A DNA stretch of 32,301 nt, taken from assembly GCA_934771675.1 (NCBI GenBank), contig CAKVMF010000002.1, forward strand, positions 1 through 32,301, in the 5' to 3' direction. The stretch comes from an uncultured Clostridia bacterium. GTDB taxonomy: Bacteria; Bacillota; Clostridia; Christensenellales; UBA1242. The notes below the pieces were generated by a model. That model searched no databases. It had not been told where the DNA came from and saw only the letters and a program-made list of their open reading frames with translations. Made by a program: the position numbers and the translations under genes. Of this stretch, positions 1 to 32,301 are shown in pieces; positions within the stretch are counted from its first letter, which is position 1; the number at the start of each line of letters is the position of its first letter.

Positions 1-2739
1 AGATTTTGTCACGTCACCTTCTTTGGTAAGTAGCAGTTGTTTCTTTTCAGGTGCAACCGTTTTTAACAAATCACCAATATCGTAAAGTTCGAAATTGATT
101 TTTTCATCATGCTGACCTGCAAGTTCATCAAACATAATTCTTTCAAACCAATCAACAAAAGCCTTTGGTCTAGCTGGAAATTTTTCACGAATTTTTTCCT
201 TGTCTTTTGAGCAAACAATATAGAGTTTTTCAATTGCACGAGTCAGTGCCACATACAAAACTCTCTGCTGCTCTTCGACAATTTTTCTCTGTTCCAAAAT
301 TCTAACAGCCGAAATCGGGATTGTTGTTTGCTTTGTTCTTGTATCAAAATCAAAGTAGTCAAGAGCAATGCCAATATCTTTGTTTAAAAGAAAACTCTTG
401 TAAGTATCTTTAAGCTGAATCAAGTGATTCACATCAACCAAAAATACAACTTTAAACTCAATACCCTTTGATGCATGAATTGTCATAAGTTTGACAGTAT
501 CGCCCGAAAGTTCACTTTCAACATCCTGCGAATAATTTGGATAATTTAAAACAAATTCTACGGCCGAACAATCTGGAAGAGCATCAACAAAAAGCTTTAG
601 ATTTTTAACATTTGAAACGCCATTTTTTTCAAGCAAATCAAGTTCTTCAAGTTTAAAATCTTCAATAACAAGTTTTGCAAAGTCTTTAACATTAAGCATT
701 TTTGCAAGACTTGTGTAATGATTTAATTGCGCATTAAAATGTTTTAATTTCTCGCCAAGTGCGATATTTTCAGTGATTACGCCATCATAAACACATTCAA
801 AAAATCTATTTTTAAAATTAATTCGGCGAATTTCACAAAGTTCATTGTTTGAAAAATTAAACATCTTGCTTTTCAAAACTTTAAACAATGTTATATCATC
901 ATTTTTGTTAACAGCAAGTGTGATAAAATTCAAAACTTCTTGAACATATGGCTCTTTGATTATATCTTGTTTTTCACCGCTTGAAACCGCAATTCCAAAC
1001 GCTTCCAAAATATCAACAAACTTTTGAATCTTTGGGTTTTTTCTTGCGGAAACCAAAATTGCAATATCTGATCTTTTTATTGCATCAGACTTTGTTACAT
1101 CAGTGAGTTCACTTATTTTTCCAGCAACCAAATTTGCTTCTGCTATGATTTTTGCCGTGTCTTCTTCATCTTCCTGTTCGTGATTTTTAACCGAATAAAC
1201 TCCGCTTGCTTCAACTTTTTCTCTCTTTTCTTTTGGTGAATCAATAAGGCACAAATTCACACTTTTTTCGTTATCTAAATTGTTTTCACCAGCAACAAAA
1301 ACGGCGTCTTTTTGATAGTTTGTTCCACCAAACTTTTCGGTCATAACCCCTGAAAAAACCCTGTCAACAAACTTTAAAATCTTTTTGTCACTTCTAAAAT
1401 TTGCATTGAGTTTAATAACTTCGCTATCATCCCCTGCAGCAGAATATCGTTTAAGAGTATCCAAAAAGATAGCAGGATCGCACAAACGGAAGGCATAAAT
1501 ACTCTGCTTAATATCACCCACCATAAAGCGATTCTTTTTTGAAGAAACTCTTGAAATTATTTCTTCCTGAACGGCGTTAATATCTTGATATTCATCAACA
1601 AAAACATACTTATACTTTTCTTTCACTGCATCACGAATTGCAGGATTTTCAAGAATTTTGAGTGCGTTAACTTCAAGATCATTAAAGTCCATAAGCCCCG
1701 CATCACGCTTGAGTTTTGCATATTGTTCATCAAAACTTTTTGTTAAAGCATAAAGCATTTCAAGATGTTTTTTTGCTGTAGCAATGCCAAGTTTCAATTG
1801 ATGCTCATCTGTTGAAATCATGTTTGAGCAAAGTTCTGTTATGGTTTTCTTTGTATCCTTAATAAACTCTGAAAAGTCGTTTTTTAACTCACTATGTTCT
1901 GCAGCGATTTTTGGAATAGTTGGAATACTTATATTAAACAAATTTTTTGCGTTAACGATATATGAATTTGCAAACGAAACACTTTTAAGCATTGATCCAA
2001 CATCAACAAGCCAGTCATATGCCACCTGTTCATCAACTTCCAAACATCTTGCCATAAATTGTTCAAATTCTTCAATTATTCCACCAATTCGTGCGCAAAC
2101 TGAATTATTGATAATCTTCACACATTCACTATTTTCAAGATCTGTGTCATGTGATGATTCTATGGTCTTTTTGAACCAGTCATCGCTGTTAATTATTGAT
2201 TTTAAAAATGTGCTGAGTGCAAAAACAGCATTTTTAAGCCCCGTGTCATCCCTATTTTTCTTGAAGATTTCAATTAATGTAAAATAATCTTCGCTTTCCT
2301 GTTTTTCTTGATTTTCAAAAACTTTTGTTATTGCTCTTTCCTTAAACAAATTTGACTGCGTTTCATCAATAACCGAAAAATTTGGATCAATATCAATCTC
2401 ATAAAAATATGTTTGAATAAGCCTTGAACAGAACACGTGAAGCGTTGAAATATCACTGGTTTCAACAGCAGAAATTTGCTCAAGTAAAAATTCATCAGCT
2501 TCCTTTTCAAGAAGTTTGTCAATAAGTTTTTTCTTCATGTCAGCAGCGCTGGTTTTTGTGAAAGTAACAACCAAAAAGTTAGAAACTGGTATATGTTTTT
2601 GTGTGATAAGTCTAACAATTTTTTCAATCATAACAGTGGTTTTTCCGCTGCCGGCAGATGCACTAACCAGAATATTTTTGCCTTCATGTTCAATAACTGC
2701 ACGCTGGTCATCAGTCCAATTTATCTTTTTGTTTTCCAT
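1..2739 (-). CDS. addA: ATP-dependent helicase/nuclease subunit A (AddA/RexA), first 913 codons; 3' end runs off the window
   Basis: My translation from the ATG at 2739 gives MENKKINWTDDQRAVIEHEGKNILVSASAGSGKTTVMIEKIV..., with a UvrD/PcrA-type Walker A (GSGKT). A DEYQD helicase motif (VDEYQDIN) lies near nt 1580-1600. The frame was spot-checked as open down to nt 1. The start overlaps the addB stop (TAATG). It is absent from the ORF track because there is no in-window stop. Confidence 0.9.
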   Translation of the reverse strand, partial: MENKKINWTDDQRAVIEHEGKNILVSASAGSGKTTVMIEKIVRLITQKHIPVSNFLVVTFTKTSAADMKKKLIDKLLEKEADEFLLEQISAVETSDISTLHVFCSRLIQTYFYEIDIDPNFSVIDETQSNLFKERAITKVFENQEKQESEDYFTLIEIFKKNRDDTGLKNAVFALSTFLKSIINSDDWFKKTIESSHDTDLENSECVKIINNSVCARIGGIIEEFEQFMARCLEVDEQVAYDWLVDVGSMLKSVSFANSYIVNAKNLFNISIPTIPKIAAEHSELKNDFSEFIKDTKKTITELCSNMISTDEHQLKLGIATAKKHLEMLYALTKSFDEQYAKLKRDAGLMDFNDLEVNALKILENPAIRDAVKEKYKYVFVDEYQDINAVQEEIISRVSSKKNRFMVGDIKQSIYAFRLCDPAIFLDTLKRYSAAGDDSEVIKLNANFRSDKKILKFVDRVFSGVMTEKFGGTNYQKDAVFVAGENNLDNEKSVNLCLIDSPKEKREKVEASGVYSVKNHEQEDEEDTAKIIAEANLVAGKISELTDVTKSDAIKRSDIAILVSARKNPKIQKFVDILEAFGIAVSSGEKQDIIKEPYVQEVLNFITLAVNKNDDITLFKVLKSKMFNFSNNELCEIRRINFKNRFFECVYDGVITENIALGEKLKHFNAQLNHYTSLAKMLNVKDFAKLVIEDFKLEELDLLEKNGVSNVKNLKLFVDALPDCSAVEFVLNYPNYSQDVESELSGDTVKLMTIHASKGIEFKVVFLVDVNHLIQLKDTYKSFLLNKDIGIALDYFDFDTRTKQTTIPISAVRILEQRKIVEEQQRVLYVALTRAIEKLYIVCSKDKEKIREKFPARPKAFVDWFERIMFDELAGQHDEKINFELYDIGDLLKTVAPEKKQLLLTKEGDVTKS

Positions 2740-5700
2740 TACTTGTCACCTCCGTCCAATTTGAAGCTCTTTATTGAAACAGCACCTGAAAGCTCTCTAC
2801 CCATACCAAACTTTGCCTTTTCTTTTCCACAAAATCCTGCAAATTTGCACCATTTGCACATGCTTGGAATTTCTTCACTTGCAGCCAAAACCGGAGAAGG
2901 TTCAATGTTTCCTTCCAAAATTTCACTTGCAGCCTGCCCGCAAAGTCTTTCAGTGTAAAATTTAACATCATCAAATTCATCTTCGCTCAAATTTTTGCTA
3001 GATGTTCCACTGATTTCAAATCTATTTTCATTTATCAAGGTTTTGTTTGTTTTAATTTTTAATGCAACAAAATTGCTTGAAGGATTTTCAAATGACAAGT
3101 TGTAATCCATATTTTTCACAACATCAATATCATCAAGCAAAAAACCTTCAAACTTAAACATGTTTTGAAGTTTAACATCCTTTTTTGCAAAATCACTATG
3201 AATTGGAAGATAAAATAGCCCCGCAACTTTTTTGCCAGTCAAAGCATTAACCGCAGAAAGGTATGAGACAAGCTGAACTTTTTTACCAAAATAAACACTA
3301 GACAGCTCGCTTGAAACACTGCCTGTTTTGTAGTCAATAATTCTGATATAATCGCCAAAAGAATCAATTCTATCAATCTTTCCTTCAATCTTTATGGTTT
3401 GACCATTTTCAAGCGGAATTTTTATTGCATTTTCACCGAAAAATGAATACTCTGTGCCATTTTTCATTGTTTTAAAGCCTGAATTTTGATGTTCATAAAG
3501 AAGATAGCCACATAACCTTACAGTTTCGCCCCTTAACATTTTTAACATGGTTGCATTTCTGTCACTGCTGATGTTGTTTTCTTCAATCGCCTGCTTTAAA
3601 AGTTTCAAAACAGAACTTTCAAACTCGTCAGTTTTCAAACCACTGTATGCGTCAATGTTTTTAACAAAGAGTTCTGCAACCCTGTGAATAATCAAACCAA
3701 TATCAAGGCTAGACATTTTTGCAGATTTGTTTTCTTTTAATCTGAGCCCATAAGTTGCAAAGAACAAATATGGACAAGCAAAGTATTTTTCAAGTTGCGA
3801 AACACTGGTTTTTCCATCAACAAAATAAAGGTCTTTTGCGTTTTTAATTTCAAACTTTTTGCTGTCAAAATTTTCACTTTCAAAATAGCTTAAAATCTCT
3901 TGCGAAACTTTTCCATCAATTGCACCAAATTTCAAGTTTACTTCATGGTTTGTGATTTCATTTTGCATGAACTGCCCAACACTTTTTGCAAACTCACTCT
4001 CAAGCGCTTCACGGCTTGGATTTGAAAATTTTTCATAATCTTTTTTTAATATTTTTTCTTTTCCAAAAAGTCCAAGTAATCGAAGGACTATTCTTGCAGG
4101 TTTTGTTACACTGCCGCTTCGGTTAAGGTTGCTATAAGAAACATACAAGTTTTCTTTTGGTTCAAGCAACGACTCATAAATCCTAAAATTTTCACGTTTG
4201 TTGATTTGTTTTACTGATGGCTCAACTTGTTTTTTTGAGAGAGATTTTGTTTCATCAAGTTCTGCATCCAAAATTATGCCGCTGTCTTTTATCGAGCATG
4301 GAAAACTTCCTTCAACCGCCCCAACTGCAAACATATCCTTGATATCAAAAAATCCGTCAGTATCAGCCTGAACAACAACTGTGTCAATTGAAACTGGTAA
4401 AAGATTGAGTTTAATTTCACCAATACCTGAAAAGAAATCAAGCAAAAATTCATCAAGTGACAGCTCAATTTCGCCCATAAAGTTTTTAAACATCAAGGCA
4501 TATTTTTGAACTCTGTCAAAGATTTTTGAAGTTATCTGTGATTCAATTTCAAGATTTGAATCTTCTTCAAGTTTTGCAAGTTTAGTTAATGTTTCACTGC
4601 ATGAAAAATAATCTTGAACAAACATAACAGCATCAATATAATCACCTGCTGTTTTTGCATTTTTCAATAATATTCCAAACTTTTCTGCAAAGGTCTTGAA
4701 CTTTTCAAGTTCTGGCTTTGCATTTTCAAAACTTGCAATTTCTGCATATCTTTCATTTGATTCAAAGTTTAAGAATTTTTTGTAATTAATTCCACTTTCA
4801 ACAACAAACCCAAAGACACTAGAAAAATCATCTGCCCCAAAAATAGGATTTGAAACAAAAGCTAAAACATTTTCATATGAAAAGTTTGAATTTACACAAA
4901 CAAAAGCACTTTTCAAAAACTTAACAAAAAAGTGTGATGACAAATCGTGCTGTTTGTTGATAAAGTATGGAATTTTGTTTTTTGCAAAAACCTTTTCGAT
5001 ATCTGCAATATAATCGTCAAGATTGCTCACCAAAACACCAAAATCTCTAAATCTCAAGCCGTCATTTGCAACTCTAGTCAATATTTTTGACGCAACAAAT
5101 TCAACTTCTTGTTTTGATGTTTCAGCTTCAAAAACTTGAACATTTCCCTGTGTTTCAGCCTGCTTTTTTTGCAAAGCAAAAAGATTGTTAGCAATATTAT
5201 AAAAATCTCCAGAGTTATATTTTTTTGAAAAGCTTGGAGTATATGGATACTTTAATATATCCGCAATATGCGTAAATTTCTTAAAAAGCTCATTATCTTG
5301 AATATATTTGTCGCTTCTGTTTTCCGCAAAATAAACACATGAAAAAGTTATGCTTTTTGCGTGCGTTGCAAAAGACTTCAAAACATCTTGCATCTCAAAA
5401 GTGATGTTGTCAAACCCAACAACAAAGATATGCGAGTTTTTTATTGTTTCATTTGTGCTTGCAAACTTTGACAAAAGAGCCAATTTGTCGCAATCATCAA
5501 GAAGTGTTTCACCAAGAGCTTTTTCATACTCTCTGTATATCAAAATGATATCTTTAAGTTTTTGCTTTAATGCTTCATTTTTTGTTTCAAGTGAAAGTTC
5601 AAGTTCATCTGGCGAAATACAGCTAGATTTGAGCTGGGCAATGGTTTCATATATTTTTTCAGCAAAGCCACTGGTTTTTGCTGTTTTTTTGTAACAAACA

Positions 5701-6017
5701 AGTGAATCAAAGTTGTCATAAATAACTTTTCGAAGCAGCATAACAGCCGTTTGTTTACTTGCGATATTTTCATCATTCACGAGCCCCAAACGGTTTATTA
5801 GTCTAACAAAGCTATAAACAAAAACATTGGCAAAAGCCCCACTTTTTGAAAGTGAGAGCAACTCCTTTTCAATAATGATAGATTTTGTTTCAGGAACAAT
5901 AACAATATAATCTTCAAACGGATTTTCATTTGAGAGTTTGCACACTTTTGAAAGTGCTGCAGTAGTTGCGCCTTTTGTTGATTCAGATATAATGTAATCT
6001 ATTTTCATTTGTTTCAC
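2739..6017 (-). CDS. addB: ATP-dependent helicase/nuclease subunit B (AddB/RexB), 1092 aa
   Basis: Size and position directly upstream of addA fit AddB. The C-terminal RecB-type nuclease region has one Cys in CPYLFFATYGLRLKE plus C-x2-C-x5-C (CKWCKFAGFC), the four-Cys pattern of the AddB Fe-S cluster. The N-terminal Walker A looks degenerate (SESTKGATT). Confidence 0.9.
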   Translation of the reverse strand: MKQMKIDYIISESTKGATTAALSKVCKLSNENPFEDYIVIVPETKSIIIEKELLSLSKSGAFANVFVYSFVRLINRLGLVNDENIASKQTAVMLLRKVIYDNFDSLVCYKKTAKTSGFAEKIYETIAQLKSSCISPDELELSLETKNEALKQKLKDIILIYREYEKALGETLLDDCDKLALLSKFASTNETIKNSHIFVVGFDNITFEMQDVLKSFATHAKSITFSCVYFAENRSDKYIQDNELFKKFTHIADILKYPYTPSFSKKYNSGDFYNIANNLFALQKKQAETQGNVQVFEAETSKQEVEFVASKILTRVANDGLRFRDFGVLVSNLDDYIADIEKVFAKNKIPYFINKQHDLSSHFFVKFLKSAFVCVNSNFSYENVLAFVSNPIFGADDFSSVFGFVVESGINYKKFLNFESNERYAEIASFENAKPELEKFKTFAEKFGILLKNAKTAGDYIDAVMFVQDYFSCSETLTKLAKLEEDSNLEIESQITSKIFDRVQKYALMFKNFMGEIELSLDEFLLDFFSGIGEIKLNLLPVSIDTVVVQADTDGFFDIKDMFAVGAVEGSFPCSIKDSGIILDAELDETKSLSKKQVEPSVKQINKRENFRIYESLLEPKENLYVSYSNLNRSGSVTKPARIVLRLLGLFGKEKILKKDYEKFSNPSREALESEFAKSVGQFMQNEITNHEVNLKFGAIDGKVSQEILSYFESENFDSKKFEIKNAKDLYFVDGKTSVSQLEKYFACPYLFFATYGLRLKENKSAKMSSLDIGLIIHRVAELFVKNIDAYSGLKTDEFESSVLKLLKQAIEENNISSDRNATMLKMLRGETVRLCGYLLYEHQNSGFKTMKNGTEYSFFGENAIKIPLENGQTIKIEGKIDRIDSFGDYIRIIDYKTGSVSSELSSVYFGKKVQLVSYLSAVNALTGKKVAGLFYLPIHSDFAKKDVKLQNMFKFEGFLLDDIDVVKNMDYNLSFENPSSNFVALKIKTNKTLINENRFEISGTSSKNLSEDEFDDVKFYTERLCGQAASEILEGNIEPSPVLAASEEIPSMCKWCKFAGFCGKEKAKFGMGRELSGAVSIKSFKLDGGDK

Positions 6018-6085
6018 CTAAAACTATTTTACATTATTTTTATCAATATTTCAACAAACTGCATAAATTTCTATTGATTATAAAA

Positions 6086-6114
6086 TTGACAAATTTCAAG
6101 CAATTTATTACAAT
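6086..6114 (+). promoter_or_regulatory. sigma-70/SigA-type promoter for the Zn-peptidase gene
   Basis: TTGACA (6086-6091), 17-nt spacer, TACAAT (6109-6114). AGGAG RBS at 6121-6125, ATG at 6133. Confidence 0.55.
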
Positions 6115-6132
6115 AATTTTAGGAGAATAATT

Positions 6133-6858
6133 ATGGATTGGACACTCGTTTATATTGTGGCTACAATTTTGATTTTACCAAGTTTTATATATGGTTCAAT
6201 TTGTCAGTCAAACGTTTACTCAACATTTGAAACTTATGCAAAAGTTGCATCAAAAAGCGGTCTTACCGCTGCAGAACTTACCGATAAATTGTTGAAACAA
6301 GCTGGAATAAATGATGTTGAAATTGCTCAAATCAACGGAAAACTTACTGATTGTTATGATTCAAAGCACAAAGTAATCAAACTTTCAAACTCAACTTGCG
6401 GTTCAACATCTGTTGCATCCCTTGGGGTTTGCGCACACGAAGTTGGACACGCCATTCAAGATCATCAAAAAAGTTTTTTGTTTAGATTTAGAATCTTTAT
6501 TGCACCAATACTCAACTTTGCATCATTTGCATTTATTCCTTTGATTTTTATTGGTTCAATTTTGGGATTTATGTTTCATATTCCAGTTGTTGGATATTGG
6601 ATTGTTTGGGCAAGTGTTATCATGTATGGCGGAAGCGCATTTTTTTCATTTATCACCCTGCCTCTTGAATTTGACGCATCAAAAAAAGCTTTAAAAATGC
6701 TTGAAGAAACAGGTGTAATGAACAGCGAAGAACTCGGTCAAACAAAAAAAGTTTTAAAAGCCGCTGCAAGAACATATATTGCATCATTCTTAACAACACT
6801 TTTATACTTCTTAAGATTTTTGAGTTACGCATTGATGGTATCCGGAAAACGAAAATAA
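6133..6858 (+). CDS. membrane-associated neutral zinc metallopeptidase (YugP-like family)
   Basis: HExxH motif (HEVGHAIQ). N-terminal TM helix plus C-terminal hydrophobic helices. The ~240-aa size is typical of the YugP / Zn_peptidase_2 family. Strong RBS and a terminator follow. Confidence 0.8.
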   Translation: MDWTLVYIVATILILPSFIYGSICQSNVYSTFETYAKVASKSGLTAAELTDKLLKQAGINDVEIAQINGKLTDCYDSKHKVIKLSNSTCGSTSVASLGVCAHEVGHAIQDHQKSFLFRFRIFIAPILNFASFAFIPLIFIGSILGFMFHIPVVGYWIVWASVIMYGGSAFFSFITLPLEFDASKKALKMLEETGVMNSEELGQTKKVLKAAARTYIASFLTTLLYFLRFLSYALMVSGKRK

Positions 6859-6885
6859 AAACCGCAAACTGCGGTTTTTATTTTG
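6859..6885 (+). terminator. rho-independent terminator after the Zn-peptidase gene
   Basis: Stem AACCGCA / TGCGGTT, loop AAC, followed by a T-run. Confidence 0.65.
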
Positions 6886-6924
6886 AACGTTTAAATCAAT
6901 AAATCTTTTTTAATTCAAATAAGC

Positions 6925-6957
6925 ACAAAAAAAACCGAGATAATTCTCGGTTTTTTA
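6925..6957 (-). terminator. rho-independent terminator after the 168-aa gene (A-tract and T-tract flanked, potentially bidirectional)
   Basis: Stem CCGAGA / TCTCGG, loop TAAT, A-run upstream and T-run downstream; abuts the stop codon at 6958. Confidence 0.6.
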
Positions 6958-7464
6958 TTAATTGATTTTTTGACAAATTTCACAATCAAACAATGCACCA
7001 ATTCTTGCAATTGAAATGATTCTTGCAGCGGCATCATCAATAATTCTTTCAGATGCTTCAGCAGTTACATTTGAACTTCTCTCTTGCAATGTTTCTGCTC
7101 TTAAAACTGTTGTTTTTGCTGTTGAATCATCTTTCAAAACTTCAACAGTATTTTTGTTTTGAACTGGTTTTGTTTCGTTTTTAACTTGCTTTGCAGCAGG
7201 TCTAAAACTAAAATCAAAATAGTCATCAACTTTGCTGATTGTTGCCTTAACACCCTTCTTTTGGTTGCTCAAAGTATGTTTTTCATAGCCAATGTCATTG
7301 CTATTTTTGAGTTTTGACTTTGCTTGAGCATTGTTAATTTCAACAATTCCAAATTTTTCGGCTTCGTTTTGAGATAAAGACTTTTCAGATTTAACCTTTT
7401 TTGAAGCGGTTGATTTTGTTAGATTTTTATCTTCAACATTCACAGTTACTAATCTTTTTTCCAT
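6958..7464 (-). CDS. hypothetical Lys/Ser-rich 168-aa protein
   Basis: Good RBS (AGAGGGAGC, 5 nt before the ATG), own promoter and terminator. No recognisable motif; low-complexity middle, C-terminal CEIC. Confidence 0.55.
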   Translation of the reverse strand: MEKRLVTVNVEDKNLTKSTASKKVKSEKSLSQNEAEKFGIVEINNAQAKSKLKNSNDIGYEKHTLSNQKKGVKATISKVDDYFDFSFRPAAKQVKNETKPVQNKNTVEVLKDDSTAKTTVLRAETLQERSSNVTAEASERIIDDAAARIISIARIGALFDCEICQKIN

Positions 7465-7536
7465 AAATTGCTCCCTCTTTATAACAAATATTTATAGGTT
7501 TTATTACATATTTTTATAGATCTCTTTGTAATTTAA

Positions 7537-7565
7537 ATTATAACCAAAAATTTTAAAATTGTAAA
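7537..7565 (-). promoter_or_regulatory. SigA-type promoter for the 168-aa gene
   Basis: On the minus strand: TTTACA, 17-nt spacer, TATAAT. Confidence 0.5.
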
Positions 7566-7620
7566 TAGTTATGAAAAAATTTTTTTTAAAAATTTACACT
7601 TTTTTGTAACTTTAGGTTTT

Positions 7621-8130
7621 TTAATAAGCAATTTCATCAATCACTTCGCCACTAACACTCAAAATCTTGATTTTTGAATCATCCAAAATGGCAAAACTTT
7701 TTTCACATAACCTTGGAACAGCAATAGATCCCGGACACATCCAAATCACACCTTGTTCAAGCCTAATAAATGGTCTGTGAACATGCCCCATCATAACAAT
7801 TTTTGCTCCATATGACGCAAGATCCATATCGTTAAGCCTATGCCCATGGCACAAATATGCAAGCCTGCCATTTATGTTTTCATAAAGCTCTGGGTAAGCT
7901 TCAAATTTAGCATCTTCAAACTCAACATACCAATCGTTGTTTCCTTTAACAATATCAAGCTTTGAAGCATAAGGATTAAGCATTTCAACCATTTCTGTTA
8001 AGTTTGCACCAAAAATATCACCCAGCATGATAATTTTATCAGCATGATATAAATCAGCCAATTCAAGCGTCATTTTAAGCCCGTTTAATGAGCCATGAAT
8101 ATCTGCAACAACAAGATATGTTTTCCCCAT
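7621..8130 (-). CDS. metallophosphoesterase, YfcE/MJ0936-like phosphodiesterase
   Basis: Calcineurin-like metallophosphoesterase motifs in order: DIHGS, GDIFG, GNND, HGH, GHVH. 169 aa. Confidence 0.85.
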   Translation of the reverse strand: MGKTYLVVADIHGSLNGLKMTLELADLYHADKIIMLGDIFGANLTEMVEMLNPYASKLDIVKGNNDWYVEFEDAKFEAYPELYENINGRLAYLCHGHRLNDMDLASYGAKIVMMGHVHRPFIRLEQGVIWMCPGSIAVPRLCEKSFAILDDSKIKILSVSGEVIDEIAY

Positions 8131-8144
8131 AATGCTCCAATTTT

Positions 8145-8174
8145 AAAAAGTCCTTAACACGTAAGGACTTTTTT
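8145..8174 (-). terminator. rho-independent terminator after lysK
   Basis: Stem AGTCCTTA / TAAGGACT, 5-nt loop, flanked by A-run and T-run; 1 nt from the lysK stop. Confidence 0.65.
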
Positions 8175-8175
8175 G

Positions 8176-9750
8176 TTAAATATTAAGTAGCTCAATATAT
8201 TTTGATTTGTCGCTAGCAGCAAAGAACATATAAAGTCTTGGGCCAGCATCTGCACCAAACAACAAATTGTAGAAGATTTTGAAGTATTTTTGTTGAACTG
8301 CAAGATTTTCTTTCTTTGTTAAGTTTGGATTGTTTACTGTGTCATAGATAAATTGTTGAACTTCTTTATCTTTGATTTCAGCGTGTTCATTTAAGTAATT
8401 GTAAAGTTTGCGAACAACACCCTTTTCTTCTTCTGAAAGTGTTTCTGCAAAAGTCATATTCTTTTCAGTTAAAAGATTGAACATTTTTTCAGGTTGATAT
8501 GTTTTGATGAAGTATGTTGCTCTTTCAAATCTGCTATCAGCTTCACCTGTCCATTTCAAATCAAGTTTTTCAATAGCTTTAACCAAGCTGTCGTGGTTAA
8601 AATCAACGATTGGAGCAAGACTAGCAATTGTGTTGAAGGATGTTTCATCTTCATACTTTTTGCCTTCAATCAAGCACAAATCAAAGAGTGATTTTGTAAA
8701 TTCATCAGCTTCACCTGAAAGATATGCGTGAAGACCTTTGTCATATTCAGAGTAATGACGAATGATTGTGTCATCAAAATAAAAGTTGTAAGAATCTTCT
8801 GGTTCATATTTTGCAAACAACCATCTGATAACTTCAGGAGTGTAGAATTTCAAAACACCATCAGGAGTGATGTTTACGCCACTTGATGAGTGCATGCTTG
8901 AAACACCTGCAAATCCAAGCCATCCATATGCTTGATATGTTGGTGGTTCACCATTAAAGATTTCACGAACAACTCTTGAGCAAACATCATAGCTTCCACC
9001 CGGAGTTGAGTGATCAATACCACCTGATTCAAAGTCAACACCTTCTTCTTTCCAACGCATTGGCCAGTCAACTTTCCAAGCAAGTTTGATTTTGAAATAC
9101 TTCAAAACATCAACTGTTTCGGTGTGTCCACAAGCTTTGCAATGATAAGTTAAAAGATGTGTTTTTTCATCATATGAATCAACAACAGTTGAATCCTTCA
9201 AACACTTGTCACAATAAACAGCAACTGGATAATATTTTTCACGTTCTTCATCGCTTGCTTCTTGAGATTTGAAACTCATCAAAATATCATAAATTTCTTT
9301 TCTCTTTTCAAGTGAATATGCAACTTTGTCTGCATATCTTCCGCTCAAATATTCATTGTGTTGATAAATATATTCAACATCAATGCCAAGTTCTTTAAGA
9401 GATTTTTCAAATTCCATTTCAAAATGTCTGCCATAACTTTCAGCACCATCATCAAATGGGTTTGGAATCAATGTGTATGGGCAACCAATATATTTGTCAT
9501 AACCATCAACAATTTTTGCAACGTTAACAGGAACTTTTCTGAGTCTGTCAAAGTCATCCCATGAAAAAATGAAACGAACCTTTTTGCCTTTCATTCTAAG
9601 TGCCTTTGCAACAAAATAAGGAATAGCAATCTCTCTAAAATTGCCAATATGAACACTTCCTGATGGGCTGACACCACTGGCACAAGTGTAAACTTCTTTG
9701 TTTGGATTTCTTTCAATAATCTTGTCAGCAATTCTTTCACTCCAATGCAT
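8176..9750 (-). CDS. lysK: lysyl-tRNA synthetase, class I type
   Basis: N-terminus MHWSERIADKII...SGVSPSGSVHIGNFRE carries the class I HIGH-type motif. A KMSKS-region variant (VSSMHSSSG) is present. ~524 aa. I trimmed the track ORF to Met14 (9750) because of the AGGAG RBS and because the predicted promoter lies inside the longer ORF. Confidence 0.85.
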   Translation of the reverse strand: MHWSERIADKIIERNPNKEVYTCASGVSPSGSVHIGNFREIAIPYFVAKALRMKGKKVRFIFSWDDFDRLRKVPVNVAKIVDGYDKYIGCPYTLIPNPFDDGAESYGRHFEMEFEKSLKELGIDVEYIYQHNEYLSGRYADKVAYSLEKRKEIYDILMSFKSQEASDEEREKYYPVAVYCDKCLKDSTVVDSYDEKTHLLTYHCKACGHTETVDVLKYFKIKLAWKVDWPMRWKEEGVDFESGGIDHSTPGGSYDVCSRVVREIFNGEPPTYQAYGWLGFAGVSSMHSSSGVNITPDGVLKFYTPEVIRWLFAKYEPEDSYNFYFDDTIIRHYSEYDKGLHAYLSGEADEFTKSLFDLCLIEGKKYEDETSFNTIASLAPIVDFNHDSLVKAIEKLDLKWTGEADSRFERATYFIKTYQPEKMFNLLTEKNMTFAETLSEEEKGVVRKLYNYLNEHAEIKDKEVQQFIYDTVNNPNLTKKENLAVQQKYFKIFYNLLFGADAGPRLYMFFAASDKSKYIELLNI

Positions 9751-9779
9751 ACCAACATCTCCTAATAAAATATGCCAAA

Positions 9780-9808
9780 AGTGTAACACAAAACCCTGCC
9801 GTTGTCAA
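9780..9808 (-). promoter_or_regulatory. SigA-type promoter for lysK
   Basis: On the minus strand: TTGACA, 17-nt spacer, TACACT. About 22 nt of leader contain the RBS. Confidence 0.5.
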
Positions 9809-9868
9809 TTGTTTGACCATTTGAATTTTTGAGTGCTACTTAAAAAGATAAATCCAAATTTTTTGCAC

Positions 9869-9897
9869 AAAAAAACTGGGGTCTCCCCCAGTTTTTT
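9869..9897 (-). terminator. rho-independent terminator after the 1119-aa gene
   Basis: Stem CTGGGG / CCCCAG, loop TCTC, A-run and T-run flanks; 3 nt from the stop at 9901. Confidence 0.7.
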
Positions 9898-9900
9898 AAA

Positions 9901-12900
9901 TTAACCCATTTCTCTTCCAGCTGTTGAAGCCATTGAAGTTTTAACCAATGATGAAACACTATCTGGGTTGAAAGCTTTGATATAATCTATCATGCTACCA
10001 CTTGTTCCAGTGTCTAGTGTTTTAAGTGCTTTATCACTGATTTTATTTCCATGGTCAGCAACAAGCTTAACCTTGATTGCTTCATATTCAGCATCAATAG
10101 CGTTTGCAGCTTTTTTCCATTCAACAATGATTGCATCCCATGCTTGTTTGTAAGAAACATTTACAGGATCATTGATAAACGCTTCAATTGGTTGAGAACC
10201 CCTAACTGTGTTGATTTGGTTAAGCAACAAGTTCATATGGCTCTTAAAACCAAGCATTGAAGTTCTTTTAAGTTCAAGAATGTATAAAAGCTTATCATTC
10301 AAACTTTCAACGCTAACATCTCTATCACGAATTTGCTTAAGTTGATTTTTAATTTGCCCAAATACAGATGTATCGCCAACCGCTGAAGCCGTGTCATAAG
10401 AGTTTTTCACATCGGTTGACTTGATTGACAATTTTGAAGCATCATACGAATCAGTTATGCCTGAAATCATTTTAATTCTATTTGCAGGAACTTCCATTGA
10501 GTCATTAAGACTTCTATTGAAGAACAATGCACACATAACTTTCAATTCATCTTCGGTATGATCTTCAAAACCTTTACAAACACTACTTCTAAGTTCAAAT
10601 AATTTTGGACCGTCTTTGTAGTATTTTTGCAATCTTTGGATTCTCTTATCAAGAGTTTTTCCATAAGCAGTTCCCATCTTAATGTAGTTTCTAAAACCAC
10701 CTTTTGGATATTCCTTGTCAAGATAGCCAATAACTTTTTGATCTTCTGGTTTCAAAGTCATCAATGTTTTTTCATATTTCGCAAATTGAATATTTGTTGC
10801 TTTTTCCAAAACATTTCTTTCAAAGTTGTCAATAAGTTTTTCTTTTTGCATTTGAGTAAGATATCTGCTTTGAGTTATCTTTTTGAGTGTTGAAACAAGT
10901 TCAGGAAGAGTCTTGTTTACAGCATCTTCTTCCATTGCTTTAACTTCAAGCCTGATTTTTTCATAAATTTCTTCACCCAAACGAACTGTTAAGTATTCCT
11001 TAAGAGCTGGATCATTTTTAACAGTGTCAATTGTGTCTTTGTAAAGTTTATCAATTTTATTTTCAGAAGCTTTTGGATCTGAAGTTATATCAACTTTTTT
11101 GATTTCTTCAATAAGTTTTGCAATGTTTGGAACTTTTTCACTTCTAACAGCTTTTAAAGCACCTGGCTTAACTTCCAAATCACGTTTCCTTTCAAAACTA
11201 TCAAATTGTTTGAACAATTTATCTTTTAATTCTTTTTTTGCTTGTTTATCTTCAGGAGTATCTTCAGGCAAATTGGCTATTTTCGTTCTTATTTCGGTGA
11301 TTGTGTTAACATTATCATGTTTTTCAGAATCAACATCATTAACTGAAAGATAAAGAGCATCTTCTTCTCTTACATTTGCAATATCTCTTGCAATTGCACG
11401 AATATCTGCTTCTTTTGTTGCGTCTGCTGGAAGTGTGATTCCATTCAAAATTTCAGATTCTGTCATTTTGCAAGCAGCAATTTTCTTTTCTTTCATTGCT
11501 TCAAGATAATTTCTTGCATCATCATTTGCAATTGTTGTTAAATCAAGTGTTTCAAGAGTAGTTCTTGAAGTTGAAGTGCTAATTGTGTTTGCAGCAGCAA
11601 TAACATCAGTTGTTGCATCTGCTCCCATTTCTTTAACACTATTGATAATATCATTTTTGTCAGTTGAAAGTTGTCCAACAACACCAACCTTAAGACCTTC
11701 TTTTAAAGTGTCATTTTCAGAATCTTGTTCAAATTCAATAAAGCTAACATAACTTTTAACTTTTGAACTCAAATCACCAAATTTTGTTGAAGTTGTCAAT
11801 CTCTTTTTAACAACACTAGATTCAAGCATTCTCTTTACTGTTTCCATATTTTCAGCAGAATATGGTTTTTCAAAAACTTCATTATTGAGTGCATCAATAA
11901 GTTGAAGATCTAGAGCATCATATGCTTGCTTGTATTTGATGTTGGCTTCAATTGAATCTTTGAACTTTGTGCCATATTCGTCAAGACGTTCATATGATTG
12001 AATAAGTTCTGTTACAGATCTATCTCTCTTAACTTTGTTTCCGCTTCCATCAACTGTTTCAATTTGTGTGAAGTTCTTTATATCTTTAAGTTCGTCTTCA
12101 ACTTCAAAGTATTCTTTATCTGTTTTAAATACTGTTTTAACTTCATCAGCATTAAGTTTTGAAAGAATAGTTTGGAAACCTTTTTTGTCGTTAATGTCAG
12201 AGCAGAACAAATATTCTTTTCTTGATTTTTCAAAGAATGCTTCACCTTTCAAACCCATTCTGTCACGTTTGCAAGCCATGTTGAAATACTTTTTAAGCCA
12301 TGCATCCTTTCCAACAAATTCACCTTTTTCAATATAAGTTGTAACTGCTTGAGCCATAAATTGCTCATTTCTAATATCTTTTAAACCCTTAACAGTTTTC
12401 CCATTTTTGCCGTCCATAACAGTTCTGTATTGTCCACGGCTCTTTTCAAAATCTTTAATATCGGCAGCTGCCTTCATATAGTCTTTCCAACAATAACCAG
12501 ATTCAAGGGCATTTGCAAGTGTTCTTTTTACACCAAAATATGAAGTTCCTGCTCCGGCAATGACAAGTCCTAGTCTTGCAACTGTTGTTGCAACACCAAG
12601 AGCAGCTGCTGTTGCTGGAAAACATACAGCCAAACCAGCCCCAGCAAGTGCAACTGATCCAATTGTTCTAACTATTCTCCAAGCAAACTTTCCAAACAAA
12701 CTACGTTTTGTTGCTTTTTTGCCGGCAAGTTCATCTTCAGCGGCTTCATATTGTCTATAAAGTGCACCTGAACCGTTTTTGCTTGGGTCAGCATCTTTAA
12801 AGTAAAATGGCTTACCTGAAGATACCTTCTTTCTGGCTTTGTAATCTTCCAACGTTGCATCACGTTTTTGATTCAAAATCAAAGCCATATCGTTGTTTGA

Positions 12901-13260
12901 AGGTCTACCACTAAATTTGCTATAATCATCAGCAACATCAACACCAACTTTTTCAGCCGCATGCGAAATTGCTTGACTGATAATTTTTCTATACTTTGCG
13001 TTGTTTGGATAACCTATGAAATAACTCTTATCAACAGAGTCTTCAATGCCCAAACTCTTCAAAAAGGTCTGATTTGGATCAGCCATTTGTTCAGAAATAT
13101 ACTTATCAATATCCTTATCAGTTCCTGTTCCAGTATAACCATATGTCCTTGGATTCTTTTTGATCTCGTTGAACATATAAACATATGTTGCAAGCACTTG
13201 ATATTCAGATAATTTGAGCTCGTCATCCTTACGCTCTCTATACTTAAATGGTTCTGGCAT
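9901..13260 (-). CDS. hypothetical 1119-aa protein with a Gly/Ala-rich membrane hairpin and a long helical C-terminal region
   Basis: Long uninterrupted ORF with RBS AGAGGTG, own promoter and terminator. Two adjacent hydrophobic Gly/Ala-rich segments (WRIVRTIGSVALAGAGLAVCFPATAAALGVATTVARLGLVIAGAGTSYFGV, about nt 12526-12678). The rest is Lys/Glu-rich, with no enzymatic motif I recognise. Confidence 0.7.
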   Translation of the reverse strand: MPEPFKYRERKDDELKLSEYQVLATYVYMFNEIKKNPRTYGYTGTGTDKDIDKYISEQMADPNQTFLKSLGIEDSVDKSYFIGYPNNAKYRKIISQAISHAAEKVGVDVADDYSKFSGRPSNNDMALILNQKRDATLEDYKARKKVSSGKPFYFKDADPSKNGSGALYRQYEAAEDELAGKKATKRSLFGKFAWRIVRTIGSVALAGAGLAVCFPATAAALGVATTVARLGLVIAGAGTSYFGVKRTLANALESGYCWKDYMKAAADIKDFEKSRGQYRTVMDGKNGKTVKGLKDIRNEQFMAQAVTTYIEKGEFVGKDAWLKKYFNMACKRDRMGLKGEAFFEKSRKEYLFCSDINDKKGFQTILSKLNADEVKTVFKTDKEYFEVEDELKDIKNFTQIETVDGSGNKVKRDRSVTELIQSYERLDEYGTKFKDSIEANIKYKQAYDALDLQLIDALNNEVFEKPYSAENMETVKRMLESSVVKKRLTTSTKFGDLSSKVKSYVSFIEFEQDSENDTLKEGLKVGVVGQLSTDKNDIINSVKEMGADATTDVIAAANTISTSTSRTTLETLDLTTIANDDARNYLEAMKEKKIAACKMTESEILNGITLPADATKEADIRAIARDIANVREEDALYLSVNDVDSEKHDNVNTITEIRTKIANLPEDTPEDKQAKKELKDKLFKQFDSFERKRDLEVKPGALKAVRSEKVPNIAKLIEEIKKVDITSDPKASENKIDKLYKDTIDTVKNDPALKEYLTVRLGEEIYEKIRLEVKAMEEDAVNKTLPELVSTLKKITQSRYLTQMQKEKLIDNFERNVLEKATNIQFAKYEKTLMTLKPEDQKVIGYLDKEYPKGGFRNYIKMGTAYGKTLDKRIQRLQKYYKDGPKLFELRSSVCKGFEDHTEDELKVMCALFFNRSLNDSMEVPANRIKMISGITDSYDASKLSIKSTDVKNSYDTASAVGDTSVFGQIKNQLKQIRDRDVSVESLNDKLLYILELKRTSMLGFKSHMNLLLNQINTVRGSQPIEAFINDPVNVSYKQAWDAIIVEWKKAANAIDAEYEAIKVKLVADHGNKISDKALKTLDTGTSGSMIDYIKAFNPDSVSSLVKTSMASTAGREMG

Positions 13261-13307
13261 ATCGCACCTCTTTTGTTGTATTTCAGGCTAATTTTTCTAG
13301 TTAACAC

Positions 13308-13336
13308 ATTATATCACATTTATTGTCAAATGTAAA
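13308..13336 (-). promoter_or_regulatory. SigA-type promoter (extended -10) for the 1119-aa gene
   Basis: On the minus strand: TTTACA, 17-nt spacer, TATAAT, with TG one base upstream of the -10. Confidence 0.55.
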
Positions 13337-13359
13337 TACCCTATTTATAAAAACATAAC

Positions 13360-14625
13360 TTATTTTTGCAATTGATCAATATCTTTTTGGTCTTGTTCAT
13401 CTTGCTTAAAACCTAAGATATCTTTAATATAATCGATTGAATTCAAAAGGTCTTTCTCATCCTTTTCTTTTTCAACCTTTTCTTTTTCTTCAATTGTTTC
13501 TTTCTTTTCTTGTTTTTCTTCTTCAGATTGCTTTACGTTTTCAAATTTTTCATTGAAAGCTTCTTCATCAAACTGTCCTTCAAGATTGATTGCTTCACGA
13601 TTTACAGTTCTGAGATTCTCTTCTTGCTCTTTTGTAAGCTTAACTGGAGCAAATTCTTCATCACTCAAAGCTTTTTCATCAGCTGTTGATTTTGCTGCAA
13701 GTTTTGTTTCAGCATATTCATCTTCAAGTTCACAAAGTTTTTGATAATACTTGTTTGTAGCCTTTAAAATTTCAATGTTGTGCTTAACATCAAAACTTTT
13801 ATTTTTGTCTGAAAGTTCTTCTTGAACAATTTTCAAATCTCTTTTAAGTTTGTCAAACTTTGCTTTAAGTGAAATATCTTCAAACAATGTTTCATCACTA
13901 CGTTTAAAAATCATTTCAGTTGCTTTTTTTAAATGGAAATATTTTTCTTTTGCTCGCATATAAAAATGGTCAAAAATTGCAAACAAAATCAATCCCAAAA
14001 CAATTAGGATTATTCCGCCAATATATTTTCTTTCCCAAACTGGAATAAGTCCACCGATTGCATCAACAACAACATTTTCATAAAGCATTCCAACAACACC
14101 AAATGAAAACACAACAACTGCAAACATCATCAAAATAAAACTAACAATTTTGCTTGTTTTTAATGCTGAAAGTTTATTGTCAGCATTTGTCGCTTCCCTT
14201 TCTCTTGAAAGAGTAAGTTTGTGATATTTTAAATATTCATTTTCAGCTCTGTCAGTGGCTTCATCAACAAAGTTGTAATAATGCTTTTGGGCATTTGCAA
14301 CATCATCAATAGTTGCAAGTCTTTTTTCAGTTGAATCAAGTGAACCAATTTCAAGAGCATAGTTGTAAAGCACCAAAAGTTCGGTTTCAGTTGGAACTGT
14401 TTTAAATCCAAAATCACAATTTTGCATAATTGTTACAAATTGAACCCAATTCAAAAACTCTTTTTTTTCATCAATAAGTTCAAGATGAACTTCGCTCAAA
14501 AATTCATTTGGATTATTCACAATTGTGGTGTAAGCCTGAACAAATTTAGCAACTTCAATATAAAATTTGCTATCTTTAACCATTGATGCGGCAACTTTTT
14601 CACCATTCACATTATTAACTAACAT
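13360..14625 (-). CDS. hypothetical membrane protein (~421 aa) with two TM helices and an acidic coiled-coil tail
   Basis: Start trimmed to Met14 (RBS GGGGGAC 3 nt upstream). TM segments IVSFILMMFAVVVFSFGVVGMLY and IGGIILIVLGLILFAIFDHFY. The C-terminus is Glu/Lys-rich (EEKQEKKETIEEKEKVEKEKDEKD). Confidence 0.65.
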   Translation of the reverse strand: MLVNNVNGEKVAASMVKDSKFYIEVAKFVQAYTTIVNNPNEFLSEVHLELIDEKKEFLNWVQFVTIMQNCDFGFKTVPTETELLVLYNYALEIGSLDSTEKRLATIDDVANAQKHYYNFVDEATDRAENEYLKYHKLTLSREREATNADNKLSALKTSKIVSFILMMFAVVVFSFGVVGMLYENVVVDAIGGLIPVWERKYIGGIILIVLGLILFAIFDHFYMRAKEKYFHLKKATEMIFKRSDETLFEDISLKAKFDKLKRDLKIVQEELSDKNKSFDVKHNIEILKATNKYYQKLCELEDEYAETKLAAKSTADEKALSDEEFAPVKLTKEQEENLRTVNREAINLEGQFDEEAFNEKFENVKQSEEEKQEKKETIEEKEKVEKEKDEKDLLNSIDYIKDILGFKQDEQDQKDIDQLQK

Positions 14626-14883
14626 AAAGTCCCCCAAATCTATCTCAAAATAATAATAACACACTGAAAAAAAATTCGCAAATAATCTACCAAAAAATAT
14701 AAAATAATAAAAATATAAATAAGGTGATTTTTTATAAAGCCAAAATTACCACATAAAAGGAATAGACCCTCACGTCGTGCCACGCACTCCTCAGGGCGAC
14801 ATGCTAATTGATATTGGCTTACTTAAAACCAAAGTGCTCGCTAAATATAAAACAAACTTATCCCCCCCATTCAAAGAAATATG

Positions 14884-15195
14884 CCTAACGGCAAAAATGG
14901 GTCATCAACACCAGTTGAACATATAAATATCCAAACGGCAAAAAATAAGCGTCAGACAAAAAATAAAAAGAAAACCACAAGGATTTTACTCTTTTTCCTA
15001 ACGGCAAAAATGGGGCATCAGGCAAAGAATGAAAAAAAGTCCAGGCACGAGTTTACAACTCTTTTTCCTAACGGCAAAAAATAGTCAAGAAACGAGGCTC
15101 AAAAAAAATTCTAGGCAGGAGTGTACAACGAAGTACATGACTGTCTAGAATTTTTTTTAGAAACGAAGTTAATTGGCTATTTTTTTGCCGTTAGG
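14884..15195. repeat. cluster of intergenic repeat units (core CCTAACGGCAAAAA) with a palindromic MITE-like unit at 15067-15195
   Basis: Core copies start at 14884, 14931 (CCAAACGG variant), 14997 and 15067, with an inverted copy at 15181-15195. A half-hairpin arm lies at 15032-15060 and a full hairpin at 15101-15158. Related units recur at 32084-32301. Confidence 0.8.
15101..15158. terminator. long A-tract/T-tract hairpin inside the repeat; probable bidirectional terminator for secA
   Basis: AAAAAAAATTCTAG (15101-15114) pairs perfectly with CTAGAATTTTTTTT (15145-15158). The inner stem GCAG..GTGTAC / GTACAT..CTGT has a small internal loop. It lies 33 nt downstream of the secA stop. Confidence 0.6.
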
Positions 15196-17881
15196 ACTTG
15201 CCGCAGCAATTTTTGTATTTTTTCCCCGACCCACATGGACATGGATCATTGCGCCCTACCTGTTTTTGCTTTACAACAGGGCCTGCTGGAGCAGAGTTTG
15301 TTTTTAATGCTGCCATTTTTGCCCTACGCATTTGAACAAGTTGTTCAGGAGAAACACCAATTTGAATATTTATACCCATCATGAAGTTTGCAACATCCAT
15401 ACGAACATCACTAATCATTTGATAGAACATTTCAAAACCTTCAGTTTGGTAAACTGTGATTGGATTTTTGTTGCCATAACCACGAAGCCCAATACCAGTT
15501 CTGAGATTGTCCATATCATCAATATGGTCAATCCATTTTTTGTCAAGAATACGAAGAAGAACATCTCTTTCAACTGCACCAAAATTTACACCTTGTTTTT
15601 CATACTCTGCCTTGCGGTTTTCGTATCTTTCACAAGCAAGTTTGTAAATTTGTTCTTTGAGTTCGCTTGTTGTGTAATCTGAAATTCTTTCAAAAGTTGC
15701 AAAGTTTGTTTCAGGTTCAAGCAAACGTTTTTCAAGTTCTCTGTTATATGCTTCAAGGTCAACATCTTCAGGCTTTTGGAAGTTTGAAAACTCATCAACA
15801 ACATAATCAACAACGTCTTGAATCATACCCAAAATCTTATCATGCATATCTTCCCCGTCAATGATTTTGTTACGTTCAGAGTAAACTTCTTCTCTTTGTC
15901 TATTTAAAACGTTATCATATTCAACAACGCTTTTACGAATAGAATAGTTGTTCCCTTCAACTCTTTTTTGAGCAGCTTCAACACTTCTTGAGAAGAATTT
16001 CCAGTTGATTGCAGTGTCATGGTCAAGTTTCAAAAACTCAGCCATACGTTTAAGTTTGTCACTGCCAAAAACTCTTGAAAGATCATCATCAGCTGAAATA
16101 TAGAAAACTGATGAACCTGGGTCACCTTGACGTCCGGCACGACCACGAAGCTGGTTGTCAATACGGCGACTTTCGTGTCTTTCAGTTCCAATAATTCTTA
16201 AACCACCAAGTTCAACAACTTGTTGTTTTTCTTGCTTAACTTCTTTGTCAAAGTCTTCTTTTAATTTGAAATATTCCTTTCTTGCATTTTCTTCATCTTC
16301 ATTTGATGTTGGGTAAAATGAGGCGGCAATATCAATTGTTGGCTCATCATAACCTTGTTTTGCAAGTGCTTGTTTTGCCATAAATTCACTGTTTCCACCA
16401 AGCAAAATATCGGTACCACGACCAGCCATATTTGTTGCAATGGTAACAGCACCAAGTCTACCAGCTTGAGCAATGATTTCAGCTTCACGCATATGATTTT
16501 TTGCGTTTAATACATCGTGCTTAATGCCCATTTTGTGAAGAGCTTTTGAAAGTTCCTCAGATTTTGCAACTGAAAGTGTACCAACCAAAACAGGTCTGTT
16601 TTCTTCATGTGTGCGCTTAATATCTTCACAAATTGCACCAATTTTTGCTTCATGCGAAAAGAAAAACACATCGTTTTCATCAATTCTTTTTGATGGAAGA
16701 TTTGTTGGAATTGTAACAACATCAAGGCCATAGATTTCTCTAAATTCGCCTTCTTCTGTTTTTGCAGTTCCGGTCATACCTGAAATCTTTTTGTAAAGCT
16801 TGAAGAAGTTTTGGAAAGTTACAGTTGCAAAAGTTTTGTTTTCACCATTGATTTTTACACCCTCTTTAGCTTCAATAGCTTGATGCAATCCGTCACTATA
16901 TCTTCTTCCGACCATGATACGACCAGTAAATTCATCAACAATCAAAACCTCGCCATCACGAACAATGTAATCCTCGTCTTTATGCATCAAAAATCTCGCA
17001 CGAATTGCGTTGTTAATGTTGTGGTTAATATCGGTATTTTCAATATCTGCAAGGTTTGAAAGCTTGTAATATCTTTCAGCTTTTGCAATTCCGTTTTCAT
17101 TTAAGTTGATAGTTTTTTTCTTTTCATCAATATCAACATCGCCTTCTTTGAGTGATTTCGCAAATTTGCAAGCAGTGATATATTGGTCAGAGGACTCTCC
17201 TGTTGGTCCAGAAATGATAAGTGGGGTTCTTGCTTCATCAATCAAAATAGAGTCAACTTCGTCGATAATTGCAAATTCAAGCCCACGACCAACCATGTCA
17301 GCACGTTTTGTGCACATGTTGTCACGAAGATAATCAAAACCAAACTCACTGTTTGTTCCGTAAGTGATATCGCACTTGTATGCCTCTCTCTTTTCTTTTG
17401 CGTCTTGAGAGTTGTAAATAAATCCAACGGTAAGTCCCAAAAATTTATGAACTTTTCCCATCCATTCAGCGTCACGTTTTGCAAGGTATTCGTTTACTGT
17501 AACAACATGAACCGGCTTTCCAGAAAGAGCATTTAAGTATGCTGGCAAAGTTGAAACCAAGGTTTTTCCTTCACCGGTGCACATTTCAGCAATTCTTCCT
17601 TGATGCAAAACAATACCACCAAGAAGCTGAACATGAAAGTGACGCATTTTCAAAACTCTTGTGCTAGCTTCACGGACAACTGCATAAGCGTCTGGCAAAA
17701 TATCATCAAGTGTTTCACCATTTTTGTATCTATTTTTCAAAATTTCTGTTTGTGCCTTTAGTTCTTCATCACTAAGCACACTATATTTATCAGCCAATGC
17801 TTCAATCTTGGCTGCAATCTTTTCAAGTTTCTTTAAACTTCTGTTATTGTCGAAATTTTTAAGCGCTTTAAATAAACCCAT
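15191..17881 (-). CDS. secA: preprotein translocase ATPase SecA, 896 aa
   Basis: Characteristic sequence throughout: MCTGEGKTL Walker A, the DEVDSILIDEARTPLIISG DEAD-like box, and a C-terminal Zn-binding tail CPCGSGKKYKNCCG. Confidence 0.97.
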   Translation of the reverse strand: MGLFKALKNFDNNRSLKKLEKIAAKIEALADKYSVLSDEELKAQTEILKNRYKNGETLDDILPDAYAVVREASTRVLKMRHFHVQLLGGIVLHQGRIAEMCTGEGKTLVSTLPAYLNALSGKPVHVVTVNEYLAKRDAEWMGKVHKFLGLTVGFIYNSQDAKEKREAYKCDITYGTNSEFGFDYLRDNMCTKRADMVGRGLEFAIIDEVDSILIDEARTPLIISGPTGESSDQYITACKFAKSLKEGDVDIDEKKKTINLNENGIAKAERYYKLSNLADIENTDINHNINNAIRARFLMHKDEDYIVRDGEVLIVDEFTGRIMVGRRYSDGLHQAIEAKEGVKINGENKTFATVTFQNFFKLYKKISGMTGTAKTEEGEFREIYGLDVVTIPTNLPSKRIDENDVFFFSHEAKIGAICEDIKRTHEENRPVLVGTLSVAKSEELSKALHKMGIKHDVLNAKNHMREAEIIAQAGRLGAVTIATNMAGRGTDILLGGNSEFMAKQALAKQGYDEPTIDIAASFYPTSNEDEENARKEYFKLKEDFDKEVKQEKQQVVELGGLRIIGTERHESRRIDNQLRGRAGRQGDPGSSVFYISADDDLSRVFGSDKLKRMAEFLKLDHDTAINWKFFSRSVEAAQKRVEGNNYSIRKSVVEYDNVLNRQREEVYSERNKIIDGEDMHDKILGMIQDVVDYVVDEFSNFQKPEDVDLEAYNRELEKRLLEPETNFATFERISDYTTSELKEQIYKLACERYENRKAEYEKQGVNFGAVERDVLLRILDKKWIDHIDDMDNLRTGIGLRGYGNKNPITVYQTEGFEMFYQMISDVRMDVANFMMGINIQIGVSPEQLVQMRRAKMAALKTNSAPAGPVVKQKQVGRNDPCPCGSGKKYKNCCGKS

Positions 17882-17910
17882 TTTTATCCCCTAAAATTAA
17901 ACTAATGTTA

Positions 17911-17938
17911 TAATAAACTATTTTTGCCCCGTTGTAAA
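17911..17938 (-). promoter_or_regulatory. SigA-type promoter for secA
   Basis: On the minus strand: TTTACA, 16-nt spacer, TATTAT. RBS AGGGGA upstream of the ATG at 17881. Confidence 0.4.
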
Positions 17939-17991
17939 GTTTTGTTTTATTTTATTTTTAACCAAGTAACAATCTTTTGTTAAAAAACATC

Positions 17992-18735
17992 CTAATTTGA
18001 CGAATTAAAATCTGTTTTGGCAAAGGTTACAGTTCTAACCGAATATGGTTTCAACTTCTTTATCATTCTTGCGCATTCACTAAGAGTGCTTCCAGTTGTG
18101 AAAACATCATCAATTATTAAAACTTTCTTTCCCTTAACTTTCGATATATTTTCTTCATCAAACTCATAAGTTCCAAACGGATTTGACAATCTTTGTTTCA
18201 TATCAAGTCCCGCTTGATGTTTTCCGCCTTCTTTTTTGATAAGCAAATTAAGCGTTTCAATGCCTAGTTTGTTTCCAATATACTCCGCAAGAAGTTGCGA
18301 TTGATTAAATCCCCTTTCACGCAGTCTGCTTTTGTTTATTGGAACAAATGTGATAATGTCAACATCTTTAAAATATTCACTTCTTGCAAGCATAAGCTCT
18401 GCCATATATGGAGCAATATATTTTCTGGAATTATACTTCAAATTTTTAACTATTTTTGAAGAAACTTCATCATAAAAGAAACATGAGCGATTGTTTGCAA
18501 ACTCATAAACTTTTCGCTTGCAACTATCACAGACCATGTTTGGCCCAAACACTCTATCACCACAAAACCTGCAATGATAACCGTCAATAATGCTGATTTT
18601 GTTTTGACAGTCATGGCAAAGACTGAACCTTGAACCATCTGGAATTTCAACGCCGCATGAAATACAAGCATGATTTGTCATGAACATATCTTCAAACTTA
18701 TCTATTCCCTTTGCCAGTTTTTTCAAAAAATTCAT
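17992..18735 (-). CDS. comFC: ComF-family protein (ComFC-like, phosphoribosyltransferase fold with N-terminal Zn finger)
   Basis: Two CxxC pairs (CISCG...CHDCQ, CRFCG...CDSC) and a PRTase motif (VLIIDDVFTTGSTL). I trimmed the track ORF to Met25 because a consensus promoter lies inside the longer ORF. Confidence 0.8.
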   Translation of the reverse strand: MNFLKKLAKGIDKFEDMFMTNHACISCGVEIPDGSRFSLCHDCQNKISIIDGYHCRFCGDRVFGPNMVCDSCKRKVYEFANNRSCFFYDEVSSKIVKNLKYNSRKYIAPYMAELMLARSEYFKDVDIITFVPINKSRLRERGFNQSQLLAEYIGNKLGIETLNLLIKKEGGKHQAGLDMKQRLSNPFGTYEFDEENISKVKGKKVLIIDDVFTTGSTLSECARMIKKLKPYSVRTVTFAKTDFNSSN

Positions 18736-18741
18736 AGTTTT

Positions 18742-18770
18742 ATTATGAGATTTTGGCACAAAAAAGTCAA
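18742..18770 (-). promoter_or_regulatory. SigA-type promoter immediately upstream of the comFC ATG (possible leaderless transcript)
   Basis: On the minus strand: TTGACT, 17-nt spacer, CATAAT. Only 6 nt separate the -10 from the ATG at 18735, and there is no RBS. Confidence 0.45.
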
Positions 18771-18905
18771 TTGCTAAATCAAATTGAGCAAATTTTAAGC
18801 AAAACACGCACTTTTAATGAAATTTGCAGAAGAAAAATAAAAATAGTTGCTAAAATCATAAAAACTATGCTAAACTATGTTTAGATATAAATTTTGGAGG
18901 AAATT

Positions 18906-19331
18906 ATGGTTGACTATATTATTGGTGGCGTAATTATTGGACTTGTTGTTATTGCAGTGATTGTTGGAATTGTAAACACTGTTAAAAAAGCAAAAATAAG
19001 AGCTGAAGAAAAATCAAGAGAAGTTGATGATGTTGTTATTAAACATGGTGTTAGATACACACCTGAAGCAACTATTGTTGATGAAAAAGGCAACGAAAAT
19101 GTAACATTTATTCGTGGTGACATTATCATTAAACCTAGAAAAACAATGAAAGTTGGTAAAGGCGAAGAAGTTAAACCAGGAAAATGGACAATTTTGGCAG
19201 CAAATGATGCTGATTTAACATTCAATGTTCGTGTTGGTAACTACGTTAAAGAATATAAACATGGACAAGAAATTGTTCTCGCTGAAGGTGATGAAATCTG
19301 TCCAACAAGCACAACCATTATTTTGAGATAA
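18906..19331 (+). CDS. hypothetical small membrane-anchored protein (141 aa)
   Basis: GGAGG RBS 5 nt before the ATG at 18906 (the track's 18894 start is a TTG). N-terminal TM helix IIGGVIIGLVVIAVIVGIV. A terminator follows. Confidence 0.65.
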   Translation: MVDYIIGGVIIGLVVIAVIVGIVNTVKKAKIRAEEKSREVDDVVIKHGVRYTPEATIVDEKGNENVTFIRGDIIIKPRKTMKVGKGEEVKPGKWTILAANDADLTFNVRVGNYVKEYKHGQEIVLAEGDEICPTSTTIILR

Positions 19332-19333
19332 TA

Positions 19334-19358
19334 AAAAAACAGCATAATGCTGTTTTTC
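19334..19358 (+). terminator. rho-independent terminator
   Basis: Stem ACAGCA / TGCTGT, followed by a T-run. Confidence 0.6.
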
Positions 19359-19392
19359 TTTTGCAATTTTTGTTTTAGATAGTTAAGACGCC

Positions 19393-19824
19393 TTAACTAT
19401 CTTTTTTGTTGTATCTTTTCCAACCCCACCAATCTGGCATAAGGTCAATTAATTTCACTGTTTTGTAACCATTAACATCAAGCAAAATTTCCATATCTTT
19501 ATTTTTTTCATTCAGTTGCAAGAAAAATTCCCTGCAAGCCCCACAAGGTGTCCAACCGCCCTTTCCGTCAGGCTCACCATTAATATAGCAAGCAACTTTT
19601 TTGACGACCGTTTGTCCGCTTTCCATATACATCTTGAGTGCCGCAACTCGCTCCGCACAAAGTGCAATTACTCCGCTTGCACCTTCAATGCAAAATCCTG
19701 AATAAATTTTTCCGTTTTCTGCTTCAATTGCACAGGCAACATGATGAGCATCAATAAAAGGCGAAACTTTTTCTGGATGATATTCTGCTTTTGCTGCTTC
19801 AATCAACTTGTCCCAAATATTCAT
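19393..19824 (-). CDS. cdd: cytidine deaminase family Zn enzyme (Cdd / blasticidin-S-deaminase-like)
   Basis: Zn-ligand motifs CAE (LCAERVAAL) and PCGxCRE (TPCGACREF). 143 aa. RBS AAGGGGG. Confidence 0.75.
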   Translation of the reverse strand: MNIWDKLIEAAKAEYHPEKVSPFIDAHHVACAIEAENGKIYSGFCIEGASGVIALCAERVAALKMYMESGQTVVKKVACYINGEPDGKGGWTPCGACREFFLQLNEKNKDMEILLDVNGYKTVKLIDLMPDWWGWKRYNKKDS

Positions 19825-19842
19825 AATAACCCCCTTAATATC

Positions 19843-19877
19843 AAAAAAACCTTACTAGAAAAAGTAAGGTTTTGTTT
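19843..19877 (-). terminator. hairpin directly 3' of tRNA-Gly
   Basis: Stem ACCTTAC / GTAAGGT, 8-nt loop, T-runs on both strands. Confidence 0.45.
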
Positions 19878-19951
19878 TGGAGCAAATGATGAGAATCGAA
19901 CTCACGACCTAAGCTTGGGAAGCTTATGTTTTGCCATTAAACTACATTTGC
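19878..19951 (-). tRNA. tRNA-Gly (anticodon CCC), CCA encoded
   Basis: Hand-folded cloverleaf: acceptor GCAAATG/CATTTGC, D arm GTTT-AATGGCA-AAAC, anticodon arm TAAGC-TTCCCAA-GCTTA, T arm GTGAG-TTCGATT-CTCAT, discriminator U, CCA. 74 nt. Confidence 0.9.
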
Positions 19952-20040
19952 ATTACAATCTAATTTTACCTTAAAAAACTTTTTTGTCAATATTTTTAGC
20001 CACACCTTCCCTGTTTTTTAACCGCCAAAACAAACTCACA

Positions 20041-20071
20041 CAAAAACAAAAAGCAGGCACCCGCCCGCTTT
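20041..20071 (-). terminator. rho-independent terminator closing the immunity array
   Basis: On the minus strand: AAGCGGGC-GGGT-GCCTGCTT (8 bp with one G-U pair), followed by TTTTTGTTTTT. Confidence 0.6.
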
Positions 20072-20079
20072 AATTATTT

Positions 20080-20643
20080 TCAATCACTAGAAGTAGTTTT
20101 AATAATTGTCACTTCAAAATTTGTTGGTTTTAATGATTTTAAATCGTCATATAACTTTTTAGATATAACAGAAGACTCTCCATCTTTAACCGCAAAATAG
20201 TTGTATTTTGCATCAATATTATCTTTTAAAACCGACCTAAATGATGATACAGCAACACCATAATCAATCATATCAGAAAGATTTCTATCAAGAACATCAA
20301 TCTCAAATTTTGGTCTTAAAATGAAATATGGTTTCAAAATACCATCATCTTTCGCAAAACATTCAAAAAATTGTATCTCATTTGAATATTTTTCATTTAA
20401 CATCTTGAAAATTTTTTCAGAAACAATAATTTCAGCCCAATCGTTTAGCAAAAAATCTGAAATCGGTTCATTATTTTTGTAACTTTTATCTCGTTCAAAA
20501 ATAATTGGAGTTTTTGAAAAACCGTCAAAAGGTTTGCCAAAATTTCTAAACTCTCTTATTTCAGCATATGGCTCATAATCATTTAAAAAATTACCATATT
20601 TTTTTGCACAATTTGTTAACGACCTTATTTCATAATAATTCAT
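20080..20643 (-). CDS. putative orphan immunity protein (187 aa), possibly DUF1629/Imm11-like
   Basis: Start trimmed to MNYYEIRS (RBS AAGGAA). It is the last gene of the immunity array. The segment ISDFLLNDWAEIIVSEKIFKMLNE resembles my recollection of DUF1629-type immunity proteins; this assignment is not verified. Confidence 0.5.
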   Translation of the reverse strand: MNYYEIRSLTNCAKKYGNFLNDYEPYAEIREFRNFGKPFDGFSKTPIIFERDKSYKNNEPISDFLLNDWAEIIVSEKIFKMLNEKYSNEIQFFECFAKDDGILKPYFILRPKFEIDVLDRNLSDMIDYGVAVSSFRSVLKDNIDAKYNYFAVKDGESSVISKKLYDDLKSLKPTNFEVTIIKTTSSD

Positions 20644-20653
20644 AAATATTTCC

Positions 20654-21097
20654 TTACAACTTTGAATATCTTGCATCAAGTTCTTCCAAATCTTTAATAT
20701 CTTCCCACTTGATTTTTATTGTGGCAAGCAAGTCTTCAATTAATTTTTCTCCGTTAAAATCGCCTTTCTTTTTCGCGTCCACAATCTTTATTGCATCTAC
20801 AAGCATTTTTACATAAAGCAGCAATCTTCCGTTTTCATCTGCTTTTACAAATTTATCGTAGTCCATTATAAGCCTAATGTCTGCATCTTTAGATTTTGGT
20901 CTAACCAGCCTTCTTTCTTTCCAATCTTCATCTAAAAACTCATCTTCCATTATTGTCGGAATTATACTTATAAGTTCAAACTCCAAGCCATAATTGTTTT
21001 TACAAAGTTTGTTCAAAATAGGTTCTAGAAATGAATAAATTTTATTCGTTTTATTTCCAACACCTATTGATTCTTCTGATGAAATACAAATCTTCAT
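20654..21097 (-). CDS. putative immunity protein, paralog B of the 22644-23129 gene (147 aa)
   Basis: RBS AGGAGAAG. The C-terminal two-thirds is a near-copy of the other paralog, including 67 identical residues (DWKERRLVRPKSKDADIRLIMDYDKF...GEKLIEDLLA). Confidence 0.65.
   Translation of the reverse strand: MKICISSEESIGVGNKTNKIYSFLEPILNKLCKNNYGLEFELISIIPTIMEDEFLDEDWKERRLVRPKSKDADIRLIMDYDKFVKADENGRLLLYVKMLVDAIKIVDAKKKGDFNGEKLIEDLLATIKIKWEDIKDLEELDARYSKL
20727..20927. repeat. 201-bp tract 100% identical to 22756-22956
   Basis: Base-by-base comparison at a constant offset of 2029 nt. The first mismatches are at 20726/22755 and 20928/22957. Confidence 0.9.
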
Positions 21098-21105
21098 AAC
21101 TTCTC

Positions 21106-21837
21106 CTATTTTTCATTAAAATCCACTGCTGGGAAAACTGTTTTTATAAGACTATTTACTTTTGAGAGCCTTTTTTGATATGTTTCCATATCTGGATTTT
21201 TTCCAGCGGTAAAATCTTTTGTTGGCTTGAATATCTTTTCATCAATAACTCTTTCAATATCTCTATTGTTTCCACCAACAATTTTATCTAAAACAGTGTC
21301 AATAATAAGTGATTTTTGAACCTTGTATTCATAGTTTTTATTTGGAACTATTTCATATAATCCGTCGTAAAGTTTTGCAACAGTATCAAATAAACTGTCT
21401 TGCAATAAAAATGTTACTTTTCCACCATAAATCAAGTCTTGAGAATCATTTTCCATGATTTTCAAAATCATAGATTTAACGTCTTTGTAGCCATTTGAAA
21501 TTTCATCACGACTTTCAACAGCCAATTGTTCAACCAACTCATTTTTATAAATAAATTCAGGAACTGGTCTGCCATATTGCTTCAATAAATTAACCTTTTC
21601 TTGCACACTTTTTTCAAATTCTTCATTTAAAAATTTTACTTCTGCAAAAACAGGCTTTGAATATTCATCAAAAAATTCTTGTAATTGCTTATCATTTAAG
21701 CTATTGATTTTGTTTTGAAGCATTTCGCAAACATCATTAAAGTTATCTTGAAAGTTCGCAATAAATTCATCAAAATCTATCTTTCCCACAACAAAATCAT
21801 AAATCATTTTTTGATAATCTATTTTTCTATTTTTCAT
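21106..21837 (-). CDS. hypothetical 243-aa protein in the immunity array
   Basis: Clean ORF between a cassette terminator and the next gene; its stop overlaps the RBS of the downstream gene. No recognisable motif. Confidence 0.55.
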   Translation of the reverse strand: MKNRKIDYQKMIYDFVVGKIDFDEFIANFQDNFNDVCEMLQNKINSLNDKQLQEFFDEYSKPVFAEVKFLNEEFEKSVQEKVNLLKQYGRPVPEFIYKNELVEQLAVESRDEISNGYKDVKSMILKIMENDSQDLIYGGKVTFLLQDSLFDTVAKLYDGLYEIVPNKNYEYKVQKSLIIDTVLDKIVGGNNRDIERVIDEKIFKPTKDFTAGKNPDMETYQKRLSKVNSLIKTVFPAVDFNEK

Positions 21838-21843
21838 ATATTT

Positions 21844-21872
21844 ATTTTAACAAACTCAAAATTTTTTGTCCA
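21844..21872 (-). promoter_or_regulatory. candidate promoter for the 243-aa gene cassette
   Basis: On the minus strand: TGGACA, 17-nt spacer, TAAAAT. Only 6 nt separate it from the ATG and there is no RBS. Confidence 0.35.
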
Positions 21873-21875
21873 CAC

Positions 21876-21905
21876 AAAAATAGCAGGCAATGCCTGCTAT
21901 TTTTT
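21876..21905 (-). terminator. conserved palindromic terminator, copy 1 (after SUKH paralog B)
   Basis: AAAAATAGCAGGCAATGCCTGCTATTTTT; the T-run follows on the minus strand; it overlaps the stop at 21904. Confidence 0.7.
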
Positions 21906-22560
21906 AACCTTTTTGATTTGTTTTTGTTGAATCTTCTTCTGGAACTGTCCAAGTTATATCACCCCAAAACGCATTTGATATAGCTGGGTATTTTTTGCAC
22001 CATTTATCTTTATTTGGATGTTTTCTATACCCCTTTTCATCATATTCTGGAACGAGATATTTAAAGTAGTATTTCATAACATCTTCAATTGAATCAAACT
22101 CTTTTGAAGGAACTATTGTGCCATTTTTTGCCAAATAAATCTTTGGACGCATCAATTCAGATTGTTTGTAATACATTTCATACTCACCAACTCCACCAAA
22201 AAACACAATATCATCCAAAGTTTCCTTTGTTACCTTTTTGTCCTTAATTTCACCATGTTTGTTGATATCGTTTAAATAAAATTCCATTGGACTTGATTTT
22301 CCAACTCCAATACCATAAATATTTATTGATGAAAGAAATAATCTGCAACCATTGTAATTTTTATAAAATTCCTTAAGTTCAGGAAGCAATCTAATATTGT
22401 ATTGCTGCTCAAAATTATCATAATAGCTTATGTCAATTTTTTTGCATAAAGTATGAAGATATGTTTCATCTGAAATTTCTTTCATAACAACATAAATCTT
22501 TCCTTCTTCATTATCTTTTTCAAGCTTCCATTTTGTTTCAATCAATTCGTCTAAATACAT
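21904..22560 (-). CDS. SUKH-1 (SMI1/KNR4) family immunity protein, paralog B (218 aa)
   Basis: Motif LPELKEFYKNYNGCRLF is typical of SMI1/KNR4 (SUKH) proteins. It is roughly half identical by eye to the toxin-adjacent paralog. RBS AGGAAG. Confidence 0.75.
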   Translation of the reverse strand: MYLDELIETKWKLEKDNEEGKIYVVMKEISDETYLHTLCKKIDISYYDNFEQQYNIRLLPELKEFYKNYNGCRLFLSSINIYGIGVGKSSPMEFYLNDINKHGEIKDKKVTKETLDDIVFFGGVGEYEMYYKQSELMRPKIYLAKNGTIVPSKEFDSIEDVMKYYFKYLVPEYDEKGYRKHPNKDKWCKKYPAISNAFWGDITWTVPEEDSTKTNQKG

Positions 22561-22586
22561 TTTTTACTTCCTATTACTACATTTCC

Positions 22587-22614
22587 ATTTTAACAAAATT
22601 AAACTATTTATCAA
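22587..22614 (-). promoter_or_regulatory. candidate promoter for SUKH paralog B
   Basis: On the minus strand: TTGATA, 16-nt spacer, TAAAAT. Confidence 0.4.
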
Positions 22615-22616
22615 AC

Positions 22617-22645
22617 AAAAATAGCAGGCAATGCCTGCTATTTTT
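22617..22645 (-). terminator. conserved palindromic terminator, copy 2
   Basis: Same AATAGCAGGCAATGCCTGCTATT palindrome plus T-run; abuts the stop of the 161-aa gene. Confidence 0.7.
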
Positions 22646-23129
22646 ATCTCTGTTTTGCTAAATCATTATTTTCTTTTGCTGTTCTACTAAGTGGGTATCT
22701 TGGATCTAATTCATCCAAATCTTTTATTTCGTCCCACTTTATGTTTGTTGCAGCTAGCAAGTCTTCAATTAATTTTTCTCCGTTAAAATCGCCTTTCTTT
22801 TTCGCGTCCACAATCTTTATTGCATCTACAAGCATTTTTACATAAAGCAGCAATCTTCCGTTTTCATCTGCTTTTACAAATTTATCGTAGTCCATTATAA
22901 GCCTAATGTCTGCATCTTTAGATTTTGGTCTAACCAGCCTTCTTTCTTTCCAATCTGGACCCAAATATTTTTCTTCTTTTATTGTTGGAATAATGCTTAT
23001 ATCTTGAAATTCTTCACCATAGTTATTATTTTTTGTTAAATTATTGAATATCATTTTAAAATTATTCCACAAATACATAATTGAATTATCAATATCTCCA
23101 GAATATTCAAAAGACAATGTTATATCCAT
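22644..23129 (-). CDS. putative immunity protein, paralog A (161 aa)
   Basis: RBS AAAGGGGAA; own promoter and terminator; paralog of 20654-21097. Confidence 0.65.
   Translation of the reverse strand: MDITLSFEYSGDIDNSIMYLWNNFKMIFNNLTKNNNYGEEFQDISIIPTIKEEKYLGPDWKERRLVRPKSKDADIRLIMDYDKFVKADENGRLLLYVKMLVDAIKIVDAKKKGDFNGEKLIEDLLAATNIKWDEIKDLDELDPRYPLSRTAKENNDLAKQR
22756..22956. repeat. 201-bp tract 100% identical to 20727-20927
   Basis: See the partner copy. The flanks fall to an estimated 75-80% identity. Confidence 0.9.
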
Positions 23130-23167
23130 ATTTCCCCTTTATTTTATAAAACTAGATAAGCATTTTA

Positions 23168-23196
23168 ATTTTAACATTCAAAGAATCAAAAGTCAA
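23168..23196 (-). promoter_or_regulatory. candidate promoter for the 161-aa immunity gene
   Basis: On the minus strand: TTGACT, 17-nt spacer, TAAAAT. Confidence 0.45.
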
Positions 23197-23207
23197 TTTT
23201 GACAATA

Positions 23208-23236
23208 TAAAATAGCAGGCATTGCCTGCTATTTTT
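23208..23236 (-). terminator. conserved palindromic terminator, copy 3 (ends the toxin operon)
   Basis: AATAGCAGGCATTGCCTGCTATT plus T-run. It differs from copies 1 and 2 only at the central base. Confidence 0.7.
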
Positions 23237-23882
23237 AATCCTTTTGAATTGATTTTGACAAATCATCTTCTGGAACCGTCCAATCTATATCACCATTAAA
23301 TGAATTTTTTTCTAAAGGAAATTTTCTACACCATTTTTCATTTATTGGATGTTTTCTATAACCTTTTTCATCATATTCAAATGATAATGCTTTAATATAA
23401 AATGACAAAAGTTCTTTTATAGAATAAAATTCTTTATGAACTGTTAATTCACCATGATTTGAAAGGTATAATTTTGGTGATTTTATTTCACTTTGTTTAT
23501 AATAAATCAAATAATCTCCAACATTTCCAATATAAACAATATCTTTACCATCAAAGCCATTATTATTTAGTTTTGTATGAAGATTTATGTTATTTAAAAC
23601 CATACACATTGGTTCAGATTTTTCGACATCAAAACCATAAATATTTATCGATGAATGAAATAACCTACATCCATTAAAATTTTTGTAAAATTCTTTAAGC
23701 TCTGGCAATAATACGATGCCATTTTCTTGTTCATATTTGTTTGCATAGTTAATATCAATTTTTTTATATAGTCTATGTAAATATACATCATCGTCAATTT
23801 CAGGCATTGCACAAAACAACAATCCCTCTTCATTATTTTGGTCAACCTTCCATTTATTCTTTAACAATTCATCTAAATACAT
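23235..23882 (-). CDS. SUKH-1 (SMI1/KNR4) family immunity protein, presumed cognate of the upstream toxin (215 aa)
   Basis: LPELKEFYKNFNGCRLF motif. It starts 10 nt after the toxin stop, whose TAA is embedded in the RBS (TAAGGAG). Confidence 0.8.
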   Translation of the reverse strand: MYLDELLKNKWKVDQNNEEGLLFCAMPEIDDDVYLHRLYKKIDINYANKYEQENGIVLLPELKEFYKNFNGCRLFHSSINIYGFDVEKSEPMCMVLNNINLHTKLNNNGFDGKDIVYIGNVGDYLIYYKQSEIKSPKLYLSNHGELTVHKEFYSIKELLSFYIKALSFEYDEKGYRKHPINEKWCRKFPLEKNSFNGDIDWTVPEDDLSKSIQKD

Positions 23883-23892
23883 TTTTTTCTCC

Positions 23893-26085
23893 TTATAATC
23901 CCAATTTAGTCAATTTATCTACAACCCATGGCAATAATTCCTTTACCTTAGCCAAATCAGTAGCATTTTTCCATGAACCACCATGAACATATAAATGTTG
24001 TTGTCTTGTTAAAAATACAATATTATCAGGATTTCCAATCAAATCCAAATTTCCCATACTTCTGCTCACATCTTTTAAATGACAACCTTGGTAACCTTTT
24101 ACTTTACCATACTTTAAAATTTGTTGTCTTTCAGATGCCGTCCATGTGTATTTTGATTTTTTATTCAATACAGCTTTTTGTTCATTTTTCCAAGCATCTC
24201 TTACAGCTTTTTGTCTAGCATTTCTAATTTCACTTTTTGATGGATTTTTTGCAGCATTATTTGATGAATTTGTTCCTTTTTTTGCATTTGATTTGGTTGA
24301 TTTTGAACAAGCATTGTGAACTAAAACGTTATCATTTCCAACATAATATGTGTGGAATGATTCATCATTTTCGTCACCTACTGTAAAGTTGTAAACATCA
24401 ATTGGTTCATCAAGTTTTTGTCTGTGAACACCTAATATTTTAACACTTTCTCCATTTTCTGTCAATAATGTATCACCAGATGCAAGTTCATATGCAGGAA
24501 CCCAACCTCTGCTTTCAACATACCATGGATGAAGTGATGTTGATGTGATAGTTTTTCCAGTGCTAAGAGCAACTGAACAAATATCATCTGAAGTGCTTCT
24601 CATTATGTTTGTAACAGCAACAGCTGAAACCATTGCAGTTGCTTCGTCATAACTTAACACTTTTTCACCAACAGTAACGTCTTGAATATTTTTAAGACCA
24701 CTTTCAGTTAAAACCTTTGTATCTTCAACAAAGCACGCCTTAACAAGTCCGCTGCCAACCATAACAGCACTCATAATTGCAGACATCATGAATGATTTTG
24801 CAATATTTTCTGGTTCAAGAGTACTTTTTGCAGCATCTCTAAGTGCTTCACCAAAACTTTTTCCTTGAATAACTCCTGTTATTGTTGAAACAGTTGTTTG
24901 AATTGCAAGGTCTGTAATAACTGCAACAGCTGTCATTTTTGTTATTAATAACAATGATGCTCCGAAAGACGCTCCCCCACAAAGTGGTGCAAGTGCCGCT
25001 CCAATAAGCATTGCAGCAAGACCAATAGCAGCAAACAAACCAACCTTTAACCAGTTTGTTGTTTTTGTTTTGATTAAATCAGCTTTCTTTACCCCACCAT
25101 CAGCGGTAAATTCAAGTGTTGTGTCAGCACCGAATGTTTCGTTGAGCGAATCTAAATCATATCCAAAGAATGAGTCTTTGCTAGACAAATTTTGCCATTC
25201 ATTGATTAAATCATAATCAATAATTGTGATTGTTATTTCGCTAACATAGTAACCATTCTTTTCTTGTTCAGCATTGATTTCATCAATCTTTGCTTGAATG
25301 CTGTCATAATCAATATCAGAAAACATTGCTTTTACTTCAACTGAAGTGTAAGTAAAATCATTTTCATAAATGTATTTGCATTCATCATATGAGAATAATT
25401 GACCTAATTTAGTATCATAATTTTCAGTATTGTTATCTTGAATACTATATTTTACAGTTCTTTCATTAACCCATCTATATGCAACATATTTATCATAATA
25501 AACAAAGTGACCATCACTTCTTTCAATTGCATAGTTAGAGATAATGTATCTATATCCATCATCTTCACCATTGTTAAATGAAATCAAATTTTCTGTGTTT
25601 GAAATTACAGTATCATCTTTAACAACACCGATAAATCCACCATTCATATAAGTTTCATTAATTTCTTCATATTCGGTGTAAGTCAATCCAAAATAAATTG
25701 TATCATTGTCTAAATTCAATGCTTTTGATTCAAAAACTTCAAATCCTTGGTTATTTAATTCATAGCAAAGAGAATTATACAACAATGATAAAATTTGAAA
25801 TTCAATAAATTCTTCTTCTGTTAAATCATCTGGAGTTTCTCCATTTGAAGCACTACTGAGCACGCTGTCGTGCTTTTGTTGTTCATCAATAAGTGATGAA
25901 TCATAAACTTTTACTTTGTAATTGGTGTCAGGTGTTGCTGGCGTTGCAGCGACTGTTCTATTGTAATCGCAATTTTGTTTATCAATATCAGCCGAATATG
26001 GCTTAATCAAAACAATATTGAGCGCACAAACAACACTTAAAATAAATGACAAAACATATTTTGAAATATTTTTTAAAGTTTTCAT
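23893..26085 (-). CDS. secreted polymorphic toxin: signal peptide, unknown NTD, TM block, Hint domain, HNH/EndoVII-like C-terminal toxin (730 aa)
   Basis: N-terminal signal peptide (cleavage probably after YSA). Hint hallmarks: ACFVEDTKVL...LVHNAC. C-terminal H...N...H...HGG nuclease-like pattern. An immunity gene follows immediately. Confidence 0.8.
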   Translation of the reverse strand: MKTLKNISKYVLSFILSVVCALNIVLIKPYSADIDKQNCDYNRTVAATPATPDTNYKVKVYDSSLIDEQQKHDSVLSSASNGETPDDLTEEEFIEFQILSLLYNSLCYELNNQGFEVFESKALNLDNDTIYFGLTYTEYEEINETYMNGGFIGVVKDDTVISNTENLISFNNGEDDGYRYIISNYAIERSDGHFVYYDKYVAYRWVNERTVKYSIQDNNTENYDTKLGQLFSYDECKYIYENDFTYTSVEVKAMFSDIDYDSIQAKIDEINAEQEKNGYYVSEITITIIDYDLINEWQNLSSKDSFFGYDLDSLNETFGADTTLEFTADGGVKKADLIKTKTTNWLKVGLFAAIGLAAMLIGAALAPLCGGASFGASLLLITKMTAVAVITDLAIQTTVSTITGVIQGKSFGEALRDAAKSTLEPENIAKSFMMSAIMSAVMVGSGLVKACFVEDTKVLTESGLKNIQDVTVGEKVLSYDEATAMVSAVAVTNIMRSTSDDICSVALSTGKTITSTSLHPWYVESRGWVPAYELASGDTLLTENGESVKILGVHRQKLDEPIDVYNFTVGDENDESFHTYYVGNDNVLVHNACSKSTKSNAKKGTNSSNNAAKNPSKSEIRNARQKAVRDAWKNEQKAVLNKKSKYTWTASERQQILKYGKVKGYQGCHLKDVSRSMGNLDLIGNPDNIVFLTRQQHLYVHGGSWKNATDLAKVKELLPWVVDKLTKLGL
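23896..24306 (-). other. C-terminal toxin module (residues 594-730), HNH/Endonuclease VII-fold-like
   Basis: GYQGCHLKDV...GNPDNIVFLTRQQHLYVHGGSW resembles the [x]HH...N...L...H...HxGG pattern of the AHH/LHH/WHH/GHH nuclease toxin families, but with CHL instead of xHH. The Lys-rich linker is typical. Confidence 0.55.
24307..24735 (-). other. Hint (Hedgehog/intein-like) pre-toxin autoprocessing domain, residues 451-593
   Basis: Begins with Cys (A-CFVEDTKVLTESG), ends with VLVHN-AC. ~143 aa, with no homing-endonuclease insert. Confidence 0.75.
24736..25059 (-). other. Gly/Ala-rich hydrophobic block (residues 343-450), about 3-4 predicted TM helices
   Basis: WLKVGLFAAIGLAAMLIGAALAPLCGGASFGASLLLITKMTAVAVITDLAIQ...FMMSAIMSAVMVGSGLV. 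Confidence 0.6.
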
Positions 26086-26097
26086 TTTTGTTCCCCC

Positions 26098-28452
26098 TTA
26101 ACCATTAAATGTGTTTGCACTTGAAGAAACGCCTTTGCCACTGATTAATGCAGTAAGTTTTGCATTAACATCCATAACTTTTGCAAGAGCACTTGAAACA
26201 CTTGTTTCTTTTTCAGAAAGTGTGTTGACAACAAAGCTGAAAATATTTCCGCTTCTGTCAATCATTGAAACAAGATAGTTTGCTCCTGAAAGAGTTAAGT
26301 TTTTAACATCTTCATAATTTTTAAGTTCAAGAGTTTTTGTTGTTAAATTGAAAATAGCAACAACTCCCTCACTGTCAAGTTCGTTTGCAATAGCACTAAA
26401 CTTAACATTTGTTCCGTTGATGATTTGATAGTTTGAATTGTTAACATCAACAACTGTTCCATCAACATCAAGTGATACAACTGTTTCATTTGTGTTTTCA
26501 TAGCAAATTGTGTAAGTTACGCTTTCATTATAAGCATTTGTTTCTGTGATTTCATATCTTCCAGATTTGCTTAACATTTTTGAAAGTTTTGTGTTGTATG
26601 CAAGATTAATAATTTCGCCAGTTGCAACATTTTTTGCAACAATGGTCTTGCTTTCATAATCTCCAACTTTAACAAATTTAAAGTTGCCATCAATAATGTC
26701 ATTTTGAGCAAGCATCTTTCCAAGTTCAAGAGCTGTTGTCATGTAAACATCTCTGTCAAAATTGAGTTCTTCAACTTTGATTGTGCTTGAAAGCATCTCT
26801 TCATTAACATAAAAATCTGTTAATCCTTTGATGAAATATTGCTCTGTAACTTTTGTTTTAACAACTTCGTTCATTGCATTTGTGAGAGCGATGTCTGTTG
26901 TGTAAGTCACACCATTATAAACATATGCTCCCTTTGAACCTGAAACGTATTTCTTTTCAAGCTCAAAAGCAAATTGATAAGCCAAGTATTTGCTGTCTTT
27001 GTCAAAGCAAATATGTGCAATTTTGCCACTTGGCATTGTGTAAGCGACTTCAAGATGTTTTGTTTCATAGTCGCTCATAACAAGGTTTCCTGTGATGTTT
27101 GTAAGGTTGATGCTTGGTGCACTTGATTCATTTGAAACAATGAATGCAAAATCGTAATGATAAGTTGTGCCTGCAAGTTTTTCATCACCATTAACAAGTG
27201 AAACCATATAAACGCCTTCTTGATTTAATGTGAAGGTTTGTGCTGACTCTGAAGGGTCAACTGTTGTAACAAAACCTGTTGAATTGTTTTTAATTGTTCC
27301 CCTGAGTGCTGGAACATATGAACCTGCACCATTCAAACGAAGTTTAACACCAACTTGATATGTTGGGAGTGCTTGGCTCAAATCTGCAATTCTTTGACCT
27401 TCAAAAATTGAATTTCCAAAGTATGTTGCAAATCCTTTGTCATACTCTCCGCCTTTGAAAACATAAACTGAACGTTTTGCTTCATCGCCGAATAAACTTT
27501 TAACAGAAACTTCATACTTTCCGTCATCAGTAAATTCCATACCATCGCAAATGTTTTCAATCTTGTTTCCATCCTTTTTCACTTCAACAGTGTAACTTTT
27601 GTTTCCAAGATAATTCATTTGGAACCCTTGAGTTGTAACAGATCCATCTTGCAAATTATCTCCTTTTTTGATCAAATCAATTTGAGATTCTTCGTTGCTG
27701 TAAGATGAATAATCTTTTTCAACCAAATCCAAAAGTTGGATGTCACAAGTATTTCTTCCTATAAAGATTTGGTAAGTTTCCAAACAGTTCTTATATTCTG
27801 TTTTCCTTTCCTTTCTTTTAAATATCCACCAACCACGTGTTTCCCACCACTCTCTATAAATTTCATATGCCACTGAAATATTATAGTAACAGCCTTGGTT
27901 GATATCTTCACCATTGACGGAAGTGTAGTCAAATGATGAATTACTATTAAACACGTTACCGCTTCTAATTAAGGTTGTCCAATTACTTTCTGAAAGATTT
28001 TTCTTTTGAACAATAATTGCACCTTTGCCAATGCTAGATCCGTTGAGTGAAATGCCATTTACAGAAGTAGCTGAATCGCTGCTAAGATTCCAAACGCTAC
28101 TATTGATACCAGACTTGTTGTAGTTAAGTTTGTAAGTAAATGAAATTTGTTCACTTGGATCGCTTGAATAGGCTTTTGCACCACCATAGGTTCCCTGGTC
28201 TCTAACCCCAGCTACACTAAGTGAGCCTATTGAACTTGCCCCAAAGGACATGCTGTTCGCCTGCGCTTTTGATGGATAGTATCCAACGTTGTCCGCCATT
28301 TGATATGTTCCACTTGATGGAACAGTGTAGGTTTGTGCACTTGCCTTGTCTGCTTTGTTTCCGCCAAAGTTAACAATACTAAAAATTGAAACAAGAAGCA
28401 CAAAAACCAATGAAAATGGCACTATTCTTTTAAATATACTATTCCTTTTCAT
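26098..28452 (-). CDS. secreted 784-aa protein of unknown function (beta-rich, Asn/Ser/Thr-rich)
   Basis: Signal peptide MKRNSIFKRIVPFSLVFVLLVSIFSIVNFGGNKADKASA|Q. The stop lies 12 nt before the toxin ATG, with a GGGGGA RBS in between. No LPXTG and no motif I recognise. Confidence 0.75.
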   Translation of the reverse strand: MKRNSIFKRIVPFSLVFVLLVSIFSIVNFGGNKADKASAQTYTVPSSGTYQMADNVGYYPSKAQANSMSFGASSIGSLSVAGVRDQGTYGGAKAYSSDPSEQISFTYKLNYNKSGINSSVWNLSSDSATSVNGISLNGSSIGKGAIIVQKKNLSESNWTTLIRSGNVFNSNSSFDYTSVNGEDINQGCYYNISVAYEIYREWWETRGWWIFKRKERKTEYKNCLETYQIFIGRNTCDIQLLDLVEKDYSSYSNEESQIDLIKKGDNLQDGSVTTQGFQMNYLGNKSYTVEVKKDGNKIENICDGMEFTDDGKYEVSVKSLFGDEAKRSVYVFKGGEYDKGFATYFGNSIFEGQRIADLSQALPTYQVGVKLRLNGAGSYVPALRGTIKNNSTGFVTTVDPSESAQTFTLNQEGVYMVSLVNGDEKLAGTTYHYDFAFIVSNESSAPSINLTNITGNLVMSDYETKHLEVAYTMPSGKIAHICFDKDSKYLAYQFAFELEKKYVSGSKGAYVYNGVTYTTDIALTNAMNEVVKTKVTEQYFIKGLTDFYVNEEMLSSTIKVEELNFDRDVYMTTALELGKMLAQNDIIDGNFKFVKVGDYESKTIVAKNVATGEIINLAYNTKLSKMLSKSGRYEITETNAYNESVTYTICYENTNETVVSLDVDGTVVDVNNSNYQIINGTNVKFSAIANELDSEGVVAIFNLTTKTLELKNYEDVKNLTLSGANYLVSMIDRSGNIFSFVVNTLSEKETSVSSALAKVMDVNAKLTALISGKGVSSSANTFNG

Positions 28453-28526
28453 TATTTTTTCTCCTTTTCTGAAATTACCTTTTAATAAATTAACCTCCTT
28501 TTTTTATTTATATTCAATGTCAAGCA

Positions 28527-30776
28527 CTATGCATTTTTGAATTTTATTTTATCAATGCTTGAAACATTAAATATCAAAATAATTTGTGAGTCATCATCAC
28601 GCACTTTGCCATAAACCATGCCGTATGAGTAGTAACAATTCTGGCAAAACTCACTTCTAGTCATATCTATCTCAATTTGAAGCAATGATGAGCAATCTTT
28701 AAATGGCTGATAGCCAAAATCACTAACATTCGCTCCAATGTAAACATTCTGTAAATTTTCACAGCCCGAAAAAGCATAATAGCCGATTTCTTCAACCGAA
28801 TCAGGCAACGAAATTTGAATTAAACTTTTGCAACCCTGAAACGCATTCATATCAATAACCAAAATGCTGTTTGAAAGAGTTACATTTGCGAGCTTTTTGC
28901 AATTTGAAAACATACTTGAACTTAAAACTTCAATATTTGAATTTATCACAGCTGTTTCCAAGTTTAAGCAATTTTCAAAAGCACCTTCACCAATACTGGC
29001 GCAACTTGCTGGTGTTTCAATTTCTTTTAAAGCTTGACAATCATAAAATGCCGATTTTCCAATTTTCTCTAAATTGACACCAAGTGTAATTGTTTCAAGA
29101 GCCAAGCAGCCAGCAAAACACCTGTCACCTATTATTTTAAGACCTTCCAAACCAGAAACATTTGTAAGCACCTTACACTCGAAAAATGCACATGTTCCAA
29201 TTTTTTCAACAACCGTTGGAAGAGAAATCTGCTTAATCACTTCATTAAACGCAAATGCATAACTTCCTATGCTTAAAACTTCTATACCTTCAATTTCAGC
29301 TGGAATAGAAACTGATTCATTTGTGTTTTTGCACTTGATAACTCTTGCCTTGCCATCAATTATTCTGAAAACAAAGTCATCATTTTCAAGCGTGCGATAT
29401 TCTTCACCATCAAACATAAGCGAACTGTCATCAACATAATTGAATACTTTTGAAACTTCTTCAATAGTTCCAAAAACCTTTCCTTGTGATGTTGTGCTTT
29501 GACTTAAAAACTCATCTTTTTTGCACGCAAAATTAACTTCAACAATGTTGAAGCATTTTTCAAAACAACTGTCGTAAAGCATTATTGCTTTTTGTTTTAA
29601 AGCAATGTTTTTCAAGCTTTTACAGTTTGCAAACGCATATTGATAAATTTTTGATGTGTTTTTTAAATCAACAATTTGCAAATTTTCAAGCCCGTTAAAA
29701 GCATATTCAAAAATTGATGTTACATTTTCACCAATGCATATTGTTTCAATTTTTGTACATCCGTCAAATGCATGTGCTGGAATTTCAGATAGGTTTTCAC
29801 CAAGTGAAATTGTTTTCAAACTTCTGCAGTTTGAAAATGCACTCTCACCTATCTCACTCGCACTTGCAAGATTTATATTTTCAAGAGCATAACAATTTAA
29901 AAATGCCTTGCTTTTAATTTTTGTTACATTCCCAGCAAAACTTGCAGCTGTTAAATTGCTGCAATTTGCAAAAGTCTCTTCTTCAATTGCAGTTATATTT
30001 GCTGGCAAAGATATTTCCTTTAAACCTGTCAAATAAAAAGCTCTTGCTCCAACACTTTTTATAGTGTTTGGAAGTTTAATCTCTCCTAGGTTTAAACAAC
30101 TCTCAAATGTTGCTCGTTTAATTTCTTCAATTCCACTTGGAATGTTTATTGAATTTAATCTTTTGCAACCAAAAAAACTTTTTTCACCAATTGAAGTTAT
30201 CGTGTTTGGAAGAACAATCTTTTCAATAGTTCCATTGTTTTCAAACAAATTATCTTTAATTTCAGTTACACCTTCAAGAACTTCAACGGTTATTGCTGTG
30301 TCTAAAATATGCGAAGAATCAACCATTGATTTGTTTTCCAAAACCGAACCAATTTTAACATTTTTTATTGCATCGCATTTTCTAAAAGAATTTTTCCCAA
30401 GAGATGTTATTGAACTTGGCAAAACAACACTTTGAAGATTTGAGCAATTATAAAAAGCCTGTTCCCCAATAACTTCATAACCTTCAGGAACAATGATATT
30501 TTTTATATCGAAATTATTTTTAAAACAATATGTGTCAATACCTTTGATTGCAATACCGTCAATAGTTTTTGGAAATTCAACAGTCACATCTGTTAATATC
30601 GCACCATTGATAACAGCCCTTTCACCATCCATTTTGTAAGAAAAAGTGGTTATTAAAGGCAGGTCCTTGTTGCCATCATCTGAACCAGAACCAGTATTGT
30701 CGTTTGATTTACATCCTATGAAAACAAGCACACAAATTAAAGCAATAATTGAAAAAATAATCTTTTTTAGTTTCAT
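28527..30776 (-). CDS. BspA-type leucine-rich-repeat (LRR_5-like) lipoprotein, 749 aa
   Basis: Lipoprotein signal MKLKKIIFSIIALICVLVFIG|C. There are more than 20 degenerate ~23-aa repeats of the form I.IP..VTSIGE.AF..C..L..I.L. RBS AAAGGAGAG. Confidence 0.8.
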   Translation of the reverse strand: MKLKKIIFSIIALICVLVFIGCKSNDNTGSGSDDGNKDLPLITTFSYKMDGERAVINGAILTDVTVEFPKTIDGIAIKGIDTYCFKNNFDIKNIIVPEGYEVIGEQAFYNCSNLQSVVLPSSITSLGKNSFRKCDAIKNVKIGSVLENKSMVDSSHILDTAITVEVLEGVTEIKDNLFENNGTIEKIVLPNTITSIGEKSFFGCKRLNSINIPSGIEEIKRATFESCLNLGEIKLPNTIKSVGARAFYLTGLKEISLPANITAIEEETFANCSNLTAASFAGNVTKIKSKAFLNCYALENINLASASEIGESAFSNCRSLKTISLGENLSEIPAHAFDGCTKIETICIGENVTSIFEYAFNGLENLQIVDLKNTSKIYQYAFANCKSLKNIALKQKAIMLYDSCFEKCFNIVEVNFACKKDEFLSQSTTSQGKVFGTIEEVSKVFNYVDDSSLMFDGEEYRTLENDDFVFRIIDGKARVIKCKNTNESVSIPAEIEGIEVLSIGSYAFAFNEVIKQISLPTVVEKIGTCAFFECKVLTNVSGLEGLKIIGDRCFAGCLALETITLGVNLEKIGKSAFYDCQALKEIETPASCASIGEGAFENCLNLETAVINSNIEVLSSSMFSNCKKLANVTLSNSILVIDMNAFQGCKSLIQISLPDSVEEIGYYAFSGCENLQNVYIGANVSDFGYQPFKDCSSLLQIEIDMTRSEFCQNCYYSYGMVYGKVRDDDSQIILIFNVSSIDKIKFKNA

Positions 30777-30825
30777 AGTTTATCTCTCCTTTTCATCAAA
30801 GGTTTAATAACACAACACTAAATTC

Positions 30826-30854
30826 AGTTTAACCCATTAAAAAAATTTTGTCAA
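30826..30854 (-). promoter_or_regulatory. candidate promoter of the LRR / 784-aa / toxin / SUKH operon
   Basis: On the minus strand: TTGACA, 17-nt spacer, TAAACT. ~45-nt leader. Confidence 0.45.
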
Positions 30855-30993
30855 TATTTATTTTTAAAAAATTTTTTAAGGCATTTTTCGATATTTTTCG
30901 ACAATTTATTTTATTCAATTTTTATTAAGTTCTTTTGTTAATTTTTTATGTTGCCACCACCAATAAAACAATCATTTCTCTCAAAATAAAAAC

Positions 30994-31023
30994 TTGACGC
31001 ACCAAGCATCATGGTGATATACT
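30994..31023 (+). promoter_or_regulatory. candidate promoter for tRNA-Arg and the PAP2 gene
   Basis: TTGACG, 18-nt spacer, TATACT, with TG at the extended -10 position; ~75 nt upstream of the tRNA. Confidence 0.4.
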
Positions 31024-31102
31024 TTGACTGTTGCAAAATTATTTGAATTTACTTATCATACCAACATTTTCCGCAACAAATTTTACAACACAAACAAAAC
31101 AT

Positions 31103-31179
<77 letters not shown>

Positions 31180-31200
31180 AAAAACACATTGGTGGAACGT

Positions 31201-32088
31201 ATGAAAAAAAATAAGGATTTGATTTTGGCGGGAGCATTTTTTGGAGCATTTTTGATTTTTACAATACTTGTGGCAATGGTTGACAGAAATGCAATTGGAC
31301 CAAATGGATCAATTGTTGGACTCTCTAGCATGAACAAATGGTTCGCAGACATTATTGGTTGCAACATGATGCTTTACAAGGTTACTGACTGGGTCAGCAT
31401 CTTGGCTGTAGTTACCGCTGTGATTTATGCGGTTATTGGCATTATGCAATGGATCAAAAGAAAAAAACTCGCAAAAGTTGACAGCAGCATCTTAATTTTA
31501 GGCGTATTTTATATTGCAATATTTGTAATTTATGTGATGTTCAACCATGTTGTTTTAAACTACCGCCCAGTTCTTATTAATGGCAATTTGGAGCCAAGTT
31601 TTCCATCATCAACAACGCTTATGAGCATAACATTTTTGATGTTTTCAAACTATCAATCTGACAGATTTTTAAAAAACAAAAATCTCAAGCTCACAGCAAA
31701 AATCTCATCTACCCTTTTGATGTTATTTTTGGTTATCGGAAGAGTAATTTCAGGCGTTCACTGGCTTAGCGATATTATTGCTTCTGTTTTACTATCACTT
31801 GCCATTGTGTTTTTGTATTACTATTTATGCAAAGTGTTTGAAGAAAAAAAATCAAAAAAAACTGTTTTGACTGATGGTGAAAGCAACGAGAACCCAATCA
31901 ATGAAGCAAATGAAAACGACAACAATCAAGCCGAACTAAATAAATATCAAATGAATTTTATCAAAACAAAAAATAGCATCGTTCAGGATGCTATTTTTCT
32001 TATGATAAATATTTTAAAGTTTTTACAAATAAAAGGAAAAGCACTAGGATTTAACATTTTACAAAACGACAAAAATAGTTCATCATGA
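31201..32088 (+). CDS. PAP2-family membrane phosphatase; the 3' ~50 codons are doubtful
   Basis: PAP2 motifs: NYRP (KxxxxxxRP-like), PSS (PSGH-like) and GRVISGVHWLSD (SRxxxxxHxxxD). Multiple TM helices. ATG at 31201 with GGTGGA RBS. The tail reads through a terminator-like hairpin and into a repeat unit. Confidence 0.75.
   Translation: MKKNKDLILAGAFFGAFLIFTILVAMVDRNAIGPNGSIVGLSSMNKWFADIIGCNMMLYKVTDWVSILAVVTAVIYAVIGIMQWIKRKKLAKVDSSILILGVFYIAIFVIYVMFNHVVLNYRPVLINGNLEPSFPSSTTLMSITFLMFSNYQSDRFLKNKNLKLTAKISSTLLMLFLVIGRVISGVHWLSDIIASVLLSLAIVFLYYYLCKVFEEKKSKKTVLTDGESNENPINEANENDNNQAELNKYQMNFIKTKNSIVQDAIFLMINILKFLQIKGKALGFNILQNDKNSSS
31972..31998 (+). terminator. terminator-like hairpin inside the 3' end of the PAP2 ORF
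   Basis: AATAGCATC-GTTCAG-GATGCTATT (9-bp stem), running into TTTTT. Confidence 0.45.
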
Positions 32089-32301
32089 TAACCAACATGC
32101 AACCCAAACGGCGAAAATTGAGTAAGTAAGAAGGAATAGAAAAATCCCTAGGCAGGAGTTTACATAGACGTAAATGACTGTCTAGGGATTTTTGAAATTC
32201 TGACGCATCATGATAACAAATGTGCAACCCAAACGGCAAAAACTGTCCGTCAGGCAAAGAATAAAAAAATTTCCAGGCACGATTTTACAAGGACGTAAAT
32301 G
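32084..32301. repeat. two tandem units (~123 nt; the second truncated by the window end) of the same repeat family as 14884-15195
   Basis: CATCATGATAAC..TGCAACCCAAACGGC(G)AAAA starts at 32084 and again at 32207. Hairpin at 32140-32193. The second hairpin arm (TTCCAGGCACGATTTTACAAGGACGTAAATG) runs off the window. Confidence 0.8.
32140..32193. terminator. A-tract/T-tract hairpin of the repeat unit; probable terminator downstream of the PAP2 gene
   Basis: AAAAATCCCTAG pairs with CTAGGGATTTTT. The inner part GCAGGAGTTTACA / TAAATGACTGT is homologous to 15101-15158. Confidence 0.55.

Follow-up and report, generated by a model that had tools for sequence, protein, structure and literature searches.

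A putative toxin-delivery module of gut Clostridia that combines an orphan ectodomain, a Gly/Ala-rich helical block and an upstream secreted partner

The 730-aa open reading frame (ORF) present at 23893..26085 on the minus strand of the DNA stretch analyzed here (the window, 32,301 nucleotides) probably encodes the toxin subunit of an interbacterial system, whose core would consist of an exported partner protein and the toxin, followed by immunity genes. The front half of the toxin and the upstream partner are predicted to form a toxin-delivery module that is widespread in gut Clostridia and has not been described before, and for which we infer a delivery mechanism. A profile search with the ectodomain of the toxin retrieved 402 clusters (50% identity) at E<=1e-3, and 188 at E<=1e-10. 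The ectodomain and the transmembrane (TM) module define a large unannotated superfamily of at least 400 clusters, which come from gut and other metagenomes, and in which a HINT domain is optional. [quoted passage not shown]

All the sequence features that a first-pass annotation had ascribed to the ORF were found where it had placed them; with such strong profile matches in so long an ORF, its domains are not chance patterns. The ORF begins with an ATG that is preceded, at 7 nt, by a GGGGG Shine-Dalgarno motif, and that lies 12 nt past the stop codon of the partner gene. The encoded protein consists of an N-terminal signal or anchor, an ectodomain of ~310 aa, a 108-aa Gly/Ala-rich helical block, a PT-HINT domain and a Tox-GHH domain, and the next gene is of the SUKH type. 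The N-terminal residues 1-30 (25996..26085, minus strand), with a hydrophobic core at residues 9-27, would constitute a signal peptide or an uncleaved signal anchor. They had been described before as a cleavable-looking signal peptide; the hydrophobic segment is indeed there, but it has no clean AxA site, and cleavage is therefore uncertain. At the homologous position, at least 80 of the 137 stand-alone relatives have an LxGC lipoprotein signal, a lipobox that is absent from the toxin of the window's own clade.

The N-domain that follows (residues 31-342; 25060..25995, minus strand) is extracytoplasmic, as judged from the lipoboxes and from the topology of the partner-toxin fusions described below, and has an orphan fold. 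Firstly, it had zero matches in Pfam, NCBIfam, PADLOC, PHROGs and PDB sequences, and the N-domains of its relatives likewise matched no Pfam model (66 relatives) and no NCBIfam model (23 relatives). Secondly, its AF2 model (pLDDT 85.8) gave no Foldseek match at E<=1e-3 in PDB or BFVD. The earlier statement that some 300 residues of the protein can be assigned to no family is therefore upheld by profile, PDB sequence and structural searches. Comparison of alleles revealed, inside the ectodomain, a second polymorphic cassette (residues 89-215; 25441..25821, minus strand). In allele pairs from the sets P0004/5/6, P0001/2, P0007/15 and P0010/11 this stretch is only 27-61% identical, the same pairs being 78-100% identical in residues 31-88 and 92-100% identical from residue 216 to the end of the HINT domain. 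The partner and the LRR protein encoded upstream do not co-vary with the cassette, these two proteins being 94-100% and 84-100% identical between the window and locus L001. Residues 89-215 are a second swappable cassette of the toxin; they are beta-rich, are modeled with high pLDDT, and are probably a candidate target-recognition subdomain that would bind a receptor.

The presence of a Gly/Ala-rich hydrophobic block at residues 343-450 (24736..25059, minus strand), also noted previously, is corroborated by its composition (A 17.6%, L 12%, G 10.2%) and by hydrophobic peaks at residues 348, 372 and 435. In the AF2 model its helices have a pLDDT of ~90, and they comprise TM1 (345-368), a tight turn with the motif PLxGGxSF, TM2 (374-406), an amphipathic helix (411-422) and a weakly hydrophobic one (425-444). 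The block is the best-conserved segment of the toxin, with the lowest mean column entropy (0.53). In alignment A2 (11 sequences), G355, G362, P367, G370, G371, S373, F374 and K383 are invariant, and D392 is nearly so. In the superfamily relatives, TM peaks invariably come after the N-domain. A role of the block as a membrane anchor is well supported. Its low entropy and the Gly, Pro, Lys and Asp residues conserved in its helices suggest that it may be more than a passive anchor, and its extreme conservation suggests that it might serve as a translocation conduit.

Hydrophobicity favors a hairpin of two TM helices (sums of -1.1 for TM1, +2.7 for TM2 and +4.0 for the last helix), and we infer a two-TM topology. 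The third hydrophobic helix (425-444) could also span the membrane, in which case the HINT domain and the toxin would be located in the cytoplasm. We consider it very improbable that the system works on this basis, with the HINT domain and the nuclease kept in the cytoplasm of the producer, where the cytoplasmic SUKH protein would restrain them. The ectodomain and the partner would then act as a sensor or export gate, and the toxin would either leave through the helices upon a signal or be set free inside the producer, for suicide or kin policing. The three hydrophobic peaks would agree with such a topology, and so would the Lys-rich stretch preceding TM1, which fits the positive-inside rule if it is cytoplasmic. 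In addition, neither SUKH nor the other immunity proteins carry a signal peptide, which fits neutralization in the cytoplasm. However, the sum of +4.0 argues against independent insertion of the third helix, and in the partner-toxin fusion P0075 the N-domain and the HINT domain are separated by exactly two TM peaks. Furthermore, the lipoprotein signals of the relatives put the N-domain, and hence also the Lys-rich stretch, on the outside, and the array of five orphan immunity genes described below is a signature of toxins arriving from neighbors, not of self-directed release.

The Hint domain that had been proposed to extend from Cys451 to VHN-AC was confirmed by a match of residues 458-592 to PT-HINT PF07591 (E 1.2e-22; 81.1 bits vs a cut-off of 27.7) and by its invariant catalytic residues. 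According to Pfam and PDB, residues 451-593 (24307..24735, minus strand) correspond to a PT-HINT or A-type bacterial intein-like (BIL) autoprotease. The domain begins with C451 and ends with H590-N591, followed across the predicted cleavage site by A592-C593, and the catalytic set is complete: Cys1 (C451), the block-B TxxH motif (T516..H519) and the C-terminal H590-N591. No substitution occurs at C451, H519, H590, N591 or C593 in any of the 19 close relatives. Closest to the HINT domain is PDB entry 2LWY, a BIL domain of C. thermocellum (sequence E 1.6e-17); the sequence also matches residues 1083-1221 of the umbrella toxin 8W20 (E 9.6e-12), and Foldseek aligned the HINT model to 2LWY with E 1.5e-13, a TM score of 0.87 and 36% identity. 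The hallmarks of A-type BIL domains are Cys1, TxxH and a C-terminal His-Asn pair that is not followed by a +1 nucleophile (Amitai 2003, Dassa 2004; PMC7765530). The HINT domain of the toxin has the same catalytic set and likewise belongs to a hypervariable region within a protein that is secreted, and no difference is apparent at the domain level. By analogy, N- or C-terminal autocleavage would be expected. A HINT domain is present in 25 of 66 superfamily representatives. Because it is dispensable in the wider family, the juxtaposition of a TM block directly before HINT is not the core of the system, and release by HINT would not be general.

The C-terminal part of the toxin (residues 594-730; 23896..24306, minus strand) is an exchangeable cassette formed by a Lys-rich linker and a Tox-GHH (HNH/EndoVII) nuclease. 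The nuclease had previously been recognized as HNH-like from a motif, and residues 620-692 (24010-24228) indeed match Tox-GHH (PF15636) with E 1.3e-14 and 54.3 bits, above the Pfam cut-off of 25; the isolated C-terminus scores 57.9 bits. Its only relatives in PDB are the C-terminal GHH domains of teneurins, and it is predicted to be a DNA-cutting toxin of the HNH superfamily. A survey of homologues for variable C-termini past the conserved VHN motif revealed at least four types after LVHNAC in close relatives: GHH, AHH and two others (types A and B). Close relatives, including the pairs P0001/P0002 and P0004/5/6, are 92-100% identical from residue 216 to the junction and 14-34% identical past LVHNAC. 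At the DNA level, homology to the L001 allele stops at 24302, two codons past C593. The combination of a conserved front and swapped C-termini supports classification as a polymorphic toxin sensu Zhang et al. 2012. In the superfamily as a whole, the toxin types include GHH, WHH, colicin-DNase, EndoU, LHH, NS_2, AHH and REase-9.

The stop codon of the toxin gene is followed, at 10 nt, by a gene encoding a 215-aa protein (23235..23882, minus strand). The score of this protein against SMI1_KNR4 (24.3 bits) is just below the cut-off of 25.4, and it scores 21.4 bits against SUKH_6. Its paralogue at 21904-22560, with which it shares 55% identity, scores 30.5 bits against SMI1_KNR4, above the cut-off, and by transitivity the 215-aa protein very likely belongs to the SUKH family. 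Homologues are located after GHH toxins in L009 (60% identity) and L008 (31%), and an identical copy is retained as an orphan in L001. Co-occurrence defines several toxin-immunity pairs: GHH with SUKH (three loci), AHH with a 206-aa family, type A with Imm44, and type B with a 146/243-aa family. The recurrence of the GHH-SUKH pair in three loci supports the previous designation of the SUKH protein as the cognate immunity protein, from which neutralization of the toxin is predicted.

Further along the minus strand, Pfam matches and homology to immunity genes elsewhere identified an array of five orphan immunity genes (20080..23129). These are an Imm44 gene (22644-23129), the SUKH paralogue (21904-22560; Pfam E 6e-7), a 243-aa ORF (21106-21837) that is 30% identical to the gene after the type-B orphan toxin in L007, a second Imm44 gene (20654-21097), and a 199-aa ORF (20080-20679) that is 69% identical to the gene after the AHH toxin in L003. 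The two Imm44 copies (Pfam E 2.5e-13 and 3.3e-14) are 66-76% identical to the gene after the type-A toxin in L001. Together, the five genes match all C-terminal toxin types of the relatives, and the order of the immunity cassettes is shuffled between the window and L001. A terminator scan showed that the region 21876..23235 contains three copies of a perfect palindrome of 27-29 bp, AAAATAGCAGGCAaTGCCTGCTATTTT (direct-repeat family D2), at 23209-23235, 22617-22645 and 21876-21904. On the minus strand, each copy is followed by a TG-extended promoter-like site (23196-23168, 22614-22587 and 21872-21844, respectively), and we predict that the palindromes are terminator-like cassette boundaries.

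The partner gene (26098..28452, minus strand) encodes a secreted protein of 784 aa that had no match in Pfam, NCBIfam, PDB sequences, PADLOC or PHROGs. Homologues sharing 45-97% identity are encoded on the same contigs as relatives of the toxin. Remote homologues of 1230-1340 aa, sharing 20-25% identity, are encoded immediately 5' of toxin-family genes in ~20 of 22 metagenome loci and also in L011, L012 and L041. No partner was found 5' of the divergent relative P0018 (L008) or in the 704 bp of upstream DNA of L025, and in L039 a gap of 2.9 kb lies upstream of the toxin-family gene. Furthermore, in at least nine cluster representatives the partner is fused to the toxin module, although some of these fusions could in principle be assembly or gene-calling errors. 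The order in the fusion proteins is partner ectodomain, TM, RRRKK loop, TM, N-domain, two TM segments and HINT, so that the second TM after the basic loop occupies the position of the N-terminal signal of the toxin. Partner and toxin may form a physical complex at the cell surface.

The first gene of the operon (28527..30776, minus strand) encodes a BspA-type LRR protein of 749 aa (Pfam LRR_5, E 2.8e-126), whose signal contains a lipobox-like motif, ...LVFIGC. A promoter-like site, TTGACA-17-TAAACT, is located at 30854-30826, ~50 nt 5' of the gene. Upstream of the partner, an LRR protein is also conserved in L001, L003 and L009, the copy in L003 being 36% identical to that of the window. It was not found in the remote clade, save for a partial match in L038, and is a clade-specific accessory.

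The long partners have a C-terminal TM segment and a basic tail. If toxin (lipid anchor and hairpin) and partner (as a type I TM protein) are both anchored in the membrane, they might leave the cell on membrane vesicles that dock on targets via the variable ectodomain, or be delivered by membrane fusion. The double anchoring, by lipobox and hairpin, of the toxins of most relatives would suit this route, as would the anchor of the long partners. However, we give it little credence, as the partner of the window's clade lacks a C-terminal anchor and the toxin lacks a lipobox.

Instead, we consider the following course of events probable. The toxin would be exported by Sec, as a lipoprotein in most relatives and via a signal peptide or signal anchor here, placing the ~310-aa ectodomain outside the cell. 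The hairpin 345-406 would tether it in the membrane of the producer, so that the HINT domain and the nuclease would also be outside. At the surface the partner would form a complex with the toxin, joined in the window's clade by the LRR lipoprotein, and the exchangeable subdomain 89-215 would probably recognize the target. The A-type BIL/HINT domain would cut at N591 by Asn cyclization, between A450 and C451, or at both sites, and would free a 139-aa GHH nuclease. This would enter the neighboring cell and would degrade nucleic acid there unless that cell makes the matching SUKH protein. It counts against this model that a tethered toxin of 730 aa would need to span the Gram-positive cell wall. 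A bolder reading, possible rather than probable, is that partner and toxin, both tethered in the membrane, are a distinct delivery system dedicated to this task in Clostridia, a functional counterpart of contact-dependent inhibition (CDI) for Gram-positive gut anaerobes; in it, the strongly conserved Gly/Ala helices of the toxin would carry the nuclease across the target membrane, with HINT as an optional release device.

Alternatively, the toxin may be an ordinary Sec-secreted, diffusible, bacteriocin-like protein, in which the helical block is a transient stop-transfer anchor and HINT frees a soluble nuclease that enters targets by itself, the upstream proteins being unrelated adhesins co-transcribed with the toxin gene by chance. 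On the one hand, a signal peptide with HINT and toxin is listed among the architectures that depend on Sec (PMC3482391), the combination of two TM segments and HINT was read in this way in 2011 (PMC3113570), and fragment 592-730 holds the linker and nuclease only. On the other hand, the adjacency of the partner persists down to 20-25% identity and across genomic contexts, and fusions recur. Moreover, the TM block is the best-conserved region and keeps its polar positions, most relatives have no HINT and hence no obvious release step, and a 139-aa nuclease without an entry domain seems unlikely to cross a membrane unaided. We therefore regard the diffusible toxin as unlikely; if true, the system would be one more Sec/HINT nuclease toxin, of modest interest. 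The delivery module proposed here, by contrast, could account for antagonism between strains of gut Clostridia and could yield new parts for targeted protein delivery. Neither Pfam nor NCBIfam has a model for the trafficking half or for the partner, and the trafficking half has no structural relative. Experimental handles are provided by the natural partner-toxin fusions and by the second cassette, which may set the target range, and Fusibacillus kribbianus is a cultured carrier of the family.

How does the system compare with known ones? The observation that the known trafficking modules are absent held in our searches, as no match to LXG, WXG, RHS, MuF, PT-TG or DUF1020 was found in Pfam or NCBIfam. 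An LXG/WXG100-type T7SS substrate was rejected because no LXG/WXG match was obtained at E<=0.1 and an N-terminal signal is present; T7SS genes are absent from the window and the related loci. RHS/YD (WapA-like), MuF, PT-TG, TcdB-type, MafB (DUF1020), CdiA (TPS/FHA) and PAAR proteins were likewise rejected, as neither the toxin nor 66 relatives gave a Pfam or NCBIfam match to any of these domains. The MafA/MafB/MafI systems consist of a gene for a surface (lipo)protein, a toxin whose signal peptide and conserved N-domain are followed in some cases by BIL/HINT and whose C-terminus is polymorphic, and immunity genes with orphan cassettes. The window locus and these systems of pathogenic Neisseria have this operon logic in common (PMC4287609; MAFB-N/DUF1020 in PMC3482391). 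Unlike Maf, the window toxin has no DUF1020, contains a TM hairpin and is encoded by Gram-positive Clostridia, and its partner is a protein of 784-1340 aa rather than MafA.

Like UmbA/B/C of Streptomyces (8W20; PMC11062931), the system would be a Sec/Tat-exported multi-protein toxin of Gram-positive bacteria with HINT before a variable C-terminus and with adjoining partner genes. In contrast to umbrella toxins, it has no ALF repeats, coiled-coil stalk, or lectin or trypsin-like partners, and Umb particles are soluble whereas the window toxin contains TM helices. An UmbC-type toxin was rejected, since only HINT aligns to 8W20 and neither the N-domain model nor the partner sequence has a PDB match. 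The resemblance to CdiA/CdiB lies in the independent exchange of a central receptor-binding region and a C-terminal toxin, in a short junction motif (VENN in CdiA, VHNAC here), and in an immunity gene directly downstream with displaced orphan immunity genes. Unlike CdiA/CdiB, there are no TPS, FHA repeats or CdiB; the toxin's own TM hairpin would anchor it, in a host that is presumably monoderm, judging from its Clostridia lineage. In later work on Tse6, the hydrophobic helices of the effector have reportedly been proposed to insert in the target membrane and to carry the toxin across. The window toxin resembles the prePAAR/Rhs effectors of the T6SS with N-terminal TM domains (2TM domain in PMC3113570) in having hydrophobic helices built into a nuclease-type effector. 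It differs from them in that PAAR, Rhs and T6SS are absent, and in that its helices are central in a protein exported by Sec instead of lying at the N-terminus of an effector that is cytoplasmic and bound to a chaperone.

Finally, Zhang, Iyer and Aravind (NAR 2011; PMC3113570) described Firmicute proteins containing a two-TM domain, HINT and a nuclease, exemplified by C. thermocellum gi 125974537, for which they predicted Sec-dependent membrane targeting and release by HINT at the cell surface, and a Sec signal with HINT is an export route listed by Zhang et al. 2012 (PMC3482391). The window toxin has the same arrangement, with two TM segments (348-366 and 372-390), HINT from residue 451, a C-terminal nuclease and SUKH-type immunity neighbors, including the SUKH gene directly downstream. 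Since these two architectures had been published, the bare architecture is not undescribed, and the undescribed delivery logic claimed in the first-pass annotation does not stand in that respect. The 2011 paper assigns the trafficking role to the TM pair and mentions no ~310-aa ectodomain before it, no signal or lipoprotein leader, no upstream partner and no HINT-less relatives (PMC3113570). What would be new, and what is left of that claim, is the module formed by the ectodomain and its partner.

The gene encoding the toxin (23893..26085, minus strand) has a strong Shine-Dalgarno sequence, begins 12 nt past the stop codon of the upstream gene, and specifies a protein of 730 aa. All sequence elements that the first-pass annotation had read in this ORF were found: an Ala-, Leu- and Gly-rich block (the TM block, residues 343-450) with hydrophobic peaks at 348, 372 and 435, a PT-HINT domain (residues 458-592, Pfam E 1.2e-22) and a Tox-GHH nuclease domain (residues 620-692, Pfam E 1.3e-14). 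The HINT span opens with C451 and closes with H590-N591, A592-C593 coming next, and all these residues are invariant in 19 relatives. The nearest solved HINT structure is 2LWY, a bacterial intein-like domain of C. thermocellum (36% identity, TM 0.87), and Foldseek matches to the full-length toxin model were restricted to HINT and inteins. At its toxin end the protein is unremarkable. Residues 1-450, some 300 of which could not be assigned to a family from the sequence alone, gave no match in Pfam, NCBIfam, PADLOC, PHROGs or PDB sequences either.

When residues 1-450 were used as the query, only 19 proteins were retrieved among 5.8 billion. These relatives are conserved through the motif LVHNAC, which closes the HINT domain, and then split into four C-terminal types, as proposed for a polymorphic toxin: Tox-GHH, AHH (PF14412), type A and type B. 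Types A and B have no Pfam assignment, save for a weak DUF2380 match for type B; type A gives a GIY-YIG-like impression, by inspection only. L001 is the same locus in a sister strain, and its DNA is collinear with the window from 31000 down to 24302, two codons past C593. In this comparison only the window has the GHH cassette (24301-23897), and homology returns at the SUKH gene (23235-23882); L001 has a type-A toxin and Imm44 where the window has GHH, and an identical SUKH gene persists there as an orphan. Toxin and downstream gene also go together across related loci: GHH is followed by SUKH in the window, L009 and L008, AHH in L003 by a 206-aa protein that is 69% identical to window ORF 20080-20679, type A in L001 by Imm44, and type B in L007 by a protein related to window ORF 21106-21837. 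Because toxin and immunity types co-occur by locus, the six genes downstream of the toxin are one cognate and five orphan immunity genes, and between them every one of the clade's four toxin types is covered. Thus, at the level of sequence comparison, C-terminal polymorphism and toxin-immunity pairing are both evident, and the SUKH gene keeps its proposed role as the paired immunity gene. No orphan toxin C-terminus is present in the window, and its 243-aa and 199-aa ORFs had no match in Pfam, NCBIfam, PADLOC or PHROGs.

A perfect 27-29 bp palindrome (AAAATAGCAGGCAaTGCCTGCTATTTT) occurs in three copies (21876-21904, 22617-22645 and 23209-23235) after three successive immunity genes, and a TG-extended promoter-like site comes after each copy of this terminator-like hairpin. 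Since the cassette order is shuffled with respect to L001, the hairpins may serve as boundaries of cassettes or of recombination in addition to being terminators. L007 contains an orphan cassette (5704-7394; P0019, 291 aa) whose Met start lies inside the TM block and which comprises half the TM block, HINT and a type-B toxin; it is preceded by an Imm44 gene, and the contig has no full-length toxin gene upstream of it. This cassette possibly forms a reservoir for C-terminal replacement via recombination in the conserved TM/HINT sequence. After the immunity gene, L003 (12738-15221) and L009 (12826-15333) carry a gene, absent from the window, for a fused ABC_tran and FtsX (MacB-like) protein of 827-835 aa, which could be an accessory exporter, a resistance pump or unrelated.

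Variation is not confined to the C-terminus. Residues 89-215 form a beta-rich subdomain that is modelled confidently and is just 27-61% identical between some alleles, as against 92-100% in the conserved segments between residue 216 and the HINT end; the swap is seen in the protein pairs P0004/5/6, P0001/2, P0007/15 and P0010/11. From the likeness to CdiA and its receptor-binding region, we infer that residues 89-215 are a candidate target-recognition cassette. Co-variation of this cassette with the upstream-encoded proteins was considered and rejected, as neither the partner nor the LRR protein varies along with it.

An exhaustive search, with a profile of residues 1-455 of 11 members against clusters at 50% identity, placed the N-terminal half in a much larger superfamily, with 402 clusters at E<=1e-3 and 188 at E<=1e-10. 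Sub-HMM mapping of the best 150 clusters located hydrophobic helices after the N-domain (residues 31-342) in essentially all full-length members. Among 66 representatives, Pfam detected PT-HINT in 25, Tox-GHH in 11, WHH in nine, Colicin-DNase in five, EndoU and LHH in two each, and Endonuclease_NS_2 in one; Tox-REase-9 is likewise present in the superfamily. Given these varied toxins, and HINT in 25 of 66, the N-domain and TM block are a pre-toxin or trafficking module of general use to nuclease toxins, in which HINT is an optional insert. The N-domain has no Pfam or NCBIfam model in any member examined, and its AlphaFold2 model (residues 50-450, from a 110-sequence alignment) is confident (pLDDT 85.8), with Foldseek finding nothing similar in PDB or BFVD at E<=1e-3. 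In a genome-contig search, the window's own toxin clade was found in two MAGs only, one of Christensenellales and one of an uncultured Clostridia. Tblastn of the N-domain against plasmids gave no match, and a remote toxin matched via its C-terminal toxin alone, to Streptomyces HINT toxins. Anti-phage defence or a phage origin was rejected because PADLOC and PHROGs gave no meaningful match.

Directly upstream of the toxin gene lies the gene of a 784-aa secreted protein, the partner (26098-28452, minus strand), preceded by that of a BspA-type LRR lipoprotein (28527-30776, minus strand). The trio recurs in L001, L003 and L009, and in L003, which has a different genomic neighbourhood, identity is 54% for the toxin N-half, 46% for the partner and 36% for the LRR protein. 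Homologues of the 784-aa partner share both the rarity and the contigs of the close toxin clade. The LRR lipoprotein is confined to the window's clade; the partner is not, and its remote relatives (24% identity, ~1260 aa) are directly followed by toxin-family genes in L011 and L012. A metagenome scan with the remote clade as seed (alignment A5) gave 28 loci; of the 22 that have upstream DNA, ~20 show a partner homologue (1230-1340 aa) directly before the toxin gene and on its strand, often overlapping it. In at least nine representative clusters, partner and toxin module are fused head-to-tail in proteins of 1860-2340 aa. A cultured member of the Lachnospiraceae, Fusibacillus kribbianus, also carries the remote form, made up of a 1262-aa partner, a lipoprotein toxin of 760 aa and a 111-aa gene. 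A rival explanation is a simple diffusible toxin with an unrelated adhesin upstream. The partner has no match in Pfam, NCBIfam, PADLOC or PHROGs and none in PDB sequences at E<=10, and hhalign detected no homology between it and the toxin N-half; the recurrent adjacency and the fusions show that the genes of the two are linked.

Several features surrounding these genes may be mentioned. In F. kribbianus (L041; GCA_030053595.1, contig JASGBQ010000027.1, 1-19789), the partner-toxin-immunity module lies inside an island that also encodes a WYL protein, an integrase and a type III-like restriction-modification set (N6_N4_Mtase, ResIII/RE_endonuc). L011 is located on an integrative or mobilisable element that encodes integrases and MobL. 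L011 (8100-9672) and L012 (4824-6466) encode, upstream of the partner gene, a 284-318-aa protein and a DUF4230 protein, a pair not found in the other 26 remote loci. One source (JGI) names the 768-aa partner homologue P0175 'nucleoside-triphosphatase THEP1', which looks like a mis-annotation because no domain search run supports it. The LRR lipoprotein matches phrog_35892 (E 4e-81) and phrog_18805 (E 3e-69), both families of unknown function; from these strong matches, phage genomes too contain LRR_5 proteins of this type. Elsewhere in the window, the lysyl-tRNA synthetase (8176-9789, minus strand) belongs to class I (tRNA-synt_1f, E 2e-109), the rarer type among bacteria, and two large minus-strand ORFs between lysS and secA (9901-13260, 1119 aa; 13360-14664, 434 aa) have no Pfam match at E<=0.001.

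The location of the N-domain can be read from the toxin's relatives. At least 80 of 137 stand-alone relatives begin with a lipoprotein signal, which places the N-domain outside the cytoplasm. The long partners consist of a signal peptide, a ~1200-aa ectodomain, one C-terminal TM and a basic tail, and the fusion proteins run from partner ectodomain through a TM, an RRRKK-rich loop, a TM where the toxin has its signal, the N-domain and two TM peaks to HINT. This order is self-consistent only if the N-domain and HINT-toxin are both outside the cell. It bears on the rival reading of a 3-TM topology with the toxin in the cytoplasm, for which the toxin's three hydrophobic peaks would provide the segments. 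Simple biological-hydrophobicity sums (-1.1 for residues 348-366, +2.7 for 372-390 and +4.0 for 435-453) favour a 2-TM hairpin via the conserved turn PLxGGxSF, with the last helix probably interfacial. The TM block is also the most conserved part of the toxin (entropy 0.53 versus 0.76 for HINT), and within its helices certain Gly, Pro and Lys residues are invariant and one Asp is nearly so, which goes beyond what a passive anchor would require.

Based on this, the toxin would most likely be exported by Sec and tethered in the membrane by the hairpin, with ectodomain and HINT-toxin outside, where it would associate with the partner and, in the window's clade, with the LRR lipoprotein. Upon engagement of a target, presumably through receptor binding, HINT would cleave at N591 and/or before C451; A-type BIL domains can cut at either end (PMC7765530). 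The 139-aa nuclease would then enter the target, possibly with a role of the helices in translocation, and SUKH would neutralise it in kin cells. Delivery borne by vesicles is a rival to this tethered route. That these genes form a dedicated CDI-like delivery system of Clostridia is a tentative proposal, for which we put the chances at somewhat below even.

The first-pass annotation had regarded the delivery logic as undescribed. This does not apply to the bare architecture, since 2TM, HINT and nuclease beside SUKH were briefly mentioned for Firmicutes in 2011 (PMC3113570), with TM domains that we compared by description only, and a signal peptide with HINT is a listed Sec-type route (PMC3482391). 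The family databases and literature searched contain no description of the trafficking half or of the obligate partner, nor of the partner-toxin fusions or the second cassette; a 2026 survey again lists PT-HINT toxins with a ~300-aa unannotated N-terminal region and unknown delivery (PMC13483458). The absence of known trafficking modules stands: the defining domains of the Maf, CdiA, Umb and prePAAR systems were found neither in the toxin (Pfam, NCBIfam) nor in its 66 relatives (Pfam). In function, MafA/MafB, CdiA, Umb particles and prePAAR effectors are the closest analogues: CdiA is alike in its two cassettes and junction motif, prePAAR effectors have built-in TM helices, and Umb particles contain UmbC (PDB 8W20), which has HINT alone in common with the window toxin.

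Follow-up and report, generated by a model that had tools for sequence, protein, structure and literature searches.

CdiA forms a stalk at the cell surface, with a C-terminal polymorphic toxin situated behind a VENN junction motif. Among the umbrella toxins of Streptomyces, the ALF-repeat protein UmbC, UmbB and the lectin-bearing UmbA reportedly form a soluble particle. A second, internal variable region of CdiA has been described as the receptor-binding domain that defines its receptor classes (PMC8510554). MafB of Neisseria is described as a protein with a Sec signal peptide whose N-terminus is constant and lineage-specific and whose C-terminal toxin varies, with an immunity gene downstream (PMC3482391, PMC4287609). 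MafA, in the same accounts, is a non-polymorphic lipoprotein encoded directly upstream of MafB, with a suggested role in retaining the toxin on the cell surface (Zhang et al. 2012, PMC3482391; Jamet et al. 2015, PMC4287609).

The window analysed here, a stretch of 32,301 nt from an uncultured Clostridia bacterium, carries three consecutive ORFs on the minus strand, namely those of a leucine-rich repeat (LRR) lipoprotein, a 784-aa protein (F784) and a polymorphic toxin, with immunity genes behind them. The features of the locus are as follows.

30826..30854, minus strand: sigma-70-like promoter candidate 5' of the LRR gene (TTGACA-17-TAAACT, 10/12)
28527..30776, minus strand: LRR lipoprotein, 749 aa, two blocks of BspA-type LRR_5 repeats behind lipobox VFIGC
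28453..28526, minus strand: intergenic gap between the LRR and F784 genes, 74 nt, RBS present, no hairpin
26098..28452, minus strand: F784 protein, 784 aa, Sec signal peptide and predicted multi-domain beta-sandwich ectodomain
23893..26085, minus strand: polymorphic toxin, 730 aa, whole gene with signal peptide (ORF, Pfam, alignments)
25060..25989, minus strand: toxNTD, residues 33-342 of the toxin, family-defining (HMM)
25381..25863, minus strand: second hypervariable cassette within toxNTD, residues ~75-235 (allele comparison)
24730..25059, minus strand: hydrophobic glycine-rich region, residues 343-452, three hydrophobic segments (hydropathy)
24307..24735, minus strand: PT-HINT autoprocessing domain, residues 451-593 (Pfam PF07591, E 1.2e-22, 81.1 bits)
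23896..24306, minus strand: variable C-terminal toxin, Tox-GHH (HNH/EndoVII nuclease; Pfam E 1.3e-14)
23235..23882, minus strand: cognate SUKH-like immunity gene (SMI1_KNR4, 24.3 bits)
23209..23235, no strand assigned: terminator-like palindromic hairpin, first of three copies (terminator scan)
20080..23129, minus strand: orphan immunity array (Imm44, SUKH, unknown 243 aa, Imm44, unknown 199 aa)

An upstream lipoprotein gene, a signal peptide, a constant N-terminus, a variable C-terminal toxin and downstream immunity are shared with MafA/MafB. The locus differs from that system in its Gram-positive host, in the obligatory F784 partner of ~800-1300 aa, in the hydrophobic region and PT-HINT domain of its toxin, and in a lipoprotein that is LRR-based and found in some lineages only. 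As no DUF1020/MAFB-N or MafA-family Pfam match was obtained, it was regarded as an analogue and not a member. With CdiA (T5SS) the locus has in common a stalk, a toxin behind a conserved junction (VENN in CdiA, LVHNAC here) and an internal variable region. It is unlike CdiA in depending on Sec only, in being split into two or three polypeptides and in its predicted anchoring to the cytoplasmic membrane, and a receptor role of its variable cassette is putative. Two-partner secretion of the CDI type was rejected on finding no TPS domain, FHA repeats or CdiB among the three proteins and their neighbours (Pfam/NCBIfam). The Umb particles (PMC11062931) resemble it in that several secreted proteins make up a Gram-positive polymorphic toxin, with target binding supplied by accessory proteins encoded beside the toxin, but the toxin described here possesses predicted membrane-spanning segments, and membership was rejected given that no ALF repeats, UmbA (lectin/trypsin-like) or UmbB domains were matched. 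Also rejected were a T7SS LXG/WXG toxin (Sec signal sequence, no LXG match, no Ess genes in the 32 kb) and an Rhs/WapA YD-repeat toxin (no RHS match, F784 modelled as beta-sandwich domains). The original prediction knew of no described polymorphic toxin with the composition of this trio, and literature searches likewise gave no description of it, nor of a BspA-type LRR_5 protein tied to a polymorphic toxin module; MafA with MafB and the umbrella toxin particles are conceptual precedents.

F784 carries a signal peptide with cleavage predicted between ASA and Q. Pfam and NCBIfam scans of the protein returned zero matches, Asn, Ser, Thr and Tyr were found to make up 32.9% of its residues and a search for an LPxTG motif gave none, all in keeping with the earlier description of an exported protein rich in these residues with no recognisable motif or sortase signal. 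Its AF2 model (mean pLDDT 82.4) shows a succession of Ig/FN3-like beta-sandwich domains with one alpha/beta domain, for which Foldseek returned generic Ig/FN3 arrays and nothing else, and the modelled array resembles that of surface stalks. The proposed role as a chaperone or pore was not supported, and nothing points to either. The protein, modelled as beta-sandwich domains, is the equivalent of the constant N-terminal part found in single-chain relatives. The family comprises about 590 clusters at 50% identity, and a membrane anchor was identified in 76 of 104 complete representatives; a C-terminal TM segment or anchor is missing from F784 in the clade of the window. Judged from these sequences, F784 is a large undescribed family tied to predicted membrane-anchored toxins of gut and rumen Clostridia.

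A toxNTD gene was found downstream of F784 in 30 of 30 loci, a count restricted to independent loci with DNA downstream of F784 (the window with L001, L003, L005, L009 and L010, 19 loci of a distant clade and five of a third clade). The HMM of toxNTD matched the downstream gene in every locus, and the two genes were adjacent in 29, the single exception being L025, where 2.9 kb lies between them. Furthermore, F784 and toxNTD (plus HINT) were identified on one chain of ~2000 aa in at least nine relatives (9/149 representatives). These fused relatives retain two TM helices at the joint, corresponding to the old anchor and the old signal peptide, which indicates that the two ectodomains share one membrane and one side of it. 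Taken together, the invariable linkage and the fusions identify F784 as the constant, extracellular half of a polymorphic toxin that has been split. The three-component module originally proposed was upheld in part: in a synteny check set beforehand, homologues of the three genes were syntenic in six loci in four genomic contexts, with variation in the C-terminus of the toxin and in the immunity gene next to it, but the LRR gene is present in seven loci only, and the core module is of two genes (F784 and the toxNTD toxin), not three. The proposed Sec dependence fits, as signal sequences were found on all three products.

The toxins share an architecture of signal peptide or lipobox, toxNTD, hydrophobic region, optional PT-HINT and variable C-terminal toxin. 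The core of toxNTD was modelled by AF2 with a pLDDT above 90, and a PDB fold search with this model gave no match (best E 0.1). The hydrophobic region, overlooked by the original prediction, is the most conserved part of the toxin (column identity 57-83% over residues 348-447, top windows 0.81 and 0.83), did not match Pfam even at E 10 and, from its sequence, should retain the toxin in the membrane of the producer. C451, H590 and N591 of PT-HINT are invariant in 18 sequences, and the domain, with its N-terminal Cys and C-terminal His-Asn, is predicted to be autoprocessing.

C-termini of the toxNTD homologues were classified as Tox-GHH, AHH or remained unclassified, and all begin right behind LVHNAC, up to which toxin alleles are 96-100% identical and after which they are 14-16% identical. 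In L010, a locus of the same species, the toxin ends in a different C-terminal domain with Imm44 behind it, and the SUKH gene is kept as an orphan at 99% identity. Imm44 likewise follows the unclassified C-terminal domain of L003, an SMI1_KNR4 protein follows the GHH toxins of L005, L030, L031 and L033, and a SUKH-like protein follows that of the window. This first downstream SUKH falls just under the Pfam cut-off (24.3 vs 25.4 bits), which its paralogue at 21904-22560 passes. A tblastn search for orphan toxin C-terminal fragments gave none. A constant N-terminus with a variable C-terminus, a co-changing immunity gene and an orphan immunity array were thus all found, making this a polymorphic toxin system (sensu Zhang/Aravind 2012) of predicted toxicity. 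Variation was also identified at the second cassette, where alleles share 35-46% aa identity between flanks of 96-100% (57-70% nt identity to L010, flanks 95-99%); strains exchange this part of toxNTD as well as the C-terminal toxin with its immunity gene. The LRR and F784 genes of the window and L010 are uniformly 89-100% identical (mostly 95-99%), showing that the second cassette does not co-vary with them. Its diversity could mirror antigenic or phage-driven diversification, and not receptor specificity.

The LRR protein was matched by Pfam LRR_5 with 415.6 bits over five stretches, and its lipobox sits behind a basic and hydrophobic leader (the lipobox in L001 is VVGC), which confirmed the proposed BspA-type lipoprotein, with lipidation predicted. 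It has the same repeat as the LRR_5 surface protein HupY/LrrG, an adhesin (NCBIfam partial match, E 1e-45), but is far under the cut-off of the HupY equivalog (156 vs 1250 bits). The Imm-LRR immunity proteins (Zhang 2012), which are cytoplasmic, encoded downstream and vary with the toxin, were rejected as an identity for it, the gene being upstream, its product exported and predicted to be lipidated, and its sequence 89-99% identical across strains with differing toxin domains.

The explanation that we consider probable is that of a Sec-exported, cell-surface polymorphic toxin split into separate polypeptides. All three products would be exported by Sec, with the conserved hydrophobic hairpin keeping the toxin in the membrane of the producer and the F784 ectodomain pairing with toxNTD at the membrane surface and extending from the cell like a stalk. 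The LRR protein, anchored by its lipid, would in this clade keep the anchor-less F784 on the surface or contribute an adhesive face. When a neighbouring cell is touched, a receptor on its surface may be recognised by the variable cassette of toxNTD or by distal modules of F784. Membrane passage may be aided by the hydrophobic glycine-rich region, and HINT (Cys451, His590-Asn591) would cut off the GHH nuclease, which would degrade the DNA of targets lacking the SUKH immunity protein. The contact dependence of the module is something we infer.

LRR orthologues lie directly upstream of F784 in L001, L003, L005, L009 and L010, so that with the window the gene opens the block in six of six loci of the clade, in four different genomic contexts. 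Overall, it was found upstream in 7 of 11 anchor-less F784 loci, belonging to two lineages, compared with 0 of 18 anchored ones, a synteny base of six fairly related genomes plus L021. In L021 the gene has reappeared independently, as an LRR_5, Big_2 and dockerin protein, another surface-attachment device. This distribution, along with the lack of a terminator between the LRR and F784 genes, makes it unlikely that the lipoprotein is an ordinary BspA-type adhesin located beside a two-gene toxin module and functionally apart from it. Such a bystander would nonetheless accord with LRR_5 surface proteins being very common in Clostridia, with the weak promoter-like site in the 74-nt gap, with the LRR protein being the least conserved of the three (36-39% identity between orthologues, vs 43-53% for F784 and 50-59% for the toxin) and with the absence of the gene from 23 of 30 loci. 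Four of these (L030, L031, L033 and L036, of the third clade) are anchor-less, indicating that the LRR protein is not required merely by a missing anchor. The gene is an addition specific to certain lineages and present only beside F784 proteins without an anchor of their own, a distribution that fits a surface tether or adaptor for the anchor-less partner at least as well as the target binding originally proposed.

The fate of the toxin could also be different. Intact HINT catalytic residues and Gram-positive precedents of Sec-exported, diffusible polymorphic toxins with co-secreted helpers, namely the ABP systems (PMC13460014) and umbrella particles (PMC11062931), would suit a diffusible, bacteriocin-like toxin whose C-terminal part is freed into the medium by HINT or another protease, with F784 and the LRR protein helping in processing or release. 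This is rather improbable, as the freed part would be a nuclease of ~137 aa in which no entry domain is recognised, the segment before HINT, strongly hydrophobic and highly conserved, should keep the protein membrane-bound and most F784 relatives are membrane-anchored. The number of hydrophobic segments raises another question, since a membrane crossed by all three would leave HINT and the nuclease on the cytoplasmic side of the producer, which a delivery model does not explain. An N-out/C-in toxin of this kind, acting as a signal-triggered self-acting device or one for vesicle or membrane exchange, would agree with that odd number of predicted segments, the cytoplasmic location of the immunity proteins and the several loci on mobile elements. 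We judge it very improbable, however: the third segment is only weakly hydrophobic (1.71) and lies right against the catalytic Cys, the turn between TM1 and TM2 is tight and invariant (P367, G370, G371), as is typical of re-entrant hairpins, fused relatives have four or more hydrophobic segments, and C-terminal/immunity swapping with orphan immunity arrays is a hallmark of inter-strain antagonism. Returning to the surface-displayed split toxin, a wider reading is held more tentatively, at somewhat under an even chance: F784 and toxNTD (with LRR in some lineages) may constitute an unrecognised Sec-dependent, membrane-embedded, contact-dependent apparatus. If so, Gram-positive Clostridia would possess in it a functional equivalent of CdiA with two exchangeable cassettes, that of toxNTD (~75-235) for target recognition and the C-terminal one for killing, the glycine-rich hydrophobic domain carrying the HINT-released nuclease across the target membrane.

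At the level of transcription signals, the predicted layout was recovered closely. The gaps of 74 nt and 12 nt are exact, a purine-rich Shine-Dalgarno sequence is located 7-9 nt upstream of all three genes, and neither gap contains a terminator-like site; the fold of the 74-nt gap is no more stable than that of shuffled sequence (MFE -4.5 kcal/mol, z = 0.72). The promoter proposed at 30826..30854 exists as a site and is 97% conserved in L010, but promoter-like sites occur in this AT-rich window at chance frequency (62 found vs 58.7 +/- 6.3 expected), so that the candidate alone is no evidence. The hairpin of the proposed terminator behind the SUKH gene is real and is found again at 22618 and 21877 behind later immunity cassettes, and terminator-like sites are enriched in the window (16 vs 4.2 +/- 2.3 expected). 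As for their surroundings, several loci were found on mobile elements beside defence-like genes (NB-ARC/kinase, SLFN-like helicase).

Three ORFs on the minus strand of the window were found to lie head to tail, separated by intergenic gaps of 74 and 12 nt, with an array of immunity genes downstream:

30776..28527, minus strand, ORF for an LRR lipoprotein of 749 aa (Pfam LRR_5, BspA type, 415.6 bits; lipobox VFIGC)
28452..26098, minus strand, ORF for the 784-aa secreted protein that defines the family F784 (signal peptide; no match in Pfam or NCBIfam)
26085..23893, minus strand, ORF for the toxin of 730 aa (Pfam PT-HINT, E 1.2e-22; Tox-GHH, E 1.3e-14)
Downstream of the toxin, in order (Pfam): SUKH-like, Imm44, SUKH, unknown, Imm44, unknown

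Each of the three ORFs is preceded by its own Shine-Dalgarno sequence. A site scan identified no terminator-like site in either gap, and the 74-nt gap was found to fold no better than shuffled sequence (z = 0.72). The gap lengths, the individual ribosome binding sites and the lack of a terminator hairpin between the genes are thus as originally described, as are the nature of the LRR lipoprotein and the composition of the 784-aa protein, which is rich in Asn, Ser, Thr and Tyr (32.9% N+S+T+Y) and carries no LPxTG sortase motif. The terminator proposed behind the SUKH gene corresponds to a real hairpin (23209-23235) behind the first immunity gene, which recurs at 22618 and 21877. The consensus-like promoter proposed upstream of the first gene is present as a 10/12 match (30854..30826), but such matches occur in this DNA at chance frequency (62 versus 58.7 +/- 6.3 expected).

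A word-indexed search identified sixteen relatives of the 784-aa protein. A profile of these, searched against 1.84 billion cluster representatives, returned 590 proteins at E <= 1e-3, with 234 at E <= 1e-30, so that a protein originally regarded as an orphan belongs to an entirely unannotated family of approximately 590 clusters at 50% identity. Members measure ~780-950, ~1250 or ~1900-2300 aa, the ~1250-aa form being the commonest, and derive from gut and rumen Clostridia and Lachnospiraceae, often from mobile elements. A scan of species-representative genomes found one locus only, in an uncultured Clostridia MAG; the metagenome scan was seeded with the clade alignment (A4), the highly diverse one (A3) having proved too divergent for this purpose. 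The AlphaFold2 model of the window protein (mean pLDDT 82.4) is built of beta-sandwich domains arranged in a chain, plus a single alpha/beta domain (residues ~460-600). The sequence profile had no match among PDB sequences, and Foldseek comparison of the model to PDB and BFVD turned up nothing beyond generic Ig/FN3 arrays (SpyCEP, alpha-2-macroglobulin, GhpA and phage FN3 proteins) with TM-scores of 0.2 or lower, from which function cannot be inferred. Many modules of F784 and toxin genes (L007, L030-L036 among the fetched loci) were found on integrative or conjugative elements encoding integrases, MobL, a relaxase or NikA-like proteins, with defence-like neighbours (NB-ARC/kinase, SLFN-like helicase and WYL proteins).

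Loci of close relatives, of distant relatives of ~1260 aa and of a third clade were fetched, and their ORFs were scanned with HMMs built from the window proteins. A gene bearing the toxin N-terminal domain (toxNTD, residues 33-342 of the window toxin) was found to follow the F784 gene in every one of the 30 non-redundant loci that include downstream DNA (E 1e-19 to 1e-143), bearing out the co-occurrence predicted for homologues of these genes. The two genes are directly adjacent in 29 of the 30; the exception, L025, otherwise resembles L027 and has a 2.9-kb insertion with three opposite-strand ORFs (2495-5371) separating them. The downstream toxins share a common plan: they begin with a signal peptide or lipobox, continue with toxNTD and a hydrophobic region, followed in some by PT-HINT, and end in a C-terminus of nuclease type (GHH, AHH, WHH-like or unclassified). 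A small immunity-like gene comes after the toxin gene.

Among the 149 best representatives, nine were found to be single chains that combine F784 with toxNTD, usually along with PT-HINT (P0111, 2009 aa; P0120; P0141; P0146; P0152; P0158; P0159; P0162, 2337 aa; P0177; overall range 1860-2340 aa). The same hydrophobicity pattern was seen in the eight remaining proteins of more than 1800 aa. The fused proteins retain two TM helices between their F784 and toxNTD parts, as expected from an F784 C-terminal anchor joined to a toxin signal sequence, and these giant versions look as if they were formed by read-through of two adjacent genes. Since both helices are kept, the F784 and toxNTD ectodomains share one side of a single membrane. 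The fusions argue strongly that F784 acts together with the toxin, and the two proteins probably bind each other. The role of the 784-aa protein is that of a constant partner, or former N-terminal half, of the toxin. The three-gene module of the original prediction stands as a coherent unit, but its invariant core consists of two genes, with the LRR gene as a lineage-specific accessory.

LRR orthologues (36-39% identity, all with lipoboxes) directly precede the F784 gene at each of the six loci in the window's clade, which occupy four genomic contexts (CRISPR-Cas9; RecD2/ComFC; LysR/radical-SAM; PAP2/tRNA-Arg). The F784 proteins of this clade have no C-terminal anchor. Those of the distant clade with intact ends have a TM anchor and charged tail in 18/18 cases and an upstream LRR gene in 0/18. 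The single anchor-less member of the distant clade, L021, has a gene directly upstream (982-4089) for a protein with LRR_5, Big_2 and a type I dockerin, which suggests a cellulosome-style surface attachment of the toxin module. Across the 29 loci on which this association rests, the LRR protein accompanies only anchor-less F784 and has its own device for surface attachment, either a lipid or a dockerin. Among complete unfused representatives of the family, 76/104 are anchored. A strict rule in which the LRR protein substitutes for a missing anchor is weakened by four third-clade loci that have anchor-less F784 and no LRR gene. The LRR protein is a lineage-specific accessory that is not universally needed, and may act as a tether or adaptor or as an added adhesin. 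A role in immunity was rejected, because its gene lies upstream and encodes an exported product that does not differ from strain to strain.

A gene for a fused ABC-ATPase/FtsX-permease (~830 aa) lies downstream of both toxin and immunity genes in four of the six window-clade loci (L001, 15213-17720; L003, 16667-19171; L005, 15391-17874; L009, 15102-17585), and its divergence pattern parallels that of the module. Its product may assist membrane extraction or export; the gene was rejected as an obligatory component for the window, being absent there and in the same-species locus L010.

Eighteen toxNTD proteins align well as far as LVHNAC (residue 593) and then diverge into GHH, AHH and unclassified domains. 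L010 has the same flanking genes as the window at 93% DNA identity, with a different C-terminal domain and Imm44 in place of GHH; its SUKH gene is kept as an orphan at 99% identity. A search of the immunity array for orphan toxin C-terminal fragments found none. A second variable cassette was unexpectedly identified at toxin residues ~75-235. It is 35-46% identical between flanks of 96-100% identity in P0017 versus P0018/P0019 and in P0021 versus P0022, and 71% identical in a third pair, P0026 versus P0027. DNA identity of the window to L010 correspondingly falls to 57-70% at 25828-25379, compared to 89-100% (mostly 95-99%) in the LRR and F784 genes. The cassette coincides with the alpha+beta core of toxNTD, the part modelled with high confidence (pLDDT >90). 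ToxNTD had no Pfam match even at E 10, and a Foldseek search with its model gave no PDB fold match for this core, with nothing below E 0.1. As it does not co-vary with the LRR or F784 proteins, this cassette most likely faces something outside the complex, the candidates being a receptor on the target cell or selection by phages or antibodies. This second exchangeable cassette may set target range.

Three hydrophobic segments were identified between toxNTD and HINT (343-367, 371-396 and 432-454), the turn between the first two having invariant P367, G370 and G371. This region (343-452) holds the most conserved windows of the toxin (column identity 0.81 and 0.83) and has no Pfam match even at E 10. 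As segments of such hydrophobicity should arrest SecYEG-mediated transfer, the toxin is expected to sit in the producer's membrane. HINT and the nuclease could then lie outside, given a hairpin plus interfacial helix, or inside, given three spans; both arrangements fit, and this is the main mechanistic uncertainty.

The most likely mechanism, as inferred here, is a stepwise delivery on contact. The LRR, F784 and toxin proteins would be exported by Sec, the toxin being retained in the membrane and F784 associating with toxNTD to form an outward stalk, with the LRR lipoprotein retaining or extending the assembly. Contact with a neighbouring cell would lead to membrane insertion of the glycine-rich hydrophobic domain, and HINT cleavage (Cys451; His590-Asn591) would free the GHH nuclease, which SUKH would neutralise in sibling cells. 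One rival explanation regards the LRR protein as a bystander adhesin. Another holds that the toxin is diffusible, and a third combines an N-out/C-in topology with a different mode of action.

The window locus was found to have the features of a polymorphic toxin system that can be tested on sequence; the defining features of the Maf, CDI, LXG/T7SS, Rhs/WapA and Umb systems were not found there. The two systems closest in logic are the MafA lipoprotein with MafB (PMC3482391 section 37; PMC4287609) and CdiA, with its stalk, junction motif and second variable region. Literature searches returned no description of F784, of toxNTD or of the LRR-F784-toxin gene combination, and the papers on PT-TG, ABP and bacterial teneurins concern other systems. 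The locus is a polymorphic toxin system with an undescribed trafficking and display apparatus, widespread in anaerobic Clostridia. Few experimental examples are available of how Gram-positives without a T7SS deliver Sec-exported polymorphic toxins into neighbours. The module is testable, having an invariant two-gene core, natural fusions that fix the relative topology of its parts and lineage-specific surface adaptors in the form of lipid-anchored or dockerin-bearing LRR proteins. It adds F784, toxNTD and the hydrophobic pre-HINT region to annotation as three new domain families, and offers a concrete system for studying the organisation of competition between strains in the anaerobic gut microbiota.

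The toxin and immunity island of the window lies between tRNA-Gly(ccc) (19878-19951) and tRNA-Arg(cct) (31103-31179) and has no integrase inside it; GC content of the immunity array (20080-23882) is 27.5%, compared to ~33% in the flanks. A nearly identical palindromic hairpin, AAAATAGCAGGCAWTGCCTGCTATTTT, closes three successive immunity cassettes (21877-21904, 22618-22645 and 23209-23235), and the duplicated Imm44 genes are marked by a 300-nt direct repeat of 91% identity (20667-20966 and 22696-22995). The hairpin copies and the repeat might act as substrates for recombination in addition to terminators. Of the sigma-70-like matches in the region, the best (24437-24465, minus strand; TTGACA-17-TAAAAT, 11/12, extended -10 TG) falls within the toxin gene, ~130 nt upstream of the C-terminal domain junction, and could be the immunity genes' own promoter. 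Elsewhere in the window, two large minus-strand ORFs upstream of secA (9901-13260, 1119 aa; 13360-14664, 434 aa) had no Pfam match at E <= 0.001, and the lysyl-tRNA synthetase (8176-9789, minus strand) was identified as class I (PF01921, E 2.2e-109), a type less often found in bacteria.
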